From the NCBI GenBank assembly GCA_048885925.1, contig JBHLLG010000011.1, positions 1,200 through 65,199 of the forward strand: DNA of 64,000 nucleotides, given 5' to 3'. Shown here piece by piece: positions 1-64,000 of this stretch; within the stretch, counting starts at the first letter, position 1, and each line of letters begins with the position of its first letter. The notes beneath the pieces are model-generated. The model did no database searches. It was given only the letters and a program-made list of their open reading frames with translations, and was not told the DNA's origin. The position numbers were made by a program, and so were the translations under genes. The DNA is from Candidatus Hermodarchaeota archaeon. Lineage in GTDB: Archaea > Asgardarchaeota > Lokiarchaeia > Sigyniarchaeales > SOKP01.

Positions 1-683
1 CTACTAAAGCTCTTGCTATTACTACCACTACTCCCTTTTTTACTATATTATTTGCACTCTTTTTTCTAAATCTTCAATTTTCGCTCCAAATGCTTTTCTC
101 TGCAATTTTGATTGCAATTGGTGTCATAATAATTAGTGAAAAAGATATTAAAACAAATAATAAGATCAATAAAATAAGTTTTCAGAATTCGAATGATAAA
201 AATCAAATTGAATTAAAGCATAAGATCTTTTCTAATACTCTAAAAGGCTCTTTTTTGGCGCTTTTCACCGCAATTTCATGGGCAATAGGGATTGCATTAT
301 CAGATTACTCTATTTCTCAAGTAAATCAAGTATTAGAATTAGGAATATTGAGTACTATGATTGCTATGATGGTAAGATTTGTCTTTGCTTTTATATTTTT
401 AAGCACAGTTGCATTTATCCAAGAGAGACGAAATCCTTTACCTAAAAGTCGAACTACTTGGAAAATTTTGATTATCTCCGCTATATTAAGTTATTCAATT
501 GGTAGTTTATTTTTTGGAGAAGCTGTTCATACAGCTGGTGCTACATTTATGTCCTTAATTTCTACAGCAATGCCATTATTTACCATTCCTTTTTCTTATT
601 TAATAAATAAAGAAAAATTGTCGAAAAAAGGATTTCTAGGTGTAATTATTACTTTAGTAGGCGTTCTATTTATTTTATTCTAA
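1..683 (+). CDS. EamA/DMT-family transporter, 5'-truncated by the window edge
   Basis: The frame of ORF 90..683 stays open back to nt 3 (TKALAITTTTPFFTILFALFFLNLQFSLQM...), so the listed Met is internal. Hydrophobic helices run throughout. The C-terminal pattern ...AMPLFTIPFSYLINKEKLS..GVIITLVGVLFI is typical of an EamA repeat. Confidence 0.6.
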   Translation, partial: TKALAITTTTPFFTILFALFFLNLQFSLQMLFSAILIAIGVIIISEKDIKTNNKINKISFQNSNDKNQIELKHKIFSNTLKGSFLALFTAISWAIGIALSDYSISQVNQVLELGILSTMIAMMVRFVFAFIFLSTVAFIQERRNPLPKSRTTWKILIISAILSYSIGSLFFGEAVHTAGATFMSLISTAMPLFTIPFSYLINKEKLSKKGFLGVIITLVGVLFILF

Positions 684-792
684 ATAAATCTTCAATAAAG
701 AAAATTCATTTCAGAAACTAAAATGAATGAATATAGAAAATTATACCCAAAATCTTGGAAATTTTTAAATTCAAAAAATTAAACAAAATACT

Positions 793-1194
793 ATGAATAG
801 ATTAGAAACTGAAAAAAATCTTAAAGATATTGAAAGAGAAAAAAATTCTATTAAAAAAGCTATTATAGATTATTACCATGAAGGTCATGTTAAAAGTGAT
901 CCAGAACTTTACAAAAAGATACTTCATGATAAATGGAAATTTTTTCTATTCGATGAAAATGAAAATCTACGAATAGTTGATAAAGAAGAATATTTATCTT
1001 GGTATAATCCTAGAAATCTTAACGAGAATTTAACATGGACTACTGATTTTTTTTACATTGATATTACTGGAAATGTTGGAGCTGCTAAACTCAAACTGGA
1101 ATGTCAGGAAGTGGGCTATATAGATTACTTTAATTTGATGAAAATTAATGGTAAATGGTGGATTGTCCATAAATTATCCTATAAAATTAAATAA
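793..1194 (+). CDS. NTF2-fold protein (putative lumazine-binding / SnoaL-like family)
   Basis: IIDYYHEGHVKSDPELYKKILH...IDITGNVGAAKLKLE...YIDYFNLMKINGKWWIVHK matches the NTF2-like Lumazine_bd_2 pattern, which ends in g.WkIv.K. Confidence 0.6.
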   Translation: MNRLETEKNLKDIEREKNSIKKAIIDYYHEGHVKSDPELYKKILHDKWKFFLFDENENLRIVDKEEYLSWYNPRNLNENLTWTTDFFYIDITGNVGAAKLKLECQEVGYIDYFNLMKINGKWWIVHKLSYKIK

Positions 1195-1254
1195 ATTAAA
1201 ATAAGTTCTTGTTTTGAATCAAAACTTATATTTAATAAGATAAAATTCTCTGAC

Positions 1255-2625
1255 TTAGAGTTGTTTTCGTAAATTTAGAATTCTTTTTTCTAATTTTTTT
1301 ATTTTTTGATCAGCTCCATTTGAATCAGGAAAATTTTCAAGAATTTTGACTGCCTGCTGATAATAATTTATAGCATTGATATAATCTTTTCTTTTCTCCG
1401 CTTTTTCTCCTGCTTTCATAGCGTAATCAAGATCAATTTCTTTAATTTTCTTATCAAGCTCTAAAACCATAAATGATATTTTTCCAATCTCTTCCTTCAA
1501 ATCAAAACCTGTTGCTAAAAAAAGAGCTTTCTCATACTCTCTCTGTGCTTCTTTATATATTAAAGCTTTTTCAGCAGTTTCACCTTTTTTAACATAAAAG
1601 TTGATAGATGCTATGACTTCATCTAAGTTCATATACTTGGCTTTTTCTTTTAATTCGTTTATCGCATCATCATTAGCAATAATAGGAGAAATCAACTCAT
1701 TATTAGCAATTCTAGTTGCTTGAGATTCTTTAAATTGTAAAATATTGGTTTCTGCAGTTTCAATTGTCGTTGGATAAATTACATTTGACTGTAAAAGTTG
1801 ATAGATTTCATAGAGAATAACATTTGCTTCAATATTAACAATCTTTTGAACTTGATCAATTAGATTAATAATAAAAAAGAATTGTTTTGTAGCTAGTAAT
1901 TTTTTTGCAAAATCTATTATAGCTTTTTGAATTGGATTTTTTTTTATTTCTTCTAATTTATCTGGTAAAATTGTATGTGTGAGAACCATTGGGAATACTA
2001 ATTTAATATTAAAGGTCTCTATGATAAAATCTATTGTATCTTCAAAATTAAGCATTCCAACATTAATAAGCCTCTCAAGTCTATCTAGATATCGACTTTC
2101 GTAATCATTTAAAAAATCAGATACAAGGGTTTTAAGACTATCAGAAGCCTTATGATCTAAAACTAGACAGATCCTAAGAAATTCTCCATTTTTCAGTAAA
2201 ATATTAAAGGTTTCATACTGAAATTCATAAAACTTACGATTTTGTTTATATGATTGAATATTTTCTGAGCTGCTTCCTGATTCAGAAAAAGTAATATTTG
2301 CTTGTATGAATCCCGTTAAAAATTCTATATTTACACCTGCTCCTGAAATGGGATAACTTATTACAGGTAAACCAATTTTTGTCATTAATAGAATATGTTT
2401 AACATTTAATACATCTAAAAATTTTTGCCAGATTAAATCTCGAAACATTTGAAGACGTTTTTCTTCTGAATCAATCCAGATAATTTTTATATTGGGTGTA
2501 ACGTCTAAACCTAATTTTTTAAGTTGAACTGTAACACATTCTTTACAAAAATCGGGATACTTATCACAACTATTATTATCCCATCCACAATTAAATCCTA
2601 TTCTACTAATTTGGAAATAAACCAT
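1255..2625 (-). CDS. Multidomain protein: N-terminal Cys cluster, roadblock/longin-like domain, C-terminal helical (TPR-like) repeats
   Basis: 456-aa ORF. CGWDNNSCDKYPDFCKEC is a possible Zn site. HILLMTKIGLPVISYPISGAGVNIEFLTGFIQANITFSE...YETFNILLKNGEFLRICLVLD shows the beta-alpha-beta-beta pattern of roadblock/LC7-type domains. The tail carries ...KEAQREYEKALFLA... and ...YINAINYYQQAVKILE... TPR-like helices. Confidence 0.4.
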   Translation of the reverse strand: MVYFQISRIGFNCGWDNNSCDKYPDFCKECVTVQLKKLGLDVTPNIKIIWIDSEEKRLQMFRDLIWQKFLDVLNVKHILLMTKIGLPVISYPISGAGVNIEFLTGFIQANITFSESGSSSENIQSYKQNRKFYEFQYETFNILLKNGEFLRICLVLDHKASDSLKTLVSDFLNDYESRYLDRLERLINVGMLNFEDTIDFIIETFNIKLVFPMVLTHTILPDKLEEIKKNPIQKAIIDFAKKLLATKQFFFIINLIDQVQKIVNIEANVILYEIYQLLQSNVIYPTTIETAETNILQFKESQATRIANNELISPIIANDDAINELKEKAKYMNLDEVIASINFYVKKGETAEKALIYKEAQREYEKALFLATGFDLKEEIGKISFMVLELDKKIKEIDLDYAMKAGEKAEKRKDYINAINYYQQAVKILENFPDSNGADQKIKKLEKRILNLRKQL

Positions 2626-2957
2626 TTAAATCAATAATATTCAATCTTCTATAACTATATTTTTAAAACAAAATTAAGATAAATTTTAAAGAGTGTTTAA
2701 TTCACCTTCAGCTAAATTATAATTTGAAAATTTTTAAAATTTTTCAATCTTCTGAGAATGTATGATAATAGAACGTAATAAGAATCATTTAATCTAAGCA
2801 GTCTAGATTTCAGTCTAAAATTATTATCACTCCTATTCAGAAAATACATAGTTATTTGACTAATTTTTACTATACATAAATTATCACATTTTAAAATAAG
2901 TCTGAGAAATCCTAGAAGAACTCTCTTCTAGGATTATGATATGGAAAGTTGCATTCT

Positions 2958-3914
2958 TTAATTTATTACGTTGATATTAGCTTCTTCAAAACCTAATTTT
3001 TGTTTTAACCTGGTCTCTTTTCGTTTTGAAGCAACCATAATTTGAAAGCTTAAGTCCTTTTTATAGAGATTAGCACTCTTCATTATTTTTTTAGCAGTAG
3101 CTATTTTAACAGAATTATCTTTAATTTCTGCTCCATTAAACACAGGGAGTTCTGAGAATTTTTTTATTAATTCTTCAGTTAATTCATCTGGTAATACATC
3201 AGATCTATCCCTAACTGCTGTATGGATTACTTCTTCTAATTTAATGTAGATTTCTCTCTTGCTATACTGACAAAGCATGCATTTTGAACATCGATTTTTA
3301 AAAATATTTAAAATAATTAAACTAATAAGGTATTTGAAATTTTGGATCAATGTATCTCTATCTATAATTCCAAATTCTTTGATATATTCCTGTGCATAAA
3401 TCTCTGATTCTGTGTACAGGTTAGAAAAAAACTTGGCTCTATCAAAATATGCTGGTACGATACAAAAAATTCGAGTAAACCAAAAAGGTTTAATCGCTAT
3501 TGGAGGTTCTTCATAGAATTTATAATAAACTAATCTTCCTTCTCTTTCTGTATATAAAGTGGATTCCTTTTTTAACATATTTAAATAAGTTGAAGTAGTC
3601 GAACGCGCAATATCTTTAAAATACTTCTTATATTCATCCTCAACTTTTCTAGTGGTTATTTTACCTTTTCCTTTTAATAAGGATTTTAAGAAAATACCTA
3701 AAATTCTATTTTCATGAAGTTGTCCCGTCTTTATTTGTTGTTCTTCCGCTTCGTCTTCTCGGTATTGGTATAAATGTGCTACTTCTGGGGCAAAATCTTG
3801 AATAATATTATCTAAACGCTTAAATTCAGAGACTTCAGTTTCTACACTTTCTAATTTAGTGCTTTTTAATAAGAGGTTTTCGATATCTATCTCTTCTTTT
3901 TCATTTCTTAACAA
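2958..3914 (-). CDS. Hypothetical protein with probable winged-helix segment
   Basis: 318-aa ORF with a TTG start. ITTRKVEDEYKKYFKDIARSTTSTYLNMLKKESTLYTEREGRLVYYKF resembles a wHTH recognition helix plus wing. Confidence 0.35.
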   Translation of the reverse strand: MLRNEKEEIDIENLLLKSTKLESVETEVSEFKRLDNIIQDFAPEVAHLYQYREDEAEEQQIKTGQLHENRILGIFLKSLLKGKGKITTRKVEDEYKKYFKDIARSTTSTYLNMLKKESTLYTEREGRLVYYKFYEEPPIAIKPFWFTRIFCIVPAYFDRAKFFSNLYTESEIYAQEYIKEFGIIDRDTLIQNFKYLISLIILNIFKNRCSKCMLCQYSKREIYIKLEEVIHTAVRDRSDVLPDELTEELIKKFSELPVFNGAEIKDNSVKIATAKKIMKSANLYKKDLSFQIMVASKRKETRLKQKLGFEEANINVIN

Positions 3915-4094
3915 ATTAAAAATCTCGTTTTAACGTGTTTTTTAGATATTCTAAACTTGATCTATATTAAATTTCAATTCATATATAGATTTTTAATTCG
4001 GACTTCATGTGAAGTTCATACTTTAGTACGAAGTATAGAATTTATATAAGAGAATGAATTAATATATATAAAAACAGATAAATTGTGATTATTC

Positions 4095-7070
4095 ATGAGT
4101 AGAACTGAAGAAATTACATATCCTCCTGAAGATATTCTAAATCCGAGAAATGGAAAAACAGATTATGAATATATAATCCTTTGGATGTTAAACGCTAATG
4201 ATTTATGCCAGTGGAGCGATTTTACGGTAGAAATTAGTGGATCAACCTTACATGGATATTTAAAGAAACTTTTAAACAAAGGTTATATTGACCGCCCCGA
4301 AAGAAATCAATATAGAATTACCGCAAAGGGGAGAGATAGGTTTAGTGAAGCGACCTATGATAGAAAATTGGGAAAAAGAAAATTAAAATATCCTCCAAAA
4401 GCTATTCTAAAGAGGCGGAACTATGATCATTGGATTTTATGGATGTTATCTAATAACTATTCATGCAAATGGTCTGATTTTAAACAAGAGCCGCTTTCAA
4501 TTAACCAATCCTCTTTATCTAGTACTCTAAATATATTATTGGATAAGCAATTTGTTGTTAGAAATAATAAAGAATATACAATTACTTCTACAGGAAAGAT
4601 TGAGTATCTAAGAATATTGAAATTGTATGATTTAGATCGGCAATCTATTTTAGAGCAAGAGAGTAAAAGAATTGAAGAAATCACTGAAAAGACAAAGGAA
4701 TTTTTTAATAAATATAAGATTGAAATCGCAGAACTGAAGTTCAGGTATCTTGATCTTGTTTTAAAGTTACCTTATTCAAAAGTAAAAACAGTGTTAAAAG
4801 ATGAGCAAGATTTTAATAAAATTTTACTATTCCTTGCAATCAATCATCCAGATAATTATCCTAATTATATTTCACCAGAAGTATTTTCTGGAAAATATGA
4901 TATTGATCGAATATCGCTTAATTATTACATAAATGAAATTGTTGATAATCAATTTTTCCAAATAGAATTCTTTAAGTTAGAAGATGACAAAGATAGGATT
5001 TATTATTTCCAAAAAAATGAACCACTTGAAAAATTACTTAATGCTACTGTTGAGAAGCATATTACAAAAATCACTTATTTGAATAAATTTCAAAGAAATC
5101 CAACTATTAATATTGATCAATTGTTAGAGAAGATTATAAATGATATATGTATTCATATCTTTCATAATGGTTTGAGAGAATCATTAAGAGATTTTTTACC
5201 AAATTATATAAAAAACTCAGCATATAAAATCGAATCTGAAAAAAAATTAATTGATAGTGAGGCAAAATTAGAAGGTTTTGTGTGGCAAAATATTTTTGAG
5301 GAGTTTCAAACTTTTGAACCATCAGCATCAGTAAATAATGGTAGTTTAGATGAATATTATTATACATTGGATAAACAAATTTTTGATGTTTTAGATATTA
5401 TGTTTATCTCAAAACTGAATTTTATCACAATTCAAGAATTTAAAAATACGGCTAATCTTAAAAAAGTAAAGATTCTTGATGAATTTATCAAATTATTATA
5501 TAGAAGTAAAATATCAAGAGCAAAAAATCTATATAGAAAGACTTTATCCGAATTAGATGAAATTCAGAAATTAATATTAAATGATATTCTTGTCACAGAA
5601 GAGTGTAATTTTAAAAAGTCTATTAACATTACAACAGAACTAATTAGGAAATTTCCATCAAAGTTTATTGGTTATTTATTACAATCTATTTCTTACTTTC
5701 TAATGGATGATTATGAAAACGCATTAAAAGTTATTGAAGAGGGATTTAAAAATGCACCCCATGTCCTTTTACTTTGTCAAAAAGCGCAAATATTTATTAA
5801 AGTTATGAGACAGGAAGAGATATTAAGTGAAATTAATGAAGCATTGTTGAATAATCCGCAACATATTTTATTACTACGAATTAAATATGCGCTTATTCTA
5901 ACTCATACTTTTAATAATTACCTAAGAAGTGGTGACGATCCCTTAAATGTCATAAATAATACGATAAAAATACGCCCAAATGATAAAGAATTATTAGTTT
6001 TAAAGAGTTTATTCTACTTTTTGATAAACAAATATAAAGAAGGAAAAGAACTTCTAATTAAAGAAATAGGATTTAATATATTTAATAAGAATCCTAAAAT
6101 AGATATACCTGCTTTTTTTCTTTTAGTTTTTTCTTATACTGCTAAAGGTAAATTCGATAAAGCTTTTAAAATTGCTAATCAGTTAAATGACATTTATCCA
6201 AATCACCCGATATCATATTTAACAAAAGCAATTGTAATGGGATATAATTTAATTTATGGATTTAAACTTCAAGATGCAGATATTGATACATTTAAAGAAT
6301 TAATTGAAAAAGCTATTTCACTTGAACGTCTTAACTACAAAAAGGTTAAGTATCTTCTGTTTCAAGCACGGGTATTTCATGAAATTAAGTATGAAGGTTC
6401 AATTAATATAATCAATAATGCAATTGATATAATTCCTACATTATCAAAACTTTATGCTGCTAAAGCTTATTTTTTAATGACTAATGGTAAAGAATTTGAA
6501 GCATTAAATTTAATTGATGAGACAGTTCACAAAAATCCTAATTTAAAATATATACTGCATTTTCAAAAATCTTTTATCCTTTTTGGAATGAAAAGATATG
6601 AAGAAAGCTTGAAAATTATAGATGAATTACTAAAAACACACCCAAATGGTATTAAATTACTCAATAATAAAGCTATATTCTTAGCTTTTATGGGCAAAAA
6701 AGATGAAGCCATTGAAACTGTTGAATATTTAATAAGTCTTAATCCAAATTTGGGAAATTCATATGATACATACGGAGAAATTTTAATGAATTTTAAAGAT
6801 TATGAGAATGCAATTAAAAAATATGAACATGCATTAAAAATAGAATCATTAGGGGGTTTTACTTTTCAAACCTGTGCAAAACTAGGCTTATGTTATCAGG
6901 AGCTAAAAAAGTATGATCAGGCTCTAAAGTATTTTGAAAAAGGTAAATTGCTAACAGAACGAATGATTCCTAGTGAAAGGGAACTTTATTTACATAAATC
7001 AGAAGAATATCTTTCAGAACTCAAGATATTAATGAATAAGTCAAATGATTATAATAATATGAAAAATTGA
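4095..7070 (+). CDS. Tandem winged-helix + long TPR-repeat protein
   Basis: 991 aa. Two similar N-terminal modules: YEYIILWMLNANDLCQWSDF..STLHGYLKKLLNKGYIDR...YRITAKGRDRF and YDHWILWMLSNNYSCKWSDF..SSLSSTLNILLDKQFVVR..EYTITSTGKIEY. The C-terminal ~500 aa contain many TPR-like units, e.g. NSYDTYGEILMNFKDYENAIKKYEHALKIE and CAKLGLCYQELKKYDQALKYFEKG. Confidence 0.7.
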   Translation: MSRTEEITYPPEDILNPRNGKTDYEYIILWMLNANDLCQWSDFTVEISGSTLHGYLKKLLNKGYIDRPERNQYRITAKGRDRFSEATYDRKLGKRKLKYPPKAILKRRNYDHWILWMLSNNYSCKWSDFKQEPLSINQSSLSSTLNILLDKQFVVRNNKEYTITSTGKIEYLRILKLYDLDRQSILEQESKRIEEITEKTKEFFNKYKIEIAELKFRYLDLVLKLPYSKVKTVLKDEQDFNKILLFLAINHPDNYPNYISPEVFSGKYDIDRISLNYYINEIVDNQFFQIEFFKLEDDKDRIYYFQKNEPLEKLLNATVEKHITKITYLNKFQRNPTINIDQLLEKIINDICIHIFHNGLRESLRDFLPNYIKNSAYKIESEKKLIDSEAKLEGFVWQNIFEEFQTFEPSASVNNGSLDEYYYTLDKQIFDVLDIMFISKLNFITIQEFKNTANLKKVKILDEFIKLLYRSKISRAKNLYRKTLSELDEIQKLILNDILVTEECNFKKSINITTELIRKFPSKFIGYLLQSISYFLMDDYENALKVIEEGFKNAPHVLLLCQKAQIFIKVMRQEEILSEINEALLNNPQHILLLRIKYALILTHTFNNYLRSGDDPLNVINNTIKIRPNDKELLVLKSLFYFLINKYKEGKELLIKEIGFNIFNKNPKIDIPAFFLLVFSYTAKGKFDKAFKIANQLNDIYPNHPISYLTKAIVMGYNLIYGFKLQDADIDTFKELIEKAISLERLNYKKVKYLLFQARVFHEIKYEGSINIINNAIDIIPTLSKLYAAKAYFLMTNGKEFEALNLIDETVHKNPNLKYILHFQKSFILFGMKRYEESLKIIDELLKTHPNGIKLLNNKAIFLAFMGKKDEAIETVEYLISLNPNLGNSYDTYGEILMNFKDYENAIKKYEHALKIESLGGFTFQTCAKLGLCYQELKKYDQALKYFEKGKLLTERMIPSERELYLHKSEEYLSELKILMNKSNDYNNMKN

Positions 7071-7081
7071 ATGTGATCTGA

Positions 7082-7747
7082 TTGGAATATCGATTCTTAA
7101 AATCTTTCAAGATTAATTCTGATTTTGGGTCATTATTGTCTGTGGATATTAGTTCCTATGCTGATGATACTGACTTTAATAATTTAATTGAGGAAATAAT
7201 GAACGAAATTGTAGATTCTGTCCAAAGAGGACAATTTCCAGATTATTTTTGGATAAAAGGGATTTCTAACAAAAAAAAATATTCAATCTGCAAAGACATC
7301 ATAGGACTGATCAAAGAACTTTATCCAACCCAGAAAATTGGAATGAACTTAAATTGCGCACTGTTTCAAGACGAGAATTTAAGAAACTACTTATATAAAT
7401 GCGATTTAGTTGCAATAAATTTGAACAGTATCGAATTATTAAATTTCTCAAAAATTAATAAATGTCCCGAATCTGCAAATCCAATAGAAATTTTAGATGG
7501 AATTAAAGAATTTAGAAGAAATTTTGATGGCAATCTTGGAATCTATATTCTATTTATAAGAGGCGTAAATGATAACACTAAAACTCTAGAGCATTTGAAA
7601 AAATATTTATTAGAACTTATGCCTGATCATTGTTCTATAAGTAATTACGTTTTAAATGGTTTTAAACCTATAACAGATAAGTTTAAACTAGTACTTAAAG
7701 AAAGTCTGAAAGATTTACCCTTTAAGGTTATTTATACTTTTAATTAA
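7082..7747 (+). CDS. Radical-SAM-fold-like protein lacking the CX3CX2C cluster motif (possible pseudoenzyme)
   Basis: TTG start 11 nt after the preceding stop. It is collinear with COG0731-type radical SAM proteins: ..FGSLLSVDIS.. sits where GrSLGvdl precedes the Cys motif, and DLVAINLNSIE..F.KINKCP....IEILDGIKEFRRNFDGNLGIYILFIRGVNDNTKTLEHLKKYLLELMPDH follows. No Cys triad and no GGEP-like motif are present. Confidence 0.4.
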   Translation: MEYRFLKSFKINSDFGSLLSVDISSYADDTDFNNLIEEIMNEIVDSVQRGQFPDYFWIKGISNKKKYSICKDIIGLIKELYPTQKIGMNLNCALFQDENLRNYLYKCDLVAINLNSIELLNFSKINKCPESANPIEILDGIKEFRRNFDGNLGIYILFIRGVNDNTKTLEHLKKYLLELMPDHCSISNYVLNGFKPITDKFKLVLKESLKDLPFKVIYTFN

Positions 7748-7853
7748 GAAATTTGTGAGAGAGATAAACAGATCAATATCCTTAATCAGAAGCATACTGA
7801 ATAATTATAGAGTGAGTTTTTTATTCCCGTGTAGAATGGTAGTCTCCAACTAT

Positions 7854-8462
7854 TTATATAAACCTAATGTAAGTTCCTCGATGAGAGTAGATGTAAAATA
7901 GATTCAAAAATATTTCCTTTTTAACTTTTCTCCGGAATTCTTTATTGAGATATGTAGCTGATCCAAATCTTATTTTTCCCCCATTAAACATATAGATTTT
8001 TACTATTCCCTGCACCTTGATTCCCATGTATGTTTGGGTAAAATATTTGATATTATTTACTTCAATCCATGAAAAGATACCTGAGCTTAAGATTTTTCGA
8101 TAGTAAAAACCTAAAGGACAAATAACTAGAAATACTCTTGAAGTAAGCAAACTAAATGAAATTACTGGCAATCCGAGAATTGGAAAAGTAATGAAAAGCA
8201 CAGAGCCGGGATCGGGGATGAATAAAGCAAAAAATGATACTATTACTATCACGAACATCAAGATTGTTAGAATCCAACCTCCTATATTCAATCCACCCTT
8301 TAGCACAAATATTTTACCTTTTAAGAATTCCCCAAGAATTTCTTCTTTTGTTGAGTAATTTCCGAATTGATAATTCCCCTTTTTATATTTCTGATACTCT
8401 AAGAGATATTCATCTAAATTTTTAATCTCACCATATGCATCCTTAGGAATCTCTTCTGTCAT
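7854..8462 (-). CDS. Two-TM membrane protein, member of a local paralogous family
   Basis: LDEYLLEYQKYKKGNYQFGNYSTKEEILGEFLKGKIFVLKGGLNIGGWILTIL is clearly similar to both halves of ORF 18037..19236. The C-terminal KEFRRKVKKEIFLNLF parallels NREFPRNYANMFLNLF. Confidence 0.6.
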   Translation of the reverse strand: MTEEIPKDAYGEIKNLDEYLLEYQKYKKGNYQFGNYSTKEEILGEFLKGKIFVLKGGLNIGGWILTILMFVIVIVSFFALFIPDPGSVLFITFPILGLPVISFSLLTSRVFLVICPLGFYYRKILSSGIFSWIEVNNIKYFTQTYMGIKVQGIVKIYMFNGGKIRFGSATYLNKEFRRKVKKEIFLNLFYIYSHRGTYIRFI

Positions 8463-8605
8463 TATTTCAAACTACTTTCAATACAAATTTTTTTTTTAAT
8501 ATATCAAAATTATTGTATTCGCTACAAGTTATTATGAAATTCGAACAGTTTTAAATTTTCGCTAAAAGAACTTTTCTCTCTCAAATTAACTTTATCATTA
8601 AAAAC

Positions 8606-9130
8606 CTATTCAGTGAATTTCAGATATGTTAATCTTTTGCTAAAAATATTTATATTATTTTCCATGTACTGGAAATACTCGAAAAGAGCTTGAAAACATA
8701 TTTTTACGATATCAAAATCAGATTTCGCATCTTTTTCTCCATGAGCAATATTATGTCTAGCTATTCGAAGTTTCATGATAACTGAAAATACATTATCAGG
8801 GATATGAATTTTATAGAGATCTTTCATTAATTTTTCAATTATGTCATGAAAGCTCTGATATCGACTGTCAAATTCACTTTTGGTAATCTTTAAATCATTC
8901 ATTGTCAATTTCTTAAAGAATTCTCTTGTAAATCCTTCATATAAACTGTAAAAATAAACCAGAGCCATATTTATTAAACTCTTTAATCTTATATTGTAAC
9001 TCTCTTCATTGACCTTTTTATTCATTTTTTTATATTCAAGCCAATCTTTTGAATCTTTCAAAAACTCAAAAGTATGAATTATTATTTCATAATACTCTGA
9101 AATTTGGAGAGCCTTTTCTTCTATGGACAT
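8606..9130 (-). CDS. HEPN-domain protein (Rx4H motif), RiboL-PSP/Abi-like
   Basis: 174 aa, all-helical composition. LRIARHNIAHGEKD contains R-x4-H followed by G, as in HEPN ribonuclease families. Confidence 0.5.
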   Translation of the reverse strand: MSIEEKALQISEYYEIIIHTFEFLKDSKDWLEYKKMNKKVNEESYNIRLKSLINMALVYFYSLYEGFTREFFKKLTMNDLKITKSEFDSRYQSFHDIIEKLMKDLYKIHIPDNVFSVIMKLRIARHNIAHGEKDAKSDFDIVKICFQALFEYFQYMENNINIFSKRLTYLKFTE

Positions 9131-9429
9131 AAGATTACCTCTAAAAATTATACTTGAAGCCAGAATATGAATATGTTGAAGTTATTTAAAAGAAAAATTA
9201 ATTATTAATTATTTAAGCAAGCAAGATACTGGATTATTTATTGTATCTCTCTAAATTAGCTAAAGCCTTTATGATAATCTTAAATAAGTAATTATAATTA
9301 TATTACATAATTGTCAAAGATTCTCTGTATTTATACTATTTTGTAAATTTAAGAAAATAACCTTCTCTAAAACTTCTCTAAAAAATAAAAAAGAGTTAAA
9401 GATTAATTACCGTCCTTTAATACTAAATA

Positions 9430-9636
9430 TTGAAGAACTATAAAAAGAAAAAAAGTAATAATAGATCTATCATGGAAGATAAAGAATTAAAAGAAGCGTT
9501 AGGAAAGATTGGATTAGCTATAACCTCTATAGAAAAGAATGTTAAATCAATCGAACAAATATTAAGGATTTTTCTGGTATTTTTTATAATTACTTTGATC
9601 ATTGGATTCTTCTACGGTCTATCTCTTTCAGCATAA
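9430..9636 (+). CDS. Small single-TM protein
   Basis: TTG start, with an internal ATG at MEDKELKEAL also possible. Amphipathic N-terminus followed by the hydrophobic helix IFLVFFIITLIIGFFYGLSL. Confidence 0.3.
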   Translation: MKNYKKKKSNNRSIMEDKELKEALGKIGLAITSIEKNVKSIEQILRIFLVFFIITLIIGFFYGLSLSA

Positions 9637-9754
9637 TTAAAAGATCTTAAAAATATCCACAACAATACCTAAAACTAATCCATTATTGTAAAACTTTAAA
9701 TAAGTAATAAACACTAGATTTTTTTGTAATTTTTAATATTTTTGAGGGAGGAAG

Positions 9755-10600
9755 TTGAAAAAAATAGAAAAAACGATTTTGCTATTAATTCTTATTATTT
9801 TCTCTCATCTATCGATCTTTTGGGTACCTGTATTGGGAAGAAAGGAAACAAAGACGGCTGTTGCTATCGCAGATGCCACTATCGACCAGTATAACCCAAA
9901 TTCTAATTATGGGGGAGGTATAAGCCTCGAAATCGGGTATTTTCTTGAATGGCTTGAAGCATGCATCAAATTCGACTTGTCAGATAAACCAGCTAAAACA
10001 AGAAAAGCGGAATTACGGCTTGATTTTTGGTATATTGAGGCAACTACCACAGTAGAAATTTATGATATTAGTTCAAGTTGGAATGAATATACAATAACAT
10101 GGAATAATGCTCCGTATTATGGTGAATTTCTGGGAGAGTTTACAGTTTATCAAGATGGGATATATATAATCGAAATAACAGATATTATTGAATTTGAGGC
10201 AGGTCAATGGTCAATTTGTCTAACTGCTGAGGAACAAAATTGGTTAATGCTCTCTTCAAGAGAAAGCTTCGGAGATCCTCCAAAAATAGTGTTTACCTAC
10301 GAAGTAAGCGATTTACCAATTATTATTGGAGTATTGGTCGTAATTGGTATAGTTGCGGCAATTGCCATTGGGGGATATACATATACCAAAAAACAAAAAT
10401 TGCGCAAAGAAGCAATATCACCTGTAGTTCCTCAGAAAGCTACTCCTGAACAGGTAGTTAAAGAAATTCCGGGAGCAAAAAAATACTGTCCAATGTGCGG
10501 AACACCAAATCCACGAGAAGCGGCATATTGTATCAATTGTGGGGAAAAATTTCCAGAATTAGATAATTATAAAAACCAAGACATTCTAAAGAATTTGTAA
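9755..10600 (+). CDS. Secreted DNRLRE/CBM96-like domain protein with TM anchor and C-terminal zinc ribbon
   Basis: Signal-like N-terminus. ADATIDQYNPNSNYGG...CIKFDLSDKPAKTRKAELRL...WNEYTITWNNAP matches the DNRLRE-domain pattern. TM segment IIIGVLVVIGIVAAIAIGGY, then CPMCGTPNPREAAYCINCG. Confidence 0.6.
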   Translation: MKKIEKTILLLILIIFSHLSIFWVPVLGRKETKTAVAIADATIDQYNPNSNYGGGISLEIGYFLEWLEACIKFDLSDKPAKTRKAELRLDFWYIEATTTVEIYDISSSWNEYTITWNNAPYYGEFLGEFTVYQDGIYIIEITDIIEFEAGQWSICLTAEEQNWLMLSSRESFGDPPKIVFTYEVSDLPIIIGVLVVIGIVAAIAIGGYTYTKKQKLRKEAISPVVPQKATPEQVVKEIPGAKKYCPMCGTPNPREAAYCINCGEKFPELDNYKNQDILKNL

Positions 10601-10653
10601 TGGTTCAATTTACATTACTCTTATCTTTATAACACAAAAAATTACCAAAGACA

Positions 10654-10926
10654 ATGAGAGAAAATATAAAAAATGTATGTTTGATTTTGGCTTTAGTAAT
10701 TACTGGTGTCTCACTCCCAACAAGCGTTATATCAATAATGAGTAAACCAACTCAACCAATTACAGAAGTTAATAATTATTATTATAATAACACTGTAATT
10801 GAGAGATATAACAACACAATAATTGTATGGGTAAATAATACTGTCGTAGTGAATGAGACCATTGAAGAGAGTGAACCAATTTCAGATAGAAGTAAACCAC
10901 CAGAGAATTTTCGGCATTTGATATAG
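10654..10926 (+). CDS. Small membrane-anchored protein rich in N-glycosylation sequons
   Basis: N-terminal TM segment, then the repeated sequons YYNNTVIERYNNTIIVWVNNTVVVNETIE. Confidence 0.4.
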   Translation: MRENIKNVCLILALVITGVSLPTSVISIMSKPTQPITEVNNYYYNNTVIERYNNTIIVWVNNTVVVNETIEESEPISDRSKPPENFRHLI

Positions 10927-11027
10927 ATTCATTTATCATTATAATGCAATTTTTCTCGGACTTTTTAAATAAAAAATTTAGACGTACAATTTTATAACCC
11001 CAGAGACTAGAAATTTTATAATTTTAG

Positions 11028-11198
11028 CTGGATCTCTTTTTTTCTTTAAATAAAAGGGGCGAAATTAAAAGTATAATAGAAAAAAATCCTACTCATATTT
11101 ATGAAACTATTGGAAATTTCACTGTTTCTGTAACTGTCGTTGATAGGGATGGAGATTTTGACATTGAAACTAAAATTGATTATATTTTAGTTAATTAA
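11028..11198 (+). pseudogene. Orphan C-terminal PKD-domain fragment (no start codon)
   Basis: The frame is open only from nt 11028. It translates ...IIEKNPTHIYETIGNFTVSVTVVDRDGDFDIETKIDYILVN*, the classic PKD tail (P.H.Y...G.YtVtltVtD..G). There is no upstream Met or signal peptide. Confidence 0.5.
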
Positions 11199-11221
11199 TA
11201 AAATAATTTCATTTTTTTTTT

Positions 11222-11857
11222 TTAAATTACTTCTTTTAGCTTTAACTCAATTTTATTACATTGAGTATTTAGATTTTTAACATTTTCTGATAGATGACTG
11301 ATTTTTCTCTTTAAAGTTTTCGGTGAAGTTGTCCACATTATTTTTAACTCTGGTTTTATGCTTTCATCATAGTCCTTTTTAATTTCTTGTAAAAAATCCT
11401 TTAAATTATATAATTTTATTTTATAATTTTGATATTCATGTTTTTCTTTTTGGTTTTTAAATTTTATATTTAATAGTTTATCCTTCTCAAGTGAAATATA
11501 CATATCTTCAAGATCTCTTACCTTTTCTTCAACGAGGTTTACGTTTTTGATTAAATTGTTACCTTGGATATTAAGATTTTTTTCGAATTTTAATGTGCTT
11601 TTTTTTTGGCTTATTTCAGACTTTCTGTTTTTTAACAATGAGAATGTAAAATAGAAAAAAAGTAAAAGACCGCTTGTAAACAATATCTCCATAATAATAA
11701 TTCTAATAAAGTAGTTCTCAGGGAATTCTGAAATATTTGATATTATAAATACCTGAGCTACAACATATAATATCAAAAAAAGTATACTTACTATCAGCCT
11801 ATTTTTAAAAAATTCATCTATTTTTAGATAGTTTGATTTCTTTTTGGTTTTTCTCAT
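11222..11857 (-). CDS. Membrane-anchored coiled-coil protein
   Basis: 211 aa. Two N-terminal hydrophobic helices, then a K/E/L/N-rich heptad-like sequence. Confidence 0.5.
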   Translation of the reverse strand: MRKTKKKSNYLKIDEFFKNRLIVSILFLILYVVAQVFIISNISEFPENYFIRIIIMEILFTSGLLLFFYFTFSLLKNRKSEISQKKSTLKFEKNLNIQGNNLIKNVNLVEEKVRDLEDMYISLEKDKLLNIKFKNQKEKHEYQNYKIKLYNLKDFLQEIKKDYDESIKPELKIMWTTSPKTLKRKISHLSENVKNLNTQCNKIELKLKEVI

Positions 11858-12653
11858 ATTAATTCTCTTATATTGATTCCTTTGGAATCAATCTTTAATT
11901 TTTGAAATCTCATCTATTGTGATTCTTAAATTTGTCAGAGCATAAATTTTTCCCATAATAATCATGCTTTTGTTTCTTTTTTAAGAATGCTTTCTTTTTT
12001 TTCCTGTTTTGTCATTCCCAATAATTATTATGATCCTACACTATAAAATTCTTTTTGTATATTTTTTAATCAATTAAAACCTAATAGAAAAATGTTTTAA
12101 AAAAAGTTATAACTTTTCTCTTTTCTGAATATACTATTTTTTTTTAAAAAAAAAGGATTTAAAAATTTGTAACTTCACGAGCAATAGTTATTGCTTTTGG
12201 TTCACTATAACCAGTAATGTGCGTATTTGCGAAAATAAGATGTATTGTAGCGTTAAAATATAGCCTAAATAATCCTTGAACATGCTCATAACTTCCAATA
12301 CAATAAAAAGCGTATTCCCTTGCGTCATCATAATTTCCTAAACCCCATTGGGTCTCAAAATTGCTTAACTGAGAATCTAAGACTGCAATAAACCACATTT
12401 CACAAAAATAAGATCCTATTATCCGAAATCTTACCTTATCTTCTTTATATAACCATTAGCAAGTTCCAATTCATCTTCTTTATCCTTTAACTCAATTTTT
12501 AATTCTTCTAAACTTCTAATAGTGGATGTGACCGTAAAAAAAAGAATTGATTTAATTTGCTTATTTTCAAGCTCTAATGGGGATAATTAGATATATTAGA
12601 GTAACCAAATATGAGCTAATATAAATGTTTTGAGAGTACATTGGTCATATTCT

Positions 12654-15119
12654 TCAAACTTTTCGGTTCAAATAAACTAGCATCTGTAATCTAGCAACAG
12701 CATTTCGAAGGTTAGCAATAAATGCTGCAGGTTTTGCTTCCTCGAATTCTTCTAAGAAGCGACGAAATGTCTTTGGTGTATCAAATTGATCATTGAGTTT
12801 CGATTTCTCAAGATATTCTATGAAACGTTCAATCAAAGACCTGAGGTCTTTCATCCATACCATGAGGTTCTTGATTGAGTAAAATGGTTTTCGAAATCTT
12901 AAGGATTTTAGATTTTGAGTGACTATCAAATCAGCAGCGTCGAGACCGGACAGGACTGCAAAATCGCGAAATGCGGCAAGTCCGATATCAATGGTTTGAG
13001 CAAGGAAATTATGGGACTTAGAAATACGCGTTTCAAACCTATATCCGATTAATTGAACTTTCCCAAGTAGTGGTTCAATATCAATGAAATAGGATTCACC
13101 AATATCTGCTGTTCCGGGCACCACACCAGTAACCACTAAAGGCACAATATTGCCTGGTTTAATCTCTAAATTTAGGTCAATTTTTTGCGATTCACCGGGT
13201 TTTACTTTATAGTTTCGACGTCCTGGAATCTCAATTTCTATCTGCTCATACTTTAGAGTACCCAAAGCATTTACTTTCAGAGTAATTGGTAATGATTTGT
13301 CCTCCATTTCATCTGGGTATGCAATGATGATTGGGGAGAACCAAATTCTATAGCTCTGACCTGCATTGGCATTTCCATCTGCGTAGTCTCCCACTTCCAA
13401 ATTTCGTTGAACCCAGTCATTATCCTCTCTTATGACTGATTCCACTTCTCTAAATCCTAAACTGGTTATGTCTTGATCGGGTTCCGAAGGACTTCGTATC
13501 ACAGCGAAGACACAACTATGGTTAGGTGTTCCATCAGGAATTTCCCATGATAATGCTACAGTTTCTGGTGCACCGGGCGAAAGGTTATCAGGGACTGGAA
13601 CGGATCCCAGATAATGAATATTAGCTATTCCACCACCAGATCCAGGATGTTTAATGAAATACTTCACTTCCATATCTCGTGGTGGTAGGTCAACAATAGC
13701 TTCAATTTTGGCATATAAGTAGTTTGTAAAGGGATTTCCGCTTACGTCATAACGGATAGGGTGTTGATGGGCTGGAGTACCATCTGCATTGGTACCTCCA
13801 GGAGTATTTGAATGACGATTCCACAAATTCGACATTGAATAGAAATTTCGCCCCGCAGGAGCAACATTAGGTTCATTGCCTATGTCCTCAGGAAAATCAC
13901 GAATATAATGATTTGTGATATCATGAGTTAGACAACATGTATCAACGCTTGTTGACATTGCAGGGTTGTTGGCACTAATGCAATTGAAGTGAGTGTTCTC
14001 ATCAGGATTGGCTATGTTTGGCGATCCTGATGGTACTAAAATTGAGTTTCGGTCTCCTGTCCAGTTTCCTGCCCGAACAACTCCAGGATGCATTCCATCT
14101 AATGTATGGCCTAATTCATGTGCAAGAAGATTATCATTGCCAGCATTTTGGTCTGTAATTACTACTTTTGAGGTTGCATCACCTGAATCAGAAGCTACTC
14201 CTCCACCTTGACTGGTAAGTGCATTTCCAGCGAAGAACACCTCAATAGTATTAGGATCAGGGTCAGTATATGAGTCACGAATAGCGGTGTAACTTGAGGT
14301 GTTTTTAAGAGTGGCATCAGTTATAATGTGGATGGGTTGTACATCGAACTGGATACAGCATTTGCCCCAGATTGCATTTGCTGCATTGAACTGCCGGTTA
14401 GCTGAAACTCCTGTAGGATTGGCATCAGTGTCACTATCCCTAAATCCAACCGGCTGAATTTTCAATGTCCTGATGTTTGTTACAAGGTCTGGATGGCAAG
14501 GATTATTGAGGTTTGCTTTCCCAGTTTCTTTGGGTCCAAGTATCTTAACAAGCTCAACTGCTCTTAAATGCAGGAAAATATTCCTGATGATGCCAAGACC
14601 GCCCTCTTGATACACGAGAGTAACTTTACCATCTCCAATTTGGAATTCTCTTCCCGTTTTCTTTTGGGTTATTGTTAAAACACACAACAAGCGTCCCAAG
14701 AATCGTTCTCGAGGCGAATCAAATACGTCCTCACCGACTTGGATATATCCCATTTTCTGACTAATAAGTCGATAAACCATTCTGACATCCAAGTTTGCTT
14801 CGAGTATCCATTGACTATCTCTAAGTGAAATACTTCCGTCACCATGACCCTTAATACTGATATGTCCTGTGGACTCATTTTGAAGCAACACACCTGAGCT
14901 TACAAGACCAAGGGAGTTTATATTCACACCTATCCTACCTTTTTCGATATGACTTGTAGTAAATCTTAATTCACCTTTAATATCACTTCTTTGATCTAGC
15001 TTCTCTATCGTATTGATAGTTGCATCTTGTTTAATTTTGAGAATAAAAGTAGTACCCTTAGATAATCCAAGCGTCAAGTCTAATCCTTCTTCTGAGTTCT
15101 TACTATTCCTTTCCTCCAT
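12654..15119 (-). CDS. Large zincin/metzincin-like metalloprotease-domain protein, no signal peptide
   Basis: 821 aa. LLAHELGHTLDGMHPG resembles the serralysin-type HExxHxLGLxHPG motif but has D-G at the turn. Markedly higher G+C than the flanks. Confidence 0.6.
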   Translation of the reverse strand: MEERNSKNSEEGLDLTLGLSKGTTFILKIKQDATINTIEKLDQRSDIKGELRFTTSHIEKGRIGVNINSLGLVSSGVLLQNESTGHISIKGHGDGSISLRDSQWILEANLDVRMVYRLISQKMGYIQVGEDVFDSPRERFLGRLLCVLTITQKKTGREFQIGDGKVTLVYQEGGLGIIRNIFLHLRAVELVKILGPKETGKANLNNPCHPDLVTNIRTLKIQPVGFRDSDTDANPTGVSANRQFNAANAIWGKCCIQFDVQPIHIITDATLKNTSSYTAIRDSYTDPDPNTIEVFFAGNALTSQGGGVASDSGDATSKVVITDQNAGNDNLLAHELGHTLDGMHPGVVRAGNWTGDRNSILVPSGSPNIANPDENTHFNCISANNPAMSTSVDTCCLTHDITNHYIRDFPEDIGNEPNVAPAGRNFYSMSNLWNRHSNTPGGTNADGTPAHQHPIRYDVSGNPFTNYLYAKIEAIVDLPPRDMEVKYFIKHPGSGGGIANIHYLGSVPVPDNLSPGAPETVALSWEIPDGTPNHSCVFAVIRSPSEPDQDITSLGFREVESVIREDNDWVQRNLEVGDYADGNANAGQSYRIWFSPIIIAYPDEMEDKSLPITLKVNALGTLKYEQIEIEIPGRRNYKVKPGESQKIDLNLEIKPGNIVPLVVTGVVPGTADIGESYFIDIEPLLGKVQLIGYRFETRISKSHNFLAQTIDIGLAAFRDFAVLSGLDAADLIVTQNLKSLRFRKPFYSIKNLMVWMKDLRSLIERFIEYLEKSKLNDQFDTPKTFRRFLEEFEEAKPAAFIANLRNAVARLQMLVYLNRKV

Positions 15120-15613
15120 CTAATTCCACCTCTCACTATTAAGATTATTCTCATAAAATATTTACCTTATTTTTTATTGGATTACGTTATTATACATTTT
15201 AGGAAAAATTCATATTTAAAACTTTTGTCAAAGTTAAACCATTGAAAGTTCAGTTTTCAATATCTATTCTTCCATAGTTTCTAATTATAATTATAAACTA
15301 TGAATGGACTAAAGATTTGAATGGTCACAGGTATTTTATTTTTCTTTAGCAATACGATAATTTAATTAGATAAAGATACTCTACCACTCCCCTAAATGTA
15401 GATGTGTAAATGAATAATAATTTACACACACTAAGGAGATATAAACTATATATTTTCACTAATTTTTCATTGAAATAAGACGCTGAATTTACCTTTCCAT
15501 GCCAATTTCAAAAGAATTTGAGACAAACTTTATAAATTGTACCTTATGTCTCTTAAACTATAGGTAAAGACGAATCAGAATTAAATTTGAAAAAAAATAA
15601 AAAAAATAAAATT

Positions 15614-16018
15614 TTAATTAAGAAAATCAGGAAATGGAATATTAAATTCTTCACATGCTTTTTTATATTCTTTTTTAAAAAATTGATAGCTCTCTTCTGA
15701 TATGTTTCTCGTTGCATTAGCTCCCGCAGCTAATATTCTATAATTAATTTCTTCAGGCACAGAAAGGCTAGCCTTTGCTCTAGCTGAATACACAGTACTT
15801 CTTTTTTCGGGAGGGAGCTCATTAACGGTTATTACACTCGCTATAACTAAAGTGTTCATATCTTCATCGTTTAAACTATTAAATGCATATATAGTACCTT
15901 CAATTTGCTGGGCTAATTGATCCAATGGTAACTGTACCATCTCTTGTGTTCGTTTACGTGCCATTTCAATTCTCTCATCTTCGGATGCAGTAAGCATTTT
16001 TTTAAGCATTTCTTCCAT
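15614..16018 (-). CDS. Hypothetical protein
   Basis: 134-aa ORF with an ATG start and non-repetitive composition. No recognisable motif. Confidence 0.45.
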   Translation of the reverse strand: MEEMLKKMLTASEDERIEMARKRTQEMVQLPLDQLAQQIEGTIYAFNSLNDEDMNTLVIASVITVNELPPEKRSTVYSARAKASLSVPEEINYRILAAGANATRNISEESYQFFKKEYKKACEEFNIPFPDFLN

Positions 16019-16363
16019 TTTAGGATCTATTTATATCACCTCTAACTATTCTACGTCTATGTACAAATTACAATTGTTAAATCAATCGATTATAAGGAAT
16101 AAACAAAGTTTTATTCTAACTAATAAAACCATTCATTTATTTTTGAATTTAATAATATTTTAAAGGGTAATATCAACATAATGATATTTCTAAAAAAAAA
16201 ACAGATTTTAATATTGACGGGTTATTCAATCTTAAAATTTTAAGAGTTTAAGACTTCTTCTTGATAGTAAGAATTATAAGAAAAAAAAATTAATTATAAA
16301 TTGTAGAAGATAATTGGATTTATAAGAGAAAAGTACCCCACTGCTCTCTTTTTCCATTATTTT

Positions 16364-17251
16364 CTATAAATTACCGAAAATTTGCTCTTTATTTTTATAT
16401 AACCACCGCGGGATTTCAATTTCTTGCCAGTCTTCTGATAAATTTTCAAGAATTTTGATTTGACTTTTTGGTAACCATGTCTCCCTATTTCGTCTTGAAA
16501 TAATTAGTATTGCTTTCGCAATTTCTTTTTTAATCTTAACTTGTGTCCTAATTACTTCATCAACATATTCTTCTTTTGAAAGAATTGGTTTCATTTTATT
16601 ACCCATCCATGCATAGTATTCATATGATACTTTCATTGTTTCATCAAAAGGATTTTTTGAAATCATAATACCTGTTTCAGTTTTTACTTTATTAGCTGGA
16701 ATTTTATATTTGCTATCTCGTAATTTTTTTCTTTGAAATTGCTTTAGGTATCTTAGAAAACTATGAAGAGCCATAGTAAATGGAGTGATTGCAAAATTAT
16801 ATTTCTCAGACATAAAAGGGATTTGTTCTGGAACTTTATCTTCATCTCCTTTATAAATCATCCCGTTTCTTGACCATCCAGTACCTATTAGAAAGCAATC
16901 TACATTTTGAACCATTTTACCATTGATGAAAAATTTTGCTTTTTCAGTAATGAAATATCCATAATAACGAGTTAAATTGAATGCACCTTCAATTAATTTT
17001 CCATAGTGATCTCCTGGTTTCAATTCTAAAAATCCTGCTCGAATAGTAGTCCTATTTTTTGGCAAAAAGTCCCGATCTAATATTTCGCTTTCATAATATG
17101 GATCATAAAAGAAAAGATCGGGTACTGAGCTACCCACACCTTGAGTGTGAAATTGAGGCAATCCTAATGTATTTTTCTTATTAAGGAACGAAATAAATCC
17201 TGCTTTTTCTAAATCGCGTGTGATTATTTTAGTTAAATCCAATGTTTCCAA
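16364..17251 (-). CDS. Hypothetical protein, possible PD-(D/E)xK nuclease fold
   Basis: TTG start. ...DLEKAGF...SSVPDLFFYD...(about 30 aa)...AGFLELKPG gives an E / PD / ExK arrangement. The motif spacing is longer than usual. Confidence 0.3.
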   Translation of the reverse strand: METLDLTKIITRDLEKAGFISFLNKKNTLGLPQFHTQGVGSSVPDLFFYDPYYESEILDRDFLPKNRTTIRAGFLELKPGDHYGKLIEGAFNLTRYYGYFITEKAKFFINGKMVQNVDCFLIGTGWSRNGMIYKGDEDKVPEQIPFMSEKYNFAITPFTMALHSFLRYLKQFQRKKLRDSKYKIPANKVKTETGIMISKNPFDETMKVSYEYYAWMGNKMKPILSKEEYVDEVIRTQVKIKKEIAKAILIISRRNRETWLPKSQIKILENLSEDWQEIEIPRWLYKNKEQIFGNL

Positions 17252-17526
17252 TTTTTTTTCACTTTTTATTTTTAATTTTGATATAAAGATTTTTGTAACA
17301 TTTACATTGCTAATATGTTACGTTTTGGTAGATTTGAGTTATTATACTTATTTGACAGCAATTAAAAATAATTTTTATTAATAGGCTATTACAATCTATT
17401 TTTTAATTAAAGACCTTTTTCGCCTTAGAAGACAATTATATTTACTATTTATTAAAGTCGTAATAATAACAATTTAAATAGGATATAAATCTAAAATCCA
17501 TTTAATATATACCAACGAAATTATGT

Positions 17527-17832
17527 GTGTTGATTAACATAAAATCTAAGCAAGACCAATTTGTAGGTGTAAGATTTACAGAAAAAGAAAAAGAATTAAT
17601 AGATAAGTTTATTCAAAAGAAAAATATCTCTTATAACGAATTTATTCGTGATGCCGTCTTTTCATATATTAATAATATAGAAACTGTGAAAAATAAAGTT
17701 AATATAAAAAAAATTTATTCAAATATTCAAGAATTTGAGAAAATTCTTCCTGAATTAATAAGAAAAATTCATAATTTATATAGGGAATGTGAGCAATTTA
17801 AACTAAATAAGGATGTTTATTTTATTGTGTAA
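17527..17832 (+). CDS. Ribbon-helix-helix (CopG/MetJ-like) DNA-binding protein
   Basis: QFVGVRFTEKEKELIDKFIQKKNISYNEFIRDAVFSYI fits the RHH beta-strand plus two-helix pattern. GTG start. Confidence 0.5.
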   Translation: MLINIKSKQDQFVGVRFTEKEKELIDKFIQKKNISYNEFIRDAVFSYINNIETVKNKVNIKKIYSNIQEFEKILPELIRKIHNLYRECEQFKLNKDVYFIV

Positions 17833-18036
17833 TGTTATTTATTCAAATTTCAATTCTCTAACTATTTATTTACTAGTTTTCAATATTAAAAGTAATGAGT
17901 TATCTCATTAAGACAAAATTCGAGTACCGAGTTCACGAAATCATCAAGCGATTTGTAAATAAATTCATTAATTTTTAGGAATCACATTGGCTAAATAAAA
18001 GAAAAGAGTGTCAAAATCTTTTTATAACTCTATGAC

Positions 18037-19236
18037 TTAATAGAAATTATGTAATTTAGCGTTAAGAGTGAATAGATTTAAGAACATATTTGCATAATTC
18101 CTTGGGAATTCTCTATTCTTATATAGATTTGATCTGAATCTTATTCTTTTATTTAATAGGAAGACGTCTACAACTGCAAGATCATTTGGATAACCGGATT
18201 GAGTGGATCTTTTAATCTTTACGACCTCATCCCATGAAAAATAGGATTTTTTACCAAAAAAGCGGTAATATACTCCCGAAGTGCTAATCACTAAAAATCT
18301 CCTTAAAACTAGAAAGAAAGGTGAACCAACAAAATACCAAATTAATAAAAAATATAGATATTCACTTATATTAAATAATCCATAGAAAGGATTTAAGAGA
18401 GAGATTATTATAACGGGGATAGACCAAATAACTAACAACAGGAGCCATATTCCAATATCAAATCCACCTTTCAATACAAATATTTTCTTTTTTAAGAAAT
18501 CATTTTGAAGCTGTATATTTGTCGTATAATTACCAAAATTATAGTTTTTTTTCTTGTACTCCTCTAAAGTAGCTTTTAATTGGTCCTTCCATGTGTCAAT
18601 AATTACTATATCCGAGTCTATAGCATTATTAACTGCTTGTGGTTGCCAATTAAATATTCCTGTCTTTCTATAATCATAATAGGCAAAAAAGATATACATC
18701 AATAATGTGGCTTTACTTACAAATGATTTATTCTGCGAAATTTCTTTACATGAAAAATTGCTTGCTTCTATTTTAAGATTATCTCCGTTAGACATAGAAA
18801 GATATATTTTATTAAGAAAATAATTCATTTGAATCTCTTCCCAGTTATATCCTCTAATTCGTTGAGTTCGCATTTTATATGCAATTCCTTCGGGACCTAC
18901 AATAATATAGCGTGATCTTTTGTACCACAATCCAAGACCAAAAAATATACCGCAAGGAATACTTGAAATCTCCAGAAAAATGAGAATAAAGGATAAAAAT
19001 GAATATGTTTCGAAAGTTATAAATGAAATCTGCGTGCTCAAAACGAATGAGTATGGTAATACGATGAACCCAATTAAAAAAAATGGGGTAGTGTTTACAT
19101 GACCACCAATAAAGACAATCCTTCTCCCTTTTTCTATAGATTCTCTGAGAGTATGGAGAGATGTAATGCTATTGTATTCATAATTTCCATTTTTAAACTG
19201 TTTATATCTGGAAACATATTCATCTAGATTTTTCAT
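18037..19236 (-). CDS. Membrane protein made of two tandem copies of the module found in ORF 7854..8462
   Basis: Module 1: LDEYVSRYKQFKNGNYEYNS...GRRIVFIGGHVNTTPFFLIGFIV. Module 2: LEEYKKKNYNFGNYTTNIQLQNDFLKKKIFVLKGGFDIGIWLLLL. Each is followed by TM helices and a beta-rich segment. Confidence 0.6.
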   Translation of the reverse strand: MKNLDEYVSRYKQFKNGNYEYNSITSLHTLRESIEKGRRIVFIGGHVNTTPFFLIGFIVLPYSFVLSTQISFITFETYSFLSFILIFLEISSIPCGIFFGLGLWYKRSRYIIVGPEGIAYKMRTQRIRGYNWEEIQMNYFLNKIYLSMSNGDNLKIEASNFSCKEISQNKSFVSKATLLMYIFFAYYDYRKTGIFNWQPQAVNNAIDSDIVIIDTWKDQLKATLEEYKKKNYNFGNYTTNIQLQNDFLKKKIFVLKGGFDIGIWLLLLVIWSIPVIIISLLNPFYGLFNISEYLYFLLIWYFVGSPFFLVLRRFLVISTSGVYYRFFGKKSYFSWDEVVKIKRSTQSGYPNDLAVVDVFLLNKRIRFRSNLYKNREFPRNYANMFLNLFTLNAKLHNFY

Positions 19237-19469
19237 TATTTCGACATATTTTACAAGAAATTTTAATTTATAAAAATTTACTTATTGGGTAATTTATCTT
19301 GAATTTATGAATAGAAAAGAAAAAAAATTTAATTAGATCCTTACCAATGCTTATTAGGATAATAAAAATTGGTATTACTAAGCTAATTATGTTATAAATT
19401 ACTACTTTTATATTCATGCTATCTAACTCCAAATTTCTGCTAAAATTAAAAAAATAAAAAAAAGAGAAT

Positions 19470-20810
19470 TTAGAATTTAGTTTTCCTTTTAGAGATAAAT
19501 CTCCCTATAAATCCAATTATTATAAAACTAACAAGAATAGAAAAACCAATAATATAACTTATGTAATCTGGTGGTTCTGGTGGTTCTGGTTCAACGTCCT
19601 TAATTACAATTAAGTCTTTACATGCGACATTTCCTTTACCATCTCTAACATAGAATATGATTGTGATAAGACCTTTTTCCAGATTATTCCATGCCTCTTG
19701 GTTAATTACATCAATACCATCAGCAGAAATATACTCGCCATAAGAATCCGTCCCTGTTTTGAAATTTATTAAACTAAAAGTATAATTGGTTATTCCATTA
19801 TCTAATGTATACCATTGAGAAACAATACCCGAACTTAATCTTTCTACAATATAAAGATTAAAAGCTGGTGACGTTGTATTGAATATCTGATTTTCTTGAG
19901 GCTCTCTGATATGGATAGAAGGCGGTACAAAATCATCAAATATTAATGTATTATTTTCGATTATATTACCCTCGCAATAATGACCATTCACGCCCATTTC
20001 TTTAATGCTATATTGATAATAATGAACTATATTGTCAGTAATGTTATTGAAGTCAGATATCTCAAGTTCCATGCCCGTTTCAGAATGATCTATAAGATTT
20101 CCTTTTATAATATTATAATTACTATGATCTCGTAGATATATTCCCGTGCGACCGTAATTACCTATTAAACTATTATTTATAATCTGATTATTATCTGATC
20201 TCCATATACTTATTCCGCAATCTGTATTAATTCCGATATTATTCTCTTGAATTATAATATTTTCGCAATATGCTCCTACATAAATCCCATAATCACCATT
20301 ATTAAAACATGTATTATTTTTAACAATAATATTATTAGAGTAATACCATATTTCAATTCCATTATTCTGAACATTATCATAACAGATATTATTAATTATT
20401 AAACCATTTGAGGAGTTCCTTACCCATATTCCATTTCCGCCATAACCAACTATCCAACTACCATCTTCTTTCTTAATAGGCATCCTACCTGCTCCATGAA
20501 ATATACAATCCTTTATAATAAAAAACACGTTTGAACCGTCAATTTTTAAACAATGTTCTAACCCGTTAGTGAAATAATCGTAATCCGTATGTTCAATCTC
20601 TATATTTTCGATAATATACGGATTATTTACTGTTCCATTACCACTACACCATGATTGAGATATGGATAAATTATACCATCCTAAATTTCCATTGATAACG
20701 AATGGATCTACTTCAATTAATCCGTTCTCGGCTCTAATCGGCTGTATAAACAAAATCATACTAAAAACTATAAGCCCTAATACTAAAATTGTTTTTCTTT
20801 TCATTTTCAC
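19470..20810 (-). CDS. Cell-surface right-handed beta-helix (PbH1/NosD-like) repeat protein with C-terminal TM anchor
   Basis: Signal-like N-terminus. WCSGNGTVNNPYIIENIEI, then repeated N..I..N....GI units. PEPPEPP linker plus TM segment plus basic tail (RFISKRKTKF). Confidence 0.7.
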   Translation of the reverse strand: MKMKRKTILVLGLIVFSMILFIQPIRAENGLIEVDPFVINGNLGWYNLSISQSWCSGNGTVNNPYIIENIEIEHTDYDYFTNGLEHCLKIDGSNVFFIIKDCIFHGAGRMPIKKEDGSWIVGYGGNGIWVRNSSNGLIINNICYDNVQNNGIEIWYYSNNIIVKNNTCFNNGDYGIYVGAYCENIIIQENNIGINTDCGISIWRSDNNQIINNSLIGNYGRTGIYLRDHSNYNIIKGNLIDHSETGMELEISDFNNITDNIVHYYQYSIKEMGVNGHYCEGNIIENNTLIFDDFVPPSIHIREPQENQIFNTTSPAFNLYIVERLSSGIVSQWYTLDNGITNYTFSLINFKTGTDSYGEYISADGIDVINQEAWNNLEKGLITIIFYVRDGKGNVACKDLIVIKDVEPEPPEPPDYISYIIGFSILVSFIIIGFIGRFISKRKTKF

Positions 20811-21073
20811 ACTCGCATATTAATAATATAAATTTTCTTATTTTCTAGAAATTCTGATTAATTATAATTTCTGCAAGAATTTCAAATGTCTTCTCTACAT
20901 TTAACGCAATTTTTTTTTGTAATAGGAATTTATTACCTACTTTTATAAGACATTTTACCTAATATGTATTATTTTTTTATTAAATTAAAAAAAGAAGATA
21001 ATCAGGATTTATACTTTCTATTTATGAAGTTTTTTCCTGATAGATTGAATATTCTTTTATCTCAGGGTTAAAA

Positions 21074-22141
21074 TCAAGAATTTTCTCTAATAATTTTCTT
21101 AAAGTTATAACATTCAAGTTTACCATCAGGCGAGATTAGTTGGATTCTATTTCCATCTGGTTGTTCTTCAAAATCCAGTGGAACCCTAAATGACCAAGAA
21201 GGAAATACTCTTCTTTCTACGAGAGCACTACGTTCAGCTTCCTTTTTATTCTGCTCGTTTGACCAATCTTTAATTTGCGAAATGGCTTCATCTTCATTAC
21301 CTGCAAATGCAATATCCACTTTTCCTGTAGACATAGCTTTCCTCATTGCCCATCCAGCTTTTTCCGTGTTGCCCATCTTATTGTATACATCATGGAGATC
21401 CATCCATGCTTTAACGATACTAGAATCAAGTTTTAAGCCTTCTTGAATAGCATTCGCAGCTTGTTTTAATTTTCCAACTTCTGAGAGTGTAGTACCATAA
21501 TGAAACCAATACGGAGGAACTTTTGAATTCAGTTTCAATGCTTTCTCAAATGCTTTTAATGCTTTTTTTAAATCACCGCTATTCTTATAGGTAATTCCAA
21601 GTTCAGCCCAGGCTTCAGCAAAATTAGGATCAATCGTTAAAGCCTGTTCATATGCTTTTATCGCTTCCTTGTATTGTCTATTTTCTTCCAATGCAGAAGC
21701 TAATTATCTCCATCCATCTAAACGATTTGGGTCAAGCTTCACACACTTCTGAAATACGTCAATTGCGGGAATATAATCACCTTTTCCAATATATGCCATT
21801 CCAAGGGAGTACCATGGACTAGGATTATTTGCATCTAAATCGATAGCTTTTTTACTTGTCTCAATAGAGAGATCAAACTGGTTAGTCTCCATATACATAT
21901 GCCCTAAATTTGTCCACACTAAGGAATTCTTAGGATTTTTCTCTATGCACTTTTTACATGTGTCGATAGCCATATCTAGCCGTCCTATAGAGCGGTAGAT
22001 AGCCCCTAGAAGCATCCATGCTCCCACAAACTGTGGTTCTTCATTTATTTTCTTTTCAAGTAATTCGAAGGCTTGATTTGTTTGCCCCGTAGACATCAAT
22101 TGTTGTATTTTTTTTTGCAATTCTAATTCTTTAAAACTCAT
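21074..22141 (-). pseudogene. TPR-repeat gene interrupted by one in-frame TAA (or a recent gene fission)
   Basis: ORFs 21704..22141 and 21074..21691 share one frame and lie 12 nt apart. Read-through gives ...DPNRLDGWR*LASALEENRQYKEAIKAYEQALTIDPN, so a single TPR unit straddles the stop at 21704-21706. Confidence 0.55.
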
Positions 22142-22252
22142 ATTATTGTCTTTTAGTAGTTATTAATAATTTGAATTAAATCAATTTTATAAAAATTTAT
22201 ATTTCCCTTCTAATCTCGTAAATTTTCGTATACTATACATAATCATGATTGA

Positions 22253-23017
22253 TTATGTTTCATTATTCTTTAGGTCTCTGAGTTGAGATATGGCATGCTC
22301 ACCATAGTTAATAACCAATTCAAGGAATTCTCGATATCCTGTTGCTGATGCAATATTTTCTGGTATACTTTCCTTCAACTCAGGATTATTAGTAAATCTC
22401 ATGGTAATTGGCAATATTTGTCGTCTCTTACTAAATATAAACCTATAGGAAGTGAATTCTTCCATTAACTCACTAAAATGATCATATTTTTTAATAAGAG
22501 CAATAAATTTTTTCTTATTATCATCTGTTAACTCTTTGAACCAGTTAGGAAGATAAAGTGGTTCACAATATTTAAGTAGTGGATCTAACTTTTCAGTAAT
22601 TTGGTTTATAAAATATCTCTCATACCATGTGTCTAAAAAAGCTTCTTGGAATTGATCCCAGGTAACCAACTCTAAATTTGTAAACTCTGATGCTTTAAAT
22701 GCACCTGTTTGAAATCCAACCATACTGATAATATAACCGATATTCGCACCAATATCTGTCAATACTGTTCTGAAACTATGAATTATTTGTTGAGGAACTC
22801 TATTTTGCCAATATTTACACTCACATATTATGATATATTTCCTTCTATCAATTATTTCTTCAGCATAAACGTCAATTTCAACTTCACCTCTTACATGTTT
22901 AATTACCTTCTCTATCTCAACAGAGAATCCACATTCTTCTAATATTTTTGCTACTTCATTTTGAAGTTCTTGCCAGTTTTTAGGTTCTTTAGATGTAATC
23001 ATATGATATTTACTCAA
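22253..23017 (-). CDS. Mrr-like (type IV) restriction endonuclease domain protein
   Basis: WQELQNEVAKILEECGFSVE...GEVEIDVYAEE...YIIICECKYWQNRVPQQIIHSF...GYIISMVGFQTGA is the Mrr_cat pattern (D...E.K core). The start is ambiguous: TTG at 23017 or ATG 15 nt downstream at 23002. Confidence 0.7.
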   Translation of the reverse strand: MSKYHMITSKEPKNWQELQNEVAKILEECGFSVEIEKVIKHVRGEVEIDVYAEEIIDRRKYIIICECKYWQNRVPQQIIHSFRTVLTDIGANIGYIISMVGFQTGAFKASEFTNLELVTWDQFQEAFLDTWYERYFINQITEKLDPLLKYCEPLYLPNWFKELTDDNKKKFIALIKKYDHFSELMEEFTSYRFIFSKRRQILPITMRFTNNPELKESIPENIASATGYREFLELVINYGEHAISQLRDLKNNET

Positions 23018-23299
23018 ATGTTTTTAATATTTTAATTTCAATATGGTTAATCTATTGCTTTTTCTTGCCATAATTCATTAAATGAATATTAGACTAATAA
23101 TTTGCATTTATTCTCTCCTGAAAAAAAGGCATTCATGAAAAACCAAGAAATCATCTTGCAGAGGGAAGACACATAGGGATTATTTATGGGATTTATCAAA
23201 TTTTTATTTGATTAACAAATTAAATTTATTCTATATCAACGTTTTTTCTTTTAATTTTATCTTTTATTAGTAAATTAGAAAAATTAGCTTCTTAAAGTA

Positions 23300-24574
23300 T
23301 TATGTAACGTCGATTGATTCCCCACACTTAGGACAAACGATCTTCTTCTTTTTAGGATCTATATATCGCACCACAGTGTTACATTTTCGGCAAAACGTTC
23401 CTTTAGATCCCTTATCATATTTATTTCCTATGCAAATATTAACTCGGTCTAGTTCCACATATTCAGGAGCACTTTCCTTCATGAATCTTGTAGCAAACTC
23501 ATCAGGACCATTACCCATAAGAAAATCCATTTCTTCCCGATAAATTGGCATAACTTGAAGAAAATATACTGGTTTACGTCCAATTAGCAATTCACAGAAA
23601 GTGGGAGACAATTCTTTATAAGGAAACTTAAACAAAAATGCACATAATTTAGTATTGTTAGCAAAAGGTACCGGAGGATGCCCGTTTCCAAAAGTATGCC
23701 CTATTGAGAACCATTGCCGATTTCCATGTACGTATTTAACCAATCTAAATAATTTATCGATTACCCAGTAATATTTATCTTTTTTTACTGATTTTAGAGG
23801 TAAAGGCCAATCTGGTGATAACAACATAAACAATTCAGCACAGGTAGGTTCTGCCATTGAAGGTGCCATCATTGGATATGCACTCATACCAGAGGTAACC
23901 AACACCCCATACTTTCTGTGATCATCAGGAGGAACAATATGCAACTTTATGGGAATCTGAGGAATTTCATTATCGGTCAAAGTGTTATTAATCTTTCCAA
24001 TATTGGCCTCTATATGTGTTGTAATAAATTGGGTTTCTATTTGAGATATTTTTATTTGTAAGGGATTAGCTTTTTTAAGAGCTTTTTCACGAGATATTTT
24101 ACCATCGTTCATCTGTTTCACAATATCATCTTTCTGTTTTGATATTTTCAGCAATTCTGCAAGTATGGGATCAGTTTGATAAACGTTTTCCTGACCAAAG
24201 TATTCATACTTTCTGCCTTCCATCATTCTTTGGTACGATTGTAAAGAGACTAATATTGAATTTTGAGGATCATGGAATGTATGTTTATTCACATCAATTC
24301 GCTCATAAATTGTTGCCTCCGGAGCGTGAGATACTTTAAACCTAATAAACTCTCGAAATGCGCTCTTTATCGAATCTACACTTAATGCTTTTTTATTTGG
24401 AAGATCGTCAATTAAATCCGGATATGTGTAGGGAGCAAATTTAGACACAATACAATTATTTCCCTCCTTACCTTCTTTATCATCGAAGATATCGAAGTCT
24501 CTCGGATCTCCATATACACGTCTTTTTTCAAACTCTATTGCTAATTGATCGAAATCATTATAGTCGATCAACAT
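23300..24574 (-). CDS. SUFU-like (suppressor-of-fused family) domain protein with C-terminal zinc ribbon
   Basis: YGVLVTSGMSAYPMMAP...AELFMLLSPDWPL...YYWVIDKLFRLVKYVHGN..WFSIGHTFGNG...FLFKFP resembles bacterial SUFU-family proteins. The tail is CRKCNTVVRYIDPKKKKIVCPKCG. Confidence 0.5.
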   Translation of the reverse strand: MLIDYNDFDQLAIEFEKRRVYGDPRDFDIFDDKEGKEGNNCIVSKFAPYTYPDLIDDLPNKKALSVDSIKSAFREFIRFKVSHAPEATIYERIDVNKHTFHDPQNSILVSLQSYQRMMEGRKYEYFGQENVYQTDPILAELLKISKQKDDIVKQMNDGKISREKALKKANPLQIKISQIETQFITTHIEANIGKINNTLTDNEIPQIPIKLHIVPPDDHRKYGVLVTSGMSAYPMMAPSMAEPTCAELFMLLSPDWPLPLKSVKKDKYYWVIDKLFRLVKYVHGNRQWFSIGHTFGNGHPPVPFANNTKLCAFLFKFPYKELSPTFCELLIGRKPVYFLQVMPIYREEMDFLMGNGPDEFATRFMKESAPEYVELDRVNICIGNKYDKGSKGTFCRKCNTVVRYIDPKKKKIVCPKCGESIDVT

Positions 24575-24822
24575 AATTTTTGTCTTTTTTATTTTTATTA
24601 AATTTCAATTAATTTTAAAACATAAAAACATTGTGAAAAAAGTTATGTTACTATACCTATAGTATATCTGTATATTATGGAGATAGGGTATTATACTGAA
24701 GATAAAGAAGTCGCAATTAGAGAAGGATTTGCGTGCTTAGATGAAGATGGAAGAGAACTTCTTGAACTTCGCTCAGGCGATCATGTATTCATCTAATTTA
24801 AGAAAATAATGGAGAATGAAAA

Positions 24823-25224
24823 ATGGCAGGATTAGACAGAATGTATGATACTCGTGGAGATATTGAGTATTATATTGCGCACAAAATTAGGGAATTATTG
24901 GAAGAACCAATGAATGAACTACAAGATCCAAACTGGGTACAAGCGGCTACACTCTTTGAACAATTGATATTACCCTTAGATATCTATATAGTGGAGGGGT
25001 TGCTTAATTTGGCAAATGATATTGTTAAAAAGGCAGAGGAGCATAATAATCGAGTGGTCTATAAAGATATTTCCCCAAGGCTGTATAATCAAGTGGTAAT
25101 CGATTCACCTTCTCTTGATATAAATAATTTGCCTGTGGGTGTTAATATCATAGACTATAATCATATCATTGATAATATTAAGAAATGGATAGAGCACCAA
25201 AAAGAGCTAAAAGAAAGCCTATAA
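24823..25224 (+). CDS. Hypothetical protein
   Basis: 133-aa ORF with an ATG start. No recognisable motif. Confidence 0.4.
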   Translation: MAGLDRMYDTRGDIEYYIAHKIRELLEEPMNELQDPNWVQAATLFEQLILPLDIYIVEGLLNLANDIVKKAEEHNNRVVYKDISPRLYNQVVIDSPSLDINNLPVGVNIIDYNHIIDNIKKWIEHQKELKESL

Positions 25225-25513
25225 AATGTAACTTAATAATTTAAAGATATTACAAATTTCTAATTTTTCAAACTTGTGTACTTTAAATATGTTACTAGAT
25301 ACATATAGCAATAAAGTTGAATCTCTAATTCATGAAAGTGGAGTTGATCTCGAAAAAATCAAAAGAGAATTAAACTCATTTCCAAAATCCATCCCACCAC
25401 CAGTATATAAAAGTCTCTTTATATACCCAAACCAATGTGGAACTCTTGATCCTTGTTTATGAAGATTCTAATCGCTTGTGGTGAGCAATTATTTCTTAAA
25501 CATCAAGAGTTCC

Positions 25514-25723
25514 TCATCCTTTTTTCTTATCGAATGTAAATTTTAAGGCTTTTTGATTAGGTTCCATAAGTTTCCAAGATTCCTCTGTCTTTCTTTTAAA
25601 TCGGATAGCCATTTTTTTCTCATAACAATAGCGACAATTGTTTGAGCATCCGAAATAACAGTTAACATTACTATCTGCCCATTCTTTTGTTCCTAAAGTA
25701 ATTTTTCGAGATTTGATTTTCAT
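25514..25723 (-). pseudogene. N-terminal fragment of a radical SAM enzyme
   Basis: A 69-aa ORF carrying the canonical cluster motif GCSNNCRYCY (CX3CX2C) and then stopping. The downstream minus-strand frames hold only short broken reading frames. Confidence 0.45.
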
Positions 25724-25918
25724 CTATTTAATTGATCACCTATTAATATAAAGAAAAAACATAAAATAATAACTAGAGTCTAATTCTTTTTTATTTTATT
25801 ATAAAATAGTCATAATAGTATAAAAAATGCAGATTTTTTTTGGGATAAGATTAAATTTCCACAAACCATAATATAGAAGTAGCGAAAAATAAAAAAAAAC
25901 AAAAAAAAGGGAAAAAAA

Positions 25919-26152
25919 ATGGAATATAAAGTATTAAGAATCTTAGTAATAATTTCAATGATTTTTGGAGTTATTATGTTTTCTGTTTTTTTGGGTTTAA
26001 TGGCTGGAGATTATCAAGGATACTATGCGCGTTCTGATGTACTTTTAATTATTATTTTTTATTCTTGTGCGCTTTTTTCGTTATTTGCTTTTGATGTGTG
26101 TCCATTATTATATTTAAGAAAGAAAAATAAACAACAACAAAAAGTAATTTAA
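25919..26152 (+). CDS. Small two-TM membrane protein
   Basis: 77 aa. Two hydrophobic helices and a basic C-terminal tail (RKKNKQQQK). Confidence 0.35.
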   Translation: MEYKVLRILVIISMIFGVIMFSVFLGLMAGDYQGYYARSDVLLIIIFYSCALFSLFAFDVCPLLYLRKKNKQQQKVI

Positions 26153-26337
26153 AAAACCAAAAAGTTTTAACATCTAATATTTTTTATTTTTTTAATTTAG
26201 AGTCTGATTTTTTGGGTTTAAAATAAGCAATTTTAGAATAAAATTTTTTTTTGTAGTCTTATAGACCATAAATGAAGTAGATTGATACTCCTAATAGCAA
26301 ATATCCCTTTCCTTGATATTCTTTAAAAACTTCTGTT

Positions 26338-26856
26338 CTATGTGGAAGAATCTCGATATCTATCGATAGCCTTTGTCCCTATTAGTGTTATAAACGCGCT
26401 CAGATAAATCCCAATTACACCAAAACCAGGATAATGTCCCCACCAAGAAAACGAAAAATAGTTCCATACTGATATAGTAATGATTAACAGAATGGATAAT
26501 AAGTACCATGTACGCTTGACTTCTTTAAACTCTTCTTTCCCAATTCCATTCATGATAGCTAAAATAATAAGCATAATAGCACAAATCATTATTAAAATTG
26601 AACAAATTATTGAAAAGTATAAAATCCAACTATATAAACCTCCTATAGAAAACCAAGTTGGGTTGTACCCAACATTCTTATCGAGAACCAAACCCCAAAT
26701 CCAAATATAAGTGTATTCTCCAGTGGGTTCATCGAGGCTGATGAACCATGCGGGTGTGGTAAGTGCTATTAAAGAAAGAACTCCACCAATAAAAGGAGCG
26801 ACCCAAGAAAGATTTCTTTTTTTAGATTTCTTCTCTTTTTCAGAAATATTTTTCAC
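26338..26856 (-). CDS. Polytopic membrane protein
   Basis: 172 aa with a GTG start. Four hydrophobic segments, Trp/Tyr-rich loops. Confidence 0.55.
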   Translation of the reverse strand: MKNISEKEKKSKKRNLSWVAPFIGGVLSLIALTTPAWFISLDEPTGEYTYIWIWGLVLDKNVGYNPTWFSIGGLYSWILYFSIICSILIMICAIMLIILAIMNGIGKEEFKEVKRTWYLLSILLIITISVWNYFSFSWWGHYPGFGVIGIYLSAFITLIGTKAIDRYRDSST

Positions 26857-27013
26857 CTTTCATTAGATTTCTCAAGTTCAAAAAAAAATATTCGATTAAT
26901 AGTCAATAAAAGGATATAATAATTCTTATACCTTTATGTAAAAAATTTAATATTATTTAAAAATTTCTAAGGCTTCATGTTATGCATTGTACTTCCCTTT
27001 TAAATTAGGGGGC

Positions 27014-28507
27014 TCAAAAAAAGATTTCTTTCTTGACTTTTCCTTCAGTAAATTTTATCTCTTTTACACCCTCTTTCATGGCTTTTTTATTATAGAAAAA
27101 CCCAATCACTATTATAACAATTGCAACGACGACAATGGGGATCACTATGGTTAATACAATTTCATGAGGATAAAGAGGGCATTTTTCTTGAGTACCTTGA
27201 ATATCCTCAATATTATTACTAAAAGAGTTATTAGAGATATCATTACATTTAGATTCGTATATCAGAATACCAATATTATTATTATTAATTATGTTCTCTT
27301 GAATAATATTGCTGTTGCTCTTGTTTAGAATTATTGCAATTTCATTGTAATTAAGGGTATTTTCTGAAATTTCATTTTTATTATTACTCTCTAAATATAT
27401 CCCTAAAGAATTGTTTTTTATCTTATTTCCCGTAATAGTCATGCTATTGCTCTGACTTAGATGAATTCCATTCCGATAATTGTAATTTGCTATATTTTCC
27501 CAAATTTTGTAAGCATCGCTCTGAAATAAATTGATTCCATCCCGATCGTTGTAATTTGCTATATTTCCCCAAATGTAGTTGTCATCGCTCTGAAATAGAT
27601 TAATTCCATCCTGCTCATTGTAATTTACTATGTTATGTGATATTGTGTTTCCTTTACTTTCATGAAAATCCCATAGCGATCCTCCATTATCAGAGATCAT
27701 ATTTCTATTGCTGGAAACTAAAATCCCATGAATTTTATTGTTATTTGCGGTGTTTTGTGATATTTGATTTCTCCTGCTTCGAAAAATATGAATACCATAG
27801 TTATTATTGTTATTTGCGGTGTTTCCCGATACCTCATTATCCCTTCCACCCCATATGTAAATACCAATACCATTGAAACTTGCGTTGTTTACTGATATCT
27901 CATTATCATTATTATCAGTCCCAACACAACAGATACCAATATCATTATAACTTGCATTATTTCCCGAAATAATGTTTTTATTACTATAGGATAAAAATAT
28001 CCCCTCCGAATTTTCATTAATAGCGTTTTCTAAAATAATATTATTATCACTATCCCATGAATATATACCATTAGAATTGAGAGTGCAATTGTTATCGACT
28101 AATATTCCATTTTCTACATGATGTAATTTAATTCCCACATCAGAATTAAATAAAATATTGTTCTCAATCTTAAAATAGACATTGGAATATTCAATTGTGA
28201 TGCAATTTCCCGAACCTCCGCCATCAATTATTAAATCTTTTATGACATAAGGATCAGAATAAGTACCTGAACCCGTGCAATTTCCATCGTTTTTAAAATC
28301 TACCCACCCCGAATTATTGATGATATGAATTTTTCCTGATATCTTTGAGATTTTTAAATTTTTATTATCTAAATTAATCTCTGTGCTATATTCTGTACTT
28401 TTATAGCCATTTTTCCCATAAAAACTAAGATTATTGTTAATTAGGAGTGATAAAGCAAGCAAGATTCCTATCGTTATAGATAATGCTATTATTGAATTCG
28501 ATTTCAA
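27014..28507 (-). CDS. Cell-surface beta-helix (PbH1/NosD-like) repeat protein with C-terminal TM anchor
   Basis: TTG start and signal-like N-terminus. CTGSGTYSDPYVIKDLIIDG, then about 15 units of 22-23 aa (N.a..N..GI.l..s..N.i..N). TM segment IVIPIVVVAIVIIVIGFFY near the C-terminus. Confidence 0.7.
   Translation of the reverse strand: MKSNSIIALSITIGILLALSLLINNNLSFYGKNGYKSTEYSTEINLDNKNLKISKISGKIHIINNSGWVDFKNDGNCTGSGTYSDPYVIKDLIIDGGGSGNCITIEYSNVYFKIENNILFNSDVGIKLHHVENGILVDNNCTLNSNGIYSWDSDNNIILENAINENSEGIFLSYSNKNIISGNNASYNDIGICCVGTDNNDNEISVNNASFNGIGIYIWGGRDNEVSGNTANNNNNYGIHIFRSRRNQISQNTANNNKIHGILVSSNRNMISDNGGSLWDFHESKGNTISHNIVNYNEQDGINLFQSDDNYIWGNIANYNDRDGINLFQSDAYKIWENIANYNYRNGIHLSQSNSMTITGNKIKNNSLGIYLESNNKNEISENTLNYNEIAIILNKSNSNIIQENIINNNNIGILIYESKCNDISNNSFSNNIEDIQGTQEKCPLYPHEIVLTIVIPIVVVAIVIIVIGFFYNKKAMKEGVKEIKFTEGKVKKEIFF
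27465..27650. repeat. Tandem 69-bp (23-codon) repeat inside the beta-helix gene
   Basis: The string 'attccat' recurs at 27465, 27534 and 27603. Units 1 and 2 share long identical runs (ttgtaatttgctatatt..., catcgctctgaaata). They encode ...NYNEQDGINLFQSDDNYIWGNIANYNDRDGINLFQSDAYKIWENIANYNYRNGIHLSQS. Confidence 0.7.
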
Positions 28508-28844
28508 TTGATTTCATCTTGTAAACTTTATTGTACAATAATAGAATTGTTCCCTTATACATAAAAAGATTGTGTCGTAAAATGGGGTCATATGACAAGA
28601 AAATAGTGGTAATTAATTAGAAATAGGGGTAAATTTGAACAAGAGTTTAAAGACTTTCTTTTTTAATTGAAAAAATTACCTAGCAAATACAAATTTTAAG
28701 GGAGAAATTTCACAGAAAAGTGGGACATTTTAAGACTTCACGCTTTCTTCTGCTTGTTTTTAATAGTTTTAAGGAACTGGGAAGTCTTATGTTGGTAGAA
28801 CTCAACGATTTCTAGGGACACCTACTTATCGTCCTTATTCTTCG

Positions 28845-29147
28845 ATGTCTATTAGGTTTGAAGAGGAACTCGACATAGCATTTAATACTAAAAAAGCTGA
28901 ATTAAGGAAGAAATATAATGAATTTTATCTAGATTCAATGGAGCTTGAGATAGTCGATATTCAATTACTTGGTAATAATTTTGATGATGATTCTATTAAG
29001 ATAAAACAGTTAGAAGATTATTGGATTGATTATAGGCGAATCCAAGGGGAAAATTTATACAATATAGCCGGAGGTGAATCTGGTGCGATATCAGCCTCTT
29101 CATCATCATCTAATATCTCGAAACTGCTTCTTCCCATAAGTTATTGA
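28845..29147 (+). CDS. Hypothetical protein
   Basis: 100-aa ORF with a Ser-rich tail. No motif recognised. Confidence 0.3.
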   Translation: MSIRFEEELDIAFNTKKAELRKKYNEFYLDSMELEIVDIQLLGNNFDDDSIKIKQLEDYWIDYRRIQGENLYNIAGGESGAISASSSSSNISKLLLPISY

Positions 29148-29600
29148 TATTTCTTTTGTTTTTATTATCCTATTTTATTATTGGAAATTCTCCTTTATAT
29201 TTCAATATGGATAAGTTACTTTATGATTTTTTTTAAATATATATAAATATATATAATTGGAATATAAATAAAGTCATCATTGTCCATGATATAGATCTTA
29301 GCATAAGATTTAAATATATTATTATATCTAGATATATAGATAAATATATTAATAATATAAATTAAACCTAAATCAAATAAAAATAATTTCAAAAAATGAC
29401 TTTAAAAGAGTTATATGAAATTGTAATGACAATCATTGGACTTTCTGGTTTAGTTGCTCTAGCTGTTGTTATATTGGTTATTACAGGACTATTCGTTTAG
29501 ATTTTTTATTTGTAAAGATTTAGCTTATATATTATGAAATTTTTCTTTTTTAATATATATAAAATATTTATGAATCTTTAATAGATTTTAAGTTAAAAAA

Positions 29601-30017
29601 TTGCATTTGATAAATATGCTATTTCAAATATTTAATCCAGATTGGTTAGAGTCTTTAGATACATTCGAAGAGATTATGTGGTTTTTGCTTTTTTATCTCA
29701 TATTACTATTGATAATGGCAATTTTCTTGAAAATTGCGCTCAGTTTTTTTAGTAAAGCCTCGCATACTGAATTCGGGCAAGTGTTTCTAACTTCATTTTT
29801 AATCACCATAATCTTTGCTATAGTTTTTCTGTTTTTTGGAGGTTGGCTTGGATGGTTATTAGCACTAATACTAACATGGATAATTATTAGTCTTCGACAT
29901 AATACAGGATTCTTAATTGCGATAGTTATAACGGTAATTGCTTTTTTAATATATGTCCTCGTTGTTATATTAATAGGAGCATTACTTGATATAACAATTA
30001 ATATCTTTCCTTTCTAA
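29601..30017 (+). CDS. Polytopic membrane protein
   Basis: 138 aa with four hydrophobic helices. TTG start, with ATG at 29616 as an alternative. Confidence 0.5.
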   Translation: MHLINMLFQIFNPDWLESLDTFEEIMWFLLFYLILLLIMAIFLKIALSFFSKASHTEFGQVFLTSFLITIIFAIVFLFFGGWLGWLLALILTWIIISLRHNTGFLIAIVITVIAFLIYVLVVILIGALLDITINIFPF

Positions 30018-30157
30018 ATTTTTTATTTCTTTTTATTAATAATCTCATTCAAGGAAATCTTAGGTCTTTCATTAATAATAATTGATATTTTTTTAAGAGG
30101 AATTAAGATACGTATTTTTAAAGGGTTTTTTTGAGAATCCCAAATAATTCAAATTTT

Positions 30158-30955
30158 TCATTTAACACAAAAGATTACATGCTCTAAGGGAGTTTCGATT
30201 CTGTGTTTCCGTAAATCTTCTTTATGATTTTCTATATACAATGGATCCGCAGTCCAATTTTTCAATGCTGCAATAGCATCATTAAATTCTAAGTGAAGTC
30301 CGGTTTCTAAATATCTAACTGTAATGTCTTTAAATCCTACTTTATGCATTAGAGCGGCCAATTCATCAGAATAAGGTGAAAACCAAGTAGGTTTTGGTAG
30401 AGATGTTTCTAAAGAATGCATATCTGCTTCAATAAATAATTTCTGTGAAATATTTTCATATGCAGAAGAATATTCAGCATGTGCCATTTGACCCTCTGTT
30501 TTCAAGACTCTATAAAATTCATTAAGAGCTTTTTCAAGCCCCACTCGATCAAGATCACAAAATAAATCATTTGAGAAAATGAAATCAATGCTACTATTTT
30601 TAATAGCATCAAGCTCTCTTATGTCTCCTTACATAACGGTAATTAAGTTTTGAAGCATAGTATGTTGTATTTTTTTCTTTAAAATATCTACACTCTCAGA
30701 ATATGAGCCAACTGAAAGATCATAGGCTATTACTTTAAAATTTTTAATCTATTTACTAATTTTCTTAGTAAAAGGAATTCTTAGTTGACCCTCACCACAT
30801 CCTACCTCAAGGATAACAGATATATCGAGATTAATGTTTTCTAAAATGAAATCTGCCAGTTTATCACGAGTATTTATAGATATAATCCACTGAAGAATGT
30901 TCTTCCTTGTTTTATAAGGTTTTTTAAATTAAAATCCAATAATTTTGTATTTCAT
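30158..30955 (-). pseudogene. Class I SAM-dependent methyltransferase with three in-frame stop codons
   Basis: One continuous frame from ATG 30955 reads MKYKIIGF*FKKPYK...ILEVGCGEGQLRIPFTKKISK*IKNFKVIAYDLS...LITVM*GDIRELDAIKNSSIDFIFSNDLFCDLDRVGLEKALNEFYRVLKTEG.... It has motif I (VGCGEG) and the post-II/III pattern. The stops are TAA 30929-31, TAG 30749-51 and TAA 30629-31. No frameshift is needed. Confidence 0.7.
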
Positions 30956-31078
30956 AAGAGTAATTAAAATGCGACAAAAAAAATTAGTTAACTAATTATG
31001 TTAATGGGATATTTTAATAACCAATTAATAGTTTTATTTAAATATAATTTCATCAAAACATAAATTGTTCATACTTAA

Positions 31079-31431
31079 CTGTGTGAACGTCGAGAAGAGG
31101 TATTGTTACCTCAATACATTGGAACCGAAAGGTATTCGTAGCGATATGAAAGAAAATTGTGTGTAAAAGCGCAATTAGAACTAAAATATAAACCTTTAGG
31201 CTTATATTCGGTGTTCAATCTTACCAAATCGCAAGAATTGGAAAGGTTATCGAGAGATAACACCATTTATAGAATAGTAAAATATTTTACAAATGGTATT
31301 TCTTTCAACGACGCCATTTGAATTATGTACTGAGTATCTCTTCATTATACGTGAAGAGAAACAATACTGTTGCAATGAACGCCCTTAGGTTTTCAATTGC
31401 AACTTCTCGTCCCTTCTTTATTTTCTACTAA
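31079..31431 (+). pseudogene. Decayed gene remnant, possibly the N-terminal (DUF772-like) part of an IS5/IS1182-type transposase
   Basis: No long ORF, but the composition is coding-like with higher G+C. The frame from GTG 31082 reads VERREEVLLPQYIGTERYS*RYERKLCVKAQLELKYKPLGLYSVFNLTKSQELERLSRDNTIYRIVKYFTNGISFNDAI*, with TAG at 31139-41. A shifted frame then continues to 31431. It loosely resembles G.R....Y.....KA.LL..ly.l.S.R.Le. Identity is uncertain. Confidence 0.3.
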
Positions 31432-31565
31432 ATCCCTATCATTTCATATTAGTAGAGATTTTTTCTTTTTAAAACGAAATCATTAATAATAATTAAATTC
31501 AGAAGAAAGTTTTAATTAATTTTATTATTTTTTCAATCAATAAAATTTCGAAACTTTGTTAGAAT

Positions 31566-32375
31566 TTGAAAAAGTTAACTTCCAGAAGATTTAATTTTAG
31601 GATAGATAAAATCCTCAAAAGATTGCCTGTTTTTGGTAAACTCCTTACTAGTTTATTTGGTATCTTTGAATTGTATCTACTTGAATTATTTCGCAGAATT
31701 GACAAGAGATTTAACATCTATAGTTTTGGTATTATTAATAAATATATTTTAAGGGGGCGATGGGGAGGAAGAGTTGTTCCTTTAAATACAAATATCAGTA
31801 TTGATTCAAAATTCGTCTCTTCTCGAGAAGTTCTAGAAATTCTATATCGTTCGAATGTTGCTGGGATTAGTTGGTGTTATTGTAGAGCAGTACAACGAAA
31901 ATATGAAGAACCCAACTGTGAGAATCCCTTATATACTTGTATTCATCTTAGTTTTGGGAAATCACTTTATGAAATCCCTTACAAATCATATAATCTTAAG
32001 AAAGTATCAAAAAAAAAAATTGAACGATTGTTAGAAGAATGTGATAAAAGAGGATTGATTCATCAATTAATTTATTTTCCAAATCCGCAATTCTATTACT
32101 TAATTTGCAATTGTTGTCCATGCTGTTGCGTGGTTTTAAATAAATTTCTTAAAATTGGCGCTCCACAAATGATTAAGAGTGATTTTATAGCAAAAACAGA
32201 CTTAAATACGTGTATAAGCTGTGGCACTTGCGAAAACTGGTGTTATTTTAACGCAAGATTATTACAAAACGGAAATTTATTTTTTAATTCTAGTAGGTGT
32301 TTTGGATGTGGCATTTGTGTCTCAAAATGTCCAAATAATGCTATAATTTTAATTAAAAAAGAATCATCCAATTAA
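31566..32375 (+). CDS. Fe-S protein: Cys-rich core (CNCCPCCC) plus C-terminal 2x[4Fe-4S] ferredoxin domain
   Basis: TTG start. CISCGTCENWCYFNA and CFGCGICVSKCPNNAI are ferredoxin motifs. Upstream lie WCYCRAV...CENPLYTC...LICNCCPCCC. Confidence 0.6.
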   Translation: MKKLTSRRFNFRIDKILKRLPVFGKLLTSLFGIFELYLLELFRRIDKRFNIYSFGIINKYILRGRWGGRVVPLNTNISIDSKFVSSREVLEILYRSNVAGISWCYCRAVQRKYEEPNCENPLYTCIHLSFGKSLYEIPYKSYNLKKVSKKKIERLLEECDKRGLIHQLIYFPNPQFYYLICNCCPCCCVVLNKFLKIGAPQMIKSDFIAKTDLNTCISCGTCENWCYFNARLLQNGNLFFNSSRCFGCGICVSKCPNNAIILIKKESSN

Positions 32376-32424
32376 TTTATTATAAAGAAAAGATAAGAAA
32401 CATTTTAATATTATTAAAAAGTAT

Positions 32425-32904
32425 CTATTCTATTTCAGTTCCACATTTTGGACATATTTTTGCATTTTCCTCCATTTTATTTCCACAATATGGACAAAAT
32501 CTGATTTCTGACCGATCTTCAAAAGGATATTCATTAGTTAAATCTGATTTTGAAGATTTACTAACTGTATGAAGTAATGAAAACAAATGAGAAAAAAGTC
32601 CAGAATACCAAGATTGCTTAAGTTTCTCCACTCTAAAAATAGTGCGTGCTAGTGGTTCTGCTTCAACTCTAATTAAAGATTGGTTTCCTTCTAATTCAAA
32701 AAAACTAATTCGAATCCGTTTTTTCCAATTTGGGTCATGACCCGTATTAGTCATCATTGTTCCTTGTTTCGCTTCAATGAATGTAGGAGGTGTTGATCTT
32801 TTAATTTTAGCTTTTCGTTGACTAGTTAACCACTGCATTGTAATTTCAAATGCTTTTTTACTATCAATTTTAAGATTTTCCTCATAAATTACTGAAATTC
32901 TCAT
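32425..32904 (-). CDS. Hypothetical protein with C-terminal zinc ribbon
   Basis: 159 aa ending in CPYCGNKMEENAKICPKCG. Confidence 0.5.
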   Translation of the reverse strand: MRISVIYEENLKIDSKKAFEITMQWLTSQRKAKIKRSTPPTFIEAKQGTMMTNTGHDPNWKKRIRISFFELEGNQSLIRVEAEPLARTIFRVEKLKQSWYSGLFSHLFSLLHTVSKSSKSDLTNEYPFEDRSEIRFCPYCGNKMEENAKICPKCGTEIE

Positions 32905-33043
32905 AGTTTAATCTTCAATTTTGCTATAATTTATATAAATAAAGCGATTTGATATAATTTTTTTCCTATTTAAATTGAAAATTTAGCGATTTAATAAAAC
33001 GCATGAATAAAATAAAGAAAATTAATAAAAAAATTTAGCATTA

Positions 33044-34330
33044 TTATTTACGAATAGGTGGTTTAGTCAGAAACGCTAATATTGCAGCCGCTACTGACAT
33101 AGTTCCCATTACTATAAACAAAATCAAATAACTCCCGAATGCTGTAACTAATAGATTCACACCTACTGCGCCAATAAAACCTGCAAGACCATATGATGTA
33201 AAAACCATTCCATAGTTAGGGCCTAAGTTCTTAGCACCAAATAAGTCAGCAGTAGCTGTAGGAAATAAGCTAAAATTCCCACCAAAGCAGAAATAGATTG
33301 CACAGGTCATTATCAGAAAATAAATTTCATTGAAGTTAGTTGTAAAGTAAATAAACAATAAAATTGCTTGTATAGAAAACATCAATAGCATTGCTTTTTT
33401 ATAAGTTATTAAATCGGCCATTTTACCCCATACTATTCTTCCAAGACCATTAAATAATGCTGCTAAACTACCTATTAGTACAAAATCAGCTGTTCCAATA
33501 ACATAAATAAAATTATCACCTGCATCAACTGTTTTTGCAAAGGAAGCATAAGATCCAATAACCATTAGGCCCGATATGGCACTTAATACAAAAGTTGCCC
33601 AAAGCATCCAAAATTGAGGCAGTTTTATTGTTTTTTTTCGCTCAAATTCGAGTCCAGATATTCCACTTTTCTCTGATGGGGGTGGTGATTCCCAACCTTC
33701 AGGTTGCCAACCTTCAGGCGGGTTACTTAATGTCATTGCCCCTCCAATAATCAGTATTAAATAAATAATTCCAAGAATGATGAACATCAAAGGAATATTT
33801 TGGGATATTGTAGAAACAAAATTGGGGTGATCAGTTTCTAGATTAGTAGGATTGGCAAGTGCCTTTATTACATAATTAAAAATGAACGAACCTGCTCCAA
33901 ATCCCGCTACTGCAATTCCATTTATTAATCCTTTTTTATCTGGAAACCATTTACTTGCCGATGCGATAGGGCATACATAACCAAATCCGATTCCCATTCC
34001 AAAGATAATACCATATGTAATTAGTAATCCAACAAAAGTGGTCATAAATGCTGACACTATAACTCCTCCGCCCATAAAAACTCCACCAAGAATAGCAATA
34101 TTTCTTGGACCATATTTTTGTTGTAGTTGTCCAGCAAAAATCATTGTTATGGCAAAGGATAGTAACCCAACACCAAATACATATACAGTTAATTCCTTTA
34201 TTTCATTTAAATAGGGACTAATAAATATAGTAAGTGTCCCCCAAGAATATATTGACCCCAAGGCAAGTTGGATCAAAATAGCTCCGATAACAACAATCCA
34301 ACGATTTCTAACTTTTTGTTCCTCAGACAT
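33044..34330 (-). CDS. MFS transporter, oxalate/formate antiporter (OFA) family
   Basis: RWIVVIGAILIQLALGSIYSWG..., ...QQKYGPRNIAILGG..., ...GMGIGFGYVCPIASASKWFPDKKGLINGIAVAGFGAGSFIF match OFA-family signatures. Twelve TM-like segments. Confidence 0.8.
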   Translation of the reverse strand: MSEEQKVRNRWIVVIGAILIQLALGSIYSWGTLTIFISPYLNEIKELTVYVFGVGLLSFAITMIFAGQLQQKYGPRNIAILGGVFMGGGVIVSAFMTTFVGLLITYGIIFGMGIGFGYVCPIASASKWFPDKKGLINGIAVAGFGAGSFIFNYVIKALANPTNLETDHPNFVSTISQNIPLMFIILGIIYLILIIGGAMTLSNPPEGWQPEGWESPPPSEKSGISGLEFERKKTIKLPQFWMLWATFVLSAISGLMVIGSYASFAKTVDAGDNFIYVIGTADFVLIGSLAALFNGLGRIVWGKMADLITYKKAMLLMFSIQAILLFIYFTTNFNEIYFLIMTCAIYFCFGGNFSLFPTATADLFGAKNLGPNYGMVFTSYGLAGFIGAVGVNLLVTAFGSYLILFIVMGTMSVAAAILAFLTKPPIRK

Positions 34331-34531
34331 TTTTCACTTCACATCAAAAATTTAATGAGTCTAAGAATTAGTAAAAAGATAAAAAAGTTTTTCTAATATT
34401 TTAAAAATTAAATATTAAACTGTTTGATTATGTTCTCAGAATATCTCAAAGCCTTTTCCCCAATCTAAAAAATAATTTAAGTATGATATATTCAAAAGCT
34501 TTATATAAAACATAATCTTAAATTGTAAATT

Positions 34532-35527
34532 ATGAGGTTTATTTCTGGGTTAAAAAGTCTATCAAAAAGAATTCTATTACTGATAATTGTTATACTCTTC
34601 ATTATTTCTTGGTTTTTATTCACTTTAAGCATTAATGTTATACCAAATAACACTTTTAGATTTATACTAATATCTTTTATAGGGTTCTTAGCAGGATTCG
34701 CCTTTGTACTCTTAATTTTATCGCTTTTTTTTGATATTGATAAAAGAGGAAAGGTTCTTGTAATAATTGCACTAATTTCAACAATTCCAGTTATGTTTAT
34801 TTTTAGTGGGATTATTGAATGGTTTTTTTCTTTCTGCCTAATAGCTAATCTTATTTTAACAGCTTTTTTTGCATTTAAATTTTGTAGAGACTCTTCTATA
34901 AAAGTTGATGATTATTTATATAATAAAAAAAGTTCTAGAATATTTACACGAATAATAGAGTTCTTACTTTTTGGATTATTAAATTGGTGGTTTATATCAA
35001 TAACTATAAGATATTTTGCTAGTTTTAGTCAACCAGGAATTCAACGCTTAGCACAAGTCTTCTTTATTCTCTTTTTAATACATTTGACACTAATAGGTTT
35101 TGTCTTAATTAGATTACTCTTTATACAAAAACTAGCGGCTTTTATTTCCTTTTTTAATTTATTGACATTTTTCTATGTTATTTATCTTTTAGTTAGTCTC
35201 TGGGCTGATTTCATTTTCATAGATAGTATGGGATATGATTTTTTCTCATTTTTTATTGATTTTCTTTTATTTATTTATATTATAGGTTCCATCTATGACA
35301 GGATTGATTATATTAAGAAAATACTTGTAATTTTTGGAGCAGATACAATTGCTTTATTTTTAATTTTAATGAAACTTGTTGTTCAAGTTATTAGTATTAA
35401 GCAAGAATTCATTACATCGGAAGAATTTATTATAGGTCAGGTACAAATATTATGGATTTTCTTTGCAATATTTACTCTATTAGTTGGCATATATACTATT
35501 TTTAAACATAAAGAGGGTAAGGGCTAA
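34532..35527 (+). CDS. Polytopic membrane protein (about 9-10 TM)
   Basis: 331 aa, Phe/Ile/Leu-rich helices throughout. No catalytic motif recognised. Confidence 0.55.
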   Translation: MRFISGLKSLSKRILLLIIVILFIISWFLFTLSINVIPNNTFRFILISFIGFLAGFAFVLLILSLFFDIDKRGKVLVIIALISTIPVMFIFSGIIEWFFSFCLIANLILTAFFAFKFCRDSSIKVDDYLYNKKSSRIFTRIIEFLLFGLLNWWFISITIRYFASFSQPGIQRLAQVFFILFLIHLTLIGFVLIRLLFIQKLAAFISFFNLLTFFYVIYLLVSLWADFIFIDSMGYDFFSFFIDFLLFIYIIGSIYDRIDYIKKILVIFGADTIALFLILMKLVVQVISIKQEFITSEEFIIGQVQILWIFFAIFTLLVGIYTIFKHKEGKG

Positions 35528-35631
35528 TATCATTTTAATAAAATCTAAAATAATAAGTAACTTTTTTTTTATTTCATTCCTCTTTAATTTCTAGAGATAT
35601 AAAAAAACAACTAAAGAAATTAATAGAGATT

Positions 35632-35772
35632 ATGAGTGAAATTGAATTAAGTCGATCAAAAAATAGAAGGATACTATTCATTATATTTTTCTCTGTTGCT
35701 GCCTTGATAACTATAATTACCGTAATAACAGTTGTGTTTTTTAGTGCAGAGAATGGAGGAGGAACTGGATGA
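35632..35772 (+). CDS. Small single-TM protein (not in ORF track)
   Basis: ATG...TGA, 46 aa: MSEIELSRSKNRRILFIIFFSVAALITIITVITVVFFSAENGGGTG. The basic N-terminus plus one clean TM helix is more protein-like than the overlapping minus ORF 35574..35780. Confidence 0.3.
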   Translation: MSEIELSRSKNRRILFIIFFSVAALITIITVITVVFFSAENGGGTG

Positions 35773-36121
35773 GGATGCATAATTTTATTTTCAAAAGTAA
35801 TGAATTCTGTAAATTATCGAAATTTAACGTGGTTAAACAAACAAATGTTTAGATTTTTAATTTATTTAATATAAATACCGAATGGAATGATGCTTGCGAA
35901 TAAATTTTAGTGGCAGGAGGACCAACCTTGCAATGGTTTCGGTAATAAAAGTTGATATCAAGAAAAAGATTATGAAGTTGGTTAAATATTAAACAATTCA
36001 CCTCTATTAAAATAATTTGTACTTTTATAAAATTAGAGGTTTATTCTTTTTTTTACTTTTAAATCAAGTATAATCAAATTATAAAGTAAATATTTAAAAG
36101 ATCTATGATTATTCGATAAAT

Positions 36122-36274
36122 ATGTCAGATGCAACCTTAATAGTAAATGAAAGAAAAATCCCTCTTAAAGATTTTATGCAAGAAATGCTTACAAATATCA
36201 TTCTTGGTTATATTAAATCAACAAGAGGTATACCGGAAAATATAGAAACAATAAAAATTGAAATTAATTTATAA
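36122..36274 (+). CDS. Small conserved-looking ORF (50 aa, not in ORF track)
   Basis: MSDATLIVNERKIPLKDFMQEMLTNIILGYIKSTRGIPENIETIKIEINL. Non-low-complexity sequence with a beta-alpha-beta-like pattern. Confidence 0.3.
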   Translation: MSDATLIVNERKIPLKDFMQEMLTNIILGYIKSTRGIPENIETIKIEINL

Positions 36275-36341
36275 ATTCTTATTTTTTTTAATTTTTTAAA
36301 TATGAATTAAATCAATTCTAAAAAAAAAAGAGATTTTATAA

Positions 36342-37652
36342 TTATAATTCTTGAATTGCTTTTTGTTTGGCTAATTTTTCCTCTTCGGCTAGTTCCACTT
36401 CTCCTCTTCTAACTAAGAACATAAAAACAAGAGCAGCAATGAAGAAAAATGAACTTACTAAAAGTAAAGTATAATTACCAAGTACATCTGTTAAAGACCC
36501 CACCATAAATGGGCCTAGAATTGCAGCCATAAAACTAAAGAAATAATAAACTCCTGTATATGTTCCAATCTTTTTACTTGAAGGAGCCATCTGCCATACA
36601 ATTACTATTGAATTGATATTAATGAAGGCCCAACCAATACCAGCAACAAAAAGGATTATTGTTATTACAGTTATTGTTTGAATTGAAAAACCTATAATCA
36701 ACGCTGCAATGAAAATAATCAAACCGATTTTAATAGTTGTTCTTCTACCTATTTTTGAGCCTAAAATACCTGCTGGAAGTGCCGATAAAAGAAATGCGAC
36801 AGCAACATACGTTAACATAAAACCAGCATCACCACGTTCCAATCCCAATACATCCATTCCATAAACAGTAAAAAGTGCTTCTAAAGCTTGATATCCTACA
36901 AACCATGAAAATATAGCAATTAGCATAAATAATGTAGATTTATCCTCTTCTGATAGAATATCCTTAAAACTTTCAATTAGATTAGGTCTTTCTGCTTTAT
37001 CTTTAATTTTTTCACCTTCAGTTCCTTCCCTTTCTAAAAGTAATTTATAACTATAGGATTCTTTTTCTTTTATGGTAAATAAAAGTACAACCAACGATAA
37101 CACCATTATTATTGCAACTGCTAAAAAAGCTGCGAATAAACTTATGGGGACTAAAACTAAATTGAAAACATATGCAATTAAAGCCCCAATTCCGCCCATA
37201 AAATTAATTACTGCATTTCCTTTGCTTCTATTAGCAGGTTTTACAAAATCAGGCATAAGAGCTACAGCTTGAGATCTATAGGAAGCCATACTTATATTAA
37301 AAAAGAACATCCATAAAAGTAATAGCCACAAAGGATCTTGTGATGAATTAATAGTCGATATCATTACAAAGAATATAGCAGCTAAGGGAATTCCAATAAT
37401 TAAATAAGGTATTCGCCGACCAAGTCGAGTACGTGTATTATCGGATATAGTTCCCATAATGGGCTGGATAAATACACCTATGATATTATCCATTGCCATC
37501 CATGCCCCAACAAGAGCATAAGAACCTAGATATTCAAAAAGAGATATATTAACTTGTGTATTATACATTGACCAAGCTATTCCCGTTGTAAAAAAAGCTA
37601 ATCCAATGAAAGCAGTTTGCTTTAAATTAAATTTTTGTGCAGATTCTGACAT
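36342..37652 (-). CDS. MFS transporter, GPH/SLC45-like
   Basis: Twelve TM-like segments. GTISDNTRTRLGRRIPYLIIG is the loop 2-3 motif typical of glycoside-pentoside-hexuronide/SLC45-type MFS proteins. Confidence 0.7.
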   Translation of the reverse strand: MSESAQKFNLKQTAFIGLAFFTTGIAWSMYNTQVNISLFEYLGSYALVGAWMAMDNIIGVFIQPIMGTISDNTRTRLGRRIPYLIIGIPLAAIFFVMISTINSSQDPLWLLLLWMFFFNISMASYRSQAVALMPDFVKPANRSKGNAVINFMGGIGALIAYVFNLVLVPISLFAAFLAVAIIMVLSLVVLLFTIKEKESYSYKLLLEREGTEGEKIKDKAERPNLIESFKDILSEEDKSTLFMLIAIFSWFVGYQALEALFTVYGMDVLGLERGDAGFMLTYVAVAFLLSALPAGILGSKIGRRTTIKIGLIIFIAALIIGFSIQTITVITIILFVAGIGWAFININSIVIVWQMAPSSKKIGTYTGVYYFFSFMAAILGPFMVGSLTDVLGNYTLLLVSSFFFIAALVFMFLVRRGEVELAEEEKLAKQKAIQEL

Positions 37653-37802
37653 ATTTTTATGACAAATTTTTTGTAATTAAATGATTATTTATTAAATCTT
37701 AAAGTATTTAAAAGATCTATCTAACGAATTTATCTTTAAAAAAGAAATTGTATAAAATTATAAAAGAAGCTCATTTAAGGAAAAAAAAATAAAGAATTTT
37801 AA

Positions 37803-38339
37803 CTAGAGTGAATTTGTTCTCAATTTTTTTATTGCATCTGTAAAAAATCCAAAATCCCCAATCTCCGGTTCTTTTTCAGATTTTTTAATTCTATTAAAGT
37901 ATTCTTCAATTTGTGTAAATAAAATATTTTTAAAAGAAGTAAATTGACTTATTTCCGAATAACTATCATTTATTTCTTTACGATATAACGAATAGAACAT
38001 ATCTAATGATTTTTCGGCTTCATCTCTAATGTTATGTTTAATAATCTCCTTATCGAGTATAGCAACAAAAATCAGATTATATTTATAAACGACAATCATA
38101 TCTACATCAAGTCCTTTGATATTTATCTCTTCAATTTGCCCTAAGTTCTCTCCAAACAAACCCAATGCCCCAACAAAAGAAGACAACAGCACTGGATTAA
38201 TCTTTGTGTCTAAAATAAGATCTAATAAATATTCTCCTGACTCTTTACAAATAACAATACCTTTTAGGAGTTTAGAATCTCCAGTAATAATAATCCCTGT
38301 TATTATTATTTTTTTATATTCTAAGTTACTTAAGTTAAT
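37803..38339 (-). CDS. Roadblock/longin-like domain protein; the true start probably lies upstream of the listed GTG
   Basis: The listed ORF (37803..38192) starts at GTG inside a domain. The frame stays open to 38339 and encodes ...IIITGIIITGDSKLLKGIVICKESGEYLLDLILDTKINP|VLLSSFVGALGLFGENLG...MIVVYKYNLIFVAILD. The extension contains no ATG, GTG or TTG. Confidence 0.45.
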   Translation of the reverse strand: MNLSNLEYKKIIITGIIITGDSKLLKGIVICKESGEYLLDLILDTKINPVLLSSFVGALGLFGENLGQIEEINIKGLDVDMIVVYKYNLIFVAILDKEIIKHNIRDEAEKSLDMFYSLYRKEINDSYSEISQFTSFKNILFTQIEEYFNRIKKSEKEPEIGDFGFFTDAIKKLRTNSL

Positions 38340-38449
38340 TCAATTTAATAAAATCTTTTGATATAAAATTTTAAAATATGTATATTATCTAGAAAATAGG
38401 TATATAATTCAAGTATGATTGAAATTGAATAGAAATGTTGAAAAAGGAA

Positions 38450-39301
38450 TTATTTTTCTAAAATTTCTCTTATTCTTTTAACAGATTCCTTAAAGGCTTT
38501 AGCTGATTTACTTTCAGGATATTTTAAGATAAATGGTAATCCTTGATCACTTTGCTGGCTCACCTCGATTTCAAATGGTATTTTACCGAGTAATGATATA
38601 TCGAAATCATTGCTTGCTTTTTCAGCACCACCAGGGGGGTATAAATCAATATATTCTCCACAGTGTGGACAATTAAAACCAGACATATTTTCAATTATAC
38701 CTAAAATCTTTCTATCCATAACCATAGCCATTTTTATCGTCTTTCGAGCATCCATTAAAGCTACTTCCTGTGGAGTTGTTACAACTATTACATTCTCATC
38801 TGGAATAAGCTGGAGTATGTCTAAAGTTTCGTCAGAGGTTCCTGGAGGTAAATCGCATATAAGATAATCAAGCTCTCCCCATTCTGCATCTCCTAAAAAT
38901 TGTCTTACAGCACTCATCTTCATTGGTCCTCTCCAAATCACTGGTTCATCTGGTGAAAGAGTCAAAAATGCCATACTCATTACTTTCATTTTTAAAGGTC
39001 CATCAATAGGATAAAATCTTTTAGCTTCAGAATCTACTCTTGGTTTTAGCTCGGGGCTAATTCCAAGCATTTTTATAACATTTGGTCCAGTGATATCCAC
39101 ATCAAGAATTCCCACTCTTAGTCCTACACTAGCTAGACTCATAGCAAGGTTAATTGCTACTGTAGTTTTTCCTACACCACCTTTCCCTGAAATTATAACG
39201 ATTTTATGTTTAATTTTATCCATATTTTTTTTAAGATTTTTTTCTCTCTCATTTATCATCATTTCTTTTAAATCTATATCTGGAAGTTCTTGTTCTGGCA
39301 T
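38450..39301 (-). CDS. apbC: Mrp/NBP35/ApbC-family Fe-S cluster carrier ATPase
   Basis: Deviant Walker A ISGKGGVGKTTVAINLA, DLPPGTSDE, and the CPHCG cluster-binding motif. Confidence 0.85.
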   Translation of the reverse strand: MPEQELPDIDLKEMMINEREKNLKKNMDKIKHKIVIISGKGGVGKTTVAINLAMSLASVGLRVGILDVDITGPNVIKMLGISPELKPRVDSEAKRFYPIDGPLKMKVMSMAFLTLSPDEPVIWRGPMKMSAVRQFLGDAEWGELDYLICDLPPGTSDETLDILQLIPDENVIVVTTPQEVALMDARKTIKMAMVMDRKILGIIENMSGFNCPHCGEYIDLYPPGGAEKASNDFDISLLGKIPFEIEVSQQSDQGLPFILKYPESKSAKAFKESVKRIREILEK

Positions 39302-39561
39302 ATTTTTTAATTACTCCAATTTAATTTATTAATTATTTAATTGTTAGTTGCTTAATTTAAGAAAAAATGTAAATTGCTTTAACTCTTTTGCTAATAATTT
39401 ATGAACTTTTTCTAATTTGCAGTTATAATTTTAATTTTCATTATAGGTATTTTATAATAAATAAACTAAAGAAATTAATAAATTTCAAAATATTATTCAT
39501 TACTGGAAAGCTTATAAAATTTAAATCATTAAGGTGTTTTTGAATTCCAGTAAGTAATTTT

Positions 39562-40029
39562 ATGGAACTTTACAAATTTTTACCTAAAACCAATTGCAAA
39601 AAGTGTGGAAAACCTACTTGTATGGCGTTTGCATTAGATTTATTACAAGGAAAGGTAAAAATAGATGATTGTACCCCCCTTTTAGAACCTAAATACAAAA
39701 AGAATTATGACACATTGAAGGAATTGATAGGTGCTGAAGAGGGAAAAGAAAAGGAGCTCAAAATTGATGTTGATAATGATCTATGTGATGGGTGTGGAAT
39801 ATGCGTAACTGTATGTCCTGTAAATGCAAGGTATTGCCCTCCAACTTTAAGTGGAAAAGCACCTGATTATCCACCAGAAAAACATCAATTATTTCAAGTT
39901 AAAGGTGGAAAATGTGAATTATTAGCAATTCAGCATTGCAGAAGAATTGAAGCGGAGGGAAGGGAAAGGGAATGCCGTGTTTGTGAGACATATTGTCCAC
40001 GAGAGGCTATAAAAATAGATTATGTTTAA
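39562..40029 (+). CDS. Ferredoxin with N-terminal RnfB/CdhE-type Fe-S domain plus 2x[4Fe-4S]
   Basis: LPKTNCKKCGKPTCMAFALDLLQGKVKIDDC fits the PF04060-type FeS domain. CDGCGICVTVCPVNA and CRVCETYCPREAI follow. It lies 18 nt upstream of fwdB. Confidence 0.65.
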   Translation: MELYKFLPKTNCKKCGKPTCMAFALDLLQGKVKIDDCTPLLEPKYKKNYDTLKELIGAEEGKEKELKIDVDNDLCDGCGICVTVCPVNARYCPPTLSGKAPDYPPEKHQLFQVKGGKCELLAIQHCRRIEAEGRERECRVCETYCPREAIKIDYV

Positions 40030-40047
40030 TTTTTCAGAGGTTATACA

Positions 40048-41343
40048 ATGGATCGTGTAGCATGTAGTGGGTGTTCATTATTATGTGATGATATTTTAAT
40101 TAGGACTGATGGATTATTTATAGATGAGGTAGTTGGAGCTTGTTTGAAAGGAAAAGAGCGCTTCGAGCAATGCACGGCACCAAATAGGATAACAAGCCCA
40201 CAAATTAGAGTGGGAAATGAATATAAATCAGTAAAATTAGAAAAGGCGCTTGGAAAAATTTCTCAGATTCTTAAAACTTCCTCTAAACCATTGCTTTATG
40301 GATTCTCAAATTCAAGTTGTGAAGCCCAGTTAAAGGGATTGCAATTAGCTCAAAAAATAAATGGATTTATAGATTCAAATGCAATTATCTGCCAAGGTCA
40401 AGTTCTTAATAAAGCAAAAGAGCATGGTCTAACTCTTACAACTCTTTCTGAAATTATTAATAAATCAGATTTATTTGTATTTTGGGGAGCAAATCCGGCT
40501 GAATCTATACCAAGACTCTTGAATAAAGCATTATTTTCAAGAGGTAAATTCCGAATGACTGGAAGGGAAATAAAAACCCTAATTATTATTGATCCAGTGA
40601 AAACAGCGTCTTTTAACACTATGGGTGTTCGAGATGTTGCGCTTTTAATCAACCCAAACAAAGATTATGAATTATTAGAAGCATTAAAAGAGGAGTGTTG
40701 TAAACAAGATAGTATCCCTCCAGAAGGAGTTGCTGGCCTTGATGCAGATGATATGAAAAGGTTTCTACTTCATTTATCTGGTGCTGAAAACGGTGTAATC
40801 TTTGTTGGACAAGGATTACTTAGACGTCAAAATAGTCACGATTTATTAAAAGAATTTCTAGAATTAGTAGAAATCATTAATCAAAAGCAACAAAAAGGCC
40901 GTATTTCAGTAATATTAATGGGGGGTCATTTTAATATGAATGGATTTGACCATGTAGCACTCTCCAATTATGGAATAAATCATAGCCTTCAATTTTCTAA
41001 TGGAAATGTTATAGAAAGTGAAGACACGATTGTTTCTAAAATCCAAAATGAAGATTTTGATTGTTCAATAATAGTTGGTACAGATCCAATTTCTCATTTC
41101 CCTTGGGAGTTAAGTAAAAAGTTTGCCTCAAAACCAATTATTGTGTTAGATAATAGAACATCTGGAGTAACATCACTTGCTGACGTTGTTTTACCCTCCG
41201 CGATTACTGGTATTGAGAGCAAGGGATTAGTTTATCGATTAGATCATGTACCACTCGAATTAAAAAAGATTCTTAATCCCCCATCTAATATTCTTTCGGA
41301 TGAAGAATTGCTACAAAAAATAATAGAGACACTGGAGGGATGA
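40048..41343 (+). CDS. fwdB: Formylmethanofuran dehydrogenase subunit B (Cys type)
   Basis: N-terminal VACSGCSLLCDDILI, about 430 aa, molybdopterin-oxidoreductase-like layout. ...NAIICQG... has Cys where some methanogens encode Sec. Confidence 0.8.
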   Translation: MDRVACSGCSLLCDDILIRTDGLFIDEVVGACLKGKERFEQCTAPNRITSPQIRVGNEYKSVKLEKALGKISQILKTSSKPLLYGFSNSSCEAQLKGLQLAQKINGFIDSNAIICQGQVLNKAKEHGLTLTTLSEIINKSDLFVFWGANPAESIPRLLNKALFSRGKFRMTGREIKTLIIIDPVKTASFNTMGVRDVALLINPNKDYELLEALKEECCKQDSIPPEGVAGLDADDMKRFLLHLSGAENGVIFVGQGLLRRQNSHDLLKEFLELVEIINQKQQKGRISVILMGGHFNMNGFDHVALSNYGINHSLQFSNGNVIESEDTIVSKIQNEDFDCSIIVGTDPISHFPWELSKKFASKPIIVLDNRTSGVTSLADVVLPSAITGIESKGLVYRLDHVPLELKKILNPPSNILSDEELLQKIIETLEG

Positions 41344-41350
41344 TGATTAT

Positions 41351-41731
41351 ATGAAATTTATACTCAATATACAGCGTAAAGTAGATTATGATCAAGCAAA
41401 AGAACTAACATTCGGAGATAACATCTCTTTGAAAGAAAAACTTGCTATAGCTATTTTAAATCCAAATGATTACAAAAAATTAAATTTAACCAAAGATACC
41501 CGAGTAAATTTGATAAGTCAATATGGTCAAGTTATAGTTTCTCCAAAGGAAGAGAAAGGAGTTCCCGAAGGTATGATCATTATGCCTGTAAGTATTTGGG
41601 CAAATAAAATAACAGGAATCGAAAAGGATCAATTAGTTTTTAAAAATATTGAAATATTGGTAGAAGCTTCAGATAAACCGATATTAACATTCCAAGAGCT
41701 AATTCAAGAAATATCTTCGAGGGTGAGATAG
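41351..41731 (+). CDS. fwdD: Formylmethanofuran dehydrogenase subunit D
   Basis: 126 aa with a molybdopterin-dinucleotide-binding beta-barrel pattern (...VNLISQYGQVIVSPKEEKGVPEGMIIMPVSIWAN...). Located between fwdB and fwdA. Confidence 0.7.
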   Translation: MKFILNIQRKVDYDQAKELTFGDNISLKEKLAIAILNPNDYKKLNLTKDTRVNLISQYGQVIVSPKEEKGVPEGMIIMPVSIWANKITGIEKDQLVFKNIEILVEASDKPILTFQELIQEISSRVR

Positions 41732-41733
41732 AG

Positions 41734-43389
41734 ATGGAAAAAATTATTATTAAAAATGGACATGTATACGATCCATTAAACAATATTGGTGGAGAGATTA
41801 AAGATATTCTTATCGAGAACGGAAAGGTCGTAGATAAGTTTTCTAATGAATCGAATGTAAAGGAGATAAATGCTAAAAATAAAACAGTAATTCCTAGTGC
41901 CTTAGATATTCATACCCATATAGCTTCACACCAACTTAACTTTGTTCGATTACTTGGCTCAAAAAATCATTTATTTCAAGATTATTGGAAAGGACTTACT
42001 CTTAATCATATAGCACAGAGTTATATTAAGAATGGTTATACTTTTATTTTAGAAGCTAATGTATTTCCTTCTTTAGCGAAAACCTCAATTTTTGATTTTC
42101 AACAACTCCCGGTTCTAGATAAGGCTATGCTTTTAAATATTAGCAATCTCTGGCAGTTAGAATTAGAATTTCAGAATGGAAAAATTAAGGATATGGCTAC
42201 ATTTATACAGGATTTGCTAAGGAAAGTTAAAGCTTTTGGATTAAAAGCATATAATCCATTTGAAAATGAAGCTGAATGGAACTTCTTCTTACTAAGAGAG
42301 GATCTGACATCTAAAGGAAGATTATATAATTTCTCTGCATTAGATGTGTATGAAAATTTGACAAAATGCGTGAATTATTTAGGATTACCCCATTCGGTTC
42401 ATGCACATATTGAAGGTTATGAAACCGAACAGGCTAAAACAAACCTTTCTATTGTTCTTGACAAAATAAACTCTTTAAATATTGAAAAGAATAGTAAATT
42501 AAAACGTTCACAGTTATTTCATTTAGCCCATGGTTCACATTATAATATTGATGGAGAAAATACAGAGTTGCTTAAGATTATCAATAATTCTGATCGTTTT
42601 GATTTAGACCTCGGTATTATTACTTTCAATCCAATAAATCCCTTTATATCATCTGATAAACATTTAATGAAAAAATTGAGAAATGAGGAAACAGACCATA
42701 AAATTATCCGTTATGCTGCTGAATTTGAGGGAGATAATTATTCAACTTTACGTTCCTTTAAAACGTCCAACCCAGTTCATTGCAAAATATGGGCAAATGC
42801 TATTGAATTAGCTTTAAACATAAAAGATAAGTGGAAAATTCAGCTTACTGTTAATTATCCTAATTATGGAGATATTAATGACATTCCTTTAGTTGCTACG
42901 TGGTTAATGAGTACAGAAGCAAGAACAAAATATATTAAGGATATGGCTCCTGAATTTTCCTCTAAAGAATTTTTAATCCAAAATGATCAAGTATTATCAT
43001 TTAATGACTTTATTATTATTTCTAGGTCAAGTCCAGCAAAGTCATTGGGTTTAAGTGCGATAAAAGGAGGATTAGGTATAGGAACAGATGGAGATGTAAA
43101 TATTCTAAATATAGATCTTAATGAAATCGATACCAATAAAGATTATGAGAAAGTAAGAAACTCCTTAACCAATATAGAATTTGTCATAAAAAACGGAATT
43201 GTAGTTAAAAGTGATGATAAAATCGATTTGAACTCTCATGGAAAGATTTTTTGGTCAGAGGGAACAACTGAGATTAAAGATGCATCATTTATTTTAAATA
43301 AAAAGAAAGAATTCTATCAGAAATATTATTCTATCTTCTATAAAACCTTAGAGACTTCAATTCCTAACGAACTTTTGAGGAAAGTTTGA
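41734..43389 (+). CDS. fwdA: Formylmethanofuran dehydrogenase subunit A (amidohydrolase fold)
   Basis: IIKNGHVYDP...VIPSALDIHTHIAS (HxH metal site), 551 aa. The start lies 2 nt after the fwdD stop. Confidence 0.8.
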   Translation: MEKIIIKNGHVYDPLNNIGGEIKDILIENGKVVDKFSNESNVKEINAKNKTVIPSALDIHTHIASHQLNFVRLLGSKNHLFQDYWKGLTLNHIAQSYIKNGYTFILEANVFPSLAKTSIFDFQQLPVLDKAMLLNISNLWQLELEFQNGKIKDMATFIQDLLRKVKAFGLKAYNPFENEAEWNFFLLREDLTSKGRLYNFSALDVYENLTKCVNYLGLPHSVHAHIEGYETEQAKTNLSIVLDKINSLNIEKNSKLKRSQLFHLAHGSHYNIDGENTELLKIINNSDRFDLDLGIITFNPINPFISSDKHLMKKLRNEETDHKIIRYAAEFEGDNYSTLRSFKTSNPVHCKIWANAIELALNIKDKWKIQLTVNYPNYGDINDIPLVATWLMSTEARTKYIKDMAPEFSSKEFLIQNDQVLSFNDFIIISRSSPAKSLGLSAIKGGLGIGTDGDVNILNIDLNEIDTNKDYEKVRNSLTNIEFVIKNGIVVKSDDKIDLNSHGKIFWSEGTTEIKDASFILNKKKEFYQKYYSIFYKTLETSIPNELLRKV

Positions 43390-43770
43390 GAATTTTCATT
43401 TTAAATTAACTTTTATGGTATATAAAATGAAAATATAAAGAAAAAATCAATTCTTTCTTAATTCTCTAAATTTAAGGATATTTTTAAAATATAACTATTA
43501 TTAGATTTGAAATTATTTAAATTAAATAAATATCAAATAATTCTTAGAAAGTTAAATCTTTATACTTTTTAGTTCTTATTTTTAGTTATATTTTGAATAT
43601 GTTAGAAATGGTTGAAGGCTTTAAAGATAGAGATGAAATTTTTAAAAATAGAATTATTAAAGATGATAATGAAATTAATTTAATAGAAAGAGAAGCTATA
43701 AAAAAAATCTTATTATCTGAAATAAAGTAAAAGAATTTTTAATAAGTTATTTTATTTATTTAACCTTAAA

Positions 43771-44973
43771 TCAGACATTGCTTTGGTAATTGTTTATAAT
43801 TTGCTTTTTAAAAGATCTTACTACGATTATTATACCCAATAAAATAAAGACAATTAGGATGTTAATTATGTATCCATATATTTTAGGCTCTGTAGTGCCT
43901 TCTGGATTGCTTTTCAACAATATATTTCCATAAATATAATTATGGTTACTATTTTCTAAGTAAAACCAAGATTCAGAATTTTGAGCTATTGAAAGTGAAG
44001 AAGAAGTTGAGCTATTAGACTCCTGAAAATTATTTGATATTTCATTCCCAACACAATTTTGTTCGTTAATTATAAAATCTCCATATGGATTGGAGTAATC
44101 TGCATAATCTCCGGCAAAAACATTAAAAGTCACATAACTGTAATTAGTATCTACAAGATAAATTCCAGTGTCAGGAAAATGTCCAAATAGAGTATTCTTT
44201 ATAAAATTTCTATTGATTGTATCATTTACACTGTTATAGACAACAATTCCACTATAATGATTAATTATGGTATTATTCTCTACAATATTATCACAACTAC
44301 CATTTCCATTTCCATATCCTCCTAGAGATATTCCACACCCTAGACCCACCTCTGCATCATGATTGCTCAAGATTCTATTAAATGAAATTGTGTTATTATG
44401 ACTCTCGAATAATTGTATTGATCCGCGATTATAAGTTAAATTATTATTTAAAAGAACTCCATTCGTAGTATTATATAAGAAAATGCCAGCATTCCAATCT
44501 GCGTAAACTCCAGATTTATGTAAACTACAGTTTCTAATAATAAAATGAACTCTAGAATGCCTAATAAGTATATTAGAATAATATGAGTAATCCTTTCCTA
44601 CAAATTTACCATCAATGTATACATTTTCGATTACATAAGGGTCTTCTTTAGTTCCAGTACCATTACACCAAGGATATGCTGCTGCTGTTTCACTCCAGGT
44701 AAAATTTTTAAGTGTATCATCTATTAATATCCCTGCGATGGTTTTATATTTTTCTTCAGTATAAAGATCTCCATAATGAGTTATATTCGTCGTCATAAAG
44801 GTTCCAGTTAAATCCCAGAAAGATGAGGTTCTTGGTTGTTTTTTTGGATAAAGATTATTTGCTGTAAGATCTTGAGGTTGGACTTCGATCGTTATAATAC
44901 TTAAAATTTGCATTAAAGTAAATATAATACAAATTATTGATATTATCTTTTTAATACCGAAAATTTTTGTCAT
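43771..44973 (-). CDS. Cell-surface beta-helix (PbH1/NosD-like) repeat protein with C-terminal TM anchor
   Basis: Signal-like N-terminus. WCNGTGTKEDPYVIENVYIDG is the same motif as in 19470..20810 and 27014..28507. Asn-rich repeats, then TM segment YIINILIVFILLGIIIVV. Confidence 0.7.
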   Translation of the reverse strand: MTKIFGIKKIISIICIIFTLMQILSIITIEVQPQDLTANNLYPKKQPRTSSFWDLTGTFMTTNITHYGDLYTEEKYKTIAGILIDDTLKNFTWSETAAAYPWCNGTGTKEDPYVIENVYIDGKFVGKDYSYYSNILIRHSRVHFIIRNCSLHKSGVYADWNAGIFLYNTTNGVLLNNNLTYNRGSIQLFESHNNTISFNRILSNHDAEVGLGCGISLGGYGNGNGSCDNIVENNTIINHYSGIVVYNSVNDTINRNFIKNTLFGHFPDTGIYLVDTNYSYVTFNVFAGDYADYSNPYGDFIINEQNCVGNEISNNFQESNSSTSSSLSIAQNSESWFYLENSNHNYIYGNILLKSNPEGTTEPKIYGYIINILIVFILLGIIIVVRSFKKQIINNYQSNV

Positions 44974-45064
44974 AATCCATATATTGAATTATTATCTTTT
45001 AATCGTTTTTTTCAATAATTAAACTACATCTAAAAATAAGCCTAAAATTAATTATAATTTATTT

Positions 45065-46489
45065 TTAATAATTTAAACCCTTAAAATGCTGGACGGTTGT
45101 ATACATATTTTTTCCACCCTTTCGAAGGTAATCCATAGCTTCCTCAATCCCTTCAACAGTTAAATCAAACATAGGGATAATACTTGAAATTATTTTGCGC
45201 GTCCAAGGTGCCCATTCAGGTCTAATAAGCTCTGGATTTAACCAGACTATATTGTTTTTAAAATGATTTGCGATTTCTTTAATGTAATAAATTCCTGGTA
45301 GTTCATTTCGGTGATAATAATATATAGAGCCATATTTTTCCGTTAATTCCCAACTCGCCATAGCAGCATCCCCGACAATGACTACTTTATATTTATCATT
45401 ATATTTTCTTAAAAATTCATTAAATTCAATTGCTTCATCGGGATTTCTACGAGCATTGAAGTAAAGTGATTCATAAAGGCAATTATGGAAATAGTAATAT
45501 TTAAATTCGCGCCAATGAGACATATTATTGGCTGCTGAGAAGAGAAGGTTAACCAAATGAGCATAAGGAGTCATACTTCCTCCAACATCCATTAAAAGAA
45601 TCATCCTGACGTCATTTTTCCTTTTTTTATCAAATATTATTTCAATATCGCCACAATTTTTAGCAGTCTTGTCAATAGTTTTATCGAGGTCAAGTTCATC
45701 TTTCTTCCCGATTTCTTCAAGTTTTTTAAGTCTTTTTAAAGCAACCTTAATTTGTCTCGTATCTAACACAATATCTTTTCGATAATCTTTAAAAATCCTT
45801 TTTTGAGCGATTTGTACTGCCATTCGAGCGCCAGAAGATCCACCTATTCTCATACCCATAGGATTTTGGCCTCCATGACCAAATGGGGATGCTCCCTGTG
45901 TACCAATCCAATGATCCCCTCCATGATGCTCTTCATTTTGTTTTTCCATTAACTCCTCGAATCTCTTTTGCATTTCTTCGAGATCAAAGAATTGGCTTAT
46001 CATTTCTTGAAAATTTCCACTTAAGGCTGTCATATCAAAATTTTTTTCTAACCATTTCCAAATTTCGTCTTTTATTTCATTTGGAGCATTAATTGCCACG
46101 AAATCACCAAATTCTGCCCCGTACTTTTTCAATAAATCATCGAGAAATTGTTCTAAATCCTCTATATTAAGATATTGCTGATATTCTCTTAAAATTATTT
46201 TTAAACCTTCAATTAACTCTGGTATTGTAATTTCTTTATTTAACCAATCCCAAATTTCCTGTTTTATATCCTCAGGGAAATTAACCATTGCCTCTTTAAA
46301 GAAGTTGGCAAATGCTATATCATAGATATCAAAATGATGTTCAGTTTTGCATAAGATTGACCGAGAGGTATAGTAGAACTCAACCATATTATGGATTAGA
46401 CCCTTATCTAATGCTTCCATAAGAGTCATATATTCAGTTATACTTACAGGCAACCGTTCCTTTAGATAATAAAAGAATTCTACAAACAT
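45065..46489 (-). CDS. VWA domain protein, CoxE-like family
   Basis: The N-terminus MFVEFFYYLKERLPVSITEYMTLMEALDKGL is characteristic of CoxE-type VWA proteins. The MIDAS-like segment ILLMDVGGSM lies in the C-terminal half. Confidence 0.7.
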   Translation of the reverse strand: MFVEFFYYLKERLPVSITEYMTLMEALDKGLIHNMVEFYYTSRSILCKTEHHFDIYDIAFANFFKEAMVNFPEDIKQEIWDWLNKEITIPELIEGLKIILREYQQYLNIEDLEQFLDDLLKKYGAEFGDFVAINAPNEIKDEIWKWLEKNFDMTALSGNFQEMISQFFDLEEMQKRFEELMEKQNEEHHGGDHWIGTQGASPFGHGGQNPMGMRIGGSSGARMAVQIAQKRIFKDYRKDIVLDTRQIKVALKRLKKLEEIGKKDELDLDKTIDKTAKNCGDIEIIFDKKRKNDVRMILLMDVGGSMTPYAHLVNLLFSAANNMSHWREFKYYYFHNCLYESLYFNARRNPDEAIEFNEFLRKYNDKYKVVIVGDAAMASWELTEKYGSIYYYHRNELPGIYYIKEIANHFKNNIVWLNPELIRPEWAPWTRKIISSIIPMFDLTVEGIEEAMDYLRKGGKNMYTTVQHFKGLNY

Positions 46490-46614
46490 TAACTAGAAAT
46501 TTCTAATTCATTCTCTATTAATTTAGTATAATAATTAATTAAATATAGGTTTATGTAATAATTGTAAAAAATACTTACAGTCAAAAATTATTTATCATCA
46601 AAAATCTTGAATTA

Positions 46615-46983
46615 CTAAAACCATTGCGTCGCATCTACTTCTAATACTAAATCATTTAACGTAGCAGCTCCCACAATTTTAACTCCTGGAATTAATTCTA
46701 CTTTTTCCCAACCTAACATTCTTTTTGAAGCTTCACAGACTAATATTTCAATACCCATATCCAATGTTTTATTAATCATTTCTTTCACACTAGGAAAATT
46801 GCCAAGTTTAATTCTTTCAGCCTCACCAGGCTTTAAAATTCTTAATCCTGTACCTAAATAATAAATAGTTGCATCAAGATCCATTGCTTTAGCAGTTTGA
46901 GCTAATACTAATGGTGAATATTGTCGCTCTGGATTATCACTGGTTTGTACATATAAGATGCGTTTTTTATTTTCAGTAATAAT
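46615..46983 (-). CDS. DsrE/DsrF-like family protein; the conserved N-terminus precedes the listed ATG
   Basis: The listed ORF starts at MDLDATIYYLG. The frame is open upstream and encodes ...IITENKKRILYVQTSDNPERQYSPLVLAQTAKA|MDLD..., the typical first beta-alpha unit of DsrE-like proteins. The extension has no ATG, GTG or TTG. AGGTGG lies just upstream of ATT ATT. Confidence 0.5.
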   Translation of the reverse strand: MITENKKRILYVQTSDNPERQYSPLVLAQTAKAMDLDATIYYLGTGLRILKPGEAERIKLGNFPSVKEMINKTLDMGIEILVCEASKRMLGWEKVELIPGVKIVGAATLNDLVLEVDATQWF

Positions 46984-47174
46984 TAACCACCTTTTAATTT
47001 ATTATTTTTATATTTAATAATCAAGTTTATCAATAAATTAATGCTATAATGTTATAATATCATCAATTAATAAATCTCGTCATTATATTTCAAAAAAAAA
47101 AGGAGGATTTATAAAAATAAAATATTGAAGATCTATTAAAAAATAAATATTATATCACCTTATTTCATTAATAT

Positions 47175-49436
47175 TTACCTATAAATCCCTTCTGGCAATT
47201 CTTTGATAGCTTCCTTGTATGATCTGTTGGCTTTATCTGCGCCTTTTTTAATTTTTTCAATTGCTCTATCAAAATCTTCCTGATTAATTTTAATTTGTGA
47301 ATAAGATTTAGGATTTAATGGGTCAATGTTAGTTTGAAAAACTCCTTTTCGAATTGCTAAAATAGTAGCTTCCTCACATACTGCCTTTATATCAGCACCA
47401 CTATAACCTTCTAATTTCTCAGCTAGTAATTCTATATTAATATCATCACTAATAGGACGTTCTTTCAAATGTATTTCAAATATTTTTTTACGTGAATTCT
47501 TATCTGGTAAAGAAATTTCAATATGTCTCCCAAATCTACCTGATCTTAATAAAGCAGGGTCAAGTAGATCAGGTCTATTTGTAGCTGCGATCAATATTAC
47601 ATCTTTAAGTTCTTCTAAACCATCCATTTCGGTTAGAAGTTGTGCTACAACTTGTTCTGTTACTTTTGAATCTGAGGAATCTGAACGTCTAGATGCGATA
47701 GCATCTATTTCATCAAAGAAAATAATACAAGGAGTTGCAGATCTTGCTTTTCGAAAGGTTTCTCTTACAGCTTTTGCGCTTTCACCTACCCATTTAGATA
47801 TAAATTCTGGACCTTTAACTGAGATAAAGTTAGCTTCAGTTTCATGTGCAAGAGCCTTTACTAGTAATGTTTTACCAGTACCAGGAAGCCCGAATAACAA
47901 GATACCATTTGGGGGTCTTGATTTCATATGTTTATAAAAACCAAGATAAAGTAATGGCCATTCAATAATTTCTTTTAATTGTTGTATTGCATCTTCTAAT
48001 CCACCTATTTCATCCCATCTTTCTGAAGGTTGAGTAATAAAGACTTCTCTTAATGCTGATGGTTCAATAGAATTTAATGATTCAATAAAATGTTTCATTT
48101 TAATCTTTAATCGATTTAGAACTTCTTCGGGGATTGGTTTATCAAGATCAATTTCTGGAAGTATTTCTCTAATAGCAAGCATAGCGGATTCTTTACAAAG
48201 TGATTTTATATCTGCACCGACAAAACCATGGGTTTTCTCAGCAATAAATCTCAAATTCACTTCTTCATCTAAAGGCATTCCTCTAGTATGAATTAATAAA
48301 ATTTCATATCTCCCATTAGTGTCCGGAACTTTAATTTCAATTTCTCTATCAAATCTGCCTGGTCTTCTTAAAGCAATATCAATATTGTTTACTTTATTTG
48401 TAGCTCCAATAATAATAGTTTCTCCTCTGCTTTTCAAACCATCCATGAGAGATAATAATTGGGCAACTACTCGTGATTCAACTTGATTTTTACTTTCATC
48501 TCTTTTTGGTGCAATAGAGTCCAATTCATCAAGAAAAATTATTGAAGTTGCATTTTCTTTAGCTTCTTGAAAAATATTTCTAAGGTTTTCTTCACTTTGC
48601 CCAAAAAATTTACTCATAATCTCAGGACCACTAATAGTAATAAAATGAGCATCAGTTTCAGAAGCAACTGCTTTTGCAATTAAAGTCTTTCCTGTACCAG
48701 GGGGTCCATATAACAATATTCCTTTTGGAGGATCAATACCTATTCGTTCAAAAAGTTCTGGATGACGTATGGGAAGTTCAATAATCTCTCTAATTTTCTG
48801 AATTGTTTCTTCTAATCCTCCAATATCCTCATAAGTAACTCTTTCACTTATCTTTTGGAGCTTTTTTTCTATGTCACTTATTCCTTCATATTTTACTACT
48901 TTCTTTTTTACTTCAATATAATCATGGGATGTTTCTGTAAACGAAATTTTAGTATTTAGATTAATTTTAACTGCTTCAGTTTTTGGCAAGTAATTAACAA
49001 CTACCAGATCAATTCTATGCCCCATTGCGTAAAAACTAAGACTATCACCAAGTGTTACAACTCTTTTTTCTAATTTTCTTGCTAATGCTTGAGGATCACG
49101 TGGGATTAATGAATTATTTAAACCAGTAAAGATTATATTTTCAGCAAAATCAGCATTGATCTTCTTAATTTCCACGAGATCATCAATAGAGGCAGCTAAG
49201 TTTCTTCTTAAGGATGGATCCATCCTAATAATTTGCTTTCCTTTATCTTCATTTCTTCCTGAAGACAATAAAGCAACAGTAATTTTTTTTACAAAGGGAT
49301 GGGAAATTCGAATTGTATCACCAACCTTTAAATTTAATTTACTTATTATACTGGGATCTATTCTTATTATTCCTCTACCCGCATCCTCTTTAAAAGCATC
49401 CTTGATCCTTAACTTATATTCCGGTGTTGTACTCAT
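47175..49436 (-). CDS. cdc48: CDC48/VCP-type AAA+ ATPase (N domain + D1 + D2)
   Basis: N-domain ...[23 protein letters not shown]. Two Walker A motifs ([26 protein letters not shown]) and two Walker B motifs ([16 protein letters not shown]). 753 aa. Confidence 0.9.
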
Positions 49437-49523
49437 ATAAACTCACTTCCCTTTGGTAAATTTATGGTTCATTAAATTTACAAAGTAAAATAAAAAATTA
49501 TTTTGAATTAGATTGCGAGTTAT

Positions 49524-50510
49524 TTATTTTTCAAGAAGTTCCTTTGCAATTTCGAATGCATAATTATAATCAAATACTTTCAAACCCTTTGTATTAGCAG
49601 CTTCTTTTAAAATTTGACTTTCTGAATCTGCTTTTAAACGTCCTAGAGCCAATGCTCCGATTCCAAAAATTCCTGGATAAATTTCATCATTCTTATGTTT
49701 GGGTTTAATACCATCAATACCATAAGGTGGAACCAAATTAATATCTACAACAATTTTCTTGCCATTTAATTTTTTCATTAATTCTTCATTTAAAATCTCA
49801 ACACCCGCTGCAGCTAATGACCATATAATCTCAGCATTCTTTACGACATTAAATCTCTCTTCTAATTTAGGAGCAAAAACACCCTTAATTTTTATTGTTT
49901 GATCCCCTATCTCTTCATTAAGTTCTGTTACTAGTTGTTTAATGAAATATTCATTAGATTTGTCCCAAGTTTCTACTAAATAAGTATTACACCCAATTCT
50001 AGCTGCTAAAATTGCCGCTATTTGCCCCACTGGACCTGCACCGAAAATTACAACTTTCTTATCTTTTAAATCATTAAAGCCATGCTTCTTTTTAGCTATA
50101 TCTATTGTCATAGCGACTACAGCAGAAGCAGTAGTATGAGATCCTCTTGGATCAATTATCACAGGACATTCAAAAGGAGGAACCAACGACTTTATAACAG
50201 CCTTAGCTATTTTTTCTCCTTCTTTAACATCTGAACCTCCAATAAAAAAAGTAGTAGGCGCATTTGGTTTACGTGAAAAAATTGCATCTTGTACCAATTT
50301 AGGTACATTCTCTGCTCTCATCTTACTTATTGGTATGACAATATCAAATCCTGAATCATATGCCATATTTATATCAAATGGTGAAGCATTGTCATCTGTA
50401 TCAAAGAAATAACAAATCTTATCTGAAGTATCTTTCTTTTTAATAATGATAGGGGTCAATTCTATTATCGATTTCTTTCCAAGAATGCTTTCAACCTCTC
50501 TTTCTACCAT
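49524..50510 (-). CDS. MtdA/MtdB-like NAD(P)-dependent methylene-tetrahydromethanopterin/tetrahydrofolate dehydrogenase
   Basis: YFFDTDDNASPFDINMAYDSG..., ...FFIGGSDVKEGEKIAKAVIKS..PPF...IDPRGSHTTASAVVA..., Rossmann VVIFGAGPVGQIAA, and the tail FGIGALALGRLK are collinear with the methylotroph MtdA/MtdB family as I recall it. Confidence 0.65.
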   Translation of the reverse strand: MVEREVESILGKKSIIELTPIIIKKKDTSDKICYFFDTDDNASPFDINMAYDSGFDIVIPISKMRAENVPKLVQDAIFSRKPNAPTTFFIGGSDVKEGEKIAKAVIKSLVPPFECPVIIDPRGSHTTASAVVAMTIDIAKKKHGFNDLKDKKVVIFGAGPVGQIAAILAARIGCNTYLVETWDKSNEYFIKQLVTELNEEIGDQTIKIKGVFAPKLEERFNVVKNAEIIWSLAAAGVEILNEELMKKLNGKKIVVDINLVPPYGIDGIKPKHKNDEIYPGIFGIGALALGRLKADSESQILKEAANTKGLKVFDYNYAFEIAKELLEK

Positions 50511-50551
50511 AATATCAACTCCTATTTTTATAAATTTAATAAAAAAAAATA

Positions 50552-51280
50552 TTAAGAAAGATCAACTTCTAACTCTTTTTCAAAAACTTGCTCAACTGAT
50601 TCTGTTTTAATAGTTCTTTCTATTCTCACTTGTTCGATTTCAATCCCTAATTCTTCTGAAAGTTTCCCAAGTCCAATAAAATGTCGTGGATCACATATAA
50701 ACATACCAATAATTTTATTCCCTTCTATTTCTCTTGCAACATTTAATATTTTCATCATCATCCAAGCTTCTCTAACTTTATATCTTATTTCATCTTCTTG
50801 AGAATCATAGTCTTGTTTTAAATATTCTTTCCATAATACAATTCTCTGAAAAATGTCATCATTTTCAGGAATATTTTGTTTAGTTTTCATAATTTCATTT
50901 ATTCTTCGCTCAAGGTTTTTAATATGGATTCTATGCTCATCTAACGTGGAAGAGAGATATAATTCCGCATTCTCTGAAATATCTGCATAATCAAAAGGAA
51001 TTTTTCGATTTTTAAATAACAATCTAAGCGGTTCATTTGAATTCATGTCATTTTTCCACATATTTGGCCTCTCTTCTAAAGCAAATTTAGGTTTGTATTT
51101 TTCAAGGAGTACATCAATCAATTGAAGATATTCCTTAGAAATTAAATGAAGATTCCAAAAAAGATCTTCTTTTAAATTTTTAGGAATTTCAAACCACCAA
51201 TCGATAGGAAATTCACTCTCTACTAATACCAATTTTAAACTTTTATTTTTTAAAGGTTTTAATTCTAAAACTTCAGGCAT
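50552..51280 (-). CDS. Hypothetical protein, tandem paralogue of 51306..51923
   Basis: The N-terminus MPEVLELKPLKNK is shared with its neighbour (MEVLELKPIENKK). REAWMMMKILNVAREIEGNKIIGMFICDPRHFIGLGKL is weakly TraB/GumN-like. Confidence 0.45.
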   Translation of the reverse strand: MPEVLELKPLKNKSLKLVLVESEFPIDWWFEIPKNLKEDLFWNLHLISKEYLQLIDVLLEKYKPKFALEERPNMWKNDMNSNEPLRLLFKNRKIPFDYADISENAELYLSSTLDEHRIHIKNLERRINEIMKTKQNIPENDDIFQRIVLWKEYLKQDYDSQEDEIRYKVREAWMMMKILNVAREIEGNKIIGMFICDPRHFIGLGKLSEELGIEIEQVRIERTIKTESVEQVFEKELEVDLS

Positions 51281-51305
51281 TTAATATCCCCTCTTTTTAT
51301 TTTTT

Positions 51306-51923
51306 TTATAATATTATTTTTTGTATAGTATGTTTTTTATTATAAGAGATTACTTTTACACCTATTTCTCTTAAATTTTCAACAATTTGTAGACATATAT
51401 CTTCACATATATCTTCTTGAACAAAATGGACAAAAAAAATGGTATCTTTTTTAAATGAGCATGCTATATCCAACATTTTCTTGACGATCCATTGAGGTCT
51501 TAACTTTAAACTAAGAAATATCTCCTTTTCTTGAATTTCTTCACCTAACATATCGATCCAATTTTTTAAACTTTGCCCTTTATAAGATTCTTTATTCTCC
51601 ATCATTTCATATTCTTCAAACAATTCATTTTGAAACTCTTGTTTTTCAATTATCTCTTGATATAAATATCCCATTGCATAATCAGGAATATCTACTTGAA
51701 AATAGGGAATCTTAAGTTCATTCAAGGCTAGAGCAAAAGTAGTTTTACTAAATTCTTTCATATCAACTTGAAAATCAACTGTAACAAAATCAATATTGTT
51801 TCTTTTCAAAAATTCAACTAATTTTGAATGATCTACATTCTGAAAATATCTAGCATTTTCTTTAGAAGATACATATACAACAATTTTTTTATTTTCTATT
51901 GGTTTTAATTCTAATACTTCCAT
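51306..51923 (-). CDS. Hypothetical protein, tandem paralogue of 50552..51280
   Basis: 205 aa with the shared N-terminal motif. ...LRPQWIVKKMLDIA...IFFVHFVQEDICEDICLQ is comparable to its neighbour's C-terminal region. Confidence 0.45.
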   Translation of the reverse strand: MEVLELKPIENKKIVVYVSSKENARYFQNVDHSKLVEFLKRNNIDFVTVDFQVDMKEFSKTTFALALNELKIPYFQVDIPDYAMGYLYQEIIEKQEFQNELFEEYEMMENKESYKGQSLKNWIDMLGEEIQEKEIFLSLKLRPQWIVKKMLDIACSFKKDTIFFVHFVQEDICEDICLQIVENLREIGVKVISYNKKHTIQKIIL

Positions 51924-52033
51924 TTTTAATATCCACCTTCAGAATCAATTCTTTATCAACTAAATTTATTGAATTTATAAAATGATTCATTTATTTTTCA
52001 TATACAACTCTAAGAAGCGTTGTATTTACTCTA

Positions 52034-52128
52034 ATTAAATGATGATTTGAAAAAGATTTAAATAATTTGATAAGAATAATTTTAATCGATTTGACAATAA
52101 AATTTATCAAATTTCTTTTTTGTCAAAT
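52034..52128. promoter_or_regulatory. Conserved intergenic element, copy A, with TTGACAA-type inverted repeats
   Basis: 52034-52110 aligns without gaps to 61194-61270, 61 of 77 positions identical by my count, including the exact 14-mer tgataagaataatt. It contains ttgacaataaaatttatcaa, plus a 9-bp perfect inverted repeat atttgacaa (52089-97) / ttgtcaaat (52120-28). Confidence 0.45.
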
Positions 52129-52658
52129 TTTTTATTCAAGGCTAAAATTAGATTGTTTTATTTTCCCATGATTTTATAAAAAATCATACTATCTTAATTT
52201 GAATATTATTTTTATCATGAAATTAGAAAAAATTAAATTTTTTTATAATATAAGAGAAGTAACATTGGAATGTTTGGTCTTATACTATATATCGTGTGAT
52301 ATATTTATTTTGTTGTTAATATTATTAGATAATATGATTGATTTATATGTATAAATCTATTGAAATTGAATAAAATGATCATTTCCATCTAGTCTAAGTA
52401 GTTTTTCCCAATTACAGGTTTTTGGATCCTTAAAATAAAAGTTAAAGTTTTTATATTTTGACTACCATTTTAATCATGATGATAATTAAAATTCAAAAAA
52501 AACAAATAATTCATTGATAATCAAGATTGTTCATGTTCTATAAAGTTTAATCTGAAGATATATATTCTGCTTTACTCATCCAATTATTTCCAATTTAAAG
52601 CTTTATCGTGAATGTAAAGAAAGTAATTTTTAAAATTGAAATTATAATTATTTAAAAG

Positions 52659-52841
52659 TTGGAGGGAAAAAAAACATTGGTTGAAAAGAAAAAGGAAAAA
52701 GAGTTTTGTCCTATTTGTGGGTTCATTATAGAAGAAAACGATTATATTTATAGACATAAAGGACCTAGTGGGTATAAATGTTCTAACTGTGGATTTTTTG
52801 AGTTAATAGTCGAGAATCAATATTCAATACATCACTATTGA
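52659..52841 (+). CDS. Small zinc-ribbon protein
   Basis: CPICGFIIEEN...YKCSNCG. The start is uncertain: TTG at 52659 overlaps a GGAGGG Shine-Dalgarno-like run, and TTG at 52677 is an alternative. Confidence 0.4.
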   Translation: MEGKKTLVEKKKEKEFCPICGFIIEENDYIYRHKGPSGYKCSNCGFFELIVENQYSIHHY

Positions 52842-52851
52842 TGAAATAAAC

Positions 52852-54057
52852 TTGTTAATCTCAGAATTATCATGTAAAAATATTGGAAATTTTATTAATC
52901 AATGTTATAGTTGTAATCGTTGTGTCAATGTATGCCCCTTATCTCATTTAGGACTTTTTTTTCCAAGGCATTTAATTTCAGATTTAATATTCTCAGGATT
53001 AGAACAGGTTATAACAAATAATAATATTTGGAATTGCCTTACTTGTGGACAATGTTCAATCTACTGTCCTATGACTCAAGAAGCTAAGGGTGTCAATATA
53101 CCTGAATTAATTTTAGAGTTAAGAAAAATTTCTCTTAAAAATAATTCCGAATTAGAAAAGATAGTAAAATGTGAAACTCATAATGATATTTTTACTTTAA
53201 TTTCAAAAATTATGGCAAACAATCCTTTACATCCTGACAAATTAGGATTTCTAAAAACAAAAGGATTAAAAACTTCAAAATCAGGTGAAATTGCTTACTT
53301 TATTGGATGCCTGCCTTTAATGGATGATCTTTTTTATAAATTTGATTTCAATTATACTGACATTCCTTCAACAATAATAAGTTTACTTAATGAAAATGGT
53401 ATTGCACCAGTAGTTTTGAATGAAAAATGTTGTGGACATGATGTTTTTTGGGGCAGGGGTGATATTGAAACGTTTACCAAACTTGCCAATTATAATGTTC
53501 AGCTTTATAAAGACGCTGGAGTAAAAACTATTATTGTTAGTTGTGCTGAAGGATTTAAAACATGGAAATTTGATTATCCTAAAATAATAGATGATTTTGA
53601 TTTTAAAGTATTGCATTTTACAGAATTTTTTCTCAATAAAAAAATTCTTGAAAATGTTAAATTTCCTTACAATTTTAAAATTAAGGTAACTTATCACGAT
53701 TCTTGTCGAATAGGACGTTTAGGAGGAAAATTGTATAATCCTCCAAGAGACTTATTAAAACAGATTCCAGGTGTAGAATTGATTGAAATGGAGTATATTA
53801 AAGATGATGCTAATTGTTGTGGTGTTTCAGCATTTGCAAATTGTAATGAGGCTACACGCTTTCTACGGCAAAATCGTATTAATGAAGCACTTAATACCGG
53901 AGCAGATTACTTAATTGTTCCTTGTCCTAAATGTCTTACACATTTCAATTGTTACATAAATGAAATTTCTTTAAATGAAGAGAATAATGAGCATAGAAAT
54001 AAATTTAAAGTAATTGATTTAGCAAGTTTTATTGGAAAACTGCTAATGTTTGTTTAG
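52852..54057 (+). CDS. HdrD-like protein (HdrC-type 2x[4Fe-4S] + two HdrB-type CCG domains)
   Basis: CYSCNRCVNVCP and CLTCGQCSIYCP are followed by two CCG motifs (EKCCGHD, ANCCGVS) and CPKC. TTG start. Confidence 0.75.
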   Translation: MLISELSCKNIGNFINQCYSCNRCVNVCPLSHLGLFFPRHLISDLIFSGLEQVITNNNIWNCLTCGQCSIYCPMTQEAKGVNIPELILELRKISLKNNSELEKIVKCETHNDIFTLISKIMANNPLHPDKLGFLKTKGLKTSKSGEIAYFIGCLPLMDDLFYKFDFNYTDIPSTIISLLNENGIAPVVLNEKCCGHDVFWGRGDIETFTKLANYNVQLYKDAGVKTIIVSCAEGFKTWKFDYPKIIDDFDFKVLHFTEFFLNKKILENVKFPYNFKIKVTYHDSCRIGRLGGKLYNPPRDLLKQIPGVELIEMEYIKDDANCCGVSAFANCNEATRFLRQNRINEALNTGADYLIVPCPKCLTHFNCYINEISLNEENNEHRNKFKVIDLASFIGKLLMFV

Positions 54058-54114
54058 GTTAAAATAACAAGATTGGAATAAAAATTCAATAAATTTATTT
54101 AATAGCTGTGTTGT

Positions 54115-57100
54115 ATGTTAAATTTGCAGAGTAATGTTTTGGTCATTGGAGGAGGAATCTCAGGGATACAGGCATCTCTAGATCTAACCAAGTTAGGTTT
54201 TAGAGTATATTTAGTCGAAATTCAACCAACAATAGGAGGTACAATGGCCCAATTGGATAAAATATATCCCACCCTAGATTGTAGTTTATGCATCCTTGCG
54301 CCAAAAATGGTTGATGTGTATAGAGATCCAAATATAGAATTATTTACTTATTCTTATGTTAAAAAAATTACTGGAAATGCTGGGAATTATACAATTACGG
54401 TTATAAAAAAGCCAAGATATATAAAAGAAGAGATTTGTAAAGGATGTGGTGATTGTGGAACCGTTTGTCCAGTTAGAGGAATCCCTAGCGAATTCGATAC
54501 CAATTTAAAAACTCGAGGAGCTATTTATATTCCTTTTCCGTCATCAGTACCTCCAATATATATTATCGATGATTCAAAATGTTTATATTTAAATTATCAG
54601 ATATGCGGGCTTTGTGCTAAAGTTTGTACTGCAGATGCTATAGATTTTTTACAAAAATCAGAAGAAATTACATTAAATGTAGGAGCAATCATTATTGCTA
54701 CAGGAAATAATCAGGAAATGCCAGAAAAATATACCAATTTTGCTGGTTCCTCTCCTAATGTCTTATCTAATATGCAATTTGAACGTCTTCTTTCTGCGAA
54801 TGGGCCTACTGGAGGTCAAATCATAAGATTAGATGACAAAAAACATCCTAAATCAATTGGTTTTATACAGTGCGTGGGTTCTCGAGATTTTCATCATCTT
54901 GAATGCAAAAAATATTGTTCTGCAATTTGTTGTATGAATTCGGCAAAGGAAGCAATTGTTGTGAAGGAACATAATCCAAATATTGAATGTTATATTTTTA
55001 ATACAGAAATCAGAGCAAAAGGTAAAAATTTTTATGAGTTTATTGAAAAAAGTAAGAATGAATATAATGTTAAATATATAAATGGACATGTTTCATATAT
55101 TAAAGAGAATTTAGATAATGGAAAATTAAGATTATATTATGAAGATATTGATAAAGGAAAAGTTGGAACTTTTGAAGTAGATATGGCTGTTTTAGCAAGT
55201 GCATTATCTCCGACCCCTTCGTATTATGAACTTTTAAAACAACTTAATGTAGATTGTGACGATTTAGGATATATTCGTGAGGAAGACCTCATTTTACTTG
55301 AAAAAAAGAATGTATTTGTTTCAGGTTATTCTAAAAAACCTAATGATATCCAAATGGCTGTTGCAGAGGGTTCTGCATGTGCAGCAAAAATTAGTGAAAG
55401 ATTTTATCCTTTCAGATTTCAAAATATTAAAAAGGTAGAATATCCCCCAGAAATAACAGTAAGGTTAGAGGATGACCCGCGTGTTGGTATTTTAGTTTGT
55501 CAATGTGGTATCAATATTGGAGGAATTGTTAATGTTTCTGAAGTCGTAGACTATGTTTCTAAATTGCCCTATGTAGTACATGTCGAAGAAAATATGTATT
55601 CATGTAGTTCAGATTCACAAGAACGGATTAAAGAATTAATCATTAAATATAATCTTAATAGATTTATAGTTGCATCTTGTACCCCTCGAACACATGAACA
55701 ACTTTTTAAAAATACTCTCAGAGAGGTTGGATTAAATCCATTTTTATTTGAACTAGTAAATATAAGAAACCAAGATTCTTGGGTTCATCAAAACGAACCT
55801 AAAAAGGCAACTAAAAAAGCCTGTGATTTAATTAGAATGTATTTAGCAAAGGTGATTAACCTAAAACCATTAGAAACCATTAAAGTTAAAGTTAAACAGT
55901 CAACTCTAATAATTGGTGGAGGCATATCAGGAATTACTGCCGCACATAATTTAGGAAATCAAGGGTTTGAGGTTTATCTTTTGGATAAGAGATCTATTCT
56001 TGGAGGCAGCGCACTTGAATTTATAGATTTATACTATATACCTATTACTAAAAATGAAATTTTACAGCAAATTAATGATTTAAAGAATAATTCTAATGTT
56101 CATATTTTATTAAACTCTGAAATTGTTGATGTTCAAGGTTATGTTGGAAATTATCATGTTAAAGTTAAAAATATACAAGAGAATTCAAAAGAACAAATCC
56201 TCAATGTAGGTACAATAATAGTAGCAACAGGAACAAAGCAAATAAAGACAGTTAAATGGAAAGAATTATCAGAACGATATCCCAAACGTGTCCTTACTCA
56301 AACAGAACTTACTGCAATAAATGATGTAGATATTCCTGAGTTTAAGGATGCTACAATAATATTATGCGTAGATCAAAGGAGAGATGTATTTAATGACGCA
56401 GAATACATAAAAACTTATTGTTCAAATATTTGTTGTGGAGTTGCATTAAAAAATGTTGAAAAACTATTAAATATCAATCCTAATGCCCAAATTCACATTT
56501 TATATAGAGAATTTCAATTTACAGATTTAAACGCTGAAAATCTATGTCGAGGGCTTCGGAAGAAAGCAATATATGAAAGATATCACTCTATTAATGATAT
56601 CAAAATCAGTGATGAAAAAGATCACTTCCATATTATATATAAAAATATAAGCGCTCAAACAGATATAGAGTATAATACAGATTTATTAATATTAGCTACT
56701 CCTAACGTTCCTTTTGATGATACTAAAAAATTAGCTAAATTATTAAAGGTATCCACAAATAAAGATGGATTTTTCTTAGAAGCAGATGCAAAGCTTAGAC
56801 CAATAGATTTTGCCACTGAAGGTATATTTCTATGTGGAGGAGCTCATTGGCCAAAATGGATTGGAGAAAGTATAATTCAAGCTTATGGTGCTGCCGGAAG
56901 AGCAACAATAATTATGGCTAAAGGAGAAATAGAAACTGAATCTATAACTTCCTATATAGACGAGGAAAGATGTATCGGTTGTGGTAAATGTATTGAGATT
57001 TGCCCATATAATGCTATTGAATTGATAGAAAGTCGTAAAAAAATGGGTTTATACAATATAAGTTTAAGAAAGTCACGTATAATTAAGGCTCTTTGTAAGG

Positions 57101-57228
57101 GTTGCGGAGCTTGTGTTGCAGAGTGTTCAGTTGGAGCTATTGATCAGAATCACTTCAGTAAATTTCAAATTAGCAAAATGATCGACTTATTAACTGATAT
57201 TGATATAGTAGATTATGAAATTATTTAA
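54115..57228 (+). CDS. hdrA: Tandem HdrA-HdrA fusion protein (1037 aa)
   Basis: Two FAD dinucleotide motifs (VLVIGGGISGIQASLDL, LIIGGGISGITAAHNL). Module 1 has YPTLDCSLCILAPKM and an inserted ferredoxin (CKGCGDCGTVCP). Module 2 begins with the HdrA N-domain (GILVCQCGINIGG...IVASCTPRTHE...NIRNQDSWVH) and ends with a 2x[4Fe-4S] domain (CIGCGKCIEICP, CKGCGACVAECS). Confidence 0.85.
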   Translation: MLNLQSNVLVIGGGISGIQASLDLTKLGFRVYLVEIQPTIGGTMAQLDKIYPTLDCSLCILAPKMVDVYRDPNIELFTYSYVKKITGNAGNYTITVIKKPRYIKEEICKGCGDCGTVCPVRGIPSEFDTNLKTRGAIYIPFPSSVPPIYIIDDSKCLYLNYQICGLCAKVCTADAIDFLQKSEEITLNVGAIIIATGNNQEMPEKYTNFAGSSPNVLSNMQFERLLSANGPTGGQIIRLDDKKHPKSIGFIQCVGSRDFHHLECKKYCSAICCMNSAKEAIVVKEHNPNIECYIFNTEIRAKGKNFYEFIEKSKNEYNVKYINGHVSYIKENLDNGKLRLYYEDIDKGKVGTFEVDMAVLASALSPTPSYYELLKQLNVDCDDLGYIREEDLILLEKKNVFVSGYSKKPNDIQMAVAEGSACAAKISERFYPFRFQNIKKVEYPPEITVRLEDDPRVGILVCQCGINIGGIVNVSEVVDYVSKLPYVVHVEENMYSCSSDSQERIKELIIKYNLNRFIVASCTPRTHEQLFKNTLREVGLNPFLFELVNIRNQDSWVHQNEPKKATKKACDLIRMYLAKVINLKPLETIKVKVKQSTLIIGGGISGITAAHNLGNQGFEVYLLDKRSILGGSALEFIDLYYIPITKNEILQQINDLKNNSNVHILLNSEIVDVQGYVGNYHVKVKNIQENSKEQILNVGTIIVATGTKQIKTVKWKELSERYPKRVLTQTELTAINDVDIPEFKDATIILCVDQRRDVFNDAEYIKTYCSNICCGVALKNVEKLLNINPNAQIHILYREFQFTDLNAENLCRGLRKKAIYERYHSINDIKISDEKDHFHIIYKNISAQTDIEYNTDLLILATPNVPFDDTKKLAKLLKVSTNKDGFFLEADAKLRPIDFATEGIFLCGGAHWPKWIGESIIQAYGAAGRATIIMAKGEIETESITSYIDEERCIGCGKCIEICPYNAIELIESRKKMGLYNISLRKSRIIKALCKGCGACVAECSVGAIDQNHFSKFQISKMIDLLTDIDIVDYEII

Positions 57229-57240
57229 TTTGGGGGATTT

Positions 57241-57720
57241 ATGCTGATAAAAATTAAAAAAGTAAGAAATAATGAATTTGAGCCTAAGATACTTGTTTTT
57301 TGTTGTAATTGGTGTAGTTACGCTGGTGCAGACTTAGCAGGAGTCTCGAGATTCCAATATCCCCCAAACATTAGGATTATTAGGGTAATGTGTTCTAGCA
57401 GGGTTGAACCAATATTTGTTCTACGAGCCTTTAATAATGGAATAGATGGAGTATTAATTATTGGATGTCACATGGGAGATTGCCATTATATGAAAGGATT
57501 TGAATATACTCAAGATAGAATGGATCATTTAAAGAAGTTAATAAAATGTATTGGGATTGAAGCAGATCGATTTCAATTGCACTCCATTTCTGCAAGTGAA
57601 GGAAAACAATTTTCAGAATTAATTAAAGAATTCACAGAAAGAATTACAGGATTAGGAGAATTAAAAATTCCTAAAAAATCAGGAATAATTGAATTAGAAT
57701 CTAATTATAAAACAAATTAA
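57241..57720 (+). CDS. mvhD: MvhD-type (F420-non-reducing hydrogenase delta subunit-like) [2Fe-2S] protein
   Basis: ILVFCCNWCSYAGADLAG...IRIIRVMCSSRVEP...GIDGVLIIGCHMGDCHY is the canonical MvhD/FlpD pattern. All positions are Cys, with no TGA. Confidence 0.85.
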   Translation: MLIKIKKVRNNEFEPKILVFCCNWCSYAGADLAGVSRFQYPPNIRIIRVMCSSRVEPIFVLRAFNNGIDGVLIIGCHMGDCHYMKGFEYTQDRMDHLKKLIKCIGIEADRFQLHSISASEGKQFSELIKEFTERITGLGELKIPKKSGIIELESNYKTN

Positions 57721-57734
57721 AAAGAGGAATTAAA

Positions 57735-58850
57735 ATGACTGAATTAGGGTTTCAGAAACTTGAGCAAAGCAACGTAAAAAATTTTCAGGATCTTCAGAAC
57801 GAAATAATTAAAACTAATAAATGTTGTGCATGTGGAGCTTGCATAGCATATTGCGAGAGTCAAAGTTTTGATGTTATTGAGATGAACGGCTACATTCCTG
57901 AGTTTAAATCAGAAAAAAGTGTTAATAATTGTACTAAATGTGGTGTCTGTTATTATATTTGCCCTCAAACTAATATATTATTAAAAGAATTAAATGATAC
58001 TTATTGTATTGAAGATAAAATTGGGCATATTTCCAAAATTTTTGCTGCTAAAACAACAGACTTAGCATTAGAAAAAGTTGGACAGGATGGAGGTGTTGTT
58101 TCGGCAATTCTAACATTTTTATTTGAAAAACATAAAATTGATGCAGCAATTGTTTCAGAATATAATGCCAACTTTGAACCTGTCCCAAAAATTATATTTG
58201 ATAAAGAAGATTTATTCAAATCAGCAGGTACACGTTATTCTATTTCTCCTCAAATATTCCCTTTAAAAAACTTATATACCATACCGCAAGAGATTCTTAT
58301 GAAAAAGGAAATATTTGATATTGACCAGCTAAGAATTGCATTTATAGGAACTCCTTGCCAATGTAGAGCAGTTAGTAAAATGAAGTTTTTATTCGTGAAA
58401 CCAGCTCATGTCATTAAGTATATTATAGGTCTTTTCTGTTATGAGAATTTTATTTATTCTCAACTATATGATATTTTACAAAGAGAAACAAAAGTTGATC
58501 CTACTAATATCAAGAAAACTTGGATAAAGAAGAATTTCTTTATTCAAACTAAGGATAATAAAGAATTTGAAATTAATATCAAAACTTTAAATGCTGCAGT
58601 TAGAAATAATTGCCTTGAATGTGATGAATTCACAGGAAGATTTACAGATATTAGTATTGGAGCATCTGGAGCTCCAGAAGGATATTCTATGATCCTAATT
58701 AGAACTGATAATGGAGAGAAAGTGATAAATAATATGCTTTCAAAAGGAATACTTGAACAATTTATTGTTCCATTTAACAAAACTATTGAGTGGAAAAATA
58801 AGAAATTAGATTGGTTTAATAAATTAATTTCTTTAAAAAACAAGCAGTAG
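57735..58850 (+). CDS. FrhB/FdhB/FpoF-family flavoprotein with N-terminal 2x[4Fe-4S]
   Basis: CCACGACIAYCE and CTKCGVCYYICPQ, then GQDGGVVSAIL...IAFIGTPCQCRAV...GLFCYENF...CLECDEFTGRFTDISIG (FrhB_FdhB N and C domains). Confidence 0.8.
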   Translation: MTELGFQKLEQSNVKNFQDLQNEIIKTNKCCACGACIAYCESQSFDVIEMNGYIPEFKSEKSVNNCTKCGVCYYICPQTNILLKELNDTYCIEDKIGHISKIFAAKTTDLALEKVGQDGGVVSAILTFLFEKHKIDAAIVSEYNANFEPVPKIIFDKEDLFKSAGTRYSISPQIFPLKNLYTIPQEILMKKEIFDIDQLRIAFIGTPCQCRAVSKMKFLFVKPAHVIKYIIGLFCYENFIYSQLYDILQRETKVDPTNIKKTWIKKNFFIQTKDNKEFEINIKTLNAAVRNNCLECDEFTGRFTDISIGASGAPEGYSMILIRTDNGEKVINNMLSKGILEQFIVPFNKTIEWKNKKLDWFNKLISLKNKQ

Positions 58851-58987
58851 AATCTTTATTAACAAATATTTTTAACTTTAATAAAAATAACCAATCTTTT
58901 AATCACTTCAAATTAATTTGAACTGAAGATATAAATTCATATCAATTATTATTCTATATTTTTCTGAAAACCCATACGATGGGTTAG

Positions 58988-59022
58988 TCTCCTCTCAACT
59001 AATATTTTTTTGAGAAGATCAT
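58988..59022 (-). promoter_or_regulatory. Candidate SECIS element (AUGA-helix-GA, k-turn-like) in the 3' UTR of the Sec-HdrA gene
   Basis: Minus-strand RNA 11 nt after the stop: AUGA(59022-19)-UCUUCUCA(59018-11)-AAAAAAUAUUAGU-UGAGAGGA(58997-90)-GA(58989-88). The arms form 8 pairs (7 Watson-Crick plus 1 G.U) and the apical loop is A-rich. Confidence 0.45.
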
Positions 59023-59033
59023 TCCTTTCCAGA

Positions 59034-61070
59034 TTAAGTGTGATAAGGAGCTAATGCTTCAATCTTTTTCCAAATAAGTTCAATAGATTCAATATATTCT
59101 TCCTTATATTCAAGTTCAGTATTACAAATGCCTTTTATCTCTTCAACAATTTGTTTATCTCTATAATATTTAAGATCAATTGCCCTAGCTGGACAGGATG
59201 ATACACAAACACCACATCCTTTGCATTTCAATTCATCTATTTCTGCAATTTTATCTCCATTAACCATTACAGCCTTGTAATTACATAATTTTTCACATCT
59301 ATGACAACCAATACATAGATTTTCATTTATTTCAGCAATTATTAATTCTTGAACGATTGCATCTTTTGATAGTAATGTAGATGTTTTACTCGCTGCAGCT
59401 AATGCTGTTGATACCGAGTATGGGATATTTTTTGGGCCAGCAGCACACCCACAAATATAAATTCCCATATTATTAGTTTCTTGAGGTTTTAGACATCCAT
59501 GAACTTCAGATAAAAATCCATTAATATCTTTACTTAAACCTAATGTCTCAATTAATTTTGTTGTATTCTTAGAAGGGATCATGCCCGTTGATAATACAAC
59601 AAGATCTGTATTCATTGTTATCATATCATTTGTTAAGGTTGAAGAAGCTGTAATTTTGAGGTTTTTTGTTATTGAATCTTCTCGTATATCACCAACTTTT
59701 CCTCGAATCATCATAATCCCTGCTTCTCTCACTTTTCTATAATATTCTTCATTCCCTTTATCCCATGTACGCATATCTATATAAAAAATGGCAATATTAA
59801 TATCAGGATATTCTTGTTTTAACAGTTGAGCATTCTTAAGAGCAACATTACAACATACTCCTGAACAATAAGGATTTCCTTTTAAAGATCTCGAACCAAC
59901 ACATTGAATCATAGCTACTGTTTCTGGGATTCTTCCATCAGAAATTCTATAGACATGACCCCCTGTTGGTCCAACTGGACTTAACATGCGCTCTAATTCT
60001 ATTTGAGTAATTACATCTGGATAAATTCCATATTTATAATCATTATTTTTCATAATTGGATATTCATCCCATCCTGTGGCAAGAATTACAGCACCAACTC
60101 TTATATCAATAAATTCTGGCACCTGTTCAAAATCAATAGCTTCTGCTTGACACAATTTTTGACAATTTTTGCATTCTATGCACACATTCTTATCAATTAT
60201 CGCAACTTTAGGTACAGCTTGAGGAAATGGTATATAGATTGCACTACGTTCACCAATACCACGATTGAATTCATTAGGTACTGTTATAGGACATTTTGTG
60301 GTACATAATCCGCATCCTGTACACTTTTTTTCGTTAACATAACGTGGATTTTTTTGTATTCTAACATTATATTTCCCAGGAATACCACTAAATCCAATAA
60401 TTTCACTATAAGTCAGAAGGGTTATATTTGGGTGTTTTGAAGCATTTACCATTATAGGGGCTAAAACTCATATAGCACAATCGTCAGTGGGATAAATTCT
60501 ATCTAATTGTGCCATTTTTCCACCAATAGTTCCTTCTTTTTCGATTAGAAAAACTCTCACTCCCTGATTTGCTAAATCTAATGCAGCATTCATCCCAGCA
60601 ATTCCAGCACCTATTATTAATACTGATTTCTCCACTGAAATTTTTTTATACGGAACAATCTCTAATTCTCGAGCACGATTGATACCTGCTTGTACTAATC
60701 TTATAGCTTTTTCAGTTGTATCTTTTTTATTATTTGAAGATATAAATGAGCAATGTTCACGAAAATTTACCATTTGAAAATAATATGGATTTAATCCTGC
60801 TTCAGCTAAAACTGCTCGATAAGTAGACTCATGAATTTTTGGTGTACAAGCAGCTACAACTACTCGGTTTAAATCTAAATCCAAAATATCGTTCTTGATA
60901 AGATTTTGCCCTGGATCACTGCAAGTAAAATCATTTGCTCTAGCTATAATGATATTTGGGAGTGCTTCAACATAATCTCTAATAAGGTCACAATCAATAC
61001 TGGCTCCTATATTAACTCCTCATCTGCAAATATACACTCCGATTCTTGCAATGGTCTGTTTTTCAGACAT
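59034..61070 (-). CDS. hdrA: Heterodisulfide reductase subunit A homologue, predicted selenoprotein with two in-frame UGA (Sec) codons
   Basis: Three collinear same-frame pieces: ATG 61070...ICR-TGA(61022-20)-GVNIGAS..., ORF 60468..60884 ending ...IYPTDDCAI-TGA(60470-68), then VLAPI + ORF 59034..60452. The TGAs align with Cys of VCQCGINIGG and of DCSLCILAPKM in the neighbouring HdrA (54115..57228). The full HdrA domain order is restored (678 codons). Confidence 0.85.
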
Positions 61071-61193
61071 CTAATTCACCCTTCCAAACCTCACCAAATA
61101 TTATTCTATAATAATATCTCAAGATTTTGTTTTGAGAAAAAAAACTAAATTTACATAAATGTAAGTATAATTATTTTATTGTACTTTATCCCG

Positions 61194-61270
61194 ATTAAAT
61201 AATGAATTAGAAGAGATTTAAAAAATCTGATAAGAATAATTATAGTCATTTTGACAAATGAATTTGTCAT
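61194..61270. promoter_or_regulatory. Conserved intergenic element, copy B, with a perfect palindrome
   Basis: Gap-free match to 52034-52110. It contains TGACAAAT-GA-ATTTGTCA (61252-61269). A related site, ttgacaatcatatttatca, lies at 61418-61436, 75 nt upstream of the ATG at 61511. Confidence 0.45.
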
Positions 61271-61510
61271 TATTATATAAAATGTATTGATTTGGTCTTT
61301 GATTTGATCTTAATCCAATATAGTGTTTACCTTTTTCTTTGTATTGTGCAAATTATCGATAGTGACAATTATGTTTTATGGGAAAACTTTTAGTCAAGAT
61401 GATCATATTTATATAGTTTGACAATCATATTTATCATAGAGATCATAAAAATTATTAAAATAGTCATAATAAATTTTATGATTATAAAATTAATTTAGTG
61501 ATTTTTCATA

Positions 61511-62644
61511 ATGAGGATAAAGACTTTTAAAGATTTAATTGAAGAAGTTCATAAACCAGGTATTTGTCAAGAATGTGGGGGTTGTGTTAGTTTTTGTAAT
61601 TCAATTAAATATGATGCAATTGGGTTTAAAAAGCCTAATTCACCTCCGGAGTACTTAAATGAAGATAAATGTCTTGAATGTGGAATTTGTTATTTTATAT
61701 GCCCACAGACACATATTTTAGATGAGGATTTAAATAAAACTTATAATTTTTCAGATAGTACAAAAATGCCTTTAGGATTTATAGATAGTATTTACTCTTG
61801 CCAATCTTTAGATGATGAATTTTTAAAATATGGAACAGACGGAGGTGTTGTGAACTCTATCATTAATTATTTAATAGAAAAAAATTTTATTGAAGGAGCA
61901 ATTGTAGCAAAAACAACATCACCTTTTAATAGGGAATCGATAATAGCTAGAAACAAAAAAGATTTAATTGGTGCTTCGGGTGTCAAATTAGATATAACTC
62001 CTCAGCTAGAAATTGTACAAAAGTTTCATACTTATACGAGTTCATTACCCAGTTTAAGGCATTATAAATTTAAAAAAATAGCATTAGTAGGCACACCTTG
62101 TCAGATTTATACGATTAGATGTATGCAAGAATTAGGTATTATTCCATCTGAGAATATCGAGATTTGTCTAGGATTATTTTGTTATGAGAATTTCTTTTTT
62201 GACAAAGAGAGGGTAGAGAAATTCGAAAAATACTTTAAGCTTAAGTTTAAAAATATTGAAAGGGTAAACATAAAGGAAAATTTAATTATCAACATAAAAA
62301 ATAAGAAAAATCCTCAAAAAACTATTCATATTCCATTTGAAAAATTAACTGATTATTCACGTCCAGCTTGTAGTGTTTGTAAAGATTTTACGAATATTTA
62401 CGCAGATATTTCATTTGGAGGATTAGGTTCACATGATAAATATACAACTGTAATCACACGCACTAAAAAAGGGGAGGAATTAATCAATAAAGCGCTGCGA
62501 GCAGGTGTAATTAAAAGATTTAGATTAGATAGCTCCAATTTAAAGGATTTAAAAGAAACATTAATACAATTTACTCAGTTGAAGTTAAAGCGAACAGAAG
62601 AAAATATGAGATATAAGATGATAACAGGGAAATCGTCATCATGA
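61511..62644 (+). CDS. FrhB/FdhB/FpoF-family flavoprotein with N-terminal 2x[4Fe-4S] (paralogue of 57735..58850)
   Basis: CQECGGCVSFCN and CLECGICYFICPQ, then GTDGGVVNSII...IALVGTPCQIYTI...GLFCYENFF...CSVCKDFTNIYADISFG. Confidence 0.8.
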   Translation: MRIKTFKDLIEEVHKPGICQECGGCVSFCNSIKYDAIGFKKPNSPPEYLNEDKCLECGICYFICPQTHILDEDLNKTYNFSDSTKMPLGFIDSIYSCQSLDDEFLKYGTDGGVVNSIINYLIEKNFIEGAIVAKTTSPFNRESIIARNKKDLIGASGVKLDITPQLEIVQKFHTYTSSLPSLRHYKFKKIALVGTPCQIYTIRCMQELGIIPSENIEICLGLFCYENFFFDKERVEKFEKYFKLKFKNIERVNIKENLIINIKNKKNPQKTIHIPFEKLTDYSRPACSVCKDFTNIYADISFGGLGSHDKYTTVITRTKKGEELINKALRAGVIKRFRLDSSNLKDLKETLIQFTQLKLKRTEENMRYKMITGKSSS

Positions 62645-62734
62645 TCTTCTATATTAAATAAAAAGTAATCATATTTAACTTAAATAGAATTTTAATCATT
62701 TTCTTAATATTTAAACTAGGGAGGGAGAAAATAA

Positions 62735-64000
62735 GTGGATATTTATTCAATATTATCTCATCCATTTAGAAGAAAAATCCTACTGCTTTTAGAAAAGGAG
62801 GGTTATATTCCTTATTCAGATTTAATGGAAAGACTTGGTTTAGATACAACTGGACAACTAAATTTTCATCTTAAAAAGATAGGTTCATTGATAGGTAAAG
62901 ACAAAAAATCGTATTATCTTACAGAAGATGGCAAACGAGTATTAAGAATTATTAGTTTGAACAAAAGAATTTTATCTGGAGAAGATATTGATGAATACTT
63001 AGAATCTAAGGGGAGTGAAATAAGCCGAATTGGAGTAATTATTTGTAATTGTAATACCGAAGTTTCAAGTGTAATTAATATCACTGCGTTAGAGAATTAT
63101 ATAAATAAATTGAGAATGGTAGTTTCAGTAAAAGTTTTTGATAATTTATGTCAAGAAAAAAATTTCAAAAAGATTATTAATTGGGTTAAAGATAATTTTT
63201 TAAATAAGATTGTAATAGCTGCTTGTTCCCCAAAAACGCACCAGCTTCTATTTGAACGAATCTTTGAAGATATTATTGACCGTGCAAATATTGAAATAGC
63301 AAACATTAGGGAGCAGTGTTGTTGGGTTCATCAAACTAAAACAAACAAAATAGATCCTTCACTTTCATTGGAAAAATCTAAATTATTAATTGAAGCTGCA
63401 GTTGAGCGCGTAAACATTCAAAAGAAAGTAAAAGTAAAAAGAGTTGAAGTAGAAAAGAGTTGTGCTATTTTAGGTGGAGGAATTGCAGGTATTACACTCG
63501 CATTAAATTTAGCTCGAACTGGCATTAAAGTTCATCTTATTGAGAAATCGCCTACATTAGGAGGTAAAGTAGCGAGATGGCATCGAATCCATCAAATGGG
63601 TGATTGTTCAATATGTTTTATTTCAGAATTAATCAGCGAATTAACAAATCAAAAAAATATAAAAATTTATACTAATACTGAAATTGAAAATGTATCAGGA
63701 GAAGTGGGCAATTTTACTCTTCGTTTAATTAAGAAACCTCGTTTTATTGATGTGAAAAAATGCACAGGATGTAAACAATGTATTGAAGTTTGTAGTATAC
63801 AAAAGCAAAATCAATTTGAATATGGTTTAACTAATCGAAAAATAATATATATCCCTTTTATTCATTCATATCCTTTCGCTCCTATAATTGATAAAGAAGA
63901 TATAAATAAATGTATTAGTTGTAGAATTTGTGAACGTGCATGCGCTAATAAAGCTATAGATTTAACTCAAAAAGATGAAAAGATTGAGATTAAGGTTGGT
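62735..64000 (+). CDS. ArsR-type winged-helix domain fused to an HdrA-like flavo-Fe-S protein (3'-partial; not in ORF track)
   Basis: GTG at 62735 sits 7 nt after GGGAGGGAG, and the frame is open for 422 codons to the window end. N-terminus: DIYSILSHPFRRKILLLLEKEGYIPYSDLMERLGLDTTGQLNFHLKKIGSLIGKDKKSYYLTEDGKRVLRII (wHTH). The HdrA N-domain follows (IGVIICNCNTEV...IAACSPKTHQ...NIREQCCWVHQ), then FAD motif CAILGGGIAGITLALNL, GDCSICF, and ferredoxin motifs CTGCKQCIEVC and CISCRICERAC. Confidence 0.8.
   Translation, partial: MDIYSILSHPFRRKILLLLEKEGYIPYSDLMERLGLDTTGQLNFHLKKIGSLIGKDKKSYYLTEDGKRVLRIISLNKRILSGEDIDEYLESKGSEISRIGVIICNCNTEVSSVINITALENYINKLRMVVSVKVFDNLCQEKNFKKIINWVKDNFLNKIVIAACSPKTHQLLFERIFEDIIDRANIEIANIREQCCWVHQTKTNKIDPSLSLEKSKLLIEAAVERVNIQKKVKVKRVEVEKSCAILGGGIAGITLALNLARTGIKVHLIEKSPTLGGKVARWHRIHQMGDCSICFISELISELTNQKNIKIYTNTEIENVSGEVGNFTLRLIKKPRFIDVKKCTGCKQCIEVCSIQKQNQFEYGLTNRKIIYIPFIHSYPFAPIIDKEDINKCISCRICERACANKAIDLTQKDEKIEIKVG

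Follow-up and report, generated by a model that had tools for sequence, protein, structure and literature searches.

A winged-helix domain fused to an HdrA-MvhD subunit in Asgard archaea, with a palindromic candidate operator in the promoter of its own operon

The window (the whole stretch of DNA that was analysed, 64,000 nucleotides) ends inside a gene that starts with GTG at 62735 and continues for 422 codons without a stop. The encoded protein begins with a winged helix (Pfam DUF7347), passes into an acidic linker, and is HdrA from residue 98 on. The features around this gene are listed here in order of position.

52035..52110, + strand: second copy of a composite promoter block, with operator TTGACAATAAAATTTATCAA at 52091-52110; 79% identical to the distal block
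59034..61070, - strand: divergent HdrA gene with two in-frame TGA codons, adjoining the fusion operon
61195..61270, + strand: distal composite promoter block, GATTTAAAAAATCTGATAAGAATAATT...TTGACAAATGAATTTGTCAT, facing the leftward Sec-HdrA gene
61408..61437, + strand: proximal promoter element, TATA-like box (tttatata) and operator, 93 nt 5' of the frhB-like ATG
61511..62644, + strand: FrhB-like Fe-S flavoprotein gene (Pfam FrhB_FdhB_N/C), 90 nt 5' of the fusion gene
62718..62726, + strand: Shine-Dalgarno-like GGGAGGGAG, read directly from the sequence, 8 nt 5' of the GTG
62735..62977, + strand: ArsR-type winged helix-turn-helix (wHTH), residues 1-81 (Pfam, AF2 model, Foldseek, PDB profile)
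62978..63025, + strand: acidic variable linker SGEDIDEYLESKGSEIS, residues 82-97, with indels among orthologues
63026..64000, + strand: HdrA part, residues 98-422, interrupted by the window end (NCBIfam HdrA2, fold match)

The original prediction had described a fusion of an ArsR-like winged helix to an HdrA body, translated from the GTG at 62735 behind a strong ribosome-binding site. The site is present, and the translated peptide is exactly as it was quoted. Orthologues share the start residue (M/L/V-DIYSILSHP), with between 0 and 27 open codons 5' of it. Positions 1-319 of the NCBIfam HdrA2 model align with residues 98-422 (E=2.8e-91), so HdrA starts right behind the winged helix and linker; Pfam also finds FAD/NAD Rossmann and Fer4 domains in this part of the protein. 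The fusion itself, a single frame in the window, is found in about 55 species-level genomes, nearly all of them Asgard, which answers the call for a survey of related genomes. In all 55 related loci the reading frame is continuous through the join, and the 48 complete ones each have a single uninterrupted ORF of 830-851 aa (most of them 846-851). These loci come from independent assemblies of many studies and include two chromosome-titled records (L023 and L053). The fusion gene does run past the window end, and certain database entries are truncated or garbled (e.g. P0014/L049 and P0128/L079), but the notion that a frameshift, an assembly join or a wrong start makes two genes look fused is refuted by the continuous ORF of near-constant length in 48 independent assemblies and by a linker that stays in frame across orthologues, and deserves practically no credence. 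What had been called the HdrA body was correctly recognised but is incomplete in the window, as full-length orthologues have the order wHTH-HdrA-MvhD (DUF7347, HdrA2 model positions 1-768, FlpD/MvhD). Within this protein the winged helix is the best-conserved domain, with a mean pairwise identity of 0.72 compared with 0.64-0.69 in the other domains.

Public records name the fusion protein merely "hydrogenase iron-sulfur subunit" or "FAD-dependent oxidoreductase". The winged helix is missing from these names, which exposes an annotation gap.

The N-terminal domain is a winged helix of the ArsR/MarR superfamily. DUF7347 (PF24038) matches residues 2-73 with E=1.1e-11 and 45.2 bits, against a gathering cut-off of 27.6, and the full-length orthologues L023, P0149, P0155 and P0152 also pass this cut-off. 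HTH_24 is barely above threshold in the window protein (22.3 vs 21.9), and among the 25 Pfam families listed neither HTH_5 nor HTH_20 matches it; HTH_20 is passed by the divergent orthologues P0149 (27.7) and P0155 (30.8; cut-off 27). The top PDB sequence-profile match is 1y0u, a putative ArsR protein (E=1.4e-4). In the AF2 model (pLDDT 86) the elements follow the a1-a2-a3-aR-b1-b2-a5 order of the ArsR topology: a1 at residues 3-7, a2 at 10-22, a short strand at 24-26, a3 at 27-34, the recognition helix at 39-52 (TGQLNFHLKKI), the wing at 53-62 and a5 at 64-81. Its Foldseek neighbours (YodB, NolR, PH1061 and MarR/OhrR) are all DNA-binding wHTH regulators, with superpositions of 2.0-2.4 Å on YodB, 2.4 Å on apo NolR, 3.4 Å on the NolR-DNA complex and 2.7 Å on the ArsR-like PH1061 (1ub9). 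Across the orthologous domains T39, G40, L42, N43, F44, H45 and K48 are invariant, and the domain is basic (pI 9.4). Residues 1-97 are free of cysteine and include just two histidines (H9 and H45), and neither of the metal or metalloid sites looked for there (an a3N CxC or an a5 His/Asp/Glu cluster) is present; the domain is thus ArsR-like by fold and stands outside the metal sensors of that family. The linker behind it has a net charge of -2.7 and a pI of 4.5, and residues 85-94 have pLDDT values <50 in the full-length model.

In the promoter of the fusion operon a palindrome, TTGACAA-N6-TTGTCAA, is found just 3' of a TATA-like box, and extra copies are present in neighbouring promoters. The operon opens in this lineage with the FrhB-like gene, which has the same place in L002, L004, L010-L015, L019, L023 and L052. 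The proximal operator (TTGACAATCATATTTATCAT, 61418-61437) scores 20.9 bits with a position-weight matrix (PWM), and its layout of TATA-like box followed by palindrome recurs in other lineages (Loki-type and Jordarchaeia loci). The distal operator (61251-61270) scores 25.4 bits, and its core, TGACAAAT/ATTTGTCA, is a perfect inverted repeat. Distal and proximal sites are spaced 167 nt apart here and 166-169 nt apart in L002, L009, L010, L013 and L023. The distal block probably drives the leftward HdrA gene, whose two in-frame TGA codons are probable selenocysteines (hence Sec-HdrA); an Rfam search over 50000-64000 gave no match and hence no SECIS element for this gene. The second block sits between the leftward unk205 and a rightward Zn-ribbon/HdrD-like/double-HdrA operon, and weaker operator-like sites follow at 52199 and 52458. 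Orthologous site pairs, about 106 nt apart, occur in L003, L005, L007, L008 and L054. The TTGACAA-type sites that had been noticed at about 52034 and 61194 are therefore the starts of two promoter blocks about 80 nt long, each ending in a TTGACAA-N6-TTrTCAw palindrome (52091 and 61251), and 61418 adds a third site.

The palindromes are specific in spacing as well as in location. With a spacer of 6, 94 are found in the 55 loci, compared with about 10 in shuffled sequences and about 10 at other spacers, and 90 of the 94 lie upstream of the fusion gene. Their density is 15.2 per 100 kb within the cluster and 1.4 per 100 kb outside it, the latter being about chance, and loci of non-fusion HdrA contain a single palindrome in 316 kb. 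When promoters alone are scanned, 51 regions yield 55 sites, where dinucleotide shuffles yield 0.37 +/- 0.62; 15 of these regions are without a site at two or fewer mismatches, and most of the 15 have PWM hits. Two other forms of the motif were tried and rejected. If any spacer from 0 to 12 is allowed, TTGACAA...TTGTCAA is not enriched in the window (13 vs about 10 expected), and only spacer 6 is meaningful. An excess at spacer 3 (32 in whole-locus scans) disappears when promoters alone are scanned; one such sequence encodes FDNLCQ inside the fusion ORF (window 63138), and the excess is probably a coincidence of coding sequence.

A central question is whether the winged helix owns these sites. 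Of 49 testable loci, 47 combine the helix sequence TGQLNFH with an operator that scores 15.6 bits or more; L039 and L040 have the consensus helix and no good site. Four lineages have an altered helix, and their best operator scores all lie between -7 and 11. The divergent fusion lineages L049, L050, L053 and L056 lack the consensus operator and have just TGACAA-like half-sites. It is worth noting that this covariation could mirror general divergence, since it depends on only about four deep lineages that are also the most divergent genomes. The conserved cluster encodes no second recognisable transcription-factor or DNA-binding domain, and searches of Pfam, NCBIfam and PDB profiles gave no HTH or DNA-binding signal for unk205, unk242 or a 60-aa zinc-ribbon ORF.

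Relatives of the domain that are not fused bear on the same question. A stand-alone 93-aa homologue, 41% identical, ends at the linker and adjoins an Hdr cluster; it is translationally coupled to an unk242-Mtd orthologue, which associates the winged helix with this gene set in its unfused form, too. The relatives in general are ordinary small wHTH proteins of the transcription-factor type, and for one that stands alone the annotation is ArsR-family regulator. The loci of the stand-alone wHTH (L080-83) do not contain the consensus palindrome, just TGACAA-like half-sites. Another candidate stand-alone protein, P0128, is really the N-terminus of a fusion broken near a contig end, and the wHTH profile, used in a word-indexed search, brought up fragments of the same fusion and nothing else. 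Taken as sequence evidence, the operator in the domain's own promoter and the covariation of helix and operator support DNA binding by the winged helix. The palindromic site could nevertheless belong to a regulator whose gene lies in another part of the genome, and within a large hydrogenase/Hdr complex the winged helix might be unable to reach DNA.

The most serious competing explanation is a structural one. The winged helix may be a structural adaptor and no DNA binder, docking HdrA-MvhD on a partner such as the FrhB-like protein, the unk205/unk242-Mtd proteins or another Hdr module, while an unlinked regulator binds the palindromes. There is a precedent in class II benzoyl-CoA reductase, where the wHTH of BamF is a protein-protein interface on an MvhD-like adaptor and contacts BamI (preprint 10.64898/2026.04.10.717634), and Asgard Hdr systems are modular, with many fusions. 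Against this, the domain is basic, its putative recognition-helix and wing residues are invariant, and its relatives, including the annotated ArsR-family regulator, look like ordinary small transcription factors. In the predicted model it hangs on a disordered linker and appears unpacked from the body. The operator is also restricted to this cluster, with its lack of any further recognisable transcription-factor domain, and its loss coincides with changes in the recognition helix. We regard a purely structural role as unlikely, at perhaps the level of a minority opinion, though it is still a live competitor; the original prediction had offered a tether to a partner as its alternative.

The enzyme part is, by sequence, a homologue of methanogen HdrA enzymes and no equivalog of them. 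Its N-domain contains the cysteines of CNC, C139, ACSPKTH and REQCC, and further on there are the FAD motif GGGIAG, GDCSIC and an inserted ferredoxin domain. Orthologues run on to about residue 849 with a C-terminal ferredoxin domain and then MvhD (FlpD/MvhD at residues 725-841), completing the domain set and cofactor ligands of HdrA/HdrA2: four N-domain cysteines, the FAD motif GxGxxG, two 2x[4Fe-4S] ferredoxin domains, the GDCSIC cysteine pair and MvhD. The Fe-S ligand cysteines, including those of MvhD, are 100% conserved in 48 orthologues, and so is the FAD motif. The fold of the full-length model matches 5odc_A and 8rvu_A (TM 0.77-0.78) and the MvhD protein 5odc_D (0.84), and the NCBIfam scores of a full-length orthologue lie below the equivalog cut-offs (574.9 vs 1100 for HdrA2, and 423.8 vs 1300 and 376.5 vs 1400 for two other models). 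Wherever a contig reaches far enough, genes for VhuG-like and VhuA/ShyA-like [NiFe]-hydrogenase subunits lie directly 3' of the fusion gene; here they would lie beyond the window end. The fusion gene is translationally coupled to these MvhG- and MvhA-like genes, overlapping the first, which in turn overlaps the second (12540/12550 and 13295/13298 in L023). The adjacent small and large subunit genes and the MvhD domain make this a Mvh-type group 3 module. The core operon Fusion-MvhG-MvhA has no HdrB or HdrC gene, and only this lineage has a gene for an HdrD-like CCG protein, about 9 kb upstream. In the ancestral layout the fusion protein is the sole HdrA/MvhD partner of MvhGA.

These features bear on whether the protein is an enzyme at all. 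The original prediction favoured a one-component redox-sensing regulator. On this view the HdrA-MvhD body would be recruited as a non-catalytic FAD/Fe-S sensory module. DNA-binding and cofactor-binding domains in one chain do resemble one-component regulators, and an HdrA2 score of 575 bits, far under the cut-off of 1100, makes the protein unorthodox compared with methanogen HdrA2. However, the orthologues without exception keep the ligands of about six Fe-S clusters as well as the FAD motif and the cysteines of MvhD, the gene overlaps that of the hydrogenase small subunit for which it encodes the only HdrA/MvhD partner in the ancestral layout, the fold matches catalytic HdrA (TM ~0.77), and a sensor of 750 aa with many clusters would be very costly. 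A dedicated sensor is therefore improbable. The idea of a regulator retains the specific palindromes at the locus, and a working enzyme subunit is preferred to a sensor built for this purpose alone.

The reading we lean towards, with some reservation, is that of a bifunctional HdrA-MvhD subunit with a tethered winged helix that represses its own operon in the manner of PutA or BirA. An intact winged helix and a matching palindrome on its own promoter suggest that the enzyme probably regulates its own genes, and the MvhD fusion, the coupling to hydrogenase and the retained cofactor cysteines suggest that it most likely works as an enzyme subunit and binds DNA as well. The enzyme part would be the HdrA2-like flavo-iron-sulfur subunit of a Mvh-type group 3 [NiFe]-hydrogenase/Hdr electron-bifurcation module. 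The winged helix, on its flexible acidic linker of about 16 residues, would bind the 7-6-7 palindrome as a dimer, with the two domains supplied by an HdrA homodimer or by pairing of helix a5. If the proximal operator directly 3' of the TATA-like box is occupied, recruitment of RNA polymerase should be blocked, resulting in autorepression. The divergent unk205/unk242/Mtd-like promoter, which carries further copies of the palindrome, would be an additional target, and in this lineage the duplicated promoter block would bring in the Sec-HdrA gene and the HdrD-like/double-HdrA operon. Binding by the winged helix would depend on what state the enzyme is in, through the redox state of the FAD and Fe-S centres or through assembly with partners, and expression of the Hdr/H2 module would then track cellular redox or H2 supply. 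The winged helix as the binder of the operator, the sign of regulation and the redox or assembly switch are all inferred here, and as to candidate residues for a redox switch, the winged helix has no cysteine. By architecture and own-promoter operator, the protein has the layout of a trigger enzyme, a term that denotes a functional class and no homology family.

A bolder version is that the Asgard bifurcating hydrogenase/Hdr complex itself senses, with the redox or assembly state of HdrA-MvhD gating the winged helix on the TTGACAA-N6-TTGTCAA operators; this is a tentative proposal that we think may well be wrong. If true, H2 and ferredoxin redox status would be read directly into transcription of the Hdr/Mvh and unk205/unk242-Mtd genes, by a PutA-like trigger enzyme that is built on a flavin-based electron-bifurcation machine and restricted to the archaea nearest to eukaryotes.

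No published description of a wHTH-HdrA fusion was found in the literature on DUF7347 or on HdrA with DNA-binding domains, in agreement with the original prediction, which knew of no characterised example, and an Asgard HdrA-MvhD with a winged helix and an operator in its own promoter appears to be previously undescribed. Models of Asgard physiology and of the syntrophy behind eukaryogenesis give a central place to metabolism based on H2 and electron bifurcation. To our knowledge, almost nothing is known about how this metabolism is regulated in Asgard archaea. The present finding offers a candidate regulator, a likely operator that is located to the nucleotide and described by a position-weight matrix, and a small candidate regulon (the Mvh/HdrA operon and the divergent unk205/unk242-Mtd-like genes, with the double-HdrA and Sec-HdrA genes as additions in this lineage). 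No earlier trigger enzyme would have an HdrA-type bifurcating flavoprotein as its enzyme part. The proposal can be tested without cultures, using the 97-residue domain and 20-bp oligonucleotides.

Several known systems resemble parts of this arrangement. PutA, a flavoenzyme of E. coli and Salmonella, has a ribbon-helix-helix at its N-terminus and acts as the repressor of its own operon; its operators lie in a divergent promoter region, and the state of its cofactor can gate DNA binding. As in PutA, a redox flavoenzyme and a putative N-terminal DNA-binding domain are found here in one chain, with putative operators near a divergent promoter. The differences are that PutA has a ribbon-helix-helix in place of the winged helix of the Asgard fusion, that it is a dehydrogenase which associates with the membrane, and that it lacks both Fe-S clusters and a hydrogenase partner. 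BirA, a biotin ligase and repressor, and NadR are further trigger enzymes. BirA likewise has an N-terminal winged helix on an enzyme and a palindromic operator in the promoter of its own pathway, with dimer binding being a proposal in the Asgard case; it differs as a small soluble ligase whose corepressor is a reaction intermediate, whereas the Asgard protein is a multi-cluster subunit of a bifurcating hydrogenase complex. For the enzyme part, the closest systems are HdrA2 of Methanosarcina (an HdrA-MvhD fusion) and HdrA of MvhAGD-HdrABC (5odc, 8rvu, 7bkb), which have the same domain order, a TM of about 0.77, 29-30% identity and a Mvh-type hydrogenase neighbour in common with it. The matched HdrA chains (643-664 aa) align nearly end to end and have no counterpart of the winged helix, none is described in the papers reviewed, and unlike the HdrABC systems the ancestral Asgard operon has no adjacent HdrBC genes.

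The winged helix shares with ArsR/SmtB-type repressors (1y0u, NolR, PH1061, YodB) the a1-a2-a3-aR-wing-a5 fold, the signature positions "HPxRRKIL" and "xxHLKxL", and a palindromic target, putative in this case. Unlike them it has no metal- or thiol-sensing residues, its best Pfam family is DUF7347 and not HTH_5, and, in place of standing alone, it shares a chain with an enzyme of about 750 aa. In BamF, too, a winged helix is attached to an electron-bifurcation machine of the MvhD/HdrA type, but that of the Asgard fusion is N-terminal on HdrA, basic, and provided with a disordered linker and a matching operator. SurR of the Thermococcales, with a CxxC disulfide switch, and Rex, which binds NADH, are stand-alone wHTH redox regulators of hydrogenase and redox genes. 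The Asgard fusion resembles them in its winged helix, in the H2 and redox genes concerned, and in having palindromic sites near the promoter; SurR and Rex are stand-alone sensors, whereas in the fusion the presumed sensor is the enzyme itself.

The fusion gene encodes a winged helix-turn-helix domain (wHTH, aa 1-81), a linker (aa 82-97) and an HdrA body, and continues past the end of the window. The original prediction placed its start at GTG 62735 behind a ribosome-binding site, and this holds, with 422 codons open from the GTG up to the window end:

62718-62726, forward strand: Shine-Dalgarno-like GGGAGGGAG, 8 nt before GTG 62735, read from the sequence

Because the ORF runs off the window, it is missing from the ORF tool listings. 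In the window protein, Pfam assigns DUF7347, a winged-helix family, to residues 2-73 (E=1.1e-11, above the gathering score), with HTH_24 marginally over threshold and Rossmann/FAD and 4Fe-4S domains C-terminal to the wHTH. Positions 1-319 of the NCBIfam HdrA2 model align with residues 98-422 (E=2.8e-91), and HdrA therefore begins straight after the wHTH and its short linker. These domain calls bear out the predicted fusion, profile detection of the wHTH segment had been named beforehand as a test, and every one of the HdrA motifs listed at the time (CNC, ACSPKTH, GGGIAGI, GDCSIC and others) is present.

The survey of related genomes proposed with the prediction also found the architecture. A protein search returned DUF7347 joined to HdrA in entries with the labels Promethearchaeota, Hermod-, Hel-, Hod-, Frey- and Lokiarchaeota. 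The first 236 residues, which are specific to the fusion, were aligned and used to scan a set holding one genome for each species. This gave 55 loci in which the match extends from the wHTH start (residue 1, but residue 3 in two of them) through the N-domain of HdrA; after these came ordinary HdrAs, matching only from about residue 95. Some contigs with the fusion are assigned to Nanopelagicaceae, Deferrimicrobium and Bathyarchaeota MAGs (L037, L039, L053); these are probably mis-binned, and L053, which is titled chromosome, could represent a transfer instead. In two further loci, L049 and L079, the C-terminal end of the gene is garbled, from either pseudogenisation or assembly error, and in L049 the gene context differs as well (ETF, acyl-CoA dehydrogenase).

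In the AlphaFold model of residues 1-97 (pLDDT 86) the elements follow one another as a1-a2-b-a3-aR-wing-a5, and the nearest solved folds are all DNA-binding regulators: YodB (2.0-2.4 Å), NolR (2.4 Å for the apo form; the DNA complex is matched too, at 3.4 Å), the ArsR-like PH1061 (2.7 Å), and MarR/OhrR. The top PDB sequence-profile match is 1y0u, a putative ArsR, followed by MntR and PagR. An exhaustive profile search found 1,696 related cluster representatives, of which about five clusters are HdrA fusions; most are 90-450 aa long with the domain N-terminal, as is usual for archaeal transcription factors. The recognition helix TGQLNFHLKK and the wing residues are invariant, and the wHTH, which is basic (pI 9.4), has the highest pairwise identity of all domains of the protein (0.72). 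It contains no cysteine and is therefore not itself a thiol or metal sensor. The linker is acidic, varies in length and has pLDDT <50 in the model; it behaves like a flexible tether.

Genes for the small (VhuG-like) and then the large (VhuA/ShyA-like) [NiFe]-hydrogenase subunit lie directly downstream of the fusion gene with overlaps of a few bases, and Fusion-MvhG-MvhA is the universal core of the compared loci. The ancestral upstream neighbours are divergent and comprise, in transcription order, two conserved proteins (unk205 and unk242), an Mtd-like (Mpt_N) gene and Cdc48. The window's lineage has, between unk205 and the fusion gene, an inserted cassette that ends in a leftward HdrA gene with in-frame TGA codons (Sec-HdrA) and a second FrhB-like gene. 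The two unk genes and the cassette genes lie as follows:

50552-51280, reverse strand: unk242, with orthologues in most loci
51306-51923, reverse strand: unk205, likewise
52659-52841, forward strand: zinc-ribbon ORF, 60 aa, CxxC...CxxC, strong RBS, just upstream of the HdrD-like gene
52852-54057: HdrD-like CCG protein, preceding the double HdrA
54115-57228, forward strand: double HdrA, 1037 aa, a single chain with two HdrA bodies
57241-57720: separate MvhD gene
57735-58850: separate FrhB-like gene
59034-61070, reverse strand: Sec-HdrA, 678 codons from ATG 61070, TGA at 61020-61022 and 60468-60470

The zinc-ribbon ORF is found by tblastn at the same place in >10 related loci. In Sec-HdrA, U17 ('GVYICR*GVNIG') takes the place of the second Cys in the N-domain CxC motif, and U201 ('DDCAI*VLAP') that of the second Cys in the motif equivalent to GDCSIC of the fusion; a search of Rfam gave no SECIS match for this gene. 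Sec-HdrA is known from Asgard archaea (PMC11227280), and selenocysteine at the N-domain site is perhaps less familiar. Asgard archaea are known to have group 3c hydrogenase/Hdr modules and to express them strongly (PMC11291895, PMC11216029), and HdrA-HdrA-MvhD fusions and the double-HdrA architecture have been noted in them (PMC11237513); none of these three papers mentions a DNA-binding domain. The proteins unk205 and unk242 are mutual paralogues (both begin MEVLELKP..., about 20% identity in alignment) with no Pfam or PDB match, and unk242 forms one chain with the Mtd-like protein (Mpt_N + Rossmann) in basal lineages and in one other locus, L080. Both genes are always divergent from the fusion operon and are probably co-regulated with it, and their products may act as partners of the hydrogenase/HdrA module or as its acceptors.

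Palindromic TTGACAA-type sites, also part of the original prediction, do occur in the locus, at 52091, 61251 and 61418. Two of them end the copies of a block of about 80 nt that is common to both promoter regions (79% identity):

52035-52110: composite promoter/operator block, ending in TTGACAA-N6-TTrTCAw at 52091
61195-61270: second copy, ending in the same form at 61251
61418: third site, directly after a TATA-like box (tttatata), 93 nt before the first gene of the operon

Across the whole 64-kb window, PWM sites of at least 14 bits are confined to these two promoter regions. The block duplication fits an inserted cassette that brought along, or copied, the ancestral promoter on the unk205 side, and the second copy now faces Sec-HdrA. 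With two or fewer mismatches allowed, the 55 fusion loci (879 kb) contain 94 sites with the 6-nt spacer, 90 of them upstream of the fusion gene, vs about 10 in shuffles; 22 non-fusion HdrA loci (316 kb) contain one. Other spacers give 3-15 sites in whole loci, except spacer 3, with 32. That excess is probably the recurrence among orthologues of a conserved coding stretch within the fusion ORF, and the spacer-3 form is probably not an operator:

63138-63154: spacer-3 pseudo-palindrome TTGATAATTTATGTCAA, codons for FDNLCQ

In 51 promoter regions (up to 400 nt, 77% AT) there are 55 sites vs 0.37 +/- 0.62 (maximum 3) in 200 dinucleotide-preserving shuffles, and 0-4 for other spacers. Site density is 15.2 per 100 kb inside the cluster vs 1.4 in the flanks of the same contigs, which is about chance level. 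The layout is kept from Loki-type loci through Jordarchaeia: the proximal site, or often two sites 21 nt apart, adjoins a TATA-like box, and the distal composite block sits beside the divergent gene, about 150-170 nt upstream. A position immediately 3' of TATA is classic for archaeal repressors. Some loci have an extra composite block past the 3' end of Cdc48 (L025 ~4780-4840; equivalent '-5100' in L026-L028, L031, L032, L035, L042 and L055), upstream of an 80-aa ORF of no assigned function and a class I/II aminotransferase gene; these two genes may be additional members of the regulon.

No other recognisable DNA-binding domain was found in the conserved cluster, and the operator is local to it, as expected of a cluster-encoded, pathway-specific regulator. 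Among 49 testable loci whose helix reads TGQLNFH, the operator reaches 15.6 bits or more in 47, Jordarchaeia at 41% GC included. In all four lineages with altered helices, K41 (L049), I41/Q48 (L050), N41/Y44 (L053) and L41/F42/Y44 (L056), the best scores are -7 to 11, two of the four being at 42-43% GC. L039 and L040 are exceptions, and the covariation of helix and operator rests on a few deep lineages. A stand-alone wHTH homologue (93 aa, 41% identical) ends at the linker and is translationally coupled to an unk242-Mtd orthologue beside an Hdr cluster, so the wHTH accompanies these genes whether fused or separate; the consensus site is absent at these loci. Cluster locality, covariation and the split form support the wHTH as the putative binder of the operator, short of proof.

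The best-supported reading, which we hold with moderate confidence, is a bifunctional subunit that is both enzyme and DNA-binding repressor. The HdrA-MvhD body with MvhGA would form an H2-linked flavin/Fe-S electron-transfer module, probably bifurcating. The two tethered wHTH domains of a dimer would occupy the palindrome across the transcription start region and so keep the fusion operon and its neighbours repressed, and the state of the enzyme (redox of its cofactors, or its incorporation into the complex) may gate DNA binding, by analogy with PutA and BirA. A purely structural wHTH has a precedent in BamF of class II benzoyl-CoA reductase, an MvhD-like adaptor with a wHTH as protein-protein interface (preprint 10.64898/2026.04.10.717634), and we regard this role as unlikely here.

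In a full-length orthologue (L023), DUF7347 covers residues 2-71, HdrA2 model positions 1-768 match residues 98-841, and FlpD/MvhD covers residues 725-841. A full-length member modelled with AlphaFold (mean pLDDT 82) superposes on HdrA subunits 5odc_A, 8rvu_A and 7bkb_A (TM ~0.77, E ~1e-55, 29-30% identity) and on MvhD (5odc_D, TM 0.84); the solved HdrA chains (643-664 aa) align nearly end to end, but have no counterpart of the fusion's wHTH. All Fe-S ligand cysteines, those of the N-domain, of the GDCSIC pair, of the two ferredoxin domains and of MvhD, are 100% kept in 48 orthologues, and the enzyme part is therefore intact. That the HdrA body serves as a sensor only is quite improbable, since the cofactor ligands are fully conserved and the gene is coupled to hydrogenase genes. 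An artefact, whether frameshift or assembly join, is ruled out by 48 loci with a complete, unbroken fusion ORF of near-constant size (830-851 aa, most 846-851).

The wHTH is nowhere mentioned in public annotations of the fusion protein, and full-text literature searches gave no description of the fusion, in agreement with the original statement that no characterised example was known. The proposed wHTH-HdrA enzyme-repressor is open to direct testing. Enzyme-repressor fusions as such are already known; what appears to be new is such a fusion on an HdrA-type bifurcating subunit of a hydrogenase module, with a defined putative operator and conserved across Asgard archaea.
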